A DNA stretch of 64,000 nucleotides from a virus. Its lineage: Duplodnaviria > Caudoviricetes. Location: the IMG/VR virus record IMGVR_UViG_3300029319_000032, positions 165-64,164 of that record; one strand, 5' to 3'. The notes beneath the pieces were generated by a model. That model had not been told where the DNA came from, searched no databases, and saw only the letters and a program-made list of their open reading frames with translations. How positions within the stretch are numbered: position 1 is the stretch's first letter; every line of letters starts with the position of its first letter. Below are positions 1 through 64,000 of this stretch, piece after piece. The position numbers and the translations under genes are program-made.

Positions 1-2
1 TA

Positions 3-803
3 TGGCCTAGCTATTTTACAAAAGAAAAACTTATGGACATTAAAAGAAGGTTTACAGAAATGGGACTGGTTCATAAGTTTGCTCAAGAATATCTAAATGA
101 AGCTAGAGATTTAGAAAGTGCAAAATTTCATATTGACAGAATTAATTATTATAGAGGAAACCTAGTAGAAAGAAATGGTTTTAACTATATGATGGTAGAT
201 GAGTCTGCTATACCTGTAAATGTTTACATGGGAGTAGACTTAGCATATGAGGCAAATGCAAGAAGTGACTACCAAGTAATTATGGTTATTGCAATTGATA
301 GCGATAGAAATGTATATGTTGTTGACTACTATAGAGAACATTCTCCTTTATATGATATGCCTAAGACAATTGTTGATATGGCTAAGAAATACCACCCTGT
401 TAGAAGAGTAAATGTTGAAAAGGTTGGTGCTCAAGGATTAATAAAAGATTATGTAAACCAGCTTGTTGGTAAAGATAGAAAACTAGCACCAGGACTATCT
501 CAAGGTGTAAGACCTCCTGCTGGTATCAAAAAAGAAGATAGGTTAGAAGCATTGCTTTGCCCTATTGTCAATCGAAGAAAGATGTTTGTCAAGAAAGAAC
601 ACGCAAACTTAATAGATGAAATGTTTGAGTTTCCAAAAGGTAGAAACGATGACCTACTTGACGGACTTTGGTATGCTGTCACTACAGCAAAACCTCCTAA
701 AAGCTCTGCAATCGACGCAGATAAACTAGAAGACAAAATAACCAAAATAGAAGAAGGTAGGGCTAAAAGAGTCATAAACTGGGTTACTGGTCAAAAAATA
801 TAA
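3..803 (+). CDS. terL: Terminase large subunit, C-terminal nuclease part (copy A; 5'-truncated by window)
   Basis: Frame is open from position 3. RNase H-like motifs MGVDLA...SDYQVI and FPKGRNDDLLDGL; aligns with the C-terminal half of 44191..45756; lies upstream of the portal. Confidence 0.9.
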   Translation, partial: WPSYFTKEKLMDIKRRFTEMGLVHKFAQEYLNEARDLESAKFHIDRINYYRGNLVERNGFNYMMVDESAIPVNVYMGVDLAYEANARSDYQVIMVIAIDSDRNVYVVDYYREHSPLYDMPKTIVDMAKKYHPVRRVNVEKVGAQGLIKDYVNQLVGKDRKLAPGLSQGVRPPAGIKKEDRLEALLCPIVNRRKMFVKKEHANLIDEMFEFPKGRNDDLLDGLWYAVTTAKPPKSSAIDADKLEDKITKIEEGRAKRVINWVTGQKI

Positions 804-811
804 TTTTTTAC

Positions 812-841
812 TTGACTTTAATACATAAAATTCTTTATTTT
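812..841 (+). promoter_or_regulatory. Possible sigma70-type promoter for portal operon A
   Basis: TTGACT at 812-817 with a weak TATTTT -10 18 bp downstream, in the terL-portal gap. Confidence 0.35.
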
Positions 842-867
842 TAGACTAAAAACTAAATTGGGAGTTT

Positions 868-2871
868 ATGGCTAATTACGACGAAAACAAATCAAAGCCT
901 CAGATTTCAAAAGAATTGTTTAGACGTTGGAGAGACGCAAGAGAACAATGGGACGCTGAAGCAAGAAATGCAGTAGACTTTACTCTAGGAAATCATTATA
1001 GCACAGACGAATCAGATGCACTACAAGCAGTAGGGCAGGCTGATTTTGTAATAGATAGGGTATATGCTGCTGTTGACAAATTAAAATCATTGCTTACAGC
1101 AAGACCTGCAAGATTTTCTGTTATTGCAAGAGAAGACTCAGATAACAAACTAGCTAATGTTTGGAGAACAATACTTGAATATGTTTGGGATATATCTAAT
1201 GGAGATAGTACTTTCAAACAAGTTGTTCATGATTATGCTGTTACTGGACTGGGATATATGTATGTATATGTTGACCCTGAAGCAGATTATGGAAGAGGTG
1301 AAGTTAAGTATACGCACGTAGACCCTTTTAGAGTATATGTAGACCCAGCATCAAGAGATAGATTTTTTAACGATGCATCAGGAATGATATTGTCTACTTT
1401 TTTAACCAGGCAGCAAGTTTTAGACCTATATCCTCAAATGGAAGAATTTATTGATGATATAGAAGTTGGTGTTAATTCTTTATATGGAGAAGATTATCCA
1501 ACATCTAATTTAAAAAATAGTAATAATGTTTTAACTCCTGCTGAAGCAAAAGACTTAGATTATAATGTAAATCAAAAATATCAAATACTTGATAGATTTT
1601 ACAAAATAAAAGTTCCTTTTTATAGAATATTTAACACTTTAGATGGAAGTGAAAAAATTATAGACCCTGATACCTATAATATTATTATAGAAGATGAACA
1701 GACTATTGAAGCTGTACAAAGAGGTGCTATAGAGATAGAAGAAATTATGCAAACAAGAATTGCTCAATGCAGTAGCATTGGAGATACTTTACTTTATGAG
1801 CGTATTCTAAACACTGATATATATCCAATTGTTCCATTTACAAACATTTGGACTAATACTCCCTATCCAAAATCAGATGTGAACAAGGTTAAAGATTCAC
1901 AAAGACTTTTAAATAAGTTATTTTCTCTAACCTTGTCACACGCTCAATCTGCTGCTGGATTAAAACTTTTAATTCCAGAAGGTAGTGTTGATAGTGTTAG
2001 TCAGTTAGAAAAAGATTGGGCTAATCCAAATGCGGTTATTGAATATAATCCAGAGTTTGGTGAGCCACATTACCCACAACCAGCTCCACTTACTAGTGAG
2101 TTTTATTATTTAATTGATAGGGTAGAAAAATATATAGATTTAAATTTTGGTATACCTGAACTTTTACAAGGGTTTAAAGACCAAGCACCTGAATCTGTTA
2201 GAGGCACTATGCTTTTATCAGAAATGGGAGAATCAAGAGGTAAATCAAAGTTAAGAGATATTGAGGCAAGTTTATCAATGGTCGGTCAAGTTGTTTATAA
2301 TTTAGCAAAAGACCATTATAAGTTTGCAAAAACTTTTAGAATTGTACAACCAAATAACGATATTACTGAATTTTCAGTTAATATGAGAATGTACGATGAT
2401 AAGCGAAATGAATTGTTAACCATACAGAATGATATTCAACTTGGTCAACATGATATTCGCGTTATATCAGGTTCAACTTTGCCTAGCAACAAGGTATCTG
2501 AATACAACATGTATCTTGATGCGTATAAACTTGGACTGGTAGATGATGTCGAGGTTTTAAAGAAAACTGAAATCTTTGACAAAGAAGGTGTCCTTCAGAG
2601 AAAAGGGCGTATGGCACAAATGCAACAGTATATTACACAACTTGAAAATCAAGTGAAGAAACTAAGCGGAGACTTACAGACATCTGAACGTGAGATGGTA
2701 TCAGCCAGAAAACGTACAGAAGTTGAGAAGTTTAAATCTAACTTAAATGAGATTACTTCTTCTGCTAAAGTTAAAGAAAAAGAAAAGGTAATGCAACTGG
2801 GAAGTATTATTGACCAAATGCAAGCTTCTATGGAGGAAGAAGAAAATAACGAGCCTGGTTCAGAGTCTTAG
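868..2871 (+). CDS. Portal protein (P22-like podovirus portal), copy A
   Basis: 667 aa directly after terL; motifs VKDSQRLLNKLFS and SVRGTMLL; C-terminal coiled coil; paralogue at 46561. Confidence 0.85.
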   Translation: MANYDENKSKPQISKELFRRWRDAREQWDAEARNAVDFTLGNHYSTDESDALQAVGQADFVIDRVYAAVDKLKSLLTARPARFSVIAREDSDNKLANVWRTILEYVWDISNGDSTFKQVVHDYAVTGLGYMYVYVDPEADYGRGEVKYTHVDPFRVYVDPASRDRFFNDASGMILSTFLTRQQVLDLYPQMEEFIDDIEVGVNSLYGEDYPTSNLKNSNNVLTPAEAKDLDYNVNQKYQILDRFYKIKVPFYRIFNTLDGSEKIIDPDTYNIIIEDEQTIEAVQRGAIEIEEIMQTRIAQCSSIGDTLLYERILNTDIYPIVPFTNIWTNTPYPKSDVNKVKDSQRLLNKLFSLTLSHAQSAAGLKLLIPEGSVDSVSQLEKDWANPNAVIEYNPEFGEPHYPQPAPLTSEFYYLIDRVEKYIDLNFGIPELLQGFKDQAPESVRGTMLLSEMGESRGKSKLRDIEASLSMVGQVVYNLAKDHYKFAKTFRIVQPNNDITEFSVNMRMYDDKRNELLTIQNDIQLGQHDIRVISGSTLPSNKVSEYNMYLDAYKLGLVDDVEVLKKTEIFDKEGVLQRKGRMAQMQQYITQLENQVKKLSGDLQTSEREMVSARKRTEVEKFKSNLNEITSSAKVKEKEKVMQLGSIIDQMQASMEEEENNEPGSES

Positions 2872-2899
2872 GACTAAATCAGGGTTAGGAGAAAAAAAT

Positions 2900-3667
2900 A
2901 TGGCACAAGAACAAGAACAACAACAGGTTGAACAGCAAGACCCAATTGTCGAATCTTCAGTGGAACAAGAAGTTTCATTTCAAGAAGAGACCGTAGAAGA
3001 AGGTGTGGAAGCATCTGAATCTGTAGACTGGGAAGCAGAAGCTAAAAAGTTTCAATCAATGTATGACAAAAAGGTTGCAGAACACGAAAACTTAAAACAA
3101 GATAGTAGTGATTTACTTCAGTTAAGACAAGTCTTATCTGAAAAACCAGAATTAGTCAACGTCATTGAGAAAAGTCTTTCTGGAGAATCAGTTGAGGACA
3201 AAGGTACGGAGGGAAGTACAACCCCAGATAACTTTGACCCTTGGGACGCCTACTACAAGCCTGACTCAGAATCTTACAAATTTAGAGTAAGTCAAGAGAA
3301 AAAGCTTGTACATGAAACAGTAGATAACGAACTAGCTAAACTACAAGGTCAGATGGCGATGAATAATCTAAAAACAGAATTGGTAAGTAAGCACAACTTA
3401 GGTGCAGATGATGCTGAAAAGTTTTTACAATTTGCTACAACACCAAAAGCTAATCTTCCTATTGAAACACTTATTAAAGTGTGGAAAGAGAATGAAGGCA
3501 AAGGTGCAAAACAAAGTGAAAACTTAGAAACTGTCAGAAAAACAAAATCAATTCCTAAACCTGCTGGTGTACTTCAGGGTGGCGAACAGCCACAAAAGTC
3601 TGAAGCAGACCAAGTATGGGATAGAGTTATGAATGCTGGAAGAATCGGTAGAATAGCTAAAAACTAA
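2900..3667 (+). CDS. Capsid scaffolding protein, copy A
   Basis: Acidic, Q/E-rich helical protein between portal and MCP; SD AGGAG precedes ATG at 2900 (ORF-track start 2810 probably too early). Confidence 0.7.
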   Translation: MAQEQEQQQVEQQDPIVESSVEQEVSFQEETVEEGVEASESVDWEAEAKKFQSMYDKKVAEHENLKQDSSDLLQLRQVLSEKPELVNVIEKSLSGESVEDKGTEGSTTPDNFDPWDAYYKPDSESYKFRVSQEKKLVHETVDNELAKLQGQMAMNNLKTELVSKHNLGADDAEKFLQFATTPKANLPIETLIKVWKENEGKGAKQSENLETVRKTKSIPKPAGVLQGGEQPQKSEADQVWDRVMNAGRIGRIAKN

Positions 3668-3684
3668 CTTAGGAGTGAAATAAA

Positions 3685-5055
3685 ATGGCTTTTAATCAAG
3701 GACAATTAAAGGCATCACAAATAACCGCAGCTGCTACTAGCGCAGATTACGGACAGGCTCCAGACCAAAGAAAGCTGTATGATTTCTCTGATAGAGTTGC
3801 AGAACTTATGCCAGAGGAGTCACCTTTTTTCGTCTATCTAAGTCAAGTTGCTAAGGTAGCTACTGACGATAATATTTTCAGATATCTTGAAAATAGAACT
3901 GTCACTAACTACACTGCACGTAACTTCAGCTTAGCAGCAGCCGTAAACGGTGGAAGTGCTGTATCATCACCAAATCTATACGATTTTACAGTTGATGATG
4001 GAGCAGGTTCAGCTATTGGCTTCCTTACAAAAGGAATGGTCGTAGCTATTAAAACAGTCGATGGGACTGGCGGTTATGCACAAGCATTAGTTAGAGTTGA
4101 GTCTGCACCAAACGTACAATCAGCTAACACTACCTTCTCAGGTAGAGTTATTGAATTGTCTAATTCAAATGTATCAGGATACAATGTATTAGCTGACAAT
4201 GACGAATGTCAAATTGTTGGTACATCATTCGGAGAAGGAACAGGTTCACCTGACACTTTCTCAGATACTCTTGAAGATGACTTTGGTTATACTCAAATCT
4301 TTAAAACAGCTTGTGAGATGACAAACACAGCAATAGCTACAAGATACCGTGGCTATGCAAACGAGTTCGATAGAATTTGGGCTCAAAAATTACGTGAACA
4401 CAAAGTAGACATCGAAAGAGCTATGCTTTTCGGTCAAAAAGCTCGTGTTAACGGCGTACAATATACTGAAGGTCTAGTTGGACACATTGTTAAAAATGTT
4501 CAACCAGTAACTGACGATTCAGCATTTTCATATTCATCAGGTAACCCTTACTACAGAAGTGTAGCACAGAGTGAACTTACATATGATAGATTACTTGCTG
4601 ACTTAGAGGTTATTTTTGACCCAGCAAGAGGCGGTTCAAGTGAAAGACTTGTACTAGCTTCATTGCCAGTAATTACATTCTTCAACAAAATGGGCGACGG
4701 TGCTTTCATTGACGCTTCTGTTGGACATGCAAATGGACCATACAGAGTTAACATGAACAATGTAGCAGGTAGTTTTGGTCACCAGTTAATGGAAATCAAC
4801 ACTGTACATGGTTCTATGTTCTTAGTGAAAGAACCTCTATTCAGAGGAATTGCAAGTGGCTTCATGCTTATGGCTGATATGTCTAAATTGGCATACAGAC
4901 CATTAGTTGGTAACGGTTTAAATCGTGACACTCAAATTATGACAAACGTACAAAATGCGGATGAAGATTTGAGAAAAGACATGATTATGACTGAAGCTGG
5001 TCTTGAAATCTCATTACCTGAATGTCATGCTCTATACAACGTGGAGGGATTATAA
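3685..5055 (+). CDS. Major capsid protein (HK97 fold, SU10/DUF5309-like), copy A
   Basis: 456 aa after the scaffold; motifs PEESPFF, GYTQIFKT, EHKVDIERAMLFG and TEAGLE; strong SD. Confidence 0.85.
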   Translation: MAFNQGQLKASQITAAATSADYGQAPDQRKLYDFSDRVAELMPEESPFFVYLSQVAKVATDDNIFRYLENRTVTNYTARNFSLAAAVNGGSAVSSPNLYDFTVDDGAGSAIGFLTKGMVVAIKTVDGTGGYAQALVRVESAPNVQSANTTFSGRVIELSNSNVSGYNVLADNDECQIVGTSFGEGTGSPDTFSDTLEDDFGYTQIFKTACEMTNTAIATRYRGYANEFDRIWAQKLREHKVDIERAMLFGQKARVNGVQYTEGLVGHIVKNVQPVTDDSAFSYSSGNPYYRSVAQSELTYDRLLADLEVIFDPARGGSSERLVLASLPVITFFNKMGDGAFIDASVGHANGPYRVNMNNVAGSFGHQLMEINTVHGSMFLVKEPLFRGIASGFMLMADMSKLAYRPLVGNGLNRDTQIMTNVQNADEDLRKDMIMTEAGLEISLPECHALYNVEGL

Positions 5056-5056
5056 A

Positions 5057-5491
5057 ATGGCTAAAGGTGCATTATTAGAGAAAAACAGTGGTGCTGGTGG
5101 TTTACTGTCAAACGTAGAGCACATTACTGCTGCAAAAACAATAGTAGAATCAGACTCAGGTAAAGTTTTTATGGTTTCTTCTGAAGGAGGAGCATATACA
5201 ATTACTTTACCTACAGCTTCAACAGCACAAAACGGAGCTGTGTACAAATTTATTGTACATGAGGAAACACCTACTAATGATGTTACAATCGCTGCAGGAA
5301 GTGCAATCATTTCATTAGTAATGAAAGATGCTGGCGGAGACGCTGCTAATTCAACTGCTGGAACTCAGGTTTCTAATATTATTTTAGAAGCTGCTTCTCA
5401 AAGAGGAGACTTTGTAGAACTTCTGTTCTGGAATGGTGAGTACTACGCTAATGGATTAAGCGCAATCAATGACGGTATTACAACATCATAA
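5057..5491 (+). CDS. Putative capsid decoration/accessory protein, copy A
   Basis: Small beta-rich, Ala/Gly/Thr-rich protein starting 2 nt after the MCP stop (MAKGALLEK); paralogue at 50710. Confidence 0.5.
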   Translation: MAKGALLEKNSGAGGLLSNVEHITAAKTIVESDSGKVFMVSSEGGAYTITLPTASTAQNGAVYKFIVHEETPTNDVTIAAGSAIISLVMKDAGGDAANSTAGTQVSNIILEAASQRGDFVELLFWNGEYYANGLSAINDGITTS

Positions 5492-5498
5492 TAGTTAT

Positions 5499-5537
5499 TA
5501 GGTACTATGGAGTGGGCTAGTCCCACTCCGAAACCTA
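5499..5537 (+). other. Intergenic RNA stem-loop (copy A)
   Basis: Inner stem GGAGTGGG/CCCACTCC and outer stem TAGGT/ACCTA; an equivalent structure sits at 51193-51232. Confidence 0.6.
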
Positions 5538-5565
5538 TAAAGAATTTTAAATAATAGGAGAAAAA

Positions 5566-5763
5566 ATGGCAAATTATAATACAACTACAAAGATTATTAT
5601 TAATGACCTTAGTGTTAAATCAGACTCAACTGCTGGTTCATTAGCTAAAGAGATTAATGATTATATTCAAACTTTAGATGATAGCACTAATGCTATTGTA
5701 GATATTCAAGCAGTAAAGCTTGATGCTTCTAGAGTTGCTTACATAGTAGTAGCTAAAGGATAA
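5566..5763 (+). CDS. Small conserved virion-operon protein
   Basis: SD AGGAG; paralogue at 51261 shares IINDLSVK and AVKLDASRVAYI. Confidence 0.75.
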   Translation: MANYNTTTKIIINDLSVKSDSTAGSLAKEINDYIQTLDDSTNAIVDIQAVKLDASRVAYIVVAKG

Positions 5764-6017
5764 TGGCTAATTGTCAACACTGCGACAAGCCTAATCCAGA
5801 AGGTTACTTTAACTGTCCTTCATGCGGGCTAAGAGCAGCTCCTAGCAAATGGAATACTAATTTTGTTATAAGAGAAGGTAATCCTTTTGCAACAGCAATT
5901 AGAAAAGACCAGATTGACATTAACCATATGTCAATGGAAGATGGTATAAAAAAGATGCAAGAAAGCAAGAAAAACAGCAAACCCACACCACGTGGGAAGG
6001 GAATAAGGGTAATGTAA
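5763..6017 (+). CDS. Small zinc-ribbon protein
   Basis: CQHC...CPSCG; paralogue at 51455. Confidence 0.7.
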   Translation: MANCQHCDKPNPEGYFNCPSCGLRAAPSKWNTNFVIREGNPFATAIRKDQIDINHMSMEDGIKKMQESKKNSKPTPRGKGIRVM

Positions 6018-6061
6018 TGTACGGAAAAAAGAAGAAAAGAAAAAAAGGTAAGAGATACTAA
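6017..6061 (+). CDS. Lys-rich micro-ORF MYGKKKKRKKGKRY
   Basis: Overlapping stop/start (TAATG) on both sides; a Lys-rich ORF with YGKKKK occupies the same position in copy B (51727). Confidence 0.5.
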   Translation: MYGKKKKRKKGKRY

Positions 6062-6207
6062 TGAGAGTAAAAGCTCCCAAAGGTTATCATTTTATGAAAA
6101 AAGGCAAAGGCTATGTTTTGATGAAACATGGAGCTAAGTTTAAAAGACATAAAGGAGCTTCATTGTCTATGCCTATGAAAGTAGTAAAAACTCACGGAGG
6201 AAAGTAA
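6061..6207 (+). CDS. Small basic protein (48 aa, MRVKAPKGYHFMKK...)
   Basis: TAATG coupling at both ends; below the ORF-track cutoff. Confidence 0.6.
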   Translation: MRVKAPKGYHFMKKGKGYVLMKHGAKFKRHKGASLSMPMKVVKTHGGK

Positions 6208-6443
6208 TGCCAAGAAAAAAAGCAGTAAGAAAAAGTACTAAAAGAAAAGTAGCACCAAAAAAGAAACGAAGCACTGCTAAGAGAAAGACTACTAGAAAGA
6301 AAGGTAGTCCTACTCCTACAAACAAAGCTTTGTATGCTAGAGTAAAGGCAGCAGCAAAACGTAAGTTTGATGTATATCCTTCTGCGTATGCTAACGCTTG
6401 GCTAGTTAGAGAATATAAAAAACGTGGTGGTGGCTACAGATAA
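6207..6443 (+). CDS. Small K/R-rich protein (DUF5872-like)
   Basis: LYARVKAAAKRKFDVYPSAYANAWLVREYKKRGG, identical in copy B. Confidence 0.7.
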   Translation: MPRKKAVRKSTKRKVAPKKKRSTAKRKTTRKKGSPTPTNKALYARVKAAAKRKFDVYPSAYANAWLVREYKKRGGGYR

Positions 6444-6715
6444 TGGCATATCAAGGTGGACTTAGAAAGTGGTTTAGAGAAGACTGGGTTGATATTGGTT
6501 CTAAAAAAAAGAAAGGTAAATATCAGAAATGCGGTCGTAAGTCTGCTAAGGGTAGTAAAAGAAAATACCCTAAATGTGTTCCAGCTGCTAAAGCTAGAAC
6601 AATGAGTGCTTCACAAAAAAGAAGTGCAGTAAAAAGAAAAAGAGCAAGAGCTCAAGGAGTTGGAGGTAAACCAACTAACGTTAGAACATTTGCTAGAAGT
6701 AGAAGAAAGAAATGA
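6443..6715 (+). CDS. Small K/R-rich protein
   Basis: GLRKWFxExWVDIG...KYPKCVP; near-identical paralogue at 51946. Confidence 0.75.
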   Translation: MAYQGGLRKWFREDWVDIGSKKKKGKYQKCGRKSAKGSKRKYPKCVPAAKARTMSASQKRSAVKRKRARAQGVGGKPTNVRTFARSRRKK

Positions 6716-6861
6716 GAAGAAGACAAACATTTGGAATAAAGCAAGTTAGACATACTAACGGAAAGAAAAAAACAAGACAAGGTAATAGTGTAAACACTAA
6801 ATATGGCAACAAGAATAGTAAAAAATACTATGTTAAAAAGTATAGAGGACAAGGTAAGTAA
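6712..6861 (+). CDS. Small basic protein (49 aa, ending KKYRGQGK)
   Basis: QVRHTNGKKKTRQG...KKYRGQG conserved at 52227; coupled start and stop. Confidence 0.7.
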   Translation: MRRRQTFGIKQVRHTNGKKKTRQGNSVNTKYGNKNSKKYYVKKYRGQGK

Positions 6862-7298
6862 TGGATAATGACTTAACAGGATTATTTCGAAGGCTTTTTG
6901 GAGAAAAGAGAAAAAAAAGCATAGAGGAAATCTATGGAGATATGATGATAGGGCTTAGAAGAAGAACTAACTTAATAAAAAATAGAGACCCATATATAGG
7001 TAAAGTTTATAAAAAAAGACTTGAAAAATTATTTGACATGGTACAAGACGAGGTCGGATATGACCTACCAAACAATGATAATATTCTTTTGTCCAAAGAT
7101 GATTTAAGAATGGTAGCAAATAGAACAGGATTTCTTTCTCCTAAGAGAACACCAGAAGGAATTGAACCAAGATATGTAGATAAAACTAGAAAAATGCCTA
7201 CGTATTCAGGTATTGGGCAAACTGGTTCAATAAATGTTTTGAGCGATGAAGATATATTAGAGCTTCTTTTAAGACAACCTGAGATAAGAGGTAAGTAA
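6861..7298 (+). CDS. Hypothetical protein (copy A-specific)
   Basis: 145-aa ORF coupled to its neighbours; an unrelated ORF sits at the equivalent site in copy B. Confidence 0.6.
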   Translation: MDNDLTGLFRRLFGEKRKKSIEEIYGDMMIGLRRRTNLIKNRDPYIGKVYKKRLEKLFDMVQDEVGYDLPNNDNILLSKDDLRMVANRTGFLSPKRTPEGIEPRYVDKTRKMPTYSGIGQTGSINVLSDEDILELLLRQPEIRGK

Positions 7299-8533
7299 TG
7301 GCTGATTTTAAAACAAGAATAGATGATTTAACAGGCTTTGCAAGTACTGATGACACAGCATTAAATGACTGGTTGTCAGCTGGTGCTCGTTCTGTAATGA
7401 ATGTACTTCCTCTAAACAAACTAGAGAGAGTAGCAAGCAATGAAAACTTTACAAACAATATAGATGTAGAGGGAAAAAAGATTTTAGCGGTTGTTAGAAA
7501 AGATAACAATCACGCAAGTAAGATTTATACACCATGTAGAAAATTACCACCTTCAATGATGGGTAGAGTAAATGACACAAACTATATGGAAGCTGCGTCA
7601 GAAAGTGACCCAGCATATATTATACAAAATGATGTTTTGAATACATATCCAGGTAGTAATGCAAGCAATGATAGTAGAGTTGTATTTGTAAACTCTTCAA
7701 TAACTGTAGCACATGGAGATAGTGCAATAGCAAACTTTCCTGATGAAGCAGAAGAAGCAGTAGTTTTATATGGAGCAAGAAATGCACTAAACAGACTAAT
7801 GAACGGCATGAATGCAATTAGTGCCTTAACTGTTAGCGTAAGTGCACCTAGTGCTCCAAGTATATCAACAGTTAGCTATTCAGCTGCTACAAATGCTGAT
7901 GCTAGCGCTACTGCAGTAGGAGCTATAACTGTTGCTACTGTTGCTAAAGCAGATATATCTGGAGATGTTCCTAGCTATACTAAACCAACACAAACTTTTG
8001 ATATAGCACAGTTTGAAACATTTTTAGAAACAAACGAAGATGTAGAATTAGCACAATTACAATTAGGTAGATTAAATAACGAGTTGGCTGAATATCAAGC
8101 TGATATACAAAACGAACTTAATGAATTTAACAAAGAAAATCAAAGATATCAAGCTAATGTGCAGGCAGAAATTTCAAAACATAATTCTGATTTACAAAAA
8201 GCATTAAGACAGGCAGAAATAGATGCTGCAGATGCTAGACAAGAATCACAACAAGCAACACAAGTTGACTTGGCAAACAAAGCGGCTGACCAAGCATTAG
8301 CATTGCAAAATGCAGCACAAACTATGGCAGCAGCAATACAAAACAACGATGATATTCTTAACAAATTTTCTGCTGAAATATCAAAGTATGCTGCTCAGGT
8401 AAACGACGAAATTCAAGAATATAATTCTAATTTACAAAAAGATATAGCAAAATATAGCTGGTATGAAAAACAATATGCTGCAATAGATGCAAGATATAAA
8501 GAACAAATACAAACCCTTCAAGGAGTATTATAA
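7298..8533 (+). CDS. Virion structural protein (adaptor-like N-terminus plus coiled coil), copy A
   Basis: N-terminal ~170 aa nearly identical to 52656; C-terminal Q/A/E coiled coil; position in the structural operon. Confidence 0.5.
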   Translation: MADFKTRIDDLTGFASTDDTALNDWLSAGARSVMNVLPLNKLERVASNENFTNNIDVEGKKILAVVRKDNNHASKIYTPCRKLPPSMMGRVNDTNYMEAASESDPAYIIQNDVLNTYPGSNASNDSRVVFVNSSITVAHGDSAIANFPDEAEEAVVLYGARNALNRLMNGMNAISALTVSVSAPSAPSISTVSYSAATNADASATAVGAITVATVAKADISGDVPSYTKPTQTFDIAQFETFLETNEDVELAQLQLGRLNNELAEYQADIQNELNEFNKENQRYQANVQAEISKHNSDLQKALRQAEIDAADARQESQQATQVDLANKAADQALALQNAAQTMAAAIQNNDDILNKFSAEISKYAAQVNDEIQEYNSNLQKDIAKYSWYEKQYAAIDARYKEQIQTLQGVL

Positions 8534-8874
8534 TGGCTGCGATAGAATTTACAGCAAAAGAAATTTATAGTAGAGTACTGCAAGCAGTTCCTGGTATATC
8601 AGAGAACTATGTACTAAACTTAATTAATGAAGCATTAATTGATATGGGTAGATACACCAATCAAATAGAAAATGCAAAAACAAACTTAGTGCATGACCAA
8701 CTATGGTATGCATTAGATGACGATGAATCAATAACTGTTAACAAGTTATTTAGATGTACAATACTTAATTCAGATGGAGAATATATAAAGATTCCTAGAT
8801 TAACAAATGGAGAGATAAAACAATTCTACAGTGAAACAAGTACAGCAGCTAATACAAACTGGACGGAGATATAA
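8533..8874 (+). CDS. Putative head-tail adaptor/tail protein, copy A
   Basis: LNLINEALIDMG motif; paralogue at 54143. Confidence 0.5.
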   Translation: MAAIEFTAKEIYSRVLQAVPGISENYVLNLINEALIDMGRYTNQIENAKTNLVHDQLWYALDDDESITVNKLFRCTILNSDGEYIKIPRLTNGEIKQFYSETSTAANTNWTEI

Positions 8875-9326
8875 TGGCTTTTGTAAGTAGCACATATAAA
8901 GACCCTAGTAAAACTTTTGTATGGTGGGTAGAAGGTGATAGACTAGCTATTGCTACCACAGAAGGAGATGGAAGTACAACAGAAACAGATAAAGGTAGAC
9001 TAAAAGCAGTACAGCTTGGTTCTACTGGAGACCAGATGATTGACGGTCTTGTTGTTTCTTATTATGCAGAACCAGATAAACTTACAAGCATTACTGGTAC
9101 AATAGATATAGATAATGTTTTACAACCAGCATTAATAGATTATGTAAAATCAAAAGCTTTGATGGACGCAGCTTCTAGAGCAACAGACCCAGGTCTTGCT
9201 CAAATTAGAATGGCGTCTGCACAACAATGTATGGCTAGTTATAAAGAAGCTGTACGCAGATACGGTATGAAGAAAAACGATAAAGTCGGCGGGACTAGAG
9301 CTGTAGTTCCAGCAGATATGAGATAA
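8874..9326 (+). CDS. Putative adaptor/tail tubular protein, copy A
   Basis: YYAEP...LIDYVK motif; paralogue at 54480. Confidence 0.45.
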   Translation: MAFVSSTYKDPSKTFVWWVEGDRLAIATTEGDGSTTETDKGRLKAVQLGSTGDQMIDGLVVSYYAEPDKLTSITGTIDIDNVLQPALIDYVKSKALMDAASRATDPGLAQIRMASAQQCMASYKEAVRRYGMKKNDKVGGTRAVVPADMR

Positions 9327-9336
9327 AGGGGCAATA

Positions 9337-9633
9337 ATGGAAGTAGGAAAAGACACTAAATTTACATTATCTTTAGAGACAGGTATTAGTATCGTAGTCA
9401 CTATAGGTATGATTATTGGTATGTGGTATTCTTTACAAGCAGAAATAGAACTTGCAAAAGAACTGCCAGAACCAGAGGTTTCACGTATGGAATATGATTT
9501 AAAAGACCAAATGATTCGTGATTCAATATTAAACACAGAGGGTAAAGTAGATAAGCTTGAAGAAAAAGTAGATGATATTAAAGAAGATACTAGAGCTATC
9601 ACTGAGACTCTTATAGACATGAATAACAAATAA
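9337..9633 (+). CDS. Membrane-anchored coiled-coil protein (holin/lysis-associated candidate), copy A
   Basis: One N-terminal TM helix followed by a coiled coil; paralogue at 54940. Confidence 0.5.
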   Translation: MEVGKDTKFTLSLETGISIVVTIGMIIGMWYSLQAEIELAKELPEPEVSRMEYDLKDQMIRDSILNTEGKVDKLEEKVDDIKEDTRAITETLIDMNNK

Positions 9634-9645
9634 TGAGGTTTACAG

Positions 9646-10029
9646 ATGAACAACAGATTTATATCATACTTGGTATTAACGCTCTGCTCATCACTATCTT
9701 GGTTGCACTCACAGTCAGTCAACTTAGATAGTTTTGCACAAATACAAGCGTTAAACATACAAAAATGCGCAGTAGTACAGGTTAATGCGTCTTGGAATCA
9801 CGCAAACAGAGTTAAGGTAGAAAAACTAGCTAAACTTTGTTATGTTGGAGAGATAGACTTAAATAACAAGGCTGTTGGTGCAGTAATTCAAAAAGAATGG
9901 AATATTAAAGTTGTCCCTACTATTATCATTCTTAAAGAAGGTAAAGAGGTTATGAGATATGAACCTGGTATCAGTATGAGATTTGATGAGCAAGAAGTTT
10001 TTAATAAGATTAAGAAGGAGATTCAATAA
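9646..10029 (+). CDS. Thioredoxin-like fold protein lacking CxxC, with signal-like N-terminus, copy A
   Basis: VVQVNASWN...WNIKVVPTIIILKEGKEV resembles the Trx fold (cis-Pro VPT motif). Confidence 0.55.
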   Translation: MNNRFISYLVLTLCSSLSWLHSQSVNLDSFAQIQALNIQKCAVVQVNASWNHANRVKVEKLAKLCYVGEIDLNNKAVGAVIQKEWNIKVVPTIIILKEGKEVMRYEPGISMRFDEQEVFNKIKKEIQ

Positions 10030-10175
10030 TGCCTGGATTAAAAGGGAAAATGAAAAATATAGATGTAGCTAAACCTTTTGGTAAAATTACTGCTGCAGAT
10101 TTTGCAGCGTTGAGAGCTATGAAACAAGGTAATGGTAAAGGTAAAATGAAAAATGCCAGCTCGCAAAAAAAGTAA
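10029..10175 (+). CDS. Small basic protein (48 aa, IDVAKPFGKITAADFAALR)
   Basis: Coupled TAATG start; absent from copy B. Confidence 0.5.
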   Translation: MPGLKGKMKNIDVAKPFGKITAADFAALRAMKQGNGKGKMKNASSQKK

Positions 10176-10467
10176 AAGAAAAGCAAAGTCTATAAGAAGA
10201 ACTACAAAAGGCAAGAATGCCAATTACAGACCTACTAAAAAAGGTGCTGGAATGACTAAAAAGGGTGTTGCTGCTTACAGAAGAGCAAACCCTGGAAGTA
10301 AATTAAAAACTGCTGTTACTGGTAAAGTAAAAAAAGGTAGCAAAGCGGCTAAAAGAAGAAAGTCTTATTGTGCAAGGTCTTTAGGACAACTGAAAAGAAG
10401 TTCTGCTAAAACTAGGAATAATCCTAATTCTAGAATAAGACAAGCACGTAGAAGATGGAAATGCTAA
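10153..10467 (+). CDS. Small K/R-rich protein, copy A
   Basis: GAGMTKKGVAAYRRANPGSKLKTAV...RKSYCARS...RRWKC, identical in copy B. Confidence 0.75.
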   Translation: MPARKKSKRKAKSIRRTTKGKNANYRPTKKGAGMTKKGVAAYRRANPGSKLKTAVTGKVKKGSKAAKRRKSYCARSLGQLKRSSAKTRNNPNSRIRQARRRWKC

Positions 10468-10482
10468 TTAATAGGAGGAATC

Positions 10483-10641
10483 ATGGGACCAATATTAGGT
10501 AAAGTTCTTACAAGTTTAGGTACAGAGAAGCTTATCAAAGCTATCATTATGCACCTAGGAGATTGGCTTGTAGCTAAATCATCTAACAAATTAGATGACA
10601 AACTATGGGCAGAAGTGAAAAAAACTCTAAACAAAAAATAG
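10483..10641 (+). CDS. Small amphipathic protein (52 aa, holin-like candidate)
   Basis: Strong SD AGGAGG; KSSNKLDDKLWAEVKK corresponds to KSDNKLDDEIWAEVKK at 55953. Confidence 0.65.
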   Translation: MGPILGKVLTSLGTEKLIKAIIMHLGDWLVAKSSNKLDDKLWAEVKKTLNKK

Positions 10642-10650
10642 GAGAGATAT

Positions 10651-10680
10651 ATGAACTGCGAATGCGGATGCGGGTGCTAA
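10651..10680 (+). CDS. 9-aa Cys-rich micropeptide MNCECGCGC (copy A)
   Basis: SD AGGAG upstream; identical peptide with 4 synonymous changes at 56116. Confidence 0.65.
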   Translation: MNCECGCGC

Positions 10681-12804
10681 GTGCCTAAACAAATGTTAAC
10701 ATTAAATGACTTTAGCGGAGGACTTAATACCAAGTCCTCTCCTAGGGATATTGCGTTCAATCAAGTTCAATCAGCTAGCAATGCTGTATTGTTAAATTCT
10801 GGTGTAGTTTATACATCAGTTGCTCCTACATCTAAAGGAACAGCTAGCGATATAGAAATAAGCGATTTTGTCAACACTGCTTTTACATTTAACTCTCAAT
10901 ACGATATATCATCAGCCCCAAATCCTGGTGACGGAGGTTATAGTAGAGGAAACTTCCAGGGAAGTCCTAAGGAAGTTATAACTTTACACGAAGGTTCAAC
11001 TGGAGCGTATAATATACGTTTTCTTTCAAGGAATTTTAATACTACTGGAAATTTATCTAGAAGCACTAATAATAGTATATCTGGTATTGCAAAACCTGTT
11101 TTTTATTACATAGATGGAACTTTGTATGTATGTGATGAAAGCCATGTTGGTAAATTAGGAGATGTTGCTTTTCCAGTAAGAACTGCAATAAGGTTTGTAG
11201 ATACAAACAGATTTGGAGTTACTACATTTGCTTGGGTTCAAGGAGCAGCGGTAGGAACTACAAGCGATGCTAATGCTAATATAAACTCTGACAGTTCTTT
11301 TTCTGCTACCTTAAACGTAGATGGTGAATTTGAAATGATTTACCAAATAGAATCTAGTTCTGGAGGCGGTGGATTTGAAGCAGGAGATTATGAATGGTCT
11401 TACACTTACGTCGACTTAACTGAAGATGAAAGCTTGCCTCACGTATGGACAAGCGCACCTAGCGCTGCAAGTTTGTCTACTGGTCACTTTTTTACAGGAG
11501 TTGGTGTTAAAATAAATGTAGCTAGTGCATTTAGAGAAAAGGAAAAAGGATTTAGAATATACACTAGAAGAAAAGACAAGAACGAAAGATGGAGTTTGTT
11601 TTTAGATGTAGATTATGAAAGAGGCGTAAGAAAAAATTTATTTGATGATTACAGTTCTTGGGGTGGCTCTGGAACATACAGAAGCTCTGGGACAAAAGAG
11701 GTAACATCTTTAGTAATAGAATCTCCAGCCTTAGATACTTATGATAGTATTAATGGATATTCACACACAGAAGAAAGTATAGACATAGATGCATATAAAA
11801 GTGCTTGTGTTGCACAAAGAAGAGCTTGGGTATGCAATGTATCCAAAGAAGATAAAACTTTCGATGACAGAATTTATTATACTCCAGTAAACAGATTTAA
11901 CACTTTTCCTGATTCATACTTTCTTGATATAGGTATTAACGACGGAGACTCTTTTGTTGCAGTAGAGTCTTTAGGTAATAGAATTATTGCTTTTAAACAA
12001 TCTAAAATATATGTAATAAATGTATCTTCTTCATCAGATGCTGGTTGGTATTTAGAAGCAGAATACGATGGACATGGATGCACTAAAAAAGAAGCATTAT
12101 GTAAAACACCTTTTGGTCTTTGTTGGGCTAATGAAGAAGGAGTATTTATATTTGATGGAACATCTATACCAAAAGAATTAACAGAAAATATATCAGATGA
12201 CACTTGGTCTACTGATTTTACATCTACTATGTCTTTAGCATTTGACCAAAAATACAAACAACTATATGTAGCTGTAAATTTATTAGAAAACGGTGACAAT
12301 AAAATATATGTTTATGACTTTGCTAAACAAGCTTGGAGTATAGTAACTAGAAGCGCAGCAGATTCACCAGCACAATCTAATTTCGTTCATTTGCCTGACG
12401 GTATATATGCATATGAGTTTGAAGAAGATTCAGGAACTGGTACAGCTGAAAATATTACAGTCAAAAAATATAGTTTGCTAGACTTAGGTGGAAAGAATTT
12501 AACATTACAAACAAAAGATATAGACTTTAATGCACCTGGAAAAATTAAAAAGGTATATAAAGTTTATGTAACAGCTAGAGATGCAACAGCGGGTACGGTG
12601 TTAACAATGAAATATGCAACTGATGGAAGTACCTCTTTTGGAAACTCAGCAAATGCAACCATAAATAGCAATCAATATGAGGTAAATGCTTTTACAGTTA
12701 ATGCAGATTGTGAGTCTATAGCATTAGAATTTACTAGCGATGGTAAAGTAGAGATAAGTGATATTACAATAGAATACAGAGCAAAATATAAGAGAGCGTC
12801 ATAA
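10681..12804 (+). CDS. Tail tubular/nozzle (stabilization) protein, copy A
   Basis: 707 aa; N-terminal DFSGGLNT motif and beta-propeller-like C-terminal half typical of podovirus nozzle proteins; paralogue at 56149. Confidence 0.65.
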   Translation: MPKQMLTLNDFSGGLNTKSSPRDIAFNQVQSASNAVLLNSGVVYTSVAPTSKGTASDIEISDFVNTAFTFNSQYDISSAPNPGDGGYSRGNFQGSPKEVITLHEGSTGAYNIRFLSRNFNTTGNLSRSTNNSISGIAKPVFYYIDGTLYVCDESHVGKLGDVAFPVRTAIRFVDTNRFGVTTFAWVQGAAVGTTSDANANINSDSSFSATLNVDGEFEMIYQIESSSGGGGFEAGDYEWSYTYVDLTEDESLPHVWTSAPSAASLSTGHFFTGVGVKINVASAFREKEKGFRIYTRRKDKNERWSLFLDVDYERGVRKNLFDDYSSWGGSGTYRSSGTKEVTSLVIESPALDTYDSINGYSHTEESIDIDAYKSACVAQRRAWVCNVSKEDKTFDDRIYYTPVNRFNTFPDSYFLDIGINDGDSFVAVESLGNRIIAFKQSKIYVINVSSSSDAGWYLEAEYDGHGCTKKEALCKTPFGLCWANEEGVFIFDGTSIPKELTENISDDTWSTDFTSTMSLAFDQKYKQLYVAVNLLENGDNKIYVYDFAKQAWSIVTRSAADSPAQSNFVHLPDGIYAYEFEEDSGTGTAENITVKKYSLLDLGGKNLTLQTKDIDFNAPGKIKKVYKVYVTARDATAGTVLTMKYATDGSTSFGNSANATINSNQYEVNAFTVNADCESIALEFTSDGKVEISDITIEYRAKYKRAS

Positions 12805-15800
12805 TGCCAAAATCTGGTGAACATAAAGTCAATTATATTGACTCTTTCTTTAGACAAAGACCATCAATAAACAGCGTCAGAGAAGGAGAGACAATATCTT
12901 TTCTTGAAGACGGCAAACTAATCAAACAAGAAAAAAGAAATGGTGTAGTATACCAATCTGAGTTTGCTGAAGCAATACCTAAACTATCTACAGACGAAGT
13001 AGAAACTGGAGTTATACGTGAAATTATAGCAGGCGATGGTCTTACTGGTGGTGGGTTTGCTGGAGAGATAACTTTAAATGTAGTTGGTGGTACAGGTATT
13101 ACTGCTAATGCAAATGATATAGCTATTGATTCTACAGTAACAACTCTTACTGGCTCACAAACTCTTACAAACAAAACTTTAACTGCACCAACTTTTACAG
13201 GTACAGCACAAGGTGCAAATCTTACACTTACTGGAGATTTGACAGTAGGTGGTACTACAATTACTTTAAATTCACAAAACTTACAAGTAAAAGATAAAAA
13301 TATTGTATTAAACTATTTAGATGGAGATGCAAGTTCTACTGCAGATGGAGCAGGTATAACAATACAAGATGCTGTAAATTCTTCAACTGATGCAACAATA
13401 TTGTGGGATAATTCAAGCCCTACAAATAGTCCAGGAGAGTTTGATTTTTCTCACTCTATCAATGTTACTGGAAATATATCAGTATCAGGTACTGTAGATG
13501 GAAGAGATTTAGCTACAGATGGTTCTAAGCTTGATGGAATAGAAGCAAGTGCTACTGCAGACCAAACAGCTTCAGACATCAGAGGTTTAGGCTTTTTTGA
13601 TACATCGAACGATGGTGCTACAAGTGGACTAGATTCTGATTTATTAGACGGACAACACGGAAGTTATTATTTAGATTTTGGTAACTTTGTAATAGATGAT
13701 GATGAAATACCTATTGCAAAACTAGCTTCTGATAGTGTTAGTTATGGTGGAGTTAGTGTTACTTTAGGTTCTTCAGATGCAACACCAGCATTTGATTTAT
13801 CAGACGCTACTAGTTTGCCTATAGTAGCTGGTACATCTGGTACACTTAGTGTGGCTAGAGGTGGTACTGGTGCTACTTCTTTAACAGATAATTCAGTATT
13901 AACTGGAACAGGTACAAGTGCTATTACAGCAGAAGCTAATCTTACTTTTGATGGAAGTACTTTAAATGTTAATGGAGATATTAAAGTAGGTGTAGGAGCA
14001 GATGCACAACTAACTTCTGTTAATAATGGATTAGCAATCAGAAATCTTGTATCTAATGCTGATATGTTCTTTTATGTAAATGATGGTGGTGTTGATACTG
14101 AAGCAATGAGAATAGATGGTGCTACTGCTAATGTCGGTATAGGAACTACATCACCTGGAAATACCTTACAAGTATCAGGAAGTGGCTCAACACCTATGTC
14201 ATCTGAAAGAACTACCAATAGTGGTGGGTTTGCTATGCTTCAAGGTAAAATGGGAGATAGTGCATCAACAACAGCAGGTCATGTTTATTCTGCTTTAGTA
14301 GCAGGTATTGAAGATAATACTAATGGTGCAGAAGATGGATATTTTGCAGTAGAAGTATCTGAAGGTGGAAGTGGTAGTGAAAAATTAAGAATTAAATCTA
14401 ATGGAAATGTCGGTATAGGAGTTACAAATCCTTCAAGAAAGCTACAAGTAGCAGGTGCAATAGAGTTATCAACAGCAGACACCACAATAGATACAAATAA
14501 TTTTGCTTTAAGAAGGGGTGCAAGTGGAGAAGGATTTTTAGATGCACCTGGTAATATTCAAATGAATATTGATACAAATAATAATCAATCTGATGCTTAT
14601 TTTGCAGTATGCCGCGATGCAGGTTCAACACCATTATTTAAAGTTTTAGAATCAGGTGCAATAACATTTAATAATGCTTATACATTTCCTACTGCAGATG
14701 GTAGTACAGGACAATTTTTAAAAACAAATGGTAGTGGGAGTGTGCAATTTTCAGATGGAGATATTGATTACACAGATTTAGGTAGTGGTAGTTTAGGTCT
14801 GAACGACAATAATAAAACTTTAATATTTAATTCATCAAGTGCTTCTTGGAGTGTTGATTTTCCTGCGACTACATTATTTACAGCAAATACAAATGTAGAT
14901 AATAGAATACTTACTGCCACAGGAGCAACAAATGGTGTAGCAGTTAATGGAGAATCTAATCTTACTTTTGATGGAAGTAATTTAAAATTAGCTATTGGTA
15001 ATGCATCGCCTGATGCACATCTACACATTGGAGATAATTCAAGTAATTTTACTCTTGGCACTACATCAGGAGATAGTATTGATTTACTAAAATTAGAAAC
15101 CGATTCTACTAATGCAAATCAGTTAATATTTTCATCTGAAAGAGTATCAGATGGAAGCACTTGGACTTCTACAAGAGAAAGAATTAGAAGAAGAGTAGAT
15201 ACAAGTAATATGGGATATATCCAGTTTGGTAGTAGTTTTGATGCTACAAATGCACACATGATTTCTTTTGGAGAAGTCGGTGTTGGCGATTATATGGGTA
15301 TTACTGGAGATGGAAAAATTGGTATAGGAACTACATCACCTTCAGGAAAACTCCATGTATCAGGAGATGCATATTTTACAGGTGGAGATGTTGGTGTTAA
15401 TACTACAAATCCAAGATTACCACTTCATGTAGCAAGTACAGATGGAGACGATGACCCTGCAAGTGCTTCAGCAACTGGTGCATTTTTTGTTACCAATAGT
15501 GCAGGAAGTTATGGATTACATATGGGAGTTTCATCAGATGGAAGTGGGTGGATACAATCACAATCTGTAACAAGTGCAAATGAATATAATTTAAACTTAA
15601 ATCCTATTGGTGGTAATGTCGGTATAGGCACTTCATCACCAAGTAAAAAGCTACACATTAAAGATTCTACAAATGAAATAGTATTTATTGAAAGTTCAGA
15701 TGATAATGCAGATATTGTTGGTGCAGATACTGGTGGGAGTACAAGATTTAGAAGTGCAAGTGGGATATTTCAATTTTTCACAGGTGGAAGTGCAAGTAAT

Positions 15801-18266
15801 GCAAGTGCAAGTGGCTCTTCATTTGCCATGGAAATTGATGAAAACCAACGAGTGGGTATAGGAACTTCAGCACCTGCATATAAATTAGATGTCTTTGGAA
15901 CAACAAGAATCTATAGTGCTTCAGGAGATGCTGATTTAAGAATAGAAGGTGGTGCAAGTAATACTACTTCATTTATGATTAGAAATGGGGCTGGTAATAA
16001 TAGAGTAGATTTCTTAACTGGTGGTTCTAATGCTATGACTATTAATTCTTCTCAAAATGTCGGTATAGGAACTACATCACCAGCAACATTATTACACATA
16101 AATAAAAGTCAGTTTAATCCAACAAGCACTTCTGCATTACCAATAGGAAGATTTTCAGGTAGTTATGGTGGTGGACTTGGATTTTTTGACACAAAAGAAG
16201 CAGGTATGTATGCAATAGACAATGGAGATACTTTTAACTTTTATGTCGGTAGAACTATAGATACTGATACACCTGCAAGTAAAATTGTAATGACAATGAA
16301 GTCATCAGGTAATGTAGGAATAGGAGTTACATCACCAAGTGCTAAGTTAGATATTGATAGTACAAGTGGAACAGCATTATATGTAGATGGTGGTGTCGGT
16401 GGTGATAATATAGCAGAATTTCACAGAACAGATGGTGCTACAGCAAGTGTAAAAATCCATGCAGGAGGTGGCGACCCACAAATAACTTATAGAGATACTG
16501 ACAGAGTATTTTCTATGGGTATAGATGCTTCTGAAAATCATTTTAAAATAGCCGAACATACTGACATAGGTGCTAACGAAAGATTTCGAATTGCAGATAG
16601 TGGCAATGTTATAATGTTTAATGATGTCGGAATAGGAACTTCATCACCTGAAGGTAAAGTCCACATTTATAATGGAGATGCAAGTGTAGCACCTGATGGA
16701 GATGCTGATGAATTAGTAGTAGAAAATTCAAGTAGGTCAGGTATTAGTATTTTATCAGGAGAAGGTAGTACAGATACTGGTGCAGTAATTTTTGGTAGTG
16801 CAAATGATGCTTTTGGTGCAGGACTTCAATATAGCTATCATGGTAATTCTTTAAAACTTATGACTGCAAATACTGGTCACTCTTTAATTTTTTCAACTGA
16901 TAATAATTCTGAAGCCATGAGAATAAACTCATCAGGTAATGTCGGTATAGGAACTAACTCACCTACAGAAAAATTACAAGTAGATGGTAATATAAAAATT
17001 GAAGATGGTGGTATTTATCCTGCATTATTGTTTGATGATGTTGATACAGGTGCTTATATAGCAAATAATGCCAATGGTTTATTTATTGGTAAAACAAATA
17101 GTCCAAGCTCAGCTAATGATATAATGAAACTTGATTTGACTAATTCGAGAGTCGGTATAGGAACTACTTCACCAGGTGCTTTATTCACAGTAAGAAAAGA
17201 TGGAACACAAGCATCAAGTGTTAGCACAACATATCAAATACAAACAGTATCTAATTCTAATGGTGGTATTGCTATACAAGCAGGAGATAGTTCTCATGGA
17301 TATTTAGTATTTGGAGATAATGGCAATTATGATGCAGGTAGAATTGCCTATGGAAATAGTTCAGGTGCTATGGGATTTTGGACAGCAGATAATGAAAGAA
17401 TGAGAATTAACTCTACTGGATTAGGTATAGGAACTACATCACCACAAGGACATTTAGATATTAATACAGAATCAGCAGAAGCAACTAAAGTTGTTATTAA
17501 TGGAGAAGTCAGTCAAGATAAATTATTACTTATTAGACATCTTGAAAATAGTGAACTTTCAACAACTAATGCTTTAGGATTTATAGGTTCAGTTGTAGAC
17601 AATGTTTTAACATTAGGACATTATAATTCAAGTGGTTCAGAAGTTCAAGTATTGCATATTACAGAAGGTGCAGATGTAGGAATAGGAACTACTTCACCTA
17701 CATATAAATTAGATGTTGAAAGTTCAGATACATATATTGCACATTTTGTTTCAACTGGAACAAATGCTTTTATGCAATTAACTACAACTACTCACGGAGT
17801 AACTACCGGAGATGGTTTAATTTGGGGTATAGATAGTAATGCAGATACTTACTTTACTAATAGAGAAAATGCTTCTATGAGATTTTCTACTAATAATACT
17901 GAAGCATTTAGAATTGACAATAGCCAAGATGCACATTTTGACCAAGATGTTATAGCATTCTCTACTACACCTTCTGATATAAGACTAAAAGAAAACTTTG
18001 AAAAAATAGAAAATGGATTAGATGTAGTATCTCAATTAGAAGGACATACATTTAATTGGAAAAAAGGTGGAGAAAGATTAAGTGCAGGATTTAAAGCACA
18101 AGAAGTAGAAAAGATTTTACCGCACTTAGTAGATGAAAAGAAACTTCCACTAAGAGCAGATGACGATAAAGAATACAAGATTTTACGATATGAGGAAATG
18201 ATACCTTATTTAGTAGAAGCAATTAAACAACTAAAAACAGAAATAGAGGAATTGAAAAATGGCTAA
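12804..18266 (+). CDS. Long tail fibre with repeated GNVGIGTTSP modules and C-terminal peptidase S74 intramolecular chaperone, copy A
   Basis: About 13 VGIGTxSP repeats; SDIRLKEN...GFKAQEVEKILP...LVEAIKQL chaperone signature. Confidence 0.85.
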   Translation: MPKSGEHKVNYIDSFFRQRPSINSVREGETISFLEDGKLIKQEKRNGVVYQSEFAEAIPKLSTDEVETGVIREIIAGDGLTGGGFAGEITLNVVGGTGITANANDIAIDSTVTTLTGSQTLTNKTLTAPTFTGTAQGANLTLTGDLTVGGTTITLNSQNLQVKDKNIVLNYLDGDASSTADGAGITIQDAVNSSTDATILWDNSSPTNSPGEFDFSHSINVTGNISVSGTVDGRDLATDGSKLDGIEASATADQTASDIRGLGFFDTSNDGATSGLDSDLLDGQHGSYYLDFGNFVIDDDEIPIAKLASDSVSYGGVSVTLGSSDATPAFDLSDATSLPIVAGTSGTLSVARGGTGATSLTDNSVLTGTGTSAITAEANLTFDGSTLNVNGDIKVGVGADAQLTSVNNGLAIRNLVSNADMFFYVNDGGVDTEAMRIDGATANVGIGTTSPGNTLQVSGSGSTPMSSERTTNSGGFAMLQGKMGDSASTTAGHVYSALVAGIEDNTNGAEDGYFAVEVSEGGSGSEKLRIKSNGNVGIGVTNPSRKLQVAGAIELSTADTTIDTNNFALRRGASGEGFLDAPGNIQMNIDTNNNQSDAYFAVCRDAGSTPLFKVLESGAITFNNAYTFPTADGSTGQFLKTNGSGSVQFSDGDIDYTDLGSGSLGLNDNNKTLIFNSSSASWSVDFPATTLFTANTNVDNRILTATGATNGVAVNGESNLTFDGSNLKLAIGNASPDAHLHIGDNSSNFTLGTTSGDSIDLLKLETDSTNANQLIFSSERVSDGSTWTSTRERIRRRVDTSNMGYIQFGSSFDATNAHMISFGEVGVGDYMGITGDGKIGIGTTSPSGKLHVSGDAYFTGGDVGVNTTNPRLPLHVASTDGDDDPASASATGAFFVTNSAGSYGLHMGVSSDGSGWIQSQSVTSANEYNLNLNPIGGNVGIGTSSPSKKLHIKDSTNEIVFIESSDDNADIVGADTGGSTRFRSASGIFQFFTGGSASNASASGSSFAMEIDENQRVGIGTSAPAYKLDVFGTTRIYSASGDADLRIEGGASNTTSFMIRNGAGNNRVDFLTGGSNAMTINSSQNVGIGTTSPATLLHINKSQFNPTSTSALPIGRFSGSYGGGLGFFDTKEAGMYAIDNGDTFNFYVGRTIDTDTPASKIVMTMKSSGNVGIGVTSPSAKLDIDSTSGTALYVDGGVGGDNIAEFHRTDGATASVKIHAGGGDPQITYRDTDRVFSMGIDASENHFKIAEHTDIGANERFRIADSGNVIMFNDVGIGTSSPEGKVHIYNGDASVAPDGDADELVVENSSRSGISILSGEGSTDTGAVIFGSANDAFGAGLQYSYHGNSLKLMTANTGHSLIFSTDNNSEAMRINSSGNVGIGTNSPTEKLQVDGNIKIEDGGIYPALLFDDVDTGAYIANNANGLFIGKTNSPSSANDIMKLDLTNSRVGIGTTSPGALFTVRKDGTQASSVSTTYQIQTVSNSNGGIAIQAGDSSHGYLVFGDNGNYDAGRIAYGNSSGAMGFWTADNERMRINSTGLGIGTTSPQGHLDINTESAEATKVVINGEVSQDKLLLIRHLENSELSTTNALGFIGSVVDNVLTLGHYNSSGSEVQVLHITEGADVGIGTTSPTYKLDVESSDTYIAHFVSTGTNAFMQLTTTTHGVTTGDGLIWGIDSNADTYFTNRENASMRFSTNNTEAFRIDNSQDAHFDQDVIAFSTTPSDIRLKENFEKIENGLDVVSQLEGHTFNWKKGGERLSAGFKAQEVEKILPHLVDEKKLPLRADDDKEYKILRYEEMIPYLVEAIKQLKTEIEELKNG

Positions 18267-18510
18267 AGTAATCGCAGAAAAAGTACAAGAACAAGTACAA
18301 GTTGATTCACCTAAAATGGTTGAAATCAAGCATATAAGAACAATGCAAGATGCTTCAGGTAATGATGTAGAAGTAGTAGATTATACTGATGTAAAATCAG
18401 TAGATGAAGCTATAGCAGATTGTGAAGCATACAAAGCTAATTTACAAGCACAACTTACTGAATGTGAAGCAGAATTAGCAGACTATATAGCAATTAGAGA
18501 CGCTGAATAA
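18259..18510 (+). CDS. Small tail-fibre-associated protein
   Basis: SD GAGG; follows the fibre gene; acidic coiled coil. Confidence 0.55.
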   Translation: MAKVIAEKVQEQVQVDSPKMVEIKHIRTMQDASGNDVEVVDYTDVKSVDEAIADCEAYKANLQAQLTECEAELADYIAIRDAE

Positions 18511-18851
18511 TGGCAGGTCCAGCAGTAGGAACAAGTAATGTAGGTATAAGAGCAATAGGTAGTGCTCTTGGAGAAGCTACTAATGTAAATGAAACTTCTA
18601 ATTTAAGTTTAGCAAGTTTATGTGGTGGTACAGACGGAAGTATTACAAACACATTTCCAAGTAATGATGACAGTGGTCCTGCAGATACATTTAATAGATT
18701 AGGTGGTACAAATAATCCTATACAAAGCACGCAGATAGATAATCCAGATGCAACTTTATTAAACAATATAGGTAGTGCACCATATCACATGAGTCACACT
18801 TTTGGTGGGCAACACGCTGACCTTGGTGGTGGTGGTGGACCAGGTAGATAA
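18510..18851 (+). CDS. Small Gly/Thr-rich virion protein
   Basis: Coupled to the previous ORF; structural-type composition. Confidence 0.5.
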   Translation: MAGPAVGTSNVGIRAIGSALGEATNVNETSNLSLASLCGGTDGSITNTFPSNDDSGPADTFNRLGGTNNPIQSTQIDNPDATLLNNIGSAPYHMSHTFGGQHADLGGGGGPGR

Positions 18852-18911
18852 TTAAAATAATAGTAGAAATGGAGAATAACTTTTTAATAAATTAGTTAGG
18901 ATATATATATT

Positions 18912-20045
18912 ATGGCAAACGGATTTTCACAATATCAACAATCACAATTAGGGGTTTCTGCTGCTAAAGCTAGAGCTATATCTGAACGTAGTCAAGCTCA
19001 GTTTCGTACTGAACTTACTGCTGTACAGGAAAAAGAAGCTTTAGAAAGAGCAGCAGACCAGCTTGAAAAAATAGCAAAAGAAGCAGAAAGAAATGCACGT
19101 AGACGTGGAAGAAGAGCTTCTTTTGGTAGATTCTTAGGTTCTACTGTAGGTTTTGTACTTGGTGGACCAGCTGGTAAAGCAGCGTTAGGTACAGCATTAG
19201 GTGGACTAGCAGGTACAGCAGCAGCAGGTGGATTTAAAAAATATGATGTAGATGTTCCTGACAGTTTAGTTCCTGGTGGTATCTTTTACGGCAGAGAAAG
19301 GGAAGCGTTTAAACAGCGTGCAGAAGACCTTGAAGAAGCAATGAAAGATTTAACAAAAGCACAAAGAGATGCTATAGGTAAGAATTTGCTTACAGACTAT
19401 CTTACAGGTAGAGGTCTTGGTAAATTAGGTAAAGAACTAGAACCATTGATTGAAGCAAAAGCTATAGACAACGTAGATTATTTAAAAAATGTTTTCAGAA
19501 AGTCTTTAGATTTAGATTATACAGATGATGTAAAAAATATATTATTAGAAACTCAAGGATTTAAAATAGACCCTAAAACAAAACAAGCTCTTGATACTTT
19601 ACAACCTAGGTTAAGTACAGATATTATGGATTTTGATTTTTCTAGACTTGGACCAGATATAACACCACAAGTAAGTAGCAATGTGTTGGCAGAATCTTTA
19701 TTTGGTGCACCTAATGTTAGTGGTCCTAATGTTAGTGGTCCTGATATACAAACTGCAGCTTTACCAAAACCTATAGCTCCAACAGGTACGTTAAGAGGTC
19801 TAGTAGAAGGAACTTCTCCTACTGGGGTTTCTATTGAAGACAAAAGATTTCTTGATTTTCTAGATACAGATAAGCTAATTAAAAATCTTGCAACAGGACA
19901 ATTAACAGAAGAATATCCTGATAGCATACCAGAACTTTTAGACGATGATATAATAAAACTTTTAGACGATGATATAATGAAATCAAGAAATAAGAAAAAC
20001 ACTCTGTTTCAGTATATGGTAGGACCAATGGGAGGAATGAGATAA
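18912..20045 (+). CDS. Putative internal virion/ejection protein
   Basis: Coiled coil plus Gly/Ala-rich hydrophobic segment (GSTVGFVLGGPAG...GGLAG) typical of podovirus ejection proteins. Confidence 0.55.
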   Translation: MANGFSQYQQSQLGVSAAKARAISERSQAQFRTELTAVQEKEALERAADQLEKIAKEAERNARRRGRRASFGRFLGSTVGFVLGGPAGKAALGTALGGLAGTAAAGGFKKYDVDVPDSLVPGGIFYGREREAFKQRAEDLEEAMKDLTKAQRDAIGKNLLTDYLTGRGLGKLGKELEPLIEAKAIDNVDYLKNVFRKSLDLDYTDDVKNILLETQGFKIDPKTKQALDTLQPRLSTDIMDFDFSRLGPDITPQVSSNVLAESLFGAPNVSGPNVSGPDIQTAALPKPIAPTGTLRGLVEGTSPTGVSIEDKRFLDFLDTDKLIKNLATGQLTEEYPDSIPELLDDDIIKLLDDDIMKSRNKKNTLFQYMVGPMGGMR

Positions 20046-20683
20046 TGCCACATAGACCAGGACACGGAGGTGGAATGTTTGATTATGGTCAGTTTGACCA
20101 ACCAAGTGCGTATGAGCAGTTTGAGATGCCAGAGTTTGGTACATACGACCAACCAGCAGCTCCAGCAGCTCCAGTTGATACAAGCAATATGAGCCAACAA
20201 ATGAAATTTCTATATGAAACATTTCAACCGTTTGGTGTAAGCCCAGAACAATTAGGTCAATATGAGCAATTTGTAACAACAATACCAGAAGAATTATATC
20301 AGCTTACAGACCCAAGTGCTGATATTTACCAACAGTTTAGACAAGAAAGACAGCAAAGACTTTCTGACCAATTAGGAGAAACATACACAGGTCTACAATC
20401 TAGCTTGTTTACTGGTCAAAGACAAGCAAGAGGGATGCAAGGTAGAAGAGGATTTGTAACAGGTAGAGATTTTATGGGTGAGATTAGTGAGGCAGCAGCC
20501 ACAAGAGGTCAGAGAGCTGCTTCTGCTTTTGGTAGAGGATTGTATGATATTGAAGAAGATATTGTAGAAAGAGTAGGAGCAGAAAGAAGATATGTAGCAG
20601 GTCTTGAAGCACAAAGAAGAATTGATGCATTAAGACTTGCAGAATTGGCTGGATTGTTTAATGAAGAAGGGAGAACAGTTTAA
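20045..20683 (+). CDS. Putative internal virion/ejection protein
   Basis: Q/R-rich helical protein within the ejection-gene block. Confidence 0.45.
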   Translation: MPHRPGHGGGMFDYGQFDQPSAYEQFEMPEFGTYDQPAAPAAPVDTSNMSQQMKFLYETFQPFGVSPEQLGQYEQFVTTIPEELYQLTDPSADIYQQFRQERQQRLSDQLGETYTGLQSSLFTGQRQARGMQGRRGFVTGRDFMGEISEAAATRGQRAASAFGRGLYDIEEDIVERVGAERRYVAGLEAQRRIDALRLAELAGLFNEEGRTV

Positions 20684-21696
20684 TGGCTAGAAGTTACGTA
20701 GATAGTATTTTAGATGCAGCAGCAATGGCATCAAGACAAGATACTCTTGGTGATATGTTAAATCAAATACCTGGATTACTTGTACAGCAACAGCAAGCTA
20801 GGCAAGAAAGAGAAGACAGGTTAGATAGACAAGCAAAAGAAGATGCATTCAGAGAAAGACAATTTACCTCTACTGAAAATGCTAGAAAATCACAGAATGA
20901 ATTAGCTTTAGGTGGAGCTTTTGCTGGAATAGCAGACCTTGATGAAAGGTTGTCAGCTTTTGAAAACTATGAACCAACTACAGAAGATGGTGTTGCCTAT
21001 AAAAAAGCTAATATAGAGGCTATAAAAACAGGTAAGTCAACTCAATCAGCCTTTAACTTAAAAATTAAAAATTATCAAGATGGTGCTGGTCAAAGAACTT
21101 CTAAAGAAAATTTAGCTTTACTAAGAGAACTTGAAATAGAAGCTTCAGGAAGTGCAAATTTAAAAAAATACGTACCTAGCATTCAAAACAAAATTAAATT
21201 TCAAACAGGGTTAGGCTCACAAGAGTTTATCTCTAACATATCAGATACAATAATATTTGATGAATCTGTATCTGCAGAAGAGCAAAAGAAGTATAAAGAT
21301 ATGCTAAAATCTGCAACATCTGTAGAGCAAGCTAAAATAGTTTTAGATATGATACCTACAAAAGACAATAAAAAAACATATACAATAGAAGACGTAAATC
21401 TTGCTATGAAATATACAAACGAAGCTATAGAACTTGCTGTTCCTGGTGCAGAACAATTTTCTAGAATCATTATGGGCAGAACAGCTGAATTATTAGGAGT
21501 AGATGCACCAGATGTTATAACACAACAAGGTCAAATAGTAGATGTAGATGGACAAGATTATATGGTATTTGGTTCATCAGGAAACTACGAATATCAAATG
21601 TTAGATGATTTTGGTAATGTGACTGGCGAAAGAATGACCTTGACTGACGAACAATACAATAAAATATCTGGAAAGCCAGCAATTTACGGAGGTTAA
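20683..21696 (+). CDS. Putative internal virion/ejection protein
   Basis: Helical with a Q-rich N-terminus; precedes the very large ORF. Confidence 0.45.
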   Translation: MARSYVDSILDAAAMASRQDTLGDMLNQIPGLLVQQQQARQEREDRLDRQAKEDAFRERQFTSTENARKSQNELALGGAFAGIADLDERLSAFENYEPTTEDGVAYKKANIEAIKTGKSTQSAFNLKIKNYQDGAGQRTSKENLALLRELEIEASGSANLKKYVPSIQNKIKFQTGLGSQEFISNISDTIIFDESVSAEEQKKYKDMLKSATSVEQAKIVLDMIPTKDNKKTYTIEDVNLAMKYTNEAIELAVPGAEQFSRIIMGRTAELLGVDAPDVITQQGQIVDVDGQDYMVFGSSGNYEYQMLDDFGNVTGERMTLTDEQYNKISGKPAIYGG

Positions 21697-21699
21697 TTA

Positions 21700-24600
21700 A
21701 TGCCTAACGGTAATGACCAAACAATAGACTGGTCTAAAGCTACTTTTAAAACAGAAGAACAATCTGATACAACACAGCTTGATTGGTCTAAAGCTCAATT
21801 TAAATCACCAGAACAGCCACAATTAAGAGAATCTGTAAGTGTATTTGAAGCTTTTGCTGATGGATTTACTGAAGATATGTCTTTTGGTTATGTAGATATG
21901 AAAGATGATGCTGATGTCTATGCTACAAAAGCAGGTGGTTATGCAAAACTTGCTGGTATAACTGCTTCTATGTTGTTGCAATCAGCAGCTTTAAGTGCTG
22001 TAACATTCGGTATAGGTGGTGTCACTTTATTCTCAGCTAAATCAGCAAACTTAGCAAAAGCAGCAAAAAACTACAATGATGCTAAAAAAGCTTATCAAGC
22101 AGGTAAGCTGTCTAAAGCTAGTATGATAAAAAAACAAGCAAGTGCTTTAGAAAAAGGTGGAGTAGGAATACCCAATTCTAAGCTTTTAGGTCTTGGTAAT
22201 GCAGTTAAATCAAATACAACACAAAAAATGTATTTAGATAAATTTATGAGGCTTGCTGCAGACGACGTAAATAAAGCAAGAAAGATGGTTTTGACTACGG
22301 AAATGGCAAGAGAGGGTATAATTAATGCAGCTATAGGTCAAAAATTTATAAATGAAGATACTCTAGGAAGAGAAGTAACCATAAAAGATAGATTGGCTTT
22401 TGGTACACAAGATTTGCTAGCAGGTGGCTTGTTTGGTGCAGGTAGAGCATATTCATTTTCAAAAAATTTATTTCCTAAGATTGGTACACTAGGCTCAGAA
22501 AAGACTCCAGATTTTGTAAATAGAGGTTCTTTATATTTTGCATCAGGGTTTACTACAGCTTTACCACAACACGAAGGACAAGAAAACGGTTCTTTCATAG
22601 ACAGAATGACTGTAGGTGCAGTTTCAGCTGCAATGGGTTCTTTAATGAGAGGTGGTGTTGTAAGTGAAGCAGTAGATGATGTACAAAGAGGACTAAGAAG
22701 AATAGGAGTACAAGACGAAAAAATTATATCTGAAGTTACTGATATGTCTATACGTATAGCAGTAAATAGAGGAGTCAAACAAGTTAATGATGACTTCCAG
22801 GGTATGGTACTAAAAAATATAGACAATGATAAAGATGTTGTTATACAAAGAGTAAAGTCTGAAGGCGAAGGGAATAAACAAAAAGTATATGTTGATTATG
22901 ATGTGGTAGACTCTGCAGATAATAACAAAATATTACAACGAAAAGAAAATGTAGATGCAGGTGAGTTTTTTAAAAGCCACAAAAGACAAGACTATAAAGA
23001 AATAGAAGCAATTAAAAATAACTTTAAATCTGCAGATGATGACAGTCAATTTTCTTTTTTTAAAAACGAAAAAGAACTTAAAAACTTTTTAAACACACAA
23101 AAGTACGGAATACTAACTGCTGACGGTCCAGCATACACCAATTTTAGAGGTTTAGGTGGAGAAGGTAAACCTAGTGAACTTATGTTTAGTGATGGTAATG
23201 ACTTTCTCATTAGGGAATTATTAAGAAGAGGATATAAAAGAGATGATATTTTAGCAGTTAGAGGTAATTGGAATGGAGGAGGAGAAAACAGTTTTATTGT
23301 TAAAAATCTTAAGAAATCAGATGCTATAGATTTGATGAAGATATTTGGTCAAAGTGAAGTAGCTATGAATGACGGATATATAAAGCTTTTAAGAAATGCT
23401 GATGGAAGTATGGAAGCTATAACAGCTAAAAATAAATTTAAAACACAAGTTGGAAAAACAGCTAGATTTAAAAAAGACGGTAAAACAGAGCATGAATTTT
23501 TTAGTACTGTTGAACTACAGAACGGAAGAGAAACATCTTTTAGAAATAACTATGAAATGACAAAAGGAGAGTTTGATTATACAGGAAAAGGTATTCGTGG
23601 ATTGTCATCTAAGTTTATATCAGGAGAAGTTAATTCAGCATTAGACAGCTCATTAGATAAATTCTTTAAAACATATAGAACAACTGCTGCAAGAAAAGAT
23701 AAAATATTTCAAATTAAAAACATGGAAATAGAGAAAGGTTTAGCAGACTCTGATGACCCATTTAAAAACTTAGGAGCTAAATCTCTGAAAGAACAACTGT
23801 TTGGTGTAGACAGCATGAAGAAGATGTCTAGTAAGCAATTAGATACTTATGCAAATCTTTTATCTGGTAAAGAAGACTTCTTTGGTAAAAAATTTAGAAA
23901 AGGTGACTATAACGCATTAGGTGATATACCAGAAGTCTTAGGTAAAAATGAATATTTATTAAATAATGTAGCACTTCCTATTATTACAAAATATAGAAAC
24001 TTTGCTAAAACTTTAAATAATCCATTGTTAAAAAAATTAGCAGACAATCTAGAAGACTATACTATTACTAAAAATACTCTAGAAGGTGATTATCAACTTA
24101 TGAGAGATAGGCAAAAAGACAAGTATGCTCAACTTGGTCTTACTAAAAAAGAAATAGAAGAGATTGATACTGATTTAGGATTGTATATAGAGAAAAGAGA
24201 AGACTTAGCATCCTTAAGAAAAAATTACAAAAATAGAGCACACATGAAAAAAGCTATAAATTATGCAGTTGGAGAGCACAAAAAGTACTCAACAAATATA
24301 GTGAAGTACTTAAAAAGATTAGGAGTAGAAGAGTTTTACTATGATAAAAAAACAAGAACGATGAAAAGAAGACCAATATCAGTAGTAGAAAACTTTGTAA
24401 GTAGACAGATTACAGAAGAAGCAGCAGAGTTTTTTGCAAGAACATCTGACGATTCTAGAGATTTTATTGTGAAAGAAATTATTAAAAGAGACGCTAGGTT
24501 TAAAGGTAAAGGCGAATTTGCTTCTCTTCCAAAAAGCGAACAAGAAAAAATTGCAGATGAACTTTTCAGTATTGCTCAACCAAACAACGCTAAATACGGT

Positions 24601-26589
24601 ATTTATGGTCAACAGTTTGCACGTACTGCAGATTTACCTCCGTTTTTTTATTTAGATAAGAAAGGCAGAGTAATAAAAGATGTAGATAATTTTAATTACG
24701 TCAAAGGTGATAAAATAAATGATATAGAGATAGGTGAAGTTGTAAAAGTATATGATATGAACTATGCTGCAAATATGGATAGGTACGCATCCAGAGTTTC
24801 TAACTTAGCTGCATTTTCTAAATATTTTGGAAACAGGGGTATTTTTGATTTTGACAATACAAAGAATGTAAGAGAATTTAATAAGATGTTTGAAGAGCGT
24901 TTAAACGGCATACTAAAACAAGTGAAAAACAAAGAAGATAGAAGAAAATTAGAAGAAATGATTAACTCTGATTTTAAAGTAATACTAGGTGGTGACAATG
25001 TAGACGAAGCAGTTGCTCAATGGTATTCTTCCATGACATCTTGGACAGCAGCTACTGGTTTAAGTAGTCCTAGGTCTGCTATTAAGAATGCACTTCTTGG
25101 TAATGTTCAGCTTGTAAGCACATTTGGATTAACTCCTGTATTGAGAACATATTTTAATTTTGCATTTGATGCTAATGCTTGGAAAAATTCTTTTGGAACA
25201 GCTCAAAGTATTAATGCATTACAAGTATCTGAAAAAGCACTAGAAACTGTTATACAAAAACAAGGTCTATCTGGTAAAATACAAAGAGGTCTTACCACAG
25301 GAATGAGAATAGCAGAGCAAACTAATAGAAGAGTTTCTGTTGTTACAGGAATGAAGGCAGCAGAAGATGCATTAAAAGTATTAAGAGGTGAGAGTCCAGG
25401 CTTCTTTAACAAAATGACAAAAACAGAAGCACAAAGATTGTTAAGAAACACTTTGAACTTAGATGGTATAAACGAAGCTATTAAAACAGGTTCATTCAGC
25501 AAACAACAACAAAGAAAAATTTTATTTATGTCTCACTCTACTACACAAGGTTTAGCTGACCCAGTATTTATGCCAAGATGGATGAGTCAGCCTTATGTAA
25601 AACCATTAACACTGTTTTACCGTATTGCATATCGTGTAACAGAGAATGTATATAAAAATGCTTATGTTCCAGCATTACGTGGAGATGTAGCTCCTATGAT
25701 GAGATATGTTGCAGCTACTGTTGGTGCTGGTGCTGCACTACAAACTCTTTATTATAAAGCATTCAATACAGAGCCAGAAAAGTTTAGAGATGCAGGTGAT
25801 AAGTTTTGGTCTTATTTTGTTGATGGAGAAGGTTTAGGGATTTTTTCTACATTAGGTCAATTAAATAGGGATTTTTCACAAGCATATACACCAGCCGTGA
25901 TTCAGTTTGGTACAGGTTTATATGGAGCTGTATCTAAAGTTACAAAAGGAGCTTTCTTATCTGATACTGATGGAGAAAGAAATGCATTGATAAAACAGGG
26001 AACAAGAGACCTTGTAACATCTGTTCCTTTAGTTAATGATATAGTAAAGTCCATTGAGAACAATAGCGAGCAGTTTACTATTCCTGGAATCATACAGCCT
26101 AAAAAAGCATATCAAGAAGTATTAAACATTAGAACTCAAGTAAGAAGCTATGACAATGATGTTAGAGAGTTAAGTGGTTTTAATAAAGACTTTTCACAAT
26201 CAGAAGAACAAAGTTTAATGTATAGACAATTACAAGCTAATGTGTATGCAAATAGACCTATGGATAAGAAAGTAAAAGATTTCTATGCTACCGTAGCATA
26301 TCTGCAACATCAGTATGAAATCAACAACCCTGGAGTTTACACAAAACAACAAGCTTACAACAAAGCATACAAAAGAGCAGAAAGATATATTGATTATTAC
26401 TCACAACCTGTGAAGTCAAGATTGACTACAAGCGATAAAGATAAAGTTATATCACTTTATGATGACTTTGTAAGAAGATTAAATGATGAAGATAAAGCAA
26501 GTTTAAAAGAACTTGAGAAGATTCACAGAAAAAACTCTATTCAGTATCGCAGAGAGGTCAGACGCTACAAAAATAAGTATCGCCCTTAA
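21700..26589 (+). CDS. Large internal virion (ejection) protein with DUF3293-like internal domain
   Basis: 1629 aa; last gene of the late operon; N-terminal DWSKA-FK repeat; internal GILTA...ENSFIV...FGQ motif. Confidence 0.55.
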   Translation: MPNGNDQTIDWSKATFKTEEQSDTTQLDWSKAQFKSPEQPQLRESVSVFEAFADGFTEDMSFGYVDMKDDADVYATKAGGYAKLAGITASMLLQSAALSAVTFGIGGVTLFSAKSANLAKAAKNYNDAKKAYQAGKLSKASMIKKQASALEKGGVGIPNSKLLGLGNAVKSNTTQKMYLDKFMRLAADDVNKARKMVLTTEMAREGIINAAIGQKFINEDTLGREVTIKDRLAFGTQDLLAGGLFGAGRAYSFSKNLFPKIGTLGSEKTPDFVNRGSLYFASGFTTALPQHEGQENGSFIDRMTVGAVSAAMGSLMRGGVVSEAVDDVQRGLRRIGVQDEKIISEVTDMSIRIAVNRGVKQVNDDFQGMVLKNIDNDKDVVIQRVKSEGEGNKQKVYVDYDVVDSADNNKILQRKENVDAGEFFKSHKRQDYKEIEAIKNNFKSADDDSQFSFFKNEKELKNFLNTQKYGILTADGPAYTNFRGLGGEGKPSELMFSDGNDFLIRELLRRGYKRDDILAVRGNWNGGGENSFIVKNLKKSDAIDLMKIFGQSEVAMNDGYIKLLRNADGSMEAITAKNKFKTQVGKTARFKKDGKTEHEFFSTVELQNGRETSFRNNYEMTKGEFDYTGKGIRGLSSKFISGEVNSALDSSLDKFFKTYRTTAARKDKIFQIKNMEIEKGLADSDDPFKNLGAKSLKEQLFGVDSMKKMSSKQLDTYANLLSGKEDFFGKKFRKGDYNALGDIPEVLGKNEYLLNNVALPIITKYRNFAKTLNNPLLKKLADNLEDYTITKNTLEGDYQLMRDRQKDKYAQLGLTKKEIEEIDTDLGLYIEKREDLASLRKNYKNRAHMKKAINYAVGEHKKYSTNIVKYLKRLGVEEFYYDKKTRTMKRRPISVVENFVSRQITEEAAEFFARTSDDSRDFIVKEIIKRDARFKGKGEFASLPKSEQEKIADELFSIAQPNNAKYGIYGQQFARTADLPPFFYLDKKGRVIKDVDNFNYVKGDKINDIEIGEVVKVYDMNYAANMDRYASRVSNLAAFSKYFGNRGIFDFDNTKNVREFNKMFEERLNGILKQVKNKEDRRKLEEMINSDFKVILGGDNVDEAVAQWYSSMTSWTAATGLSSPRSAIKNALLGNVQLVSTFGLTPVLRTYFNFAFDANAWKNSFGTAQSINALQVSEKALETVIQKQGLSGKIQRGLTTGMRIAEQTNRRVSVVTGMKAAEDALKVLRGESPGFFNKMTKTEAQRLLRNTLNLDGINEAIKTGSFSKQQQRKILFMSHSTTQGLADPVFMPRWMSQPYVKPLTLFYRIAYRVTENVYKNAYVPALRGDVAPMMRYVAATVGAGAALQTLYYKAFNTEPEKFRDAGDKFWSYFVDGEGLGIFSTLGQLNRDFSQAYTPAVIQFGTGLYGAVSKVTKGAFLSDTDGERNALIKQGTRDLVTSVPLVNDIVKSIENNSEQFTIPGIIQPKKAYQEVLNIRTQVRSYDNDVRELSGFNKDFSQSEEQSLMYRQLQANVYANRPMDKKVKDFYATVAYLQHQYEINNPGVYTKQQAYNKAYKRAERYIDYYSQPVKSRLTTSDKDKVISLYDDFVRRLNDEDKASLKELEKIHRKNSIQYRREVRRYKNKYRP

Positions 26590-26706
26590 AAAAAGCTTGC
26601 GAGAATGCCCCTAGAAGCTCGTAAAATAAATTCTTTGATATAACTATCGCCTAAATATTGAACGTTTTGTGAGGGTATCATTAAATGCCTAATTCTGATT
26701 TTATAC

Positions 26707-26734
26707 AAAAAACCCCTCAAAAAGAGGGGCTTTT
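26707..26734. terminator. Bidirectional intrinsic terminator between the convergent late and replication operons
   Basis: CCCCTC-AAAAA-GAGGGG stem flanked by an A-run and a T-run. Confidence 0.75.
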
Positions 26735-26755
26735 CGTTGGTTTTAGTGTATTCTT

Positions 26756-27181
26756 TTAGCCCATATAGTCTTCTACTAATGAAATTACTTTCATTTTTTT
26801 GTCCAAAGGTGTAGAATCAGGACCAGTATCAAATCGTTTTGTATTTACACCAGTTTGGGGTGAATAGTTATTATCCTTGATTCTTAGATGTTTATATTTT
26901 TTTAGAAACTGTTTATAGAATTTTAATTCAACAGCATCTGATTCGTGTTTTTTAGGGTCAAACATTTCATCGCTACGATATACAAAGTATTCTAATTCTC
27001 TAAATATATCTTCAGGTGTTCTAAAATACACCTCAGGATTATCATGCCACTTTGGGTTTTCACCCCAAGAACCATCTTCAAATTGAACAAGTCCACTGTT
27101 AGCATTTCCAAATAAATACAAAACACCACACGCTTCTTCAAACATTTCTTTCATTATTTTTATATTTTCTTTATTTTTCAT
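26756..27181 (-). CDS. Hypothetical protein with its own early-type promoter
   Basis: SD GGAGG before ATG at 27181; TTGACA at 27247-27242. Confidence 0.65.
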   Translation of the reverse strand: MKNKENIKIMKEMFEEACGVLYLFGNANSGLVQFEDGSWGENPKWHDNPEVYFRTPEDIFRELEYFVYRSDEMFDPKKHESDAVELKFYKQFLKKYKHLRIKDNNYSPQTGVNTKRFDTGPDSTPLDKKMKVISLVEDYMG

Positions 27182-27278
27182 ATCAACCTCCTGGGTTTTA
27201 GTGTGAATATTACATACAACGTTATGAATCTCTAAAACAAATGTCAAGAAATTTCTTTAAGTGTTGATATTGTTGGAC

Positions 27279-28628
27279 TTAATCGGAGTAGAGCTCGTTT
27301 AAACGGTCTCTAAATTTTTGCTTTGCTTGTTCAGGTGTGTCTAGTATTGATGCACTATCACCGTGATAACCCACATCAAACTTACAAGTTGTTCCATACC
27401 TGTTTTTGGCTATAATAATCTGTTGCCCAAACTCTCCATGTTCAGCTTGCTCATATTCATATACATATGGATAATAGTTAAAGATTACGATTTCTGCATC
27501 TTGCTCAAGATTACCAGACTCAGCAAGGTCGCTGAGCCTTGGAATCTTATCTACACGATGCTCTATGTTACGATTTAGTTGAGAGACTAATATAACAGAA
27601 CAATCAAGTTCTTTTGCAAGCCATTTATATCTTCTTGTCACTTCGGCGATACGATGTCTGACATCTCTATTATCACGCTGTGAAAATTCAATAAAACCTA
27701 TGTGGTCATCAATGATTACATCAGGTCTTATCTTTTTGGCTTCTTGAATGCCTTCATCTAGACCTCTTAAATTATCAAATAAATGAAGCGATTTGTAATA
27801 CTTTTTTATAAAATCTAAACCTTTTTCTATTTCTTCTCTATGTTCTGATGCATTGTTACGCATTTGTTTGTTTGGTACGGTAGTATGCATTGCTAAAAAC
27901 TTTTTAACAATCTCTACTCTTGGCATTTCTCTACTAATAAACATAACCTTTTTACCATCAAGTATCATATTTTTGGTCACATTAAGAGCTAAAGTACTTT
28001 TACCATTTCCAGGTCTACCAGCAATAATAGATATTTCACCTTTGGTCATACCAACAATAGCTTTATCAATAGAAGCAATACCAGTTTGTACTAAATTCTT
28101 TTTTGCAAAGATAGATTGTATCAGCTCATCATCAAGTCCTTCCATAGACTGATGCTCCATTTTAATCATATCATTGAACTTCTCTGATATTTTACCTAAA
28201 TAATCAATGTCTGATGACACATCTTTATATGATGTATCTTTTTCTATTCTGTCTTTGAAACCTACAATGCGTTTCCATAGTTGTCTTCTTACAAACAAGT
28301 CATAAATTGTTTTACAGTGTGTTTTAAATGTTGCTTCTGTTATGATGTCATTTTGTAGACCAGAAACATAGTAGGCAAGCTTATGACCTTTTTCTCCTAG
28401 AAAGTTTGATACCGTAGCTACATCTATATCTTTGTTTGATTCGTGTAAATAATACATAGCTCCCCAAATATGCTGGTGGTCATCCATGTAAAACACTTTG
28501 CTGGTAGTAATAAAGCTTAACGCTTCTTGCATTTTTTCTGGGTTTCTAAGTACACAACCTAAAACTTGTTTTTCAGATACGCCACTATACATCTTTGACA
28601 CATCTATATTTTTATCAAAAGCATCCAT
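27279..28628 (-). CDS. dnaB: DnaB-like replicative helicase
   Basis: Walker A GRPGNGKS, SQLNR, DLAESGNLEQDA, AKNRYG, and an N-terminal DnaB-like domain. Confidence 0.92.
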   Translation of the reverse strand: MDAFDKNIDVSKMYSGVSEKQVLGCVLRNPEKMQEALSFITTSKVFYMDDHQHIWGAMYYLHESNKDIDVATVSNFLGEKGHKLAYYVSGLQNDIITEATFKTHCKTIYDLFVRRQLWKRIVGFKDRIEKDTSYKDVSSDIDYLGKISEKFNDMIKMEHQSMEGLDDELIQSIFAKKNLVQTGIASIDKAIVGMTKGEISIIAGRPGNGKSTLALNVTKNMILDGKKVMFISREMPRVEIVKKFLAMHTTVPNKQMRNNASEHREEIEKGLDFIKKYYKSLHLFDNLRGLDEGIQEAKKIRPDVIIDDHIGFIEFSQRDNRDVRHRIAEVTRRYKWLAKELDCSVILVSQLNRNIEHRVDKIPRLSDLAESGNLEQDAEIVIFNYYPYVYEYEQAEHGEFGQQIIIAKNRYGTTCKFDVGYHGDSASILDTPEQAKQKFRDRLNELYSD

Positions 28629-28979
28629 CTAATCCTCCTTTAAATCTGGTGGTAAGCTATCTAATCTCTTACGCTCTATCATTAATTTGTTCTCATACTT
28701 CTTATTCTCATTCCTTAATATACCTATAAAATAATATACATCATAGCCTTTTCCAGCTAAATCTTTGCGTTCCCAAATAGTAATACAATGTTTGATTACT
28801 TCGTCGTCAATGTCTTGACAAGCTTTAAGTAAAGTATAGGTAGTTAGGTCATCTAACGCTGATATGAAGAGGTCGTTTAAACGCTCTAATGTATTATCAT
28901 CTACATTCTTTTGTAGCCTTGCTATCATCTTTGGATAGTTTTTCAAGGCATTGGACCAGCCACAAGCTGGACATCTCAT
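28629..28979 (-). CDS. Possible replication accessory/helicase-loading protein
   Basis: CPACG zinc knuckle and YYFIGILRN (DnaD-domain-like); immediately upstream of the helicase. Confidence 0.35.
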   Translation of the reverse strand: MRCPACGWSNALKNYPKMIARLQKNVDDNTLERLNDLFISALDDLTTYTLLKACQDIDDEVIKHCITIWERKDLAGKGYDVYYFIGILRNENKKYENKLMIERKRLDSLPPDLKED

Positions 28980-29395
28980 TTACGCTCCTTACAAGGAAGT
29001 TCTTCTGGGCATTCACGTTTATCTAAAGGAACACGCTTACCTAAGAACTCCCTCATAGGAACTTTCCCTTTTGGCAATGTATAGTACCTCCAAGGTCTTT
29101 CGCATCGTGGACAACGATAAGGCTGGAACTTTGACTTATTGCTGTAAGATACTTCATTCTTCTTACGCTTCTCTGATTCAATGTATTCATCATCAAACCA
29201 CTCATCATCAAAGTAATGCTCTAAGGTCTCTTTAGAGTATAGAGACTCATAGATATATAACCAGACTTTTTCTGCGAATTTTTTAATCATCGCAAACTTC
29301 ACAATTAGGATTAACTTGTGAAAGTTGCATATCTTTTTGTTTCTGTTCTTTGTCCATTGCTTCAATAATCTTTTTAGCAATGTCCATAAGAACAT
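28976..29395 (-). CDS. Hypothetical protein with CPRC zinc motif (start uncertain)
   Basis: ORF track; CPRC motif. Confidence 0.45.
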   Translation of the reverse strand: MFLWTLLKRLLKQWTKNRNKKICNFHKLILIVKFAMIKKFAEKVWLYIYESLYSKETLEHYFDDEWFDDEYIESEKRKKNEVSYSNKSKFQPYRCPRCERPWRYYTLPKGKVPMREFLGKRVPLDKRECPEELPCKERK

Positions 29396-29415
29396 TGATT
29401 TCGTTTGTGCTTAAA

Positions 29416-29619
29416 TCAATTTTCATAGCTATACTCTGCTACTACTTTACCCTGAGGTGTTGATATATGATTAGTTTTAATAGGATGTCCTTCATTACGT
29501 AAATCCCATATTCTAGCACTTAAACGAAAACAACCAAACTTTTCTAGGGCTGATATTGGTGTAATACGCTCACCATTTTTTAAAGCCACTAGAATCATAT
29601 CATTCTGTGTTTTGTTCAT
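29416..29619 (-). CDS. Helix-turn-helix DNA-binding protein (HTH_39-like)
   Basis: ITPISALEKFGCFRLSARIWDLRNEGHPI pattern. Confidence 0.7.
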   Translation of the reverse strand: MNKTQNDMILVALKNGERITPISALEKFGCFRLSARIWDLRNEGHPIKTNHISTPQGKVVAEYSYEN

Positions 29620-29896
29620 CTTCTGTTTTCTCCTTATCACCATCTAGTTCTGTAAGAACATTGTTAATGTAGTTGTTAGCCAAAAACCTTTTTTCATTAA
29701 GTTGTTGTTCTAACATTTGTGTTTCTTGAGCTATTTGATTAGCTCTAACGTAAGCCATTTGTCCTTCATTACTTAAGTCGCTCAAGTAGAACTTAATTTC
29801 TTCTCCATCACGACTAATGACTTGCTCACGCTCTTGTGGTTCTTGTATAGCATCTAATTCTTGTTTTGCCATATCAAGCTCGTTTACTTTTCCCAT
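29600..29896 (-). CDS. Hypothetical coiled-coil protein
   Basis: SD GGAGG; in operon. Confidence 0.6.
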   Translation of the reverse strand: MGKVNELDMAKQELDAIQEPQEREQVISRDGEEIKFYLSDLSNEGQMAYVRANQIAQETQMLEQQLNEKRFLANNYINNVLTELDGDKEKTEDEQNTE

Positions 29897-29898
29897 TG

Positions 29899-30171
29899 TT
29901 ATTCCTCCATGTTTAAATCGGCAAAATTTGCTCCATTATAACACTCAGAGCATATACCTGTTTTTTCTTCTTCTATGAATGAGTTTCCGAAGGGAAGGGC
30001 TGTACAGCAAGAGCTTTGCCAATCCCTGTCATCACACATTTCACACTTGTCAATAGAGATAGTAGGGCTATCTCCTTTCTTGCTATTTCCACAATAAGAA
30101 CATTGAATTTCAGGAACATACATTCCGTACTTATCACTTTTTTCTTTTTGCACAAATTCTAAATAGCTCAT
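29899..30171 (-). CDS. Cys-rich zinc-finger protein
   Basis: CSYC, CEMC, SCC and CSEC motifs. Confidence 0.6.
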   Translation of the reverse strand: MSYLEFVQKEKSDKYGMYVPEIQCSYCGNSKKGDSPTISIDKCEMCDDRDWQSSCCTALPFGNSFIEEEKTGICSECYNGANFADLNMEE

Positions 30172-30500
30172 TCTTCTTTATCTTTAAATTGTTTAATCAT
30201 CGCAATTAAACTTAAGTAATAATCCTGAGACATAATAGCTAAATCTTCACCTCTGTCTTCACCTACAAATTGTACGTGTATTTCTTTTGTTGGTTTTAAG
30301 TGTTTAGCTAATACTTTTCTTTTCTTACATTGAACATAGATATTATCTTCAATAACCATATCTACTTCTTGAGCTAGACCTCTTGACCTACCATCACTAC
30401 CCCAAGTTCTTTCTGCTTTTAAATCAAATCCTTGTGCTTTTTCAACACACCTTCTTTCGTAATACGTTCCTCTTAATTTATTTTTCGCTGGCATTGTCAA
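30168..30500 (-). CDS. PD-(D/E)XK Holliday-junction-resolvase-like nuclease
   Basis: GTYYER...VDMVI...VQCK pattern. Confidence 0.6.
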   Translation of the reverse strand: MTMPAKNKLRGTYYERRCVEKAQGFDLKAERTWGSDGRSRGLAQEVDMVIEDNIYVQCKKRKVLAKHLKPTKEIHVQFVGEDRGEDLAIMSQDYYLSLIAMIKQFKDKEE

Positions 30501-30738
30501 ACCTTCCTTTCCAGTATTGCATCATCCACAGTTTATCTTTCTTATTATGTCTAATATCCATTCCAGCAAATATCCACCAAGCTCCATACTTTGTTCTAAA
30601 TTCTTCTGCTGTCTCTTTTCTCCATTTGTCGTTTTGAACTACTAGACTTTTTCTTTGTTGTAAATGCTTTGGCACATTTTTTTCTTTTCGTTGTTTCCAA
30701 GCTAATTCTCTTTTGTTTAAATCCATCAAACTCCCCAA
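30478..30738 (-). CDS. Hypothetical protein
   Basis: ORF track; overlaps neighbours in operon fashion. Confidence 0.5.
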   Translation of the reverse strand: MGSLMDLNKRELAWKQRKEKNVPKHLQQRKSLVVQNDKWRKETAEEFRTKYGAWWIFAGMDIRHNKKDKLWMMQYWKGRFDNASEK

Positions 30739-30878
30739 TCGCTTATGTCGTGCTCATCTTCAGATAATCTAATTATCTCATTGTGTCTTCTCTCTTCGTC
30801 ATCAATACGTTTGCGTAGCCATAAATATCCTTTGTAAAAAAAATATAATGTTGTTGCTACTACAATAAAATCAATCAT
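30726..30878 (-). CDS. Small membrane protein (50 aa, MIDFIVVATTLYFFY...)
   Basis: SD AAGGAG; N-terminal hydrophobic helix; below the ORF-track cutoff. Confidence 0.5.
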   Translation of the reverse strand: MIDFIVVATTLYFFYKGYLWLRKRIDDEERRHNEIIRLSEDEHDISDWGV

Positions 30879-30967
30879 GTTTACTCCTTTCAAGTGATGC
30901 GTGGGAATCTAGTATGAGATGTAGTAGATGAGCTAAGAGGTATAAGACCCCCACGCTAAGTTATTAA

Positions 30968-31489
30968 TTAAAACGGCAAATCATCATCCTCCATCACTGC
31001 TTCTTTGCCTCTTGCTTCTGCTTTTAACACCATTTTAACTCTAGGTGTTTTCATATCGTTTCCTTCTCTTCCTACCCACTCTTCTATAATTACTTCCACA
31101 TCAAATAGAAAGCGTTTAAACGACTCTAAGTCAAGCTCTGGTAATATTAGTTTATCATCCTTTTTTTGAACCATATCCATCATATCACAAAGAGCGTGAT
31201 AACCAGCATTACTTCCCATATCACTTTGTAGTTGTGGGTATTTTGCTGGGTCAGGTTTCTTAAATCTAAAAAACCCTTTGTGTTTAACATCCTTACCTTC
31301 AATATCAAACACTGGTTCATAGATGTCAGCTAAAAACTTACCACTAACTACTATGTCTTTCTTTACATTAAGGTCTTTAACCAAAACCTTCTCATATTTA
31401 CCTGGCTTAACAGAACTACCACCACCCTGTGATTTTGGTTCGTACCAAGCATCTTGTCCAAGTATATTATCTAAATCAGTATTATCCAT
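30968..31489 (-). CDS. Single-stranded DNA-binding protein (putative)
   Basis: Acidic C-terminal tail DDDLPF; follows the SSAP gene. Confidence 0.6.
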   Translation of the reverse strand: MDNTDLDNILGQDAWYEPKSQGGGSSVKPGKYEKVLVKDLNVKKDIVVSGKFLADIYEPVFDIEGKDVKHKGFFRFKKPDPAKYPQLQSDMGSNAGYHALCDMMDMVQKKDDKLILPELDLESFKRFLFDVEVIIEEWVGREGNDMKTPRVKMVLKAEARGKEAVMEDDDLPF

Positions 31490-32096
31490 TTTTTACCTCC
31501 TTCTTAGGTTTCTTCTTTTGTAGCTGTTCTACATAGCCATCAAAATTATTTGTGTTTAGTTTTTTACTTCTTATTGCTACTTCAATGCTTTCAACAAAAG
31601 CTTTGTCTCTACCTTCTAACAATGTCATCAAGTAATCATATTGCTCTTTTGATATTTCTTGTGGTTTGTCATCTTCTGGCAAATCTTCGCCCCTATAAAT
31701 ATAAAGACCAAGACCAAATAAAGCAAAACATTTTACCAAACATCTTTTGATAGAGTTGTTAATCTGTGTTGCTGTTGGTTCTTTGATAGCTTTATTATAG
31801 TTATCCATAACAGCATGAACTTCTGTTCTTGTAACACCTTCAATAGTTACAGATACTTTAACAAAACATCCACTATCTGTTATCATATATGGAGCTTTAT
31901 GCCATCCATCCCAATCATTTTTGCTTACAGGTATATCAAATTCGTGAGTTTCCCAGGTAGCATCTGGGTATACAGACAGAACATATTGAACTGCATCACT
32001 CCAAGATAGATAGTCATAATTACCTTTCTTCTCTTTAAACTCATTTACATTTATTTTATTAAGTGTTTCAAACACTGATAGTTTTTTCGTTGCCAT
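31482..32096 (-). CDS. Sak3/DUF1071-like single-strand annealing protein
   Basis: YLSWSDA...INNSIKRCLVKCFALFGLGLYIY-GEDLP signature. Confidence 0.8.
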   Translation of the reverse strand: MATKKLSVFETLNKINVNEFKEKKGNYDYLSWSDAVQYVLSVYPDATWETHEFDIPVSKNDWDGWHKAPYMITDSGCFVKVSVTIEGVTRTEVHAVMDNYNKAIKEPTATQINNSIKRCLVKCFALFGLGLYIYRGEDLPEDDKPQEISKEQYDYLMTLLEGRDKAFVESIEVAIRSKKLNTNNFDGYVEQLQKKKPKKEVKNG

Positions 32097-32307
32097 CGTA
32101 TTCCTCCTCATATAGTTCTATAAATTTATCTACACTCACCCAGCTATCTGAATTACCTTCGTGTACCATTGGTATTCCAGCTGTATCTGGTCTCATCGTA
32201 AAGTCTCCGTAATTATTGCTATTCGCCCAATCCATTAACATAAGGGCAAAGTCCTCTGACCTCACAATATTTTTCACATTTTTTTCCGTTCCAAGTTTCT
32301 TCATCAT
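32068..32307 (-). CDS. Hypothetical protein
   Basis: SD GGAGG; in operon. Confidence 0.5.
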   Translation of the reverse strand: MMKKLGTEKNVKNIVRSEDFALMLMDWANSNNYGDFTMRPDTAGIPMVHEGNSDSWVSVDKFIELYEEEYDGNEKTISV

Positions 32308-33097
32308 TACACCTCCTCGGTATTGTGTTAGTATTTAGATGTTCTAAAAGTGCATCTCTCTTGCTTGTAAAATACGAAACAATCTCTTTATTGTCAACCA
32401 TTGGTATGTTAACAAAATAAATATTTTTATCTACCCCTCTGGCAATAGCTGAATGTGTACCAGCATCTCTGACATTCATTTGTAGTTTCATTGCTTTAAC
32501 TTTATATCCCTTTTTCTCTAATAAATATCTATACATATTTACTTGATACAACCAGTCTCCAAAGTCTGCCTTGCTCTCATCTCTCTGGAACACTTTAACC
32601 TGTTTAAACGTTCCCTTCCTACCCCAAGCTCCTGACTTCTTGTATCGTTCACCTGATGGGTCTGGCATCATAACGTGCGTCATTCCTAATACTTTAGATG
32701 CTTTGAAACTACCTGTGTTTTTATAATCAATAAGGGTTTCTGTATCTTTATCATAAAAGTCTAAAATACCTGTAATATCTAATCCTTCTAGTTTTTCTTC
32801 TTGTATTGCATTGTCATCAAGCTCTTGGCTTTCTAAGTGCAAGTGATGTATAGTTCCCATAACAGCAAATGCCATATCTTGTGGGTCTACATAATATTCT
32901 TCAGTTCTTTTTAGATAAGCCTCACAGGTTCCAGATAATAGCTCTGTTGTGCTTGGAGGTCTGTCGTTTGGTCTCTGGTCTGACATCATCTTTAATGTGG
33001 CTACACTCATACAACGCTCTGACATACGACATTCTTTTAGACATCGTTTAAACGTAATTTGTTCTCCATCTGGACAAATAAATCCTACTGCACTCAT
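32219..33097 (-). CDS. PD-(D/E)XK (Cas4-like) exonuclease
   Basis: GTIHH, GILD...IDYKNT, QVNMY and C-terminal CxxYCxxxxxC; partner of the SSAP. Confidence 0.75.
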   Translation of the reverse strand: MSAVGFICPDGEQITFKRCLKECRMSERCMSVATLKMMSDQRPNDRPPSTTELLSGTCEAYLKRTEEYYVDPQDMAFAVMGTIHHLHLESQELDDNAIQEEKLEGLDITGILDFYDKDTETLIDYKNTGSFKASKVLGMTHVMMPDPSGERYKKSGAWGRKGTFKQVKVFQRDESKADFGDWLYQVNMYRYLLEKKGYKVKAMKLQMNVRDAGTHSAIARGVDKNIYFVNIPMVDNKEIVSYFTSKRDALLEHLNTNTIPRRCNDEETWNGKKCEKYCEVRGLCPYVNGLGE

Positions 33098-33257
33098 AAA
33101 AACTCCTTTTTTAAATTTTTCTGGAGTAGGTCGCCAGACCAATGTATTTGCAAAATTTAATTAACAAAGGTGAACAGGGTTAAAACCTGCAACACTCCTT
33201 TTAAGTGCTATTAAATTTTTATCTACAATATCTACTCCAGACTGAAAATCTATGTAT

Positions 33258-33350
33258 AAAAAATAAAAGAGGCAAGAAATAAATCTTGCCCCTTTCCACA
33301 CACACTAAGGAGTTCAATGAAAACATCATTGAAGTTGTCGAATTGACAAC
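33258..33350 (-). ncRNA. Predicted ~93-nt small RNA with an anti-Shine-Dalgarno seed
   Basis: Promoter upstream, two perfect hairpins, unpaired CUCCUUAGUGUGUGUGG, then an intrinsic terminator (GGCAAGA/UCUUGCC plus U-tract). Confidence 0.65.
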
Positions 33351-33355
33351 GCTTT

Positions 33356-33384
33356 AGTTTAACACCATTACTCTATGGTGTCAA
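33356..33384 (-). promoter_or_regulatory. Strong sigma70-type promoter (TTGACA-17-TAAACT, extended -10 TG)
   Basis: Direct match on the minus strand; no minus-strand ORF follows before the terminator. Confidence 0.75.
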
Positions 33385-33389
33385 ATCAA

Positions 33390-33596
33390 TTATAAATTAT
33401 TTTTTAGATTAATTAGTCTATGACCTTTACTCATATCAAACTCTATATCATAGTCTTGCATCAGTCTCACTATCGCATCTTTTTCGTTTTTAGCTACATA
33501 GTGATAGGTAAATGAGTTTTGCTTTTTTGGTATAAAGAATACAAAACTTGCAAGTTTCCCACTATCAATCTTCTTATATGTTTCAATATCTAGCAT
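33390..33596 (-). CDS. Hypothetical early protein
   Basis: SD GAGG; TTGACC upstream at ~33662. Confidence 0.55.
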   Translation of the reverse strand: MLDIETYKKIDSGKLASFVFFIPKKQNSFTYHYVAKNEKDAIVRLMQDYDIEFDMSKGHRLINLKNNL

Positions 33597-33686
33597 CGTT
33601 AAATCCTCATATTGTTATAGTTATAGTCTCTCGTTAATAATATACATTAGTTTTATGGTCAAAGTCTACTATTATTTTGATGCCGT

Positions 33687-33932
33687 TTAAACGCTCTTTG
33701 CGTTATAGATTTTTTGAATTTCTAACAGCTGTTCAGTGAATGCTTTTATAGTATATGGTATATCAATATATACTTTTTTAAATCCTTTGTCATCTGTTTC
33801 CATTACATAAAACAGCTCTTGCTTTACAATCGGTATTGCATTGCTATCTAGATGGTCTTGTAGTTTTTTTACTTTACCTTCAACAGCATCATTATAGTTT
33901 TTGTTTTGTAGTTCTATATTTTTTTCTTTCAT
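33687..33932 (-). CDS. Hypothetical early protein
   Basis: SD GGAGG; stop codon lies inside a GTTTAAAC palindrome. Confidence 0.6.
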   Translation of the reverse strand: MKEKNIELQNKNYNDAVEGKVKKLQDHLDSNAIPIVKQELFYVMETDDKGFKKVYIDIPYTIKAFTEQLLEIQKIYNAKSV

Positions 33933-34195
33933 TCTGCTACCTCCTGTTCAAAAAGATTACCTTGTTGATGGTCGTAAATTGCATCCCAGCTTTCCCAAGT
34001 GTCTTTTACCTCTTTCTCCACGAACTCAATCTCTTTTAACTCTTTGATAGTCTTACATTCTTCAATCTTATTTACATTTTGCCACATTTCCCTTAAGACC
34101 ATATCATCTCCAACTTCAATCATATTTAAATAGTCATTGAAAAATTCATACTTAGCATTTCTTTTTAATTGTTCTATTAGTTTTATTTTTTTCAT
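33929..34195 (-). CDS. Hypothetical early protein
   Basis: SD GGAGG. Confidence 0.6.
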   Translation of the reverse strand: MKKIKLIEQLKRNAKYEFFNDYLNMIEVGDDMVLREMWQNVNKIEECKTIKELKEIEFVEKEVKDTWESWDAIYDHQQGNLFEQEVAE

Positions 34196-34358
34196 TTTCT
34201 TTTCCTCCTAATAGCTGATTGATTGTCATTTAATTCAATAAATTCATATCCAATTTGTTTAAGTTTTTCTATGTATTTTAATTTAACTTTTGGAAAAAAA
34301 TTACCAAATCTTTTTATTGTTTTGTGGTACGCCAGTGCTTTTTTTGAATTGTCTTCTT

Positions 34359-34607
34359 TCATTCTCTTAGTCCTTTCATTTCATCCCAAGTTTGTATATA
34401 CGAACAATAGCTACAAGCTTTCTTACCTCGTTTAAACGCTGTCTTCGTCATAGTGTTAATTCTGTCTATCAAGGTTATTGCTAACTCTTTACGACCTCTG
34501 ATGATGTCTGCTGTACCATCAGTGATTAAATCTATCTCAGTTTCTGATACAAGCTCTTCATCTAAAAAATCTCTTATTGTATTTAAAATCTCTTTATTCG
34601 TCATCAT
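34359..34607 (-). CDS. Hypothetical early protein
   Basis: SD GGAGG; CSYC motif. Confidence 0.55.
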   Translation of the reverse strand: MMTNKEILNTIRDFLDEELVSETEIDLITDGTADIIRGRKELAITLIDRINTMTKTAFKRGKKACSYCSYIQTWDEMKGLRE

Positions 34608-34950
34608 CTACCTCCTCTTTTGTGGTATCGTTTAAACTACTTATCATATCTATCAAATTGTTTTTCATATTGATGAAAGTATCTGGGTCTTTAAAATCAA
34701 TAGATAAACCTCTTTCTTGAACACTACGCAATCTTGCTGGAACGACTTCAGTATCATTACAAAAATTACAGCATCTTCCGTTTGCCAGTGGCTCAGCATT
34801 GTGTCCATTTGTCCATATTGCTACGCCATTTTTGTACAACACATCAAGGGCATCTCCACAAAGCACGCAGAATTTTTTTGCTTTGCCTACAACTTTTTCG
34901 TTCCACTCTCCGTATCCAGTACGGCTATAAAATTTTATCTTATCGCTCAT
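34594..34950 (-). CDS. Hypothetical zinc-binding early protein
   Basis: CVLC...GHNAEP...GRCCNFCN; own promoter TTGACA-18-TAAACT at ~35032. Confidence 0.65.
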   Translation of the reverse strand: MSDKIKFYSRTGYGEWNEKVVGKAKKFCVLCGDALDVLYKNGVAIWTNGHNAEPLANGRCCNFCNDTEVVPARLRSVQERGLSIDFKDPDTFINMKNNLIDMISSLNDTTKEEVDDDE

Positions 34951-35028
34951 TTCAAACTCCTCTGTTAGTTTTAGTGTTTAGCTAGCTTGCTAGCTCTTTG
35001 TTAGTTTAGCTAGTATGTTAGCAACTTG

Positions 35029-35328
35029 TCAAGCATTTTCTCTTAATTTGCTAATTCTATAATCAAACTCTTCTTCTGTTTCGTTTAAACGCTCTAAGTG
35101 TTTATGGTCATCATAGATTTCTCTAGATAGTTTTCTAACTCTACCTTCTCTGTTATCCTCAGTTCTAAAAACAAACCAGCGTTTAACTTCAGTGGTCTGC
35201 CAAGCCATAGCAATAGCCTCATTTATATCTTCATCAGATAAAAATCCCCTTATTTCAATCTCATATTCACAAGTCCATAATCTAGTTTCTTTTATTTTGT
35301 GTGTTTTGCTCATCATCTCCTCCTTCAT
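35029..35328 (-). CDS. Hypothetical early protein
   Basis: ORF track; SD present (true start probably ~35313). Confidence 0.55.
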   Translation of the reverse strand: MKEEMMSKTHKIKETRLWTCEYEIEIRGFLSDEDINEAIAMAWQTTEVKRWFVFRTEDNREGRVRKLSREIYDDHKHLERLNETEEEFDYRISKLRENA

Positions 35329-35491
35329 CTTTAAATATTACAATGGTTGGTATTACATTCAGTACTTGTTTTTTTGCTTTCTTCAGCAATAAATCACCAG
35401 CACTCATAGTGTGTTCAAATGCCCAGTTAGTGTGTCCATACTTATCTCTGCACATCTCATCAATATAATCAGTAATAAATTTAAATTTCAT
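35282..35491 (-). CDS. Hypothetical early protein
   Basis: SD GGAGG. Confidence 0.55.
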   Translation of the reverse strand: MKFKFITDYIDEMCRDKYGHTNWAFEHTMSAGDLLLKKAKKQVLNVIPTIVIFKDEGGDDEQNTQNKRN

Positions 35492-35979
35492 ACTTCCTCC
35501 TTTGTTATGTTATATAAAAATGTTGGTGGTACAAATACCTCTTGTTCCTGTTCCCAATAAACTAAAAAGTCAAGAGCGTTTAAACGACCTGTGTAAACTA
35601 CTGGTTGTTTGTCTTTCTTGACCTTTGCAAACCTAGTTGCAAACCAATAAGCTCTGTTCTTATCCAGTGTCCAGCTAAAGCCGTGTTCATACTCTCCAAG
35701 AGTACCTCTGTATAAGAGTATCTCATCGTGTTCCATCAGTATATCTTCGTATGTTTCATACTCTTTTGTGTTCATACTAAATCCTATATCATCGTAGTGA
35801 TAAGTTAGTATGTCCTGTAAATCTTTGTTCGTCATCATCGTGTGAACATTATCAATAGCTGTGTAGTCTTGTCTGAAATACTGCCAAAACTTTGATGGGG
35901 CTATCTTGTTCTTAGCTAGGTCTTGAACCATCATAGCTATGCCACCCTGTTGGTAGTAGTTGTTTATTATGTCTTCCAT
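35488..35979 (-). CDS. Hypothetical early protein (LYRG...SWT...A-WFA...E-EV motif, ADP-ribosyltransferase-like pattern)
   Basis: An R...S...ExE arrangement is visible; own promoter and SD GGAGG. Confidence 0.45.
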   Translation of the reverse strand: MEDIINNYYQQGGIAMMVQDLAKNKIAPSKFWQYFRQDYTAIDNVHTMMTNKDLQDILTYHYDDIGFSMNTKEYETYEDILMEHDEILLYRGTLGEYEHGFSWTLDKNRAYWFATRFAKVKKDKQPVVYTGRLNALDFLVYWEQEQEVFVPPTFLYNITKEEV

Positions 35980-36069
35980 ATACCCTCCGTGTGTGTTAGT
36001 GAGTTGCTTGACATTAGCCAATCCTACAACCAATGTCAAGCTATTTATTTGACCTCGTTTAAACGATGC

Positions 36070-36381
36070 CTACAACCATATTGAACATTGATTAGTTTGT
36101 AGCTTGAAGATTTTTCTCCAAGCTCTAATCATTAAGTTCCCTACAATCGTTATTACACTTATCCAAGTAAAGAATAACAAGATGCTTTCCAGAAATATAT
36201 GTCCAGCATTTGTTAAGTATGTGTAGTCGTGATGACTTAATAACAGCACTAAAAATACACATACCATTTGAGAGTAGATAAATACGTTCATCAACACTCT
36301 GTTTGTATTTGTTAAAGTTTTACTTAAATCGTTTCTTAATTCCATTGAGTTTTTGCTCATACCTGTTGTTTTATTATTCAT
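36070..36381 (-). CDS. Early membrane protein (2 TM)
   Basis: SD GGAGG before ATG at 36381; two hydrophobic segments. Confidence 0.55.
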   Translation of the reverse strand: MNNKTTGMSKNSMELRNDLSKTLTNTNRVLMNVFIYSQMVCVFLVLLLSHHDYTYLTNAGHIFLESILLFFTWISVITIVGNLMIRAWRKIFKLQTNQCSIWL

Positions 36382-36394
36382 ATTGCCTCCTTTG

Positions 36395-37306
36395 TTAAGC
36401 ACTAATATATCCACTTCTTGACCAGTTCCAATGTTCTCTATCTTGAACAATGTCTAGGTAAGCTGTCTGAAAGCTCTTTGCTTTTTCATTAACGTAGTAA
36501 GATGGGTCGTATCTATGACCTCTGCTGTCTTTACGCTCTTTCTCATAAGCTTGATAGCTGTCAATCAAGTTGCCTAACATACCAGCAAATCTTGACTGCT
36601 CATCATAAGAGCCCTGTCCTATTACATTGATGCAAAGCTGTCTAGCTTTTCTAAACTTCTTCTTGATAATCACTGGGTCGTTTAAACGGCTCTTGTACAT
36701 TGCTGATAATTTTGCCCAGAACTCTTCTTTGATTTGCTTATCGTCTTTCCACTTCAGATTATTTTCTAGGTGTTGTCTTCTCTCGCTTGCTTTGTCTTGA
36801 GCTGTCATATACGGCATATCTTCTTTCAAAGATAAGTGTAAGTATTTGACCACTAATCCATTTCTATTTATTGCTTTTTTAAGACCAGTAATACTTTGTA
36901 AGCCTCTGATGTTTCTACCAAAAGTATGTGTAGAATAAGAGTAAGAACTTTTACCACATATAGTAGCTGTGTATTCTCTGCCTCCGTGTGCTCCTCTATG
37001 TCTAAGCCAATCCTCTCTATACCACAATGGTTTACCATCTTTAAGTACTAATACAACATCATCTTTGTTAATAGAGATGGTCTCATACCAGTTATGACTA
37101 CGACCTCGTAGCTGTCTCCACTCTGCATCCTCTTGAGCAATAACAAACACGATACCTTCTTTTGATATGGTGTCGTTTAAACGGAGCTCATTGTCTTGCA
37201 ATTTGTTCCAATCTATTCCTAGTTTTGCTCCAAGATTTTTAAACCTTCTTAACTGGCGATTAGCATTCCAATGGCTCAGTTTTAAGTTGTTAATTGTTTT
37301 ATTCAT
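36395..37306 (-). CDS. Hypothetical early protein (303 aa)
   Basis: Promoter TTGACA-17-TAGTAT and SD GGAGG upstream. Confidence 0.75.
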   Translation of the reverse strand: MNKTINNLKLSHWNANRQLRRFKNLGAKLGIDWNKLQDNELRLNDTISKEGIVFVIAQEDAEWRQLRGRSHNWYETISINKDDVVLVLKDGKPLWYREDWLRHRGAHGGREYTATICGKSSYSYSTHTFGRNIRGLQSITGLKKAINRNGLVVKYLHLSLKEDMPYMTAQDKASERRQHLENNLKWKDDKQIKEEFWAKLSAMYKSRLNDPVIIKKKFRKARQLCINVIGQGSYDEQSRFAGMLGNLIDSYQAYEKERKDSRGHRYDPSYYVNEKAKSFQTAYLDIVQDREHWNWSRSGYISA

Positions 37307-37333
37307 AATACCTCCTAGTTTATGTGTTAGCTA

Positions 37334-37362
37334 ATACTATTAAATTCTAAAACAAGTGTCAA
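37334..37362 (-). promoter_or_regulatory. Early sigma70-type promoter
   Basis: TTGACA-17-TAGTAT; spacer motif shared with promoters at ~27247, ~36039 and ~38652. Confidence 0.65.
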
Positions 37363-37380
37363 GATTTTTTTTGACCTCGT

Positions 37381-37599
37381 TTAAACGCTCTCTCCCATTT
37401 GTTTCAGTTGTTTGTTTATTCCATCCAACATTATTTCTGCTTGTGTGTTTTCAGTTTCTAATTTAGCATACTCTTGACTTTCTTCATCATAATATCTTCC
37501 ATCAAAATCCTCAAACTCTGTTTCCATTATTCTCTTGTTGCATTGTATCGTAGTCTCGCAACTCTTTTTTATGCTCATTACTATTGTTTTGTAGTCCAT
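37381..37599 (-). CDS. Hypothetical early protein
   Basis: SD GGAGG; ends within a GTTTAAAC palindrome. Confidence 0.6.
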   Translation of the reverse strand: MDYKTIVMSIKKSCETTIQCNKRIMETEFEDFDGRYYDEESQEYAKLETENTQAEIMLDGINKQLKQMGESV

Positions 37600-37627
37600 A
37601 TTATCCTCCTCTCGTTTAAACGCTCTC

Positions 37628-38173
37628 TTACAACAGCTTAGTGCCTACTCCAAATTTATCTTCTACTAACTCATTGATTTTTTTGACTAAATCTCTGTCA
37701 AACAGATAGGCATTACCAACTAATGGTCTGGTAATAGTGTTGTAGTCTCTGAAAAATAAGTCAGCCTCATCCATTAGTTTTATTGTACTACCTATAACAT
37801 CACTCATACTATCAAACTCTCCATTATTAGCGTAAAATCCAATAACATAATATCCTTCCATATCCTTATTAAATCCTCGCTTTTTGTCGTGAGCCCACTG
37901 CCAGCTGTCTGGCTCTTTTACCAAGTGAAATCCAGCTGTTAGCTCTCTGTCATAAAAAGGTATTTGTTTTACTTTGTTTTCTTCACCAGTAATAGCATCG
38001 TAGTTTGCTAAGTCTGGGCTATAAGCAAATAAATGTTGATTAGCCCAAGGGTGCCCTGGAGGTAAAGCTACATAACCACAGCCCCATCCATTTTTATTTG
38101 TTTCTTGTTTTCTAATAGTCCAGTAGTAAGTTGTACCATCTGCTTTTGTTTCTTTTATCCATCTTTCTTTCAT
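37628..38173 (-). CDS. Hypothetical early protein (GWGCGYVALPPGHPW motif)
   Basis: SD GGAGG; motif type common in phage early proteins. Confidence 0.65.
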   Translation of the reverse strand: MKERWIKETKADGTTYYWTIRKQETNKNGWGCGYVALPPGHPWANQHLFAYSPDLANYDAITGEENKVKQIPFYDRELTAGFHLVKEPDSWQWAHDKKRGFNKDMEGYYVIGFYANNGEFDSMSDVIGSTIKLMDEADLFFRDYNTITRPLVGNAYLFDRDLVKKINELVEDKFGVGTKLL

Positions 38174-38194
38174 ATTGTCCTCCTTAGAGCTCGT

Positions 38195-38590
38195 TTAAAC
38201 GCTCTGTGTTTTATTTTTCTTTGTTCCGTTTTCTTTTCTACCAAACATCCAAGCTTTACTAAAATTGTTCAAGCTGTCCAGTGTCTCTGGGTCTGTTGGT
38301 AAAAAAGACATAAGAAATCTTTTTTGTTCTGCTGTTTGACCCCAAGCATCAACATTATTTATAACTGGTCGCATTGGGTTGCTCTCATCTCTTCCAGCAT
38401 CAGAGTAAAGCATATTTAAAGCCATCTCTGCATCTTCAGTTGTCATATTCAAAGTTATATTTCTTTTTGTAAGATGACAAAATATAGTTAAAGTTTTCTT
38501 TTCGTTTAACTCTTTGATAGCCTCTCTAGTGCTTTGTGCTCTTCCGTTGTAGTCTCTCAAAGCTTTTGTAAATCTTTTAGTTATTTTCAT
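38195..38590 (-). CDS. Hypothetical early protein
   Basis: SD GGAGG before ATG at 38590; ends within a GTTTAAAC palindrome. Confidence 0.65.
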   Translation of the reverse strand: MKITKRFTKALRDYNGRAQSTREAIKELNEKKTLTIFCHLTKRNITLNMTTEDAEMALNMLYSDAGRDESNPMRPVINNVDAWGQTAEQKRFLMSFLPTDPETLDSLNNFSKAWMFGRKENGTKKNKTQSV

Positions 38591-38888
38591 ACTGCCTCCT
38601 TTGTGTGTTTTGCAATATGTAGGAAATTTGCAAATTCTAAAGCCAATGTCAAGCAAAAAAATAAAAATATTTTAAAAAAGTTTTCATAGTATAAAAAAGC
38701 TCAGATGTCAAGAACTTTTTTTTTCTGGGTGATTTTGCTCCTCTATAAACGCCAGAGAATAGCCCTAGAACGCAATAAAATAAAAAAAAGGTCTTATGGT
38801 ATGCAAAAAATGTTTTGTCGTCTGAAACTTTGTTCAAATATTCCAGAATTTAGAGCTATAAAAAACACGCTGTTTAAACGCTGTTAAG

Positions 38889-38995
38889 TTATCCACAACT
38901 TATCCACATCATACTTATCCACAAGTTATCCACAAAGTTATTAACAAGTTATCCACATAAAAGTTATCCACATTTTATCCACAATTTGTGGAAAA
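38889..38995. repeat. DnaA-box array (7 perfect TTATCCACA plus 2 degenerate boxes)
   Basis: Perfect boxes start at 38889, 38900, 38915, 38926, 38949, 38964 and 38975; TTATTAACA at 38938; inverted TGTGGAAAA at 38987. Confidence 0.9.
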
Positions 38996-39032
38996 CTTCT
39001 AGACGCTGTTTAAACGCTCTGAAAAAAAGGGC

Positions 39033-39067
39033 AAAAAAAAAGGGCTATTTCTAGCCCTCTTTTTTTA
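39033..39067. terminator. Bidirectional intrinsic terminator flanking the DnaA-box array
   Basis: AGGGCTA-TTTC-TAGCCCT flanked by an A-run and a T-run. Confidence 0.75.
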
Positions 39068-39079
39068 GTTGGTCTTGTT

Positions 39080-39556
39080 TTAGAATGTAAAGCCAGCAAC
39101 ATCTTCTGGCATTACCCAACCGCAAGCTGTGTAAATAGATTTCATATTTTGAAAATCTTTTACGATGCTCTGGCTGGTGTGCTTGCCTCCGCCTATGACA
39201 TATTTTTTATCTGGGTCAATTTCTACAAGCTCTGTTGGTGTAGAAATATATGCTTTACCTTTAATCTGTCTTACTCTACAAGTTAAGCCGTAAGTTTCGA
39301 ACAAGCCGTTTAAACGCTCTCTTGTTGTTCGTGTGTTATAACCAGCTAAAGAGAACCAAAGCCCCTTGCTGATTTTATTGAATTGAGCTATCCAATTATT
39401 ATGAAGATACATATCTGATTGTACAGCGTTCTTCTCCATTTTTGAGCCGTTTAATACTGGCATCTCAATAGTTCTCACTTCTACTCTGGTATTATCCATT
39501 TTCATTGGCTTTTGATTTAAAAAAGCCGTTGCTGTTTTTAGTGTTATTTGTCTCAT
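39080..39556 (-). CDS. Hypothetical early protein (LHNNWIA...TRTTRERLN motif)
   Basis: SD GGAGG; coupled to the upstream ORF. Confidence 0.7.
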   Translation of the reverse strand: MRQITLKTATAFLNQKPMKMDNTRVEVRTIEMPVLNGSKMEKNAVQSDMYLHNNWIAQFNKISKGLWFSLAGYNTRTTRERLNGLFETYGLTCRVRQIKGKAYISTPTELVEIDPDKKYVIGGGKHTSQSIVKDFQNMKSIYTACGWVMPEDVAGFTF

Positions 39557-39777
39557 TATTTCACCTCCTGTGCTGTTTGTAATTCCTCTTCTAAATCCCA
39601 GAGCTTTAATAAGTCTGGGCTAATGCCAGCCTCTACTTCTAAAGGCTGTCCAATGGCTAAATCTCCGTTAATACAAATGTCTCTTTGCTCTTCTATTTTC
39701 CATTTTAAATTTTCTATATCTACTTTAATAATTCCTCTTCTGATATAGTCTAATTTTACTTGTCTTGAATAGGTCAT
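39556..39777 (-). CDS. Hypothetical early protein
   Basis: SD GGAGG; coupled. Confidence 0.6.
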   Translation of the reverse strand: MTYSRQVKLDYIRRGIIKVDIENLKWKIEEQRDICINGDLAIGQPLEVEAGISPDLLKLWDLEEELQTAQEVK

Positions 39778-39923
39778 TATTTCGCCTCCTGTCTTCTAGC
39801 TTTCGCTCTGTTTAAACGCTGTTTAATCTTCTTAGCGTCTCTGTTCTCTCTGGCTTGTCTGCCTTGCTCTGCTTGAGCCTCTAAGCCCTTGATTTGTCTC
39901 AAATTTAAGCCTGTATAATTCAT
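39777..39923 (-). CDS. Small basic early protein (48 aa, MNYTGLNLRQIKG...)
   Basis: SD GAGGAGG; TAATG coupling to the next gene; directly downstream of the hammerhead. Confidence 0.6.
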   Translation of the reverse strand: MNYTGLNLRQIKGLEAQAEQGRQARENRDAKKIKQRLNRAKARRQEAK

Positions 39924-39953
39924 AATACCTCCTCAGTATGTTTGTTAATTTAA

Positions 39954-40020
39954 GCCTAAGACTAGAGACGCCGTTTAAACGACGCCCCCAGTTTCGCCCT
40001 TGTGGGCTCGTCAGTTAGGC
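39954..40020 (-). ncRNA. Hammerhead ribozyme (type I)
   Basis: Minus strand reads GCCUAA-CUGACGA-GCCC(ACAA)GGGC-GAAA-stem III-GUC^UUAGGC: full catalytic core with three paired stems. Confidence 0.9.
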
Positions 40021-40857
40021 ATCCTCCCATTTTAGCTCTTCTGTGATGTTGCCGATGGTGTCGTCAAGGTTTTGCTTGCCGTTCACCTTCTCGTTATCAT
40101 TCACTAAACTAAAAAATTTGTCGATGCTAATAATAGCCTTTCCGTATTTTTTGCCTAGTTGAATATGATACTCTCCTTCACCACAGCATAAACAAGTTCT
40201 GCTTGTCATCTGCTCTATTCTCAAACGATTTGTATTAAATCCGTGGTCGCAATCGTTCTCTGTGCCGTGGCATACAACTTTTAAATTTCTATTCGTATCA
40301 CGGCGTAAGCCCTCAAGGTTTACCTGTCTAAGCGGAAATTTTCCGATAGTCTTAATGATGCCGTTTAAACGACGTTTAAGCTCTTCGCCAGCGTATGTAC
40401 TGGTTAGCTTGCCTTCAAGTCCGATGGTTCTCGCCATCTTGTCGAACGCTCCGCCTTTTCTGTGTCCGCTTTTGTTGTCGTCAATAGCGTGAATTAATTC
40501 GTGAGCTAGTGTGTCCAGAACCTCGACGCTGTTATCTTTTCCAGTCGTTGCGATGTTCATCTGAATAATATTCACAACTTCAGCTTTTGGGCTTGGGTTG
40601 TCTGCTGTTCCTCTGGTGTAAGCCGTTGGGTAGCATCTGCCTAGCGTCGTATGTCCGTGGGTCTTATTCGCTGTCTTCATCTCTGAAACATTGATACGGA
40701 TATTTTTCGGAACTTTAAAGCCGTGCGGTCTAAATACTTTGTCGCTTAGCTCTTGCGTCGCTTTTTCGAACCATTGCGTAACTGCTACGTCGTGGTTCAC
40801 TACTTTAAAGCCTCTAATCTTTTTTGCGTTTGGGGTCGCCACCGCTTGTTTATTCAT
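40015..40857 (-). CDS. SprT-like zinc metalloprotease domain protein
   Basis: TLAHELIHA...GH; C-terminal Cys cluster; first gene of the early operon. Confidence 0.65.
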   Translation of the reverse strand: MNKQAVATPNAKKIRGFKVVNHDVAVTQWFEKATQELSDKVFRPHGFKVPKNIRINVSEMKTANKTHGHTTLGRCYPTAYTRGTADNPSPKAEVVNIIQMNIATTGKDNSVEVLDTLAHELIHAIDDNKSGHRKGGAFDKMARTIGLEGKLTSTYAGEELKRRLNGIIKTIGKFPLRQVNLEGLRRDTNRNLKVVCHGTENDCDHGFNTNRLRIEQMTSRTCLCCGEGEYHIQLGKKYGKAIISIDKFFSLVNDNEKVNGKQNLDDTIGNITEELKWEDA

Positions 40858-40920
40858 TTTATTTCCTTTGTTTATGTGTGTTAAAATCATAAGACAATAT
40901 AACATATTTTACACTTTGTG

Positions 40921-41530
40921 CAAATATTTTTTTTTGTCGTCATAAAATCGGCTCAAATCTGGGGCTCTGGCTTAGGCTGTTTAAACCATCCAAGCTTTAA
41001 ATCTGGGGCTGGTAATATAGGTATTTAGGGTATGTTTAAACGCTGTCTATATATATGGGATGGGTCTGGCTTGGGTCTAGATATAGGAACTATATATAAT
41101 TTCAGGCGTATGAAAATGGTCTGTAATATAATAATAATCTGGCGTTTGTCAAGTGATGCTAGCTCTCCGTCGACAAACAAGTTTCTGAAAAGTTGGCTAG
41201 AAAAGAAATAAAAAATAATGCTTGACTTTGTCATATTCTTGTAAGTCTAACAATATCAAGACTTAATAGCAATCTCAACGAACTTCTAGAAATCCTAACT
41301 AGAAAAAGACTGGGGGGGCGATTTAAAAAAAAGAACCTCACAAATACTTGGGCTATTTTTTTAGTTTGTGTTGTGTCTGGAAGTGTTGATATTGCTAGAG
41401 TTACAGGAACGGCTAACTATATAACTATACTAGCTAGTAGGTTTGTATAGTTATCCTAACTAAAGTTAACAAAAAAAACGGCAGATGTCAAGTACAAAGT
41501 AAGCAAGGGTGTAAAAAATATTATAATTTT
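40921..41530. other. Non-coding divergent switch region (candidate genome end/packaging and promoter region)
   Basis: No credible ORF; transcription direction flips; several TTGAC motifs, AAATCTGGGGCT twice, and a G7 run. Confidence 0.45.
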
Positions 41531-41569
41531 TTTCTTGACTTTTTCCAATCTATAGGTTTAAGCTTTAAT

Positions 41570-41713
41570 ATGTTCAAAGAACCAAATGGAGCAGGTAAGG
41601 GCGATAAACCAAGACCTACATCTATATCTAGAAAACAATACGAAGAACGCTGGGATAAAATCTTTAGAAAGGATAAAAAGAATGCCAATAAAAAAACCAA
41701 AAAAACCAACTAA
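41570..41713 (+). CDS. Small protein (47 aa, GKGDKPRP...YEERWDKIF), probably leaderless
   Basis: TTGACT-18-TAAGCT ends 5 nt before the ATG; no SD. Confidence 0.55.
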   Translation: MFKEPNGAGKGDKPRPTSISRKQYEERWDKIFRKDKKNANKKTKKTN

Positions 41714-41903
41714 AAAAGATATTCTATATCATTTAGCCCTCATTAGACAGGATATATTTAGACTACATGAAAAAACAATGTTAATAGAATCAGTCATTAA
41801 TAAATATATTAAAATGAAAAAAGATACAGATAAATTTAATAAATTTTTACAAGACGAAATAAAGGGAGCTAAAGTTGAAAAAACTAAAGAAGATAAAAAA
41901 TAA
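41682..41903 (+). CDS. Hypothetical protein
   Basis: Part of ORF 41586..41903; likely start MPIKK. Confidence 0.55.
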   Translation: MPIKKPKKPTKKDILYHLALIRQDIFRLHEKTMLIESVINKYIKMKKDTDKFNKFLQDEIKGAKVEKTKEDKK

Positions 41904-42216
41904 AACAATGAAGCTACCTATTAACGGTCACGAGTATACGATTCGTTTTATATCTGGTGCTAAAGTAGACCTAGGTTCAAATGAATCAGAAATACTAGGT
42001 GCTATTTCTATGCGTAACTGTGAAATAGTACTAGAACACGAAATGAAAGACAGTAAACTATTAGAAGTATTAATACATGAAGTATTACATGGTATTACAC
42101 ACGGAACTAGTTTAGACATGACTGAAACACAAGTACAAGTATTAGCAAATAGTTTGTACCAACTTGGTTTTGGTGAATATTTATGGAAAAAAGCAGGAGG
42201 AAAATATGATTCCTAA
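41875..42216 (+). CDS. Small HEXXH metallopeptidase-like protein
   Basis: VLIHEVLHG motif. Confidence 0.6.
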   Translation: MKKLKKIKNKTMKLPINGHEYTIRFISGAKVDLGSNESEILGAISMRNCEIVLEHEMKDSKLLEVLIHEVLHGITHGTSLDMTETQVQVLANSLYQLGFGEYLWKKAGGKYDS

Positions 42217-42535
42217 TTACGATGCAATTATTAAAAAAGCAAAAGCACTGTGTGATGATAAGAATACAGACTATGCACAAATAAAAGAACCATTTTCTAA
42301 CTTTGAAATGGTAGAAGCACTGAAGATTTGTGATGCACCGACTGGCATTCTTGTTCGTATCTCTGATAAAATAGCTAGAATCTCTAATCTCTTGAAGAGA
42401 AATGGAGAAAGAGCTATAGATGAAGAAAAGGTAGAAGACACAATGCTTGATTTGATAAATTATAGTATAATATTATTGAGTTATACTATGTACAGTAAAC
42501 AATATGACTCAGAAAACGGAGAACAGAATGATTAA
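42206..42535 (+). CDS. DUF1599/nucleotide-modification-associated (all-alpha NTP-pyrophosphatase-like) protein
   Basis: KNTDY...GILVRISDKIARI...EDTMLDLINY pattern. Confidence 0.65.
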   Translation: MIPNYDAIIKKAKALCDDKNTDYAQIKEPFSNFEMVEALKICDAPTGILVRISDKIARISNLLKRNGERAIDEEKVEDTMLDLINYSIILLSYTMYSKQYDSENGEQND

Positions 42536-43271
42536 TCCAGGTAAAATATTAGAACACAATACAAAAAAAGCTAAAGTAAACCTACATTGTCTTACAGATA
42601 TACACGTAGGGAGTAAAGTCTTTGACAGAAGTCTGTTTTTAAAAGCAGTACAGATGATAGATGAAGACCCAAATGCACTTTGGTTCGGTAATGGTGATAT
42701 GTTAGAGTTTATTCCACCTAATTATCACATACCAGAAGGCGACCAGTTGTTTGATAACAACGAACAATACGCTCAATTTGTTAAAATGATACGACCTATC
42801 ATGGATAAGTGTGTATTTTTACGTGGAGGTAATCATGATACGCTACGTTCTGTTAGATTAGCAGGAATTGACATAATTCGTGTGCTATGTGACGACCTTG
42901 AAGTACCATATTATCCATTTCCAGGGTATGCAGTGATTAATTACAAGCATAATCGCTTCACATTTGCAAGTGGACATGGAAAAAGTGGTGCAAAAAACGG
43001 AGATTTGGAGCTAACAAGGCTTAGAAACATATTTCCTGACGCTGATATGTATTATTTGGGGCATAACCACCAATTATACGCAAAACCAATAGATTCTTTT
43101 GAAATTATGCAAGATAGCGAAGAAGTAAAAAGACAATGGTTCGTGCGTGGGGGTTCTTTTATAGGATATGCTGAATATGCACGCTATGCTATGTTTGAAC
43201 CACAAACAAAAGGATGGGTAGAAGTGCGTTTAAGTGATAAAGACCCAGAATACATCGTACACCGTAAATGA
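42528..43271 (+). CDS. Calcineurin-like metallophosphoesterase
   Basis: DIHVG, GNGD, GNHD and GHNH metal-binding motifs. Confidence 0.8.
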   Translation: MINPGKILEHNTKKAKVNLHCLTDIHVGSKVFDRSLFLKAVQMIDEDPNALWFGNGDMLEFIPPNYHIPEGDQLFDNNEQYAQFVKMIRPIMDKCVFLRGGNHDTLRSVRLAGIDIIRVLCDDLEVPYYPFPGYAVINYKHNRFTFASGHGKSGAKNGDLELTRLRNIFPDADMYYLGHNHQLYAKPIDSFEIMQDSEEVKRQWFVRGGSFIGYAEYARYAMFEPQTKGWVEVRLSDKDPEYIVHRK

Positions 43272-44062
43272 AGAAAAGAACTATAAAAGGTCAGGAGCAC
43301 ATTGTTTATGACAATATCAACGAGCTCAGGCAGGCTATGCCATTACAAGACGTACTAGAAGAGTGGAGGAATGCTCCAGTAGGTTCATGGACTTTAACAG
43401 ATGATGGGCAGGTTTGTGAGGTGTTAGAACGTGGGGTAATCAACAACGAACGATATGTACGCACAGCGATTGGAATGTTTAACTGTGCTCCTACCATAAA
43501 AATGGAAGGCGAGATGCGTGAAAGCATATACAAGTTTAGTGGAAAGAACTCTAATACTGTATTTAAAGAACGTGTCAAGCCAACAAAGCAAGAATTTTTA
43601 TTTGCTAGATATGTTGCTAAAGGCGATGGGATAATAGAGTCGTTTAAACGAGCTTATCCTAAAGCAAAGTCTGAGCAATATATCAAAGAGCAAAGTAGTA
43701 TGTTGTTAAAAACAGAAAGGATACAAACCTTGATTGATAAAGAAATACAGAAAATACTAGATAAGACAGAGATAACGCCAGAATATCTACTATTAAAGAC
43801 AAAAGAGATTGTAGATAATGTTGAAGCAAGAGATAGCGATAAGATTTCGTCGCTAAAGATGCTAATGGAAATATCTGGGTTACTAGGTAAGAAAGAACAA
43901 AAAACTGAATCTATCGCATTGTTTAAGGGTTTTAGCCCTGAACAACTAGCAGCATTGGAAGGGAAAGATGTCAAACAAATCGCAAGCCAAGAAAGAGAAA
44001 TACCTCAACTGCCAGATGTGCGAGAGGAAAGTGAAGATACAGAAGTCGCCGATAACGTATAG
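43268..44062 (+). CDS. terS: Terminase small subunit (putative)
   Basis: KQEFLFARYV...FKRAYP...SSMLLK HTH-like pattern; upstream of terL. Confidence 0.6.
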   Translation: MKKRTIKGQEHIVYDNINELRQAMPLQDVLEEWRNAPVGSWTLTDDGQVCEVLERGVINNERYVRTAIGMFNCAPTIKMEGEMRESIYKFSGKNSNTVFKERVKPTKQEFLFARYVAKGDGIIESFKRAYPKAKSEQYIKEQSSMLLKTERIQTLIDKEIQKILDKTEITPEYLLLKTKEIVDNVEARDSDKISSLKMLMEISGLLGKKEQKTESIALFKGFSPEQLAALEGKDVKQIASQEREIPQLPDVREESEDTEVADNV

Positions 44063-44204
44063 TGACTTTTTGTTAAATACTATCATGAATATCCCTATGG
44101 ATAAGTACATTACTGTTGATTGTGCGTGTCTTTGTATGTATGACGAAGATATGGACTTGATAGGGTTTAGTAAGGAATTTATAGAAAATAATGGAAAAGC
44201 TTAG
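43968..44204 (+). CDS. Hypothetical Cys-containing protein
   Basis: CQMC and CAC; fills the terS-terL gap. Confidence 0.4.
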   Translation: MSNKSQAKKEKYLNCQMCERKVKIQKSPITYSDFLLNTIMNIPMDKYITVDCACLCMYDEDMDLIGFSKEFIENNGKA

Positions 44205-45756
44205 TTTATCTGATAAGGAGGTGCTGTTACATAAAGCATCTAAAGATTTAATACTGTTTGGTAAGTTGTTTTTACCAAATGATTTTTTACATAAATCAGC
44301 TTCCCCTCCTTTTCACTACGACCTTGGTAAAAAATTAATTAGTACAAAACCTGGAGCACGTATTTGTAATGTGCTTCCAAGAGGTTTTGGAAAATCAGTA
44401 TTAATGAAAGCAGCAATCATGCACAAGCTGTGTTTTACACCAGAAGACCAATCTATGTTTATGGCTTGGGTAGCTGAAGAACAAGGTCAGTCTATTGACC
44501 ACGTCAAGTACATACGTTCCCATTTAGAAACAAATCAAGCTATTAGATATTACTTTGGTAATCTATGTGGGGGTGACATAGGCAAGAGATGGACAGAAAA
44601 AGACTTAATTACTACAAAAGGGCATCGTATTATAGCAAAAGGTACTTCACAGCGTCTTAGAGGTCGTGCTGAGGTAGATACACGTTATACAGGTATTATA
44701 CTAGATGACTTTGAGTCAGAGTTAAATACAAAGACTGCTATACGTAGAGATGAGATTAAACAATGGATTGTATCTACAGTATATCCATCGCTAGAAGAAA
44801 GTCCTGGTAAAGAAGGATGGATATGGTTATCTGGTACGATTGTACACTATGATGCATTCTTACAAAACATTGTAGATGGATGGAAAGAATCAGAAAAGAC
44901 AAAAAAGTCTTATCCGTGGGATGTAACCTTCATTCGTGCTATAGAAGATGGTAAAGCAGCATGGGAAGAACAATTTCCATTGTCTAAGTTAAATCAAAAA
45001 AGAAAAGAATACATAGAGGCAGGTAAAGTAGATAAGTTTGCTCAAGAGTATCTAAACGATGCTAGAGATGCTGCGTCTGCGTCATTTAAGATGGATAATA
45101 TACATTATCACAATTATGAGTTTCATACAGATGGACAGTTTACTTATTTAAGAGATGACAAAGAAATGATACCTATTTACACATACATGGGTGTTGACTT
45201 AGCACATACAGCATCTAATACCTCTGACTATCAAGTAATTGTAGTAATGGGTATGGATGCAGACAAAAACAGATATGTTATAGATTACTATCACGATAAG
45301 ATACCAGCATTTGATATGCCAGAAGAAATATTAAAGATGGCTAAGAAATACTCACCAATACGTAGATGTGCTGTAGAAACAGTAGGTGCACAAGAAATGG
45401 TGCGTGATATGCTAGAACGTATGGCACGTAAAGAAAAAAGATTATTACCTGGTATTAACAAAGGAGTAAGACCTCCACATGGTATTAAAAAAGAAGACAG
45501 GTTAGAAATGTCTTTGGGTAGTATTATCAATAGCAAGAAACTATACATTAAAAAAGAACATTCAGAACTAATAGATGAAATCTTTGAGTTTCCTAAAGGA
45601 AAACATGATGACTTGCTAGATGGATTGTATTATGCAGACTTTTTTGCTAAAGCACCTAGAAGTAGAGTAATACAAAATGATGAGTATGAAAGACCAGATG
45701 ATTTTCCAACACAAGCACGTACAAAAATAAATTGGATGACAGGATTAAAAATATGA
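44191..45756 (+). CDS. terL: Terminase large subunit (copy B)
   Basis: Walker A PRGFGKS, Walker B IILDDFE, GTIVH, MGVDLA, HDDLLDGL. Confidence 0.92.
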   Translation: MEKLSLSDKEVLLHKASKDLILFGKLFLPNDFLHKSASPPFHYDLGKKLISTKPGARICNVLPRGFGKSVLMKAAIMHKLCFTPEDQSMFMAWVAEEQGQSIDHVKYIRSHLETNQAIRYYFGNLCGGDIGKRWTEKDLITTKGHRIIAKGTSQRLRGRAEVDTRYTGIILDDFESELNTKTAIRRDEIKQWIVSTVYPSLEESPGKEGWIWLSGTIVHYDAFLQNIVDGWKESEKTKKSYPWDVTFIRAIEDGKAAWEEQFPLSKLNQKRKEYIEAGKVDKFAQEYLNDARDAASASFKMDNIHYHNYEFHTDGQFTYLRDDKEMIPIYTYMGVDLAHTASNTSDYQVIVVMGMDADKNRYVIDYYHDKIPAFDMPEEILKMAKKYSPIRRCAVETVGAQEMVRDMLERMARKEKRLLPGINKGVRPPHGIKKEDRLEMSLGSIINSKKLYIKKEHSELIDEIFEFPKGKHDDLLDGLYYADFFAKAPRSRVIQNDEYERPDDFPTQARTKINWMTGLKI

Positions 45757-46325
45757 GAAATCGCCTAAAAGGCTGTTTTAAATTAAACAGGGTTATGGTA
45801 TCTGATTATACATTAGAACAATACATTGACTACTTAAAAAGGGTAGAAGGTTACGCAAATAAAGTAGGGGAAAAGTTTTATCCGTACGACTCACCTGAAG
45901 GTGGGTTAAAAACTATTGGGTACGGCTACAAGCTAAAAACGCTTGAAGAACAAAATACTTATGAGAAAACAGGTATGAGCGAAAGAGAGGTAGAAGACCT
46001 CTTGTTGCATGAAGCACAACTATCTGTTGTAAAAGCTAAAAACTTCTGTGTAAGCAGAAATAGAAAATGGTCTGATGTGGATGATAGGCTGAAATATGCC
46101 TTAGCTGATTACTGTTTTAACTTAGGGGGGCTAAAAAAGTTCCCAACTACTGCAAAATTTTTAATGCATAACAATGTAGATGGTGCATTGGAAGACGACC
46201 CAGGAAGACCTGGGTTCAAGCAGTATGAAAGAGTATTTAGAGACCCAGAGGGCAAAAGAAGAAGGTTAGGTAGAAACAAAGAGTTCTACAAAGAATTTTT
46301 ACAACCGTATACGGAGCAGGCATGA
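45753..46325 (+). CDS. T4-type (GH24) lysozyme
   Basis: EG...YPYDSPEGGLKTIGYG and DYCFNLG; start codon uncertain. Confidence 0.75.
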   Translation: MRNRLKGCFKLNRVMVSDYTLEQYIDYLKRVEGYANKVGEKFYPYDSPEGGLKTIGYGYKLKTLEEQNTYEKTGMSEREVEDLLLHEAQLSVVKAKNFCVSRNRKWSDVDDRLKYALADYCFNLGGLKKFPTTAKFLMHNNVDGALEDDPGRPGFKQYERVFRDPEGKRRRLGRNKEFYKEFLQPYTEQA

Positions 46326-46561
46326 AAATAGATACACAAGGTTTAGGAAGAAGACTTTACAACTTTGGCAAAAAGACCAAAGATAAGACAAAAGGATTTA
46401 TGAAAAGATTTACTGTTGAAGCAGAAAATTTAAGAAGAGCAGAATATAATGCTCAAAGAGATGCAGGGAAAGTAGATTATTTACCAACTAGAGGTCTAAT
46501 GAAAGAGCAAAAAGCTATTAAGAAAGATAGAAAACGCAGACAACAAATGAAGGTAAGATAA
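46322..46561 (+). CDS. Small basic hypothetical protein
   Basis: Coupled to the lysozyme and portal genes. Confidence 0.5.
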   Translation: MKIDTQGLGRRLYNFGKKTKDKTKGFMKRFTVEAENLRRAEYNAQRDAGKVDYLPTRGLMKEQKAIKKDRKRRQQMKVR

Positions 46562-48561
46562 TGTCACGAATCAAAGAAGACGATAAAGCAAGAGAAAATA
46601 GAGAAATTTTTCAACGTTATGCAGAAGCTAGAAGAGACTGGGATGTTGAAGCTAGAGACGCAATAGATTTTACACTAGGGAATCATTATACAGAGCAAGA
46701 GTCAGAAGTATTACAATCTGTAGGTCAAGCAGATTTTACTATTGACAGAATCTATGCTGCTATAGATAAGCTAAAATCTCTAATGACATCAAGACCTGTA
46801 AAGTTTGGTGTTACTGCTAGAGAAGATTCAGATACGAAATTAGCTAATGTTTGGAGAACGTTATTAGAATATATCTATGATATATCAGATGGGCAGCATC
46901 ACTTCAAACAAGCTGTACACGATTATGCAACTGCTGGTATTGGTTATTTCTATGCATACGTAGAACCAGAAGCAGATTATGGTAGAGGAGAAGTCATGTT
47001 TACTCATGTCAATCCATTTAGAGTGTACGTAGACCCTGCTTCTAGAGACAGGTATTTTAAAGATGCTGCAAACATTTTAATGTCTACTATCTTAACTAAA
47101 GAGCAATTATTAGACTTATACCCAGATGTAGAAGAGTTTCTACCAAACATTGAAACACATAATATGTCTGACTATTATGATGATTACCCTGACTCGCAGC
47201 AGAAAAACTCACAGAATGTATTTACACCTGCTGAAGTAGAAGATAAAGATTATGAAAGTACAATAGCACAACGTTATCGTATTATTGAACGTTTCAGTAA
47301 AGTAAGAGTGCCTTACTACAGAGTAGCTGACCAACAAAACAATACTGAAACAATTATGAGTGCAGAAGCATTTCAAATATTTATGGCTGAAAATGAAGCT
47401 CAGTTTAATAACAATACTTATGCTTTTGTAGAAATACCACAAACAAGAATTAAAGTTACAGCATCATTAGGACAAGTCCTTCTATATGAAACTATATTGG
47501 ACACTGATACTTATCCTATCGTTCCTATACCAAATATATGGACTAATACACCATATCCTAAATCAGATGTGAATAAAGTTAAAGATATGCAGAGACTACT
47601 TAATAAATTATTCTCTCTTGCATTATCTCATGCTCAAACTTCTGCTGGTCTAAAACTATTAGTACCACAAGGAAGTGTGGAAAGTATTTCACAACTTGAG
47701 AAAGATTGGGCTAATCCTAATGCTGTAATAGAATATGACCCAAGTTATGGAGAACCACATTTTCCTTCTCCACAACCTTTAACAAGTCAGTTCTATGCTC
47801 TTATTAATCAAGTAGAGCGTTATATTGACTTAAACTTCGGAGTTCCTGAGCTATTACAGGGGTTCAAAGAAGGTGCACCTCAAAGTGTACGTGGCACAAT
47901 GCTACTAGCACAAATGGGAGAAGGTCGTGGTGCTTCTAAGTTGCGTGACATTGAAATGGCATTGCAACAGCTTGGGAAAGTATTATATCAAATGTCTAAA
48001 GAACATTACACATTTGAAAAGAAATTTAGAATCGTACAACCAAACAATGATATTACACAGTTTGCTATTAACAATAGATTGTATGATGATAAAACAAAAG
48101 AATTGGTCAAAATAGAAAATGATATTACTTCAGGACAGTTTGATGTTCGTGTTGTTTCAGGTTCAACAATGCCTAATAACAAACACGCTGAATATCAAAT
48201 GTATCTAGAAGCATATCAGTTAGGATTGATTGATAGAACCGAAGCGTTAAAGAAAACAGAAATCTTTGACAAAGAAGGTGTCTTGCAACGTACTGGCGAA
48301 GTACAAAGAATGCAAGGTATTATTAGTCAATTACAAGACCAGATAAAACTTCTATCTGGAGATTTACAAACTGCCCAGAGAGAGTCTATGTCTGACAGAA
48401 AACGTGTTGAGGTACAGAAATTTAAATCTGAACTTAATAAAGTGGTTACTGGAGCAAAGGCTCAACAGAAAGTAAATACAGAGAGAACCAAACGTCAACA
48501 AGAACAACAGGTGCAGGCTGGAATAAATTCATTACTGTCAGAAGATATTGGTGAACAATAA
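46561..48561 (+). CDS. Portal protein, copy B
   Basis: Colinear paralogue of 868..2871. Confidence 0.85.
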   Translation: MSRIKEDDKARENREIFQRYAEARRDWDVEARDAIDFTLGNHYTEQESEVLQSVGQADFTIDRIYAAIDKLKSLMTSRPVKFGVTAREDSDTKLANVWRTLLEYIYDISDGQHHFKQAVHDYATAGIGYFYAYVEPEADYGRGEVMFTHVNPFRVYVDPASRDRYFKDAANILMSTILTKEQLLDLYPDVEEFLPNIETHNMSDYYDDYPDSQQKNSQNVFTPAEVEDKDYESTIAQRYRIIERFSKVRVPYYRVADQQNNTETIMSAEAFQIFMAENEAQFNNNTYAFVEIPQTRIKVTASLGQVLLYETILDTDTYPIVPIPNIWTNTPYPKSDVNKVKDMQRLLNKLFSLALSHAQTSAGLKLLVPQGSVESISQLEKDWANPNAVIEYDPSYGEPHFPSPQPLTSQFYALINQVERYIDLNFGVPELLQGFKEGAPQSVRGTMLLAQMGEGRGASKLRDIEMALQQLGKVLYQMSKEHYTFEKKFRIVQPNNDITQFAINNRLYDDKTKELVKIENDITSGQFDVRVVSGSTMPNNKHAEYQMYLEAYQLGLIDRTEALKKTEIFDKEGVLQRTGEVQRMQGIISQLQDQIKLLSGDLQTAQRESMSDRKRVEVQKFKSELNKVVTGAKAQQKVNTERTKRQQEQQVQAGINSLLSEDIGEQ

Positions 48562-48584
48562 CAGCACATCGGAAGGAAAATAAA

Positions 48585-49319
48585 ATGAGTGACGAAATGA
48601 TAAATGAAAATGAAACTTTAGAAGGTTCTGAAACTTCTGAAAATAATGACTTAAGTGAGCCAGAGGTTCAACAGGATTTGAGTTCTGACGTACCACAAGA
48701 AGATGAGGCACGTAAATTCCAGTCTATGTATGATAAAGCTCAGGCTGAGTTAGACAAAGTAAAACCAGTAGCAAAGCTATTTCAGGATAATCCTGAGCTG
48801 GTAGACGTTGTTAGAAACCACTTAACAGGGGGTAAAGGACAGGACAAAGAGCAAATACAAATAAATGAAGAGGAATTTAATCCTTGGGATGCGTATACAA
48901 ATCCAAATAGTAAATCGTATCAATTAAGACAACAAGAGATTGATGATGCTGTTAGCTCAAGAATGAGAGACTATATGGGTCGCTTAGAAGCACAGCGTCA
49001 AGTGGACACTCTTAAATTAAGAGCACAAACTGAATACAAGATGTCTGAAGCTGATGCAAACGACTTTGTAGATTTTGTTACAAAACCTAAAGAACAACTT
49101 CCTCTAGAGACACTGTTTAACGTATGGAATACAAATAAAAACGGTTTACCACAAGTAAATGAAAATATTGAAAGCGTAAAGCGAACACAACAAAAACCTA
49201 AGTCAGCTGGTTTAGTTCAAGGTGGAGAACCTCCTAAAACATCTGATGAAGATAATATGTGGTCCAATATTATGAAAGCTGGTAATACACGCTCTATACG
49301 TGGCAGTATTAAAAAATAA
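48585..49319 (+). CDS. Capsid scaffolding protein, copy B
   Basis: KFQSMYDK, PWDAY and QGGE shared with copy A. Confidence 0.7.
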   Translation: MSDEMINENETLEGSETSENNDLSEPEVQQDLSSDVPQEDEARKFQSMYDKAQAELDKVKPVAKLFQDNPELVDVVRNHLTGGKGQDKEQIQINEEEFNPWDAYTNPNSKSYQLRQQEIDDAVSSRMRDYMGRLEAQRQVDTLKLRAQTEYKMSEADANDFVDFVTKPKEQLPLETLFNVWNTNKNGLPQVNENIESVKRTQQKPKSAGLVQGGEPPKTSDEDNMWSNIMKAGNTRSIRGSIKK

Positions 49320-49337
49320 ACGTAAAGGGGAATTAAA

Positions 49338-50708
49338 ATGGCAATAACAAGTGGACAACTTAAAGCAAGTAATTTGACTGCTTCCACTACAGCTACTGGT
49401 GCTTCTGGCACTGGTGTTGCTCCTGACCAAAGAAGACTGTTTAACTTCAGCGACAGAATCGCTGAATTAGCACCTGAAGAATCACCATTCTTCGTGTACT
49501 TATCAAAAACAGCTAAACTTCCTACTGACGATTCTTTGTTCCGTTATCTTGAAGATAGGTCAAAGATTAGTTATACAAGTAGAAACTTCTTTATTGATGG
49601 AGCTGTAGGCACTGTAGTTGCAGGTACAAATTACACAGTAACTGTAGATGATAATGCATCATCACCAGCATCTATTGACTTTTTAGTCAAAGGTATGGTA
49701 ATCGCAGTTAGAACTCGTGGTGGAGATGACACACAGGGTTATGGAAATGCAATATTAAGAGTAGAGAGTGCACCAACAGATAATGGAGCAGACACTACAT
49801 TCTTAGCAAAATGTATTTCAGTATCAGGTGTTTCTGGTTCAGACTCAATCGAAGATGGTGACCCATGTCAAATCATTGGTTCAGCATACGCAGAAGGTTC
49901 TGGTTCACCAGACGTATTCTCAGAAGGCATCGATGATGGATTTGGATATACTCAAATCTTCAAAACTGCAGCTGAGGTTACAAACACTGCATACGCAACT
50001 CAACTTCGTGGATATTCCAACGAATTTGAAAGAGTGCTAGCTATGAAAATGAGAGAGCACAAAATTGATATTGAAAGAGCTATGCTTTTCAACCAAAAGG
50101 CTAGAATTGATGGCATTCAATATTCAGAAGGTCTAGTAGGACATATTATTAAAAACAGCACATTCGTAGCTGGAGATGCAGCTTTAACTTATGAACAAGG
50201 TAAAGCATACGCAAAAACCTATGACGAAGCTGAATTAACTTATGACTCACTATTAGGTGACTTTGAAGTACTATTTGACCCAGCAAGAGGTGGAAGTAAC
50301 GAAAGATTAGCATTAGCTTCTCTTCCTGTAATTTCTTACTTCAATAAAATGGGTGATGGTGCGTTTGTTGATAAATCAACTGAATCAACACAATATCAGA
50401 TTAATATGGATGAATTAGGTGGAGCGTTTGGTCACCAGTTAATGGAGATTAACACTGTACACGGTTCTGTTTACTTAGTAAAAGAGCCACTATTCAGAGG
50501 TCATTCATCTGGTTTAATGTTGATGGCTGATATGAGCAAACTATACTACAGACCATTAGTTGGTAATGGAGTTAACAGAGATACTCAAGTTATGACAAAT
50601 GTACAAGGTGCAGATGAAGACTTGAGAAAAGACATGATTCTTACTGAAGCAGGTCTTGAGGTATGTTTACCAGAATCTCATTACTTAATCAACTTGGAAG
50701 GAGTATAA
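49338..50708 (+). CDS. Major capsid protein, copy B
   Basis: 456 aa; diverged paralogue of 3685..5055. Confidence 0.85.
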   Translation: MAITSGQLKASNLTASTTATGASGTGVAPDQRRLFNFSDRIAELAPEESPFFVYLSKTAKLPTDDSLFRYLEDRSKISYTSRNFFIDGAVGTVVAGTNYTVTVDDNASSPASIDFLVKGMVIAVRTRGGDDTQGYGNAILRVESAPTDNGADTTFLAKCISVSGVSGSDSIEDGDPCQIIGSAYAEGSGSPDVFSEGIDDGFGYTQIFKTAAEVTNTAYATQLRGYSNEFERVLAMKMREHKIDIERAMLFNQKARIDGIQYSEGLVGHIIKNSTFVAGDAALTYEQGKAYAKTYDEAELTYDSLLGDFEVLFDPARGGSNERLALASLPVISYFNKMGDGAFVDKSTESTQYQINMDELGGAFGHQLMEINTVHGSVYLVKEPLFRGHSSGLMLMADMSKLYYRPLVGNGVNRDTQVMTNVQGADEDLRKDMILTEAGLEVCLPESHYLINLEGV

Positions 50709-50709
50709 G

Positions 50710-51183
50710 ATGGCTAAAGCAAGAGTACTAGAACAAAATAGTGCTGCTTTTAATAAACAAGTAGTACAATTAGTGAAAATTGACAACAGTGTTTCACCAA
50801 GAGCTTTAACTGCTGACATGAGTGGTGCGTTAGTAGTTATGGGAGCAACTGGTGGTGCAGTTGATGTTAATTTACCAGCAGCAGCTGATAATGAAGGAGT
50901 ATATTACGAATTTATTAATAACGCTGCTCTTGATGGAAAAATTACTGTTCAAGCTAAAGATGGAACTGATTTCTTTGTTGGAAGTATTTCTGACATTGAA
51001 ACAGCTACACCATCTAATGTTGCATTTAACGGCACATCACACGATGAGCTTGAATTTGCATCAGGTGCTGCCATTGGACACGTTTATATGAAATGTGTTT
51101 CTGATGGTAATAACTGGATAGTAGAAGGGCGTGCTCACGACGTAAGTGACATTGCTGCTAATACTTCATCAAGCAATACCTAA
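50710..51183 (+). CDS. Putative capsid decoration/accessory protein, copy B
   Basis: Follows the MCP; distant similarity to 5057. Confidence 0.5.
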   Translation: MAKARVLEQNSAAFNKQVVQLVKIDNSVSPRALTADMSGALVVMGATGGAVDVNLPAAADNEGVYYEFINNAALDGKITVQAKDGTDFFVGSISDIETATPSNVAFNGTSHDELEFASGAAIGHVYMKCVSDGNNWIVEGRAHDVSDIAANTSSSNT

Positions 51184-51192
51184 TAACAGTTA

Positions 51193-51232
51193 AGCTACTG
51201 GGGAGGGCGTTTAAACGCTCTCCCAAACAGCT
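51193..51232 (+). other. Intergenic RNA stem-loop (copy B)
   Basis: Stem GGGAGGGCGTT/AACGCTCTCCC with outer AGCT/AGCT. Confidence 0.6.
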
Positions 51233-51260
51233 AAAAAATTTTAAATAATAGGAGAATAAC

Positions 51261-51455
51261 ATGGCAGTATATAACGCAAATGTAAAAGTAATTATTAATG
51301 ATTTAAGTGTGAAAGCAGATGATGCATCTGGTTCATTAGCAAATGATATTAAAGAATTTGTTAATACTTTAGACAGCACAAACAATGAAATTATTTCAAC
51401 AGAGGCAGTAAAATTAGATGCTTCTAGAGTTGCATATATAATTCTTTATAAATAA
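51261..51455 (+). CDS. Small conserved virion-operon protein, copy B
   Basis: Paralogue of 5566. Confidence 0.75.
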   Translation: MAVYNANVKVIINDLSVKADDASGSLANDIKEFVNTLDSTNNEIISTEAVKLDASRVAYIILYK

Positions 51456-51706
51456 TGTGTAAGTGTCAGCATTGTAATGCACCAAACCCAGAGGGTATGT
51501 TTAACTGTCCTTCTTGTGGTAAACGTGCACATCCACCTAAGTGGAGCACGCAATTCGTTATGAGAGATACTCCTATGGCTACAGCTATTAGAAAAGACCA
51601 AATAGATTTTGGTTCTAAAAGTATGGGAGACCATATAGAGCAAACTAAAAAGAAAAATGCAAAGTTAAGAGAAAAGAAGATGAACTCACTGATTAAGTGG
51701 GATTAA
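51455..51706 (+). CDS. Small zinc-ribbon protein, copy B
   Basis: CQHC...CPSCG. Confidence 0.7.
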   Translation: MCKCQHCNAPNPEGMFNCPSCGKRAHPPKWSTQFVMRDTPMATAIRKDQIDFGSKSMGDHIEQTKKKNAKLREKKMNSLIKWD

Positions 51707-51726
51707 ATTATAGGGAGAAAAAAACT

Positions 51727-51810
51727 ATGCCTTATCATGCAGGAAAAAAAATGAAGAAGAAAGTTTATGGCAAGAAAAAGAAAGTCAGTAAAAAGAAAAA
51801 AAAGAAGTAG
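51727..51810 (+). CDS. Lys-rich micro-ORF MPYHAGKKMKKKVYGKKKKVSKKKKKK
   Basis: SD GGGAG; positional counterpart of 6017. Confidence 0.5.
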   Translation: MPYHAGKKMKKKVYGKKKKVSKKKKKK

Positions 51811-51946
51811 TAAGCCTACACCAAAAAACAAGGCACTATATGCTAGAGTTAAAGCAGCAGCTAAGCGTAAGTTTGATGTTTACCCATCAGCTTATGCTAA
51901 TGCTTGGCTTGTTAGAGAATATAAAAAACGTGGTGGTAGATATTAA
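51767..51946 (+). CDS. Small K/R-rich protein (DUF5872-like), copy B
   Basis: Paralogue of 6207; below the ORF-track cutoff. Confidence 0.7.
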   Translation: MARKRKSVKRKKRSSKPTPKNKALYARVKAAAKRKFDVYPSAYANAWLVREYKKRGGRY

Positions 51947-52227
51947 TGGCTTACAGAGGTGGACTTAGGAAGTGGTTCAGTGAGAACTGGGTAGACATAG
52001 GTTCTAAGAAAAAAGGTGGAGGCTACAAGAAATGTGGTCGTAAATCTGCCAAAGGTAGTAAAAGAAAATATCCTAAGTGTGTACCAGCTGCAAAAGCAGC
52101 AAGAATGACTGCTGCAGAGAAAAGAAGTGCTGTAAGAAGAAAGAGAGCAAAAAAGCAAGGAGTAGGGGGAAAGCCTACAAATGTGCGTACATTTGCTAGA
52201 AAAAGAAATAGTAGAAAGAGAAAGTAA
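51946..52227 (+). CDS. Small K/R-rich protein, copy B
   Basis: Paralogue of 6443. Confidence 0.75.
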   Translation: MAYRGGLRKWFSENWVDIGSKKKGGGYKKCGRKSAKGSKRKYPKCVPAAKAARMTAAEKRSAVRRKRAKKQGVGGKPTNVRTFARKRNSRKRK

Positions 52228-52367
52228 TGCCTAGACCAAGTTTTGGAACACAAGTCAGACATACAAATGGCAAGAAGAAGACAAGACAAGGTCAAAGCGT
52301 GAATACAAAGTTTGGAAATAAAATGAGTAAAAAGCATTATAAGAAAAAATATAGAGGACAAGGATGA
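52227..52367 (+). CDS. Small basic protein ending KKYRGQG, copy B
   Basis: Paralogue of 6712. Confidence 0.7.
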   Translation: MPRPSFGTQVRHTNGKKKTRQGQSVNTKFGNKMSKKHYKKKYRGQG

Positions 52368-52663
52368 ATAAAGATAAAAAAAATCCATGGAACTATAATT
52401 TTTTAGGTCGTAAAGAACAGCCTTTGTCAGCTCATATGGCAGAGTCTGGTCCTATTGATGAAAAATCTATAGGTAGATATGCTAAAAAACAAGTAAGGCT
52501 TTTTAAACAAAAAAGAAAAGATTTTAATAAACAGATGCAAGAAAACAAAAGAAAAGCTGAAGAATACAACTTTCAAAAAAAAATGCAACGTCTTGAAAAA
52601 GAAAGAAAAAGAGTAAACGAAGAAATTAATAAATTAAATAACAGTAGAGTGATAGATGGCTAA
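52364..52663 (+). CDS. Hypothetical coiled-coil protein (copy B-specific)
   Basis: Occupies the position of 6861 in copy A. Confidence 0.55.
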   Translation: MNKDKKNPWNYNFLGRKEQPLSAHMAESGPIDEKSIGRYAKKQVRLFKQKRKDFNKQMQENKRKAEEYNFQKKMQRLEKERKRVNEEINKLNNSRVIDG

Positions 52664-54143
52664 TTTTGCAACAAGAATAAAAGATTTAACTGGATTTGAT
52701 GCTGACACTTCAGCAAAACAAGCTAGTGTTAATGACTGGCTGTCAGCTGGTGCTCGTTCTGTAATAAATGTACTTCCTTTAAATAAGCTTGAAAGAGTAG
52801 CAAGTAATGAAAACTTTACAAACAATATAGACGTAGAGGGAAAAAAGATTTTATCAGTTGTTAGAAAAGACAACAATCATACAAGTAAAATTTATACACC
52901 ATGTAGAAAACTACCACCTTCAATGATGGGAAGAGTAAATGATACAAACTATATGGAAGCTGCTTCAGAAAGTGACCCAGCATATATTATACAAAATGAT
53001 GTTTTAAATACATATCCAGGTAGTAATGCAAGCAATGATAGTAGAGTTGTATTTGTAAACTCTTCAATAACTGTAGCATACGGAGATAGCGTAATAGCAA
53101 ACTTTCCTGATGAAGCAGAAGAAGCAGTAGTTTTATATGGAGCAAGAAATGCTCTAAATAGATTAATGAATGACATGAATGCAATTAGTGCATTAAGTAT
53201 AAGTTCAAGTGCACCTAGCACTCCAGATGCACCTAGTATTTCATATAGTGATGCATCTGTTGGTAGCTCTGTTAGCTCAGCTCAAGATGCAGTAGCAACA
53301 GCACAAGATTCTATAGCAGCAGCACAGGACTCTATAGCAGCTGCACAAGATGGATATACTGGAGAAACATCAGTATCTGCAGGTAGTGCTAGTGGAAGTA
53401 CTGATTCTGCTTACAGTAAAGTTACACCAACAACATCAAATAGTGGTTCTTTGACTACTTTAACAGCAGGTACTAAAGGTACAGCAGATGACCAAATAGA
53501 TTCAGATAAATTCTTTGATGTTGCAGCTGATTTAATTGAAACAGATGAAGATGTTGAATTAGCTACTGCTCAAATAGCAAAAATTAATTCTTACGTAAAT
53601 GCTTTTAAAACAGAAGTAGAAAATGAAAAAGCAGCTATGACAGCGACCATTAAAGACGCTGAGCTTGCAACACAAGCTAGCATTGCATCTGCTAGAGAAA
53701 CCACTAGAGCAAATACTGCAATAGCATCAAGTAAAACTACTGCAGGCACTGCTAAGATGCAAGCCTCTACTAGTGCAGCTACTGCTAAAATGCAAGCATC
53801 AACATCTGCTGCTACTGCTAAAATGCAAGCTTCTACTAGTGCAGCAGTACAGAAAATGCAAACATCTACAGGTGCAGCTATAGAGTTAATGAGACAGGCT
53901 ACAAGTGTTAGCGTTCAAAATGAAGCAAGAACTTTAGAAGCTGCAATACAAGATTATGTTCAAGAAATTTCAAGATTTCAAACAGATATAGGAAAATTTT
54001 CTGCTAATGTAAATAAAGAAGTACAGCAATATAATTCTAACTTACAAAAAGATATTGCTAAATATGGCTGGTATGAAAAACAATATGCTATGATAGATGC
54101 AAGATATAAAGAGCAGATACAAACATTACAAGGAGCAATATAA
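52656..54143 (+). CDS. Virion structural protein with internal tandem repeats, copy B
   Basis: Paralogue of 7298; AQDSIAA and TAKMQASTSAA repeats. Confidence 0.5.
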   Translation: MANFATRIKDLTGFDADTSAKQASVNDWLSAGARSVINVLPLNKLERVASNENFTNNIDVEGKKILSVVRKDNNHTSKIYTPCRKLPPSMMGRVNDTNYMEAASESDPAYIIQNDVLNTYPGSNASNDSRVVFVNSSITVAYGDSVIANFPDEAEEAVVLYGARNALNRLMNDMNAISALSISSSAPSTPDAPSISYSDASVGSSVSSAQDAVATAQDSIAAAQDSIAAAQDGYTGETSVSAGSASGSTDSAYSKVTPTTSNSGSLTTLTAGTKGTADDQIDSDKFFDVAADLIETDEDVELATAQIAKINSYVNAFKTEVENEKAAMTATIKDAELATQASIASARETTRANTAIASSKTTAGTAKMQASTSAATAKMQASTSAATAKMQASTSAAVQKMQTSTGAAIELMRQATSVSVQNEARTLEAAIQDYVQEISRFQTDIGKFSANVNKEVQQYNSNLQKDIAKYGWYEKQYAMIDARYKEQIQTLQGAI

Positions 54144-54478
54144 TGGCTGCAATAGAATTTACAGGTAAAGAGATATACAGTAGAGTGTTACAGGCAGTGC
54201 CTGATGCATCAGAAAACTATATATTAAATTTAATTAATGAAGCATTAATTGATATGGGTCAGTTTTTGCAAAAAGTAGAATATGCTAAAGCTGATTTAGC
54301 ACATAATCAGTTATGGTATAATTTAGACGATGATAGAGCAATTACTGTGAATAAAGTATTTAGATGTGCAATTATAAATGACGCTGGTGAATATATACAA
54401 ATTCCTAGATTAACAAATCAGGAAATAAAACAGTTTTATAGCGAAGCATCAGCTAATACAACATGGACAGAGGTATAA
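54143..54478 (+). CDS. Putative head-tail adaptor/tail protein, copy B
   Basis: Paralogue of 8533. Confidence 0.5.
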   Translation: MAAIEFTGKEIYSRVLQAVPDASENYILNLINEALIDMGQFLQKVEYAKADLAHNQLWYNLDDDRAITVNKVFRCAIINDAGEYIQIPRLTNQEIKQFYSEASANTTWTEV

Positions 54479-54479
54479 T

Positions 54480-54929
54480 ATGGCAGCAGTAAGCAGTACA
54501 TACAAAGACCCATCAACATCATTCGTATGGTGGATTGAAGGCGATAGAATAGCCATAGCTACTGAAATAGGTGACGGTGGTACATCAGAGACTGCTGAAA
54601 CTAAACTAAAACCAGTACAGCTAGGCTCAGGTAATACTATAACAGATGGTATGGTAATATCTTATTATGCTGAACCAACAAAGTTATCATCTATTACAGG
54701 TACACTAGATATAGACAATACATTACAGCCTTTGTTGATTGATTATGTAAAAGGTAAAGCTCTTATGGATGCAGCAGCTAGAGAAAATAATCCAGCTATA
54801 GCACAGATTAGAATGGCATCAGCACAACAATGTCTAGTTAATTATAAAGAAGGGCTAAGAAAATTTGGTATGAAGAAGAATGATAAAACAGGTGGCACAA
54901 GAGGTATTGTTCCAGCTGATATGAGATAA
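54480..54929 (+). CDS. Putative adaptor/tail tubular protein, copy B
   Basis: Paralogue of 8874. Confidence 0.45.
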   Translation: MAAVSSTYKDPSTSFVWWIEGDRIAIATEIGDGGTSETAETKLKPVQLGSGNTITDGMVISYYAEPTKLSSITGTLDIDNTLQPLLIDYVKGKALMDAAARENNPAIAQIRMASAQQCLVNYKEGLRKFGMKKNDKTGGTRGIVPADMR

Positions 54930-54939
54930 AGGGGATAAA

Positions 54940-55236
54940 ATGGAGATAGGTAAAGACAGCAAATTTACATTTAGTATTGAGACACTTATCAGTATTGGTG
55001 TTACAATATTTATGATTGTTGGTTTATGGTTTAATTTACAAGCTGAAATTGAAGAAGCTAAAGAATTACCAGAACCACCAGTTAGTAGAACAGAATACGA
55101 TTTAAAAGACCAAATGATTCGTAATAGCATTATGAATACTGAAGAAAAAGTAGAAAAATTAGAAGAAAAAGTAGATGACATTAAAGAAGATACAAGAAGT
55201 ATCAATAAAACTCTACTTGATATGAATAATAACTAA
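54940..55236 (+). CDS. Membrane-anchored coiled-coil protein, copy B
   Basis: Paralogue of 9337. Confidence 0.5.
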   Translation: MEIGKDSKFTFSIETLISIGVTIFMIVGLWFNLQAEIEEAKELPEPPVSRTEYDLKDQMIRNSIMNTEEKVEKLEEKVDDIKEDTRSINKTLLDMNNN

Positions 55237-55248
55237 TGAGGTTTACAG

Positions 55249-55635
55249 ATGAACAACAGATTTATATCATACTTGGTATTAACGCTCTTCTCATCGCTAT
55301 CTTGGCTGCACTCACAATCAGTCAAATTAGATAGCTTCCAAGACGTACAATTACTGAACGTACAAAATTGCTCAGTAGTACAAGTAAATGCTTCTTGGAA
55401 TTACGGCAATAGAGTAAAAGTAGAGCAGTTAAGCAATTTATGTTATGTAGCAGAAATAGACATAGAAGATAAAGTAATTGGAGCTACAATAGTAAAAGAG
55501 TGGGATATTAGTATAGTGCCTACTATTATTGTTTTAGAGAACGGTAAAGAGGTTAAAAGATTTGAACCAGGTATTAGTATGAAGTTTGATGAAAGAACCA
55601 TTATGGAAGAAATAAGAAAAGAAGTAAGAAATTAA
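55249..55635 (+). CDS. Thioredoxin-like fold protein lacking CxxC, copy B
   Basis: Paralogue of 9646. Confidence 0.55.
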   Translation: MNNRFISYLVLTLFSSLSWLHSQSVKLDSFQDVQLLNVQNCSVVQVNASWNYGNRVKVEQLSNLCYVAEIDIEDKVIGATIVKEWDISIVPTIIVLENGKEVKRFEPGISMKFDERTIMEEIRKEVRN

Positions 55636-55937
55636 TGCCTAGAAAAAGAAAAACAAAAGCTATAAGAAGAACTACTAAAGGTAAGAACGCTAATTACAGA
55701 CCTACAAAGAAAGGTGCTGGAATGACAAAGAAGGGCGTAGCTGCTTACAGAAGAGCTAACCCTGGTAGTAAATTAAAGACTGCTGTTACTGGTAAAGTTA
55801 AAAAAGGCAGTAAAGCAGCTAAAAGAAGAAAGTCTTATTGTGCAAGGTCGTTAGGACAACTGAAAAGAAGTTCTGCAAAAACTAGAAACAATCCAAATTC
55901 TAGAATTAGACAAGCACGTAGAAGATGGAAATGTTAA
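55635..55937 (+). CDS. Small K/R-rich protein, copy B
   Basis: Paralogue of 10153. Confidence 0.75.
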   Translation: MPRKRKTKAIRRTTKGKNANYRPTKKGAGMTKKGVAAYRRANPGSKLKTAVTGKVKKGSKAAKRRKSYCARSLGQLKRSSAKTRNNPNSRIRQARRRWKC

Positions 55938-55952
55938 AGAATAGGAGATAAC

Positions 55953-56105
55953 ATGAACGTAGTAATCAGTAAATTATTAACAGGTTTATTAAGTGAAAAA
56001 ATCTTAAAAGCTGTGTTATTAAAACTTGGTGATTATTTCATCAAGAAGTCAGACAATAAATTAGATGATGAAATCTGGGCTGAAGTTAAAAAAGCCCTAA
56101 AATAA
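55953..56105 (+). CDS. Small amphipathic protein, copy B
   Basis: Paralogue of 10483; SD AGGAG. Confidence 0.65.
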   Translation: MNVVISKLLTGLLSEKILKAVLLKLGDYFIKKSDNKLDDEIWAEVKKALK

Positions 56106-56115
56106 GGAGAAGGAC

Positions 56116-56145
56116 ATGAACTGTGAATGTGGATGTGGGTGTTAA
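56116..56145 (+). CDS. 9-aa Cys-rich micropeptide MNCECGCGC (copy B)
   Basis: SD AAGGAG; same peptide as 10651. Confidence 0.65.
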   Translation: MNCECGCGC

Positions 56146-56148
56146 TAG

Positions 56149-58617
56149 ATGCCTAGAAGGTCATTACAATTAAATGATTTTAGTGGAGGACTTAATACTA
56201 AGTCCTCTCCTAGGGATATTGCACCCAATCAGGTCCAGAAAGCAGACAATGTTTTCTTATCAAATCCAGGTCTTATAGAGGCGACTTCAGATGCTTCTAG
56301 TAAAAGCTCTGCAGAAACAATGACCCATACTCAGCAGGGTAATGGAGCATTTATATTTAACTTACAATTTGATGTAGATTCAAGTGAGACTACAGAACAG
56401 CCAACTCAAATAATAGCTTATCCTATAGATAAGGGTGCTGGTAATACTACTATACAATTTTTTAGAAGAGACTTTGATACTACAGGTAATTTTACTTTAG
56501 CAGATGAATCTGGAGACGCAGAAATAGATATGCAAGTAACTGGAGCTGTACAGCCAGTATATTATTTTGTAGATGGCGTACTTCATGTATCTGATAAACT
56601 TGCAGTAGATTCAAGTATTACAGCAGAGCCTAGAAGAATGCCTTATGTAAAAGAATCTAGATTTGGTACAGACGTAACAGGATTTTTAGACACTACTATG
56701 AAAGTAGAAAGAAGCACCACTCAGTTTGAAGCAATAACAAAAGGTACAAGTTTTACTGACCCAGGCATTGGTGAGTTTAGCGTAAAGCTACAGACAGACC
56801 CTACATTAGATTCTCAGTCATTTTTTGATGTTATTGAAGATGGTGATACAGATAACTTTCTTGCAGTTACACCGAACCCAAATGAAACAAATCCAGACCC
56901 TACTGCTGATATAAAATTAACAGATAAATTAATTCATTTAAAACTAACAGATGCAAATAATATGTCTTCTGTTACTTTAAATTATGGAGGAAGTAGTGGT
57001 ATAGCTACTGGAGGCATAGCAAATCTTGTAGGAGAAATTATACATATTAACGGTGAAGCTATGAGAGTAAGAAGTACAAACACTATGAACGGTTCATCAA
57101 CTTTAGATGTACTACAACTTCTTGTAGACAGAGATGTATTTGGAACTGGTGCTTTAGAACACGCTACTGGAGCAAAAGTTCAAACAACGTTAACAACAAG
57201 TATTAGTGTTACTGGTGGTGGTTGGGAAGCTGGTTCTTATGAGTTTTGTCATACAGTAATTGATTTACAAGATAATGAAACACTACCACAAGCTCCACAA
57301 TCAACTTTGTTTCCTATAACATCAGGTGCATATTTTACCAATGTAGGATTTAGAATAAAAGATACTAGTTTTAGTGATAGAAAAAATGAAAAAGGCGTAA
57401 GAATTTATACAAGAAAAAAAGACGGTAATGGCAGATGGATTTTGTTTTTAGATGTAGATTATCAAAGAGGAGTAAGAACTAATTTATTTGAAGACTATAC
57501 TGAGCTTTCAGTAGCTGATACAGACTTTATGCAAGTAGTAGATATAGATGTAGTTAACCCTTCATTAGATACTTATGAAAGTATAAATGGTTACTCTCAA
57601 GATGAAGAGAGTATAGATTTTGGTACAAAAGGTGGCTTCAAAGCAGCTACAGTATGTGCTAGAAGAGCATGGGTAGCCAATGTAAGAAAAGATGACAAAG
57701 TATACGATGACAGAGTTTACTATAGTCCAGTAAATAGATTTGCTACATTCCCAGACAGTTATTACTTAGATATTGGAATTAGTGACGGTGATTCATTTAC
57801 AGCATTACATAGTTTAGGAAACAGATTGTTAGCATTTAAACAGAAGAAGCTGTACGTAATTAATGTATCTTCTACATCTGATGCTGGATGGTTTTTAGAA
57901 GCTGAATATGATGGTATGGGATGTAGACAACAAGAATCAGTATGTAAAACACCATTTGGAGTTTGTTGGGTTAATGATGATGGAGTATATATATTTGATG
58001 GCTCTTCAAGTCCAAAAGAATTAACTGCAAACTTAGATGATGCTACATGGAGAAATAACCAGACTACAAAAAACCCAGCCATTGGTTACAATAATAAATA
58101 TAAACAACTTAATGTAGTACAAGATGCTGCAGCAGATACAGATGTTTTTGTTTTTGATTTTGCAAGACAAGGATGGAGTATAACAAAATCTATAGGTACT
58201 TCTGGTATATCTAATTTTCTACCATCGTTTGATGGGTTATATTTTTTAGAATATGGAAGTAGCAATACTAAAACTGTAAAATTACTAACAGGGGATGTAG
58301 GAACAAAAGCAATAGATTTGAGAACTAAAGATATAGACTTTGGTAACCCTGGATTAGTTAAAAAAGTAAAAAGAGTTTTTGTTACTGCAAGAGGAAATGG
58401 AACAAACCTTACATTAGGATATGCTAATGACGGAGAGTCAAGCTATAATGATTTATCTGCTCAGGCTTTGGGAACAGAGTATGCTACAAAAGAATTTACT
58501 ATTGCTGCAAACGATAGAGATTGTGAATCTATGTCTTTTAAACTTACAGCAGATGGAGCTGTAGACATAAATGACATTAACATAGATTACAGACAAACTA
58601 ACAAGAGACCTTCATAA
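56149..58617 (+). CDS. Tail tubular/nozzle protein, copy B
   Basis: Paralogue of 10681, ~115 aa longer owing to an internal insertion. Confidence 0.65.
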   Translation: MPRRSLQLNDFSGGLNTKSSPRDIAPNQVQKADNVFLSNPGLIEATSDASSKSSAETMTHTQQGNGAFIFNLQFDVDSSETTEQPTQIIAYPIDKGAGNTTIQFFRRDFDTTGNFTLADESGDAEIDMQVTGAVQPVYYFVDGVLHVSDKLAVDSSITAEPRRMPYVKESRFGTDVTGFLDTTMKVERSTTQFEAITKGTSFTDPGIGEFSVKLQTDPTLDSQSFFDVIEDGDTDNFLAVTPNPNETNPDPTADIKLTDKLIHLKLTDANNMSSVTLNYGGSSGIATGGIANLVGEIIHINGEAMRVRSTNTMNGSSTLDVLQLLVDRDVFGTGALEHATGAKVQTTLTTSISVTGGGWEAGSYEFCHTVIDLQDNETLPQAPQSTLFPITSGAYFTNVGFRIKDTSFSDRKNEKGVRIYTRKKDGNGRWILFLDVDYQRGVRTNLFEDYTELSVADTDFMQVVDIDVVNPSLDTYESINGYSQDEESIDFGTKGGFKAATVCARRAWVANVRKDDKVYDDRVYYSPVNRFATFPDSYYLDIGISDGDSFTALHSLGNRLLAFKQKKLYVINVSSTSDAGWFLEAEYDGMGCRQQESVCKTPFGVCWVNDDGVYIFDGSSSPKELTANLDDATWRNNQTTKNPAIGYNNKYKQLNVVQDAAADTDVFVFDFARQGWSITKSIGTSGISNFLPSFDGLYFLEYGSSNTKTVKLLTGDVGTKAIDLRTKDIDFGNPGLVKKVKRVFVTARGNGTNLTLGYANDGESSYNDLSAQALGTEYATKEFTIAANDRDCESMSFKLTADGAVDINDINIDYRQTNKRPS

Positions 58618-61600
58618 TGCCAAAATCTGGTGAACATAGAGTTAATCAAATTGACTCATTCTTTAGAGTCAGACCATCTGCTCAAAATATCAGAGAGGGT
58701 GAACATATATCATTTATTGAAGACGGTAAACTTATTAAGCAAGAGAAGAGAAATGGTGTAGTATATGAGCAGGTTTATGTTGAGCAAAACACATCAGAAA
58801 AACAGAGTTCAGCAGCAGCTACTGGAGATGTTACTAATTTAATTGTTCAAGGTTCTTCTTCTGGAGAAGCAGACATAACAGGTATTACTGCTGGAACTGG
58901 TTTAACTGGTGGAGGTGCTAGTGGTAATATAACATTAAATGTAGTTGGTGGTACAGGTATTACTGCTAATGCAAATGATATAGCTATTGATTCTACAGTA
59001 GTAACTCTTACTGGAACACAAACTCTAACCAACAAAACTTTAACTGCACCAACTTTTACAGGTACAGCACAAGGAGCAAGTCTTACACTAACTGGTGATT
59101 TAACTGTACAAGGTGATACTACAACTTTAAATACAGCTACTTTACAAGTAGAAGATAAAAACATTGTATTAAATTATCATGCTTCAAGCGACACTTCAGG
59201 TTCTGCAGAGGGTGCAGGTATTACAATACAAGATGCTGTAGATGCTTCAACTGATGCAACTATTTTATGGGACCAAAACCCAGGAGAGTTTGACTTTTCA
59301 CACGCTATAAATGTTACTGGGAATATATCAGTATCAGGTACTGTAGATGGAAGAGATATAGCTACAGACGGTTCTAAACTAGATGGCATAGAAGCATTAG
59401 CTGATATAACAGATACTGCTAATGTAACAGCTGCTGGTGCTCTTATGGACAGTGAGCTTACAAGCATTGCAGATGTAAAAGCATTAGACCAGTCTGTAAT
59501 TAGTGGAGCATCACCAACATTCAGTACATCAAATATGACTGATGCTTCAAATAAAAGATTTATGAGCGATGCTCAAGAAACTGTATTAAATAACACAAGT
59601 GGAACAAATACAGGAGATGAATCAGATGCAAGTGCATCAGTAAAAGGTATTGTAGAGTTAGCAACTACTGCCGAAACAACAACAGGTACAGATACTACAA
59701 GAGCAGTTACGCCTGATGGGTTGAAAGATGGTTATCAAGGTTCAACAAATGTTACCACATTAGGAACAATTTCTACAGGAACTTGGAATGGTACAGCGAT
59801 TGCATCTGCTTACTTAGATGCAGATACAGCACATTTATCAGGTACTCAAACATTTACTGGAGCTAAAACATTTAATAGTCTTACAAGCTTTACGATGGAT
59901 GGTAATACTATTTCAGGTATTGACGACTCAAGCGAATTTACTAACAACGATTCTCATATTATGACTTCTGCTGCAGTAGAGGATAAAATTTTAAGTTATG
60001 GATATATAACACAAGTAGGTATAGATGAAATCTTAGCAGCTGATATAATAGATAGTACTGAAGCATTTAGTGATAGTGACGATTTATTAATGACAGCAAA
60101 AGCTATTAACGACAGAATTGAATCATTTGGTTATGGTACTGGTACTATGAGTAGTTGGACTTTAGAAGGAGATAGTGGAAGTACAACAGTAACCAATGCA
60201 AATACTGTAGATATTGCAGGTGGTACAGGAATAACTACTGCTGCAAGTTTAGATGCAGGTAGGGATACAGTAACTATTAATTTTAGTGCAGGTATTGATG
60301 ATTTATCAGATGTTACAATTAATTCTGGAACATTGGCTAATGGACAAATATTAGAATATAGTACAGCAGAATCTGCGTTTGTTAATGCTACAAATCAAGC
60401 AATCACAATGTCAGGTAGTACTACAAATGGTGTACTAACAAGAAACACAAGCACACAAGCAACAGTAGAATCTAATCTTACTTTTGATGGAAGCACATTA
60501 ACAATTAATAATCCTAATGCTGGTGTAGCTGCTTTAGATTTTGAAGATACATCAGATTTAGCAATCTTTGTACCTGCAGCACAAACTTCAAATTATTATC
60601 AACCTTTAATTGGGGTTGGAGAAAATTCTACTACTTTTACAGCAGCTATTAGTTCTTATGATGCTGGTGGTAGTGCAGCACAAGGATTAGCTTTTCATAC
60701 TGGAAATACGAATGCAATAACTGAAGCAATGAGAATTGATAGTTCTCAAAATGTTGGTATAGGAACTACCTCACCTGATTATGAACTCCACGTTGCTGGT
60801 AGCATAAAAGCAGATACAAGCTTATTAATAGGAAGTAATTCAAACTTTTTAACAACACAATTAAAAGTTGGAGACGGCACAAGAGATATTAGACTTAATG
60901 CAAACCATAGTTCTAATGCAGTAGTAGGAACAGTGGGTTCACACGACTTTAATATAATGACTGCAAATACTTTTAGAATGACAATAGATGATTCAGGGAG
61001 TGTCGGTATAGGAAATACTTCACCTGATGCTACTTTTCATGTTGGAGATAATTCAAGTTCATTTACTCTTGGTACTACATCAGGAGATAGTATTGATTTA
61101 CTAAAATTAGAAACCGATTCTACTAATGCAAATCAGTTAATATTTTCATCTGAAAGAGTATCAGATGGAAGCACTTGGACTTCTACAAGAGAAAGAATTA
61201 GAAGAAGAGTAGATACAAGTAATATGGGATATATCCAATTTGGTAGTAGTTTTGATAATACAAATGCACACATGATTTCTTTTGGAGAAGTCGGTGTTGG
61301 CGATTATATGGGTATTACTGGAGATGGAAAAATTGGTATAGGAACTACCTCACCAAGCCAAAAGCTCCATGTTAATGGAAATATTAGAACAGATTCGGCT
61401 TATTATGTAGATGGTAATATTGTTATTAATACAGATGGTAATTTTGAAGTCCATGATACAAGAAGTGATACACCTTCAACAGATTTAGGATTAAAGGGTG
61501 TAAGATTTGATTTTAAAAACAATAGTGCAGATGGATTATCTGATGGTGGTAGTTATCATGGTGTGATGACATTTCAACAATGGAATGATACATCAGGTGG

Positions 61601-64000
61601 TCATATCCATGCTTTAGGATTTACAGATAATGGTAATGTTCATCACAGAAATGCAAGTATTGGTGGAACTTTTGGTAATTGGAAAAGATTAATACAAGAA
61701 AATGAAAGTGGAGATGTTGTATTAGATGCAACTTCTAAACTCTACTTAGATGGTGGTACTCATACTTATATACACGAACAAGCAGATGACATATTAGAAA
61801 TTGTTGTTGGTGGAGAAATTCAATTAAAATTAACTGAAGCAGGAAATGGTGTAGAAATACCAGTAGATTCACACCCATTAAAAATAGGTGCAGGTTCTGA
61901 CTTACAACTAAATCACAATGGTACAGATTCATTTGTAGAAAACTATACTGGACAATTAAACATTATCAATAATACAGATGATGGAGATATTGTATTTAAA
62001 TCAGATAATGGTAGTGGTGGATTAACCAATTATATTCAATTAGATGGTAGTGAAGTAGAAACAGTATTTAATCAAAAAATTAAAGTAGAAGATAGCAAGA
62101 AATTAGCTATAGGTAGTGGTAGAGATTTTAGTATTGAACACGATGGTAGTCATAATTATATGAAATTAAATAATGGTAATCTTTATTTTAGAGACCAATC
62201 CAATAATAACATATTTCAAATTTATAGAGAAGGTGGTGGAATACAACTATCTGAAGGTGATTTAAAAATACCAGCAACTTCTAAATTTTACTTAGATGGT
62301 GGTGGCAATAGTTACATACAAGAAGAATCAGCAGACAATCTTATCTTTAGAGCAGCTGGTGGTAATTATTTAAGAATTACTGGTAGTAATATTGTATTGA
62401 ATGACCCTGGAGCAAGTTATGATGTTAGAATTGAGGGAGATACAGATAGCAATTTATTCTTTACAGATGGTAGTGCAGATAGGGTTGGAATTGGAACGAA
62501 CTCTCCAGCAACAAAGTTAGACATTAGAGCAAGTGGAGCTAATGGATTAGTATTAAATAACGATACTTCCGATTCTGCAAATAGTGCAAGATTGTTTTTT
62601 GAAGGAACTTCTACAAGTACAATATTTCAAGAGGGTAGTGATTTAAGTTTTAGAGTTAATGCTACTACTGGAAGTTCAAGTGGTACTGAAAGAGTAGTAA
62701 TTAGAGAAGCTGGTTTGTTTGTTCCTAACGCATCATTAGGTGTAGGTACTGGTCCAAATAGTAATAATGGAAGAATTACAGCAAGTTCACATATTAGAGC
62801 AAACAATGGTACTGGTGGCTGTTCATTAACAGCAAATGATGGTGGTGGTAATGCAAGTATTACATTTAATCACGAGTCGCAAGTACCTGAACAAGATGGA
62901 AATTCAGCAAGAATTCATGTAAATACAGATTCTTCTTCTGATTGTCATATAGAGTTTGAAGTAGCAAGTGGTGTTACTGATGGAAGTTCTGTATCAACAA
63001 CTGATGTTTGCCAAATGAGAAATGGAAGTATTGATATCCAGCAAAAACTAAGACACTTAGGAGATACTAATACTCTTATGGAATTTGGAACTGATACAAT
63101 TAGTTTTGATACTGGTGGTACAGAAGCATTAAGAATTAATAGTTCTCAAAATGTCGGTATAGGAAATACATCACCTTCAAGACCTTTACAAATAGGCACT
63201 ACAACTACAAATGGAGAAGCCATCAAACTTGATGGAAATGCAAGTTATGGTGCAACTATTTACTATTCAAGAGGTGGTAGTTATAATTGGCTTGCAGGTG
63301 TAGGTGGTGCAAGTTCAGGTTCATCAAATATTCCATCATCTTACTGGGGTATAGAAGATGTTAGTCAAAGTAATGCAGTAAGATTAGCTATTGCTCACAC
63401 TACTGGTAGAATTGGTATTAATACAAATCCTGGTGCTTTTCTTGATATAACAAAAGATAACAATAATTCAGGAAATCAATTTAGAGTAGGAGATACAGAA
63501 GGTGGTAGTGCAGCAGTGAGAACATACTCTACTTCTGATGGTACAGGACTAATTATAAATCATTATTATGCTGTTGGTGGTAGCCCTTATATGAGATATA
63601 CAGATTTTGTATCATCAATGGGAGATTCTGCAGCAACTTCAATGAGGTTTTTTACTAAGCCTGCATCAGCAAATCCTGCTGAAGCATTAAGAATAGACAA
63701 TACACAAGATGCACATTTTGACCAAGATGTCATAGCATTTTCTACTACACCATCAGATATAAGATTAAAAGAAAACTTTGAAAAAATAGAAAATGGATTA
63801 GATATAGTATCTCAATTAGAAGGACATACATTTAATTGGAAAAAAGGTGGAGAAAGATTAAGTGCAGGATTTAAAGCACAAGAAGTAGAAAAGATTTTAC
63901 CACACTTAGTAGATGAAAAGAAACTTCCACTAAGAGCAGATGACGATAAAGAATACAAGATTTTACGATATGAGGAAATGATACCTTATTTAGTAGAAGC
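58617..64000 (+). CDS. Long tail fibre with S74 chaperone, copy B (3'-truncated by window; absent from ORF track)
   Basis: Starts MPKSGEHRVNQIDSFF like 12804; VGIGT repeats; ends in SDIRLKENFEKIENG...YEEMIPYLVE. Frame continuity not checked codon by codon. Confidence 0.8.
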   Translation, partial: MPKSGEHRVNQIDSFFRVRPSAQNIREGEHISFIEDGKLIKQEKRNGVVYEQVYVEQNTSEKQSSAAATGDVTNLIVQGSSSGEADITGITAGTGLTGGGASGNITLNVVGGTGITANANDIAIDSTVVTLTGTQTLTNKTLTAPTFTGTAQGASLTLTGDLTVQGDTTTLNTATLQVEDKNIVLNYHASSDTSGSAEGAGITIQDAVDASTDATILWDQNPGEFDFSHAINVTGNISVSGTVDGRDIATDGSKLDGIEALADITDTANVTAAGALMDSELTSIADVKALDQSVISGASPTFSTSNMTDASNKRFMSDAQETVLNNTSGTNTGDESDASASVKGIVELATTAETTTGTDTTRAVTPDGLKDGYQGSTNVTTLGTISTGTWNGTAIASAYLDADTAHLSGTQTFTGAKTFNSLTSFTMDGNTISGIDDSSEFTNNDSHIMTSAAVEDKILSYGYITQVGIDEILAADIIDSTEAFSDSDDLLMTAKAINDRIESFGYGTGTMSSWTLEGDSGSTTVTNANTVDIAGGTGITTAASLDAGRDTVTINFSAGIDDLSDVTINSGTLANGQILEYSTAESAFVNATNQAITMSGSTTNGVLTRNTSTQATVESNLTFDGSTLTINNPNAGVAALDFEDTSDLAIFVPAAQTSNYYQPLIGVGENSTTFTAAISSYDAGGSAAQGLAFHTGNTNAITEAMRIDSSQNVGIGTTSPDYELHVAGSIKADTSLLIGSNSNFLTTQLKVGDGTRDIRLNANHSSNAVVGTVGSHDFNIMTANTFRMTIDDSGSVGIGNTSPDATFHVGDNSSSFTLGTTSGDSIDLLKLETDSTNANQLIFSSERVSDGSTWTSTRERIRRRVDTSNMGYIQFGSSFDNTNAHMISFGEVGVGDYMGITGDGKIGIGTTSPSQKLHVNGNIRTDSAYYVDGNIVINTDGNFEVHDTRSDTPSTDLGLKGVRFDFKNNSADGLSDGGSYHGVMTFQQWNDTSGGHIHALGFTDNGNVHHRNASIGGTFGNWKRLIQENESGDVVLDATSKLYLDGGTHTYIHEQADDILEIVVGGEIQLKLTEAGNGVEIPVDSHPLKIGAGSDLQLNHNGTDSFVENYTGQLNIINNTDDGDIVFKSDNGSGGLTNYIQLDGSEVETVFNQKIKVEDSKKLAIGSGRDFSIEHDGSHNYMKLNNGNLYFRDQSNNNIFQIYREGGGIQLSEGDLKIPATSKFYLDGGGNSYIQEESADNLIFRAAGGNYLRITGSNIVLNDPGASYDVRIEGDTDSNLFFTDGSADRVGIGTNSPATKLDIRASGANGLVLNNDTSDSANSARLFFEGTSTSTIFQEGSDLSFRVNATTGSSSGTERVVIREAGLFVPNASLGVGTGPNSNNGRITASSHIRANNGTGGCSLTANDGGGNASITFNHESQVPEQDGNSARIHVNTDSSSDCHIEFEVASGVTDGSSVSTTDVCQMRNGSIDIQQKLRHLGDTNTLMEFGTDTISFDTGGTEALRINSSQNVGIGNTSPSRPLQIGTTTTNGEAIKLDGNASYGATIYYSRGGSYNWLAGVGGASSGSSNIPSSYWGIEDVSQSNAVRLAIAHTTGRIGINTNPGAFLDITKDNNNSGNQFRVGDTEGGSAAVRTYSTSDGTGLIINHYYAVGGSPYMRYTDFVSSMGDSAATSMRFFTKPASANPAEALRIDNTQDAHFDQDVIAFSTTPSDIRLKENFEKIENGLDIVSQLEGHTFNWKKGGERLSAGFKAQEVEKILPHLVDEKKLPLRADDDKEYKILRYEEMIPYLVE

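Follow-up and report, generated by a model that had tools for sequence, protein, structure and literature searches.

Gene neighborhood of the ribozyme

The window (the whole 64,000-nt stretch of viral DNA analyzed here) contains genes on the plus strand at positions 33-26589 and 41586-58617 and a block of minus-strand genes that runs from 40905 down to 26756. The first gene of this leftward block adjoins the divergent gap 40905-41586 and encodes an SprT-like protein. Its longest ORF spans positions 40015 to 40905 on the minus strand (296 aa); judging from the N termini of its relatives, the true start is probably at 40857. This ORF matches the SprT-like family of Pfam with an E value of 3.5e-5 and a score of 24 bits, which is under the cutoff of 25.6, and the PHROG family phrog_6361 with an E value of 1.4e-21; the assignment is also supported by related sequences. 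The next gene on the same strand (39777 to 39923) codes for a basic protein of 48 aa, which has no match in Pfam or PHROG and is conserved in seven viral contigs; its ribosome-binding site (RBS), GAGGAGG, is at 39928 to 39934. At the junction of these two genes lies a type I hammerhead ribozyme of 67 nt (39954 to 40020, minus strand), which is recognized by its sequence, its fold, a structural descriptor, and an independent covariance model (CM).

The 48-aa gene is followed on the minus strand by a gene for a 73-aa protein (39556-39777) and by one for a 158-aa Kyano_Gp96-like protein (39080-39556; Pfam ID PF23790, E value of 5.7e-8). A consensus scan finds a terminator-like hairpin with a T run at 39032 to 39067, which is the likely end of the unit. 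In the same type of scan, the best upstream match to a sigma-70-like promoter is TTGACA-16-TATATT at 41125 to 41152 (11 of 12 consensus positions, minus strand), and a weaker match (9 of 12) is found at 40896 to 40924. Such promoter matches are weak evidence, because 24 sites are found in the region against 18.6 expected. As read from the sequence, the transcription unit would consist of the promoter, the SprT-like gene, the ribozyme, the 48-aa, 73-aa, and Kyano_Gp96-like genes, and the terminator; it would be about 1.9 to 2.1 kb long, with the predicted ribozyme cut near its middle. A DnaB-like helicase is encoded further down the same minus-strand block, so that an "early" timing of the leftward transcript, which is judged from gene position only, is plausible by analogy.

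Several repeats are seen at or near this locus. An 11-nt direct repeat, AGGCTTAAATT, is present on the minus strand at 39957-39947, where it covers part of the stem I 3' strand and of the leader, and again at 39912-39902, within codons 4 to 7 of the 48-aa gene. Pairing between these copies, G-U pairs included, is seen in the minimum free energy (MFE) fold of the predicted 3' product, for which the z score is only -1.7. A stretch at about 37295-37329 resembles 39912-39947 on the same strand (83% similarity); both are RBS and start codon contexts, the former belonging to a 303-aa gene (36395-37306) and the latter to the 48-aa gene (AGGAGGTATTATGAA). On a larger scale, positions 1-18220 and 45032-64000 of the window are two collinear, diverged copies (68-97% DNA identity) of a terminase-end/portal/head/tail module, whose portal proteins are 63% identical. 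Since the related contigs are 25 to 43 kb long, these collinear copies indicate that the 64-kb record is probably not a single genome but an assembly that joins two related ones, each of about 45 kb. It contains the ribozyme locus once.

Structure and conservation of the hammerhead

Read on the minus strand, the ribozyme begins with the 5' strand of stem I, GCCUAA (40015 to 40020), and the core segment C3-A9, CUGACGA (40008 to 40014), in which N7 is the C at 40010. These are followed by stem II (39996 to 40007), which has 4 bp (GCCC/GGGC) and the tetraloop ACAA with an A at L2.4 (40000), and by the core residues G12, A13, and A14 (39993 to 39995). Stem III (39961 to 39992) comprises 14 pairs counted from A15.1-U16.1, including four G-U pairs, and reads A-CUGGGGGCGUCG-UUUAAA-CGGCGUCUCUAG-U. 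Its tip, GUUUAAAC (39973 to 39980), is one of the GTTTAAAC copies of the window. C17 of the GUC triplet is at 39960; under the numbering convention for hammerheads described in the methods of PMC3088659, the bond predicted to be cut links this base to 39959. Stem I is completed by UUAGGC (39954 to 39959), its 3' strand, which forms the 5' end of the predicted 3' product, and with the next start codon at 39923, the leader 39959 to 39924 would be 36 nt long. The first unpaired base past the 6-bp stem I is U1.7 (39953), which stands opposite U2.7 (40021). The TAA stop codon of the SprT-like ORF (40017-40015) lies inside the 5' strand of stem I, as its bases 4 to 6. The original prediction had drawn the stems, the core, and the GUC triplet in the same way, and both the sequence and the ORF coordinates agree with its placement of the cut site, the 36-nt leader, the stop codon in stem I, and the palindrome in stem III.

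All elements of the hammerhead consensus listed in the methods of PMC3088659 are present, namely, C3 U4 G5 A6 N7 G8 A9, G12-A14, A15.1-U16.1, and H17, which is C. The core-adjacent pairs A2.1-U1.1, G10.1-C11.1, and A15.1-U16.1 are all standard, and the topology is that of type I: both ends enter via stem I, while stems II and III are hairpins. The motif at 40020 to 39954 agrees with all testable sequence and structure criteria of a hammerhead, except for the Rfam score thresholds.

Both the MFE and the centroid folds of the 67-mer are the hammerhead three-way junction with stems of 6, 4, and 14 bp. The folding energy is -32.7 kcal/mol (z score of -4.74), and none of 200 shuffled sequences is equally stable. 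In a context of 191 nt, the MFE structure (ensemble frequency of 0.006) has no stem I, whose 5' strand pairs with the RBS region instead, and the centroid retains only stems II and III. This alternative pairing was considered as a conserved switch and rejected, as inspection shows the complementarity to be lost in the RBS regions of three relatives (L110, L113, and L114).

A scan with a deliberately lax descriptor (CUGANGA, a stem II hairpin of at least 3 bp, GAA, an A...U-closed stem III of at least 4 bp, H17, and a stem I of at least 5 bp), whose stem lengths are far laxer than those at the site, finds exactly one site on both strands of the 64-kb window. When the window is shuffled with its dinucleotides preserved, just 1 of 200 shuffles contains any descriptor site. 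An independent CM, R1, was trained on hammerheads from other, unrelated viral contigs, with none from the family of this ribozyme. Its source was a set of 50 distinct type I hammerheads from outside the family, all having a stem I of 6 bp, and 22 of these have a stem III of 14 or 16 nt; the 13 with a 16-nt stem III, which give a gapless alignment, make up the training set. With all filters off, R1 scores the window site at 45.7 bits (E value of 4.1e-13), although the training hammerheads lack the stem III tip. The second-best match in the window reaches 11.9 bits (E value of 0.34), and therefore the window contains one hammerhead of this class.

Rfam hammerhead models, to which the original prediction had looked for confirmation, do not recognize the site. 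A search of the whole window at gathering scores gives no matches, and in E-value mode on 271 nt the best families are RAGATH-1-hammerhead (RF03152) with 18.8 bits against a cutoff of 56.3 and Hammerhead_HH9 (RF02275) with 16.9 bits against a cutoff of 52. Because the independent class-specific model assigns such a low E value, this failure reflects a sensitivity gap of those models.

Related contigs were recovered from IMG/VR via the SprT-like protein and via the 48-aa protein; a family-specific DNA pattern recovers six contigs, all within the protein-recovered set. Seven other viral contigs carry the element at the same junction, in the order SprT-like gene, ribozyme, 48-aa gene. An SprT-like homologue with the HExxH motif lies 5' of the ribozyme in all seven, and the gene for the 48-aa protein, which is 88 to 94% identical, is always 3' of it. 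Searches with R1 find 13 matches in 13 loci of seven contigs, one per locus, at 41 to 60 bits. In all seven relatives, L114 included, the upstream ORF stops at the stem I TAA, so that the ribozyme always begins with the last sense codon and TAA. The C-terminal tails of the SprT-like proteins differ strongly, and the DNA coding for them just upstream is strongly diverged in L004/L005 and L110-L114, with the ribozyme nearly unchanged. A location of the ribozyme behind different upstream genes was ruled out: the ORFs of L110-L114 translate as SprT-like homologues with diverged C termini. Outside this group, a blastn search with positions 39700-40400 of the window against isolated phages and a tblastn search with a 411-aa ORF of the window (7298-8533) give no match.

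In the eight family sequences, the core is invariant except for N7 (C, A, or U); G12, A13, and A14 are invariant, and the last base of loop II is always A. Standard pairs occupy 97.9% of the 190 pair cells of the alignment, compared to 35 to 48% when the 3' partners are slid by one to three columns; for stem III, the paired share is 97.3%. Two of the four unpaired cells belong to L114, where MAFFT put a one-pair deletion out of register; aligned by hand, its stem III is fully paired. Three pairs, one in stem III and two in stem II, show compensatory changes on both sides; in stem II, C-G is replaced by U-A and by G-C (L112 and L114). Four further stem III pairs show one-sided changes from G-U to A-U or G-C. 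None of 500 shuffles reaches the covariation score of the alignment. Stem I shows no covariation in the family, with five of its six pairs invariant and one broken in L114. Because the eight sequences are closely related, the family-level covariation support is modest, and the evidence at the level of the wider class is stronger: there, stem I occurs in 38 distinct sequences, varying freely yet remaining paired.

The stem III tip and the wider class

The palindrome GTTTAAAC at the stem III tip is found in 28 copies in the window, at 19307-51216, compared to 2.18 expected, and 24 of these lie within 27297-41041, which gives a density of about one per 500 bp in the leftward gene block. Most copies have the form CGTTTAAACG, with the minus-strand consensus being about AGAGCGTTTAAACGA. 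They occur in all three reading frames (encoding RLN, S/A-FK, or ...SV-stop) as well as between genes. Related contigs contain 5 to 17 copies per locus, compared to 0.13 to 0.42 expected, with enrichment in L003-L005, L014, L020, L033, L082, L083, L110, and L112-L115; unrelated hammerhead loci show no such enrichment (19 copies in 887 kb versus 12.5 expected). In the ribozyme family, the tip bases CGTTTAAAC are invariant in all eight sequences except for a C-to-T change of the first base in L109, which is the base before GTTTAAAC; elsewhere stem III varies. This distribution points to GTTTAAAC as a nucleic acid-level signal specific to this phage group, and the stem III tip probably serves a second purpose in common with the other copies. 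Two copies are located about 16 to 18 nt 5' of TTGACA boxes (near 37379 and 36057).

The core pattern CTGANGAGCCCNNNNGGGCGAAAC, with 19 specified bases, matches 102 stretches of IMG/VR contigs; in species-representative prokaryote genomes, which amount to 596 Gb, it matches 22. The viral matches correspond to 88 distinct sites, of which 58 parse as type I and 22 as type III hammerheads, with 8 unparsed. The type III sites come from GC-rich viral contigs (e.g., L030, L034, L053, L080, and L107). In these, the 3' side of stem III continues straight into an RBS and a start codon, an arrangement that would place the cut upstream of the whole ribozyme and leave the ribozyme on the downstream mRNA.

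Relaxing the stem II sequence brings the viral type I set to 64 distinct hammerheads. Of these, 57 have a stem I of 6 bp, 6 have one of 5 bp, and a single one has 7 bp. Loop II's final base and base 1.7 are A/U in 40 of them, U/A in 19, and other combinations in 5; counted by distinct stem I sequence, these numbers are 23, 11, and 4 (38 in all). Ten of the 22 prokaryote-genome loci parse as type I (A/U in 7, with U/A, G/C, and A/A in 1 each). In the pooled set of 64 plus 10, stem I has 6 bp in 65 of the 74 hammerheads, and the two positions are A/U in 47, U/A in 20, G/C in 1, G/U in 1, and noncomplementary in 5. Judged from these counts, loop II's last base and base 1.7 behave like a base pair across the type I class. 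Base 2.7 follows the same division: the U/A group has A there, and the A/U group has U or C, with the exception of L073 and L114, which have A.

The ribozyme of the window has the A/U combination, with A40000 as the last base of loop II and U39953 as base 1.7. According to PMC11875169, the AL4:U1.7 contact is present in the Schistosoma and sTRSV crystal structures, and an unpaired U1.7 touching the fourth tetraloop base is reported there, citing O'Rourke 2015, to be enough for high rates in short hammerheads. U1.7 is a candidate tertiary partner of A4 of loop II. Having both bases, and given this putative contact, the motif probably does not belong with the "minimal" hammerheads, for which slow cleavage in cells would be expected. 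The U:A version of the contact, with the bases swapped, may be undescribed, and the compact phage type I class as such may already figure in the supplementary alignments of Perreault 2011.

Of the 56 distinct type I hammerheads outside the family, 43 are preceded by an ORF of 60 codons or more that ends nearby and 13 are not. The upstream stop codon overlaps stem I or is the core UGA in 22 of these 43 cases; in 8 of the 43 (e.g., L015, L050, L061, L066, L067, and L070), it is the UGA of CUGANGA itself. The stop lies 9 to 20 nt 5' of C3 in 11 cases, more than 20 nt upstream in 9, and downstream in 1; this count leaves out the row L094, which was dropped by the family filter. With the overlap shared by 22 of 43 hammerheads outside the family, the position of the stop codon in stem I characterizes the class and is not special to the locus in the window. 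Tight gene packing explains this overlap equally well.

Proposed role, alternatives, and known systems

The locus probably encodes a genuine type I hammerhead, which is kept by selection and most likely splits the leftward operon mRNA of a tailed phage of about 45 kb. The observed basis of this reading is the motif, its fold and statistical significance, and its conservation, covariation, and synteny; from these we infer that the RNA is cleaved in vivo, that the tertiary contact forms, and what cleavage would mean physiologically. The most likely outcome is the splitting of the leftward operon mRNA by the hammerhead, leaving a 36-nt leader with a 5'-OH. The three-way junction would fold once the 3' strand of stem I is transcribed, and the unpaired U1.7 would dock on the final A of the tetraloop that caps stem II. 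The 2'-OH of C17 (39960) would then attack the next phosphate. By the established chemistry of hammerheads, the upstream SprT-like mRNA would end in a 2',3'-cyclic phosphate one base past the 14-bp stem III hairpin, and the downstream three-gene mRNA would start with a 5'-OH at UUAGGC, 36 nt before the next start codon. Less securely, the two halves of the operon may gain independent stability and translation. Termination at the TAA would bring ribosomes into the 5' half of the motif and unfold it, which makes the efficiency in vivo uncertain. According to PMC3088659, hammerheads located next to genes in phages and prophages cleave in vitro and in Escherichia coli and have been proposed to cut long phage transcripts into gene-length mRNAs; the possible independence of the two halves fits that proposal.

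Six metatranscriptome runs match the locus, each with 5 to 7% of the words, and the contigs of X1, X3, X4, and X5 were examined. Contigs of X1, X3, and X5 end at about 40010-40023, at the 5' edge of the ribozyme; as these sequences are assemblies, where they stop says nothing about RNA ends. Downstream of the ribozyme, the contigs of X3 and X5, which are likewise assembled from libraries that possibly contain DNA, reach only to about 39924-39929. One assembled contig of X4, from a library possibly containing DNA, covers 39942-40001, across the predicted cut. The contig stops are attributed to assembly, because divergent coding sequence meets a ribozyme common to several strains and the graphs branch there.

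A chance likeness to the hammerhead consensus, which would agree with the unmet Rfam gathering thresholds, is vanishingly improbable. It is refuted by the descriptor shuffles (1 of 200), the family covariation, and the independent CM (E value of 4.1e-13), as well as by the presence of the motif at the same junction in seven other contigs with structure-preserving changes. It is also very unlikely that the locus forms a structured RNA or DNA element that is mainly not self-cleaving, with an inactive or incidental hammerhead core. In such an element, the CGUUUAAACG tip, as a GTTTAAAC site, would be a protein-binding or processing signal or a hairpin that stabilizes the 3' end, in keeping with the excess of GTTTAAAC (28 copies versus 2.18 expected), the equal enrichment in the relatives, and the near invariance of the tip bases CGTTTAAAC among the variable positions of stem III. 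However, it leaves unexplained the conservation of the 13 core bases, of stems I and II, and of the GUC triplet; the sole core variation falls on the free N7, the stem II changes are compensatory, and a model built from hammerheads lacking this tip gives an E value of 4e-13. Self-cleavage and a role of the tip are not exclusive and can coexist.

The original prediction linked the ribozyme to translation and to a small RNA (sRNA). In a reading of this kind, ribosomes finishing the SprT-like ORF would keep the ribozyme unfolded, because the stop codon lies in stem I; cleavage would then be tied to upstream translation or serve as its readout, and it would act together with an sRNA at the downstream RBS. 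As a substitute for simple splitting of the mRNA, this is unlikely, if less so than the two preceding alternatives. In all seven relatives, as in the window, the TAA forms bases 4 to 6 of the 5' strand of stem I, and the stop codons in stem I or in the core UGA in 22 of 43 hammerheads outside the family, with 11 more no farther than 20 nt upstream, are consistent with selection. The compact packing of phage genes, however, predicts the same pattern, and the stop is more than 20 nt upstream in 9 of 43 cases, with no ORF of at least 60 codons in 13 of 56. The sRNA part of the idea finds no partner: the RBS leader of the 48-aa gene occurs once in the window at up to three mismatches, and it is in none of the best 25 (the longest) of the 55 inverted repeats in 36000-42000. 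The similar stretch at about 37295-37329 is on the same strand, so that it repeats the RBS context and cannot serve as an antisense partner. If the hammerhead did act as a translation sensor, which is unlikely, terminating ribosomes would hold it unfolded, and cleavage of the operon mRNA would be confined to times when the first gene is no longer translated; the downstream genes would then pass to an mRNA of their own with a 5'-OH. The stop codon placed in the stem, as in about half of the class, would in that case mark a general ribozyme switch gated by translation, which in this phage group might be further modulated by a factor recognizing the CGUUUAAACG tip of stem III.

For the preferred reading, an mRNA-splitting hammerhead, the closest known systems are the type I hammerheads of phages and prophages (Perreault 2011, PMC3088659; Rfam clan CL00010). 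These share the core, the three-helix junction, and the setting between genes, and cleavage is demonstrated in that work for several of them. Unlike the set described there, the ribozyme of the window has an unusually long stem III of 14 bp with a palindrome found genome-wide, and it scores under the Rfam thresholds. The HHphage ribozyme of haloviruses HF1/HF2 likewise lies just upstream of a start codon, by 13 nt compared to 36 nt here; it belongs to a polycistronic early-region transcript, with a 5' end mapped within three nucleotides of the cut site (PMC3088659). As described in the same source, HHphage is a core or structural variant from an archaeal virus that needs high Mg2+, whereas the core in the window is canonical. 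The minimal AL4:U1.7 hammerhead of O'Rourke, Estell, and Scott (2015), as presented in PMC11875169, has the same 4-bp stem II with an A-ending tetraloop and the same 6-bp stem I followed by an unpaired U at 1.7, a design reported to reach high rates with no need of large peripheral loops. That construct is engineered and acts in trans, whereas the ribozyme of the window is natural and lies in cis in an mRNA, with its contact suggested by sequence and class covariation.

The core and stems of the window ribozyme align with RF03152 and RF02275, the best Rfam alignments, although it lacks the long stem I of HH9 and the upstream hairpin and 1-bp stem II of RAGATH-1. It does not belong to RAGATH-1: the upstream hairpin aligns with nonstandard pairs, and stem II is a regular 4-bp helix. 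In synthetic ribozyme insulators such as RiboJ, a hammerhead placed before the RBS gives a defined 5'-OH leader that is independent of the upstream sequence. The ribozyme of the window would work like such an insulator, setting a predicted 5'-OH leader before the RBS; RiboJ was engineered from a plant satellite RNA ribozyme and is not a natural phage element.

Hammerheads are common in phages, those between the genes of phages and prophages have been known since 2011, and the element described here is another example; their biological role is described as open in PMC6155905 and PMC3088659. What it offers is a clean single-copy case, a ribozyme in a fixed place in eight related viral genomes, with a canonical core, a putative minimal tertiary contact, and a built-in stop codon and leader of the neighboring genes. 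With these features at a fixed locus, operon splitting and translation gating are directly testable with a 200-nt construct. The Rfam gathering thresholds miss the compact phage type I class, which a single 19-base core pattern finds. Some modest added interest lies in the single-copy fixed synteny and in the AL4:U1.7 design, which occurs naturally, along with the swapped U:A variant, in a large phage class, and also in the frequent overlap with upstream stop codons and in the genome-wide palindrome at the stem III tip.

The ribozyme is single both in the window and in the related loci, whereas PMC3088659 stresses clusters and describes prophage hammerheads flanking single genes. Among the viral contigs recovered here, L042, L074, L046, and L103 have two or three type I hammerheads that are 0.8 to 1.1 kb apart and surround single genes; those of L042 are at 8773-8825 and 9886-9938, and those of L074 are at 4293-4345 and 5097-5149.
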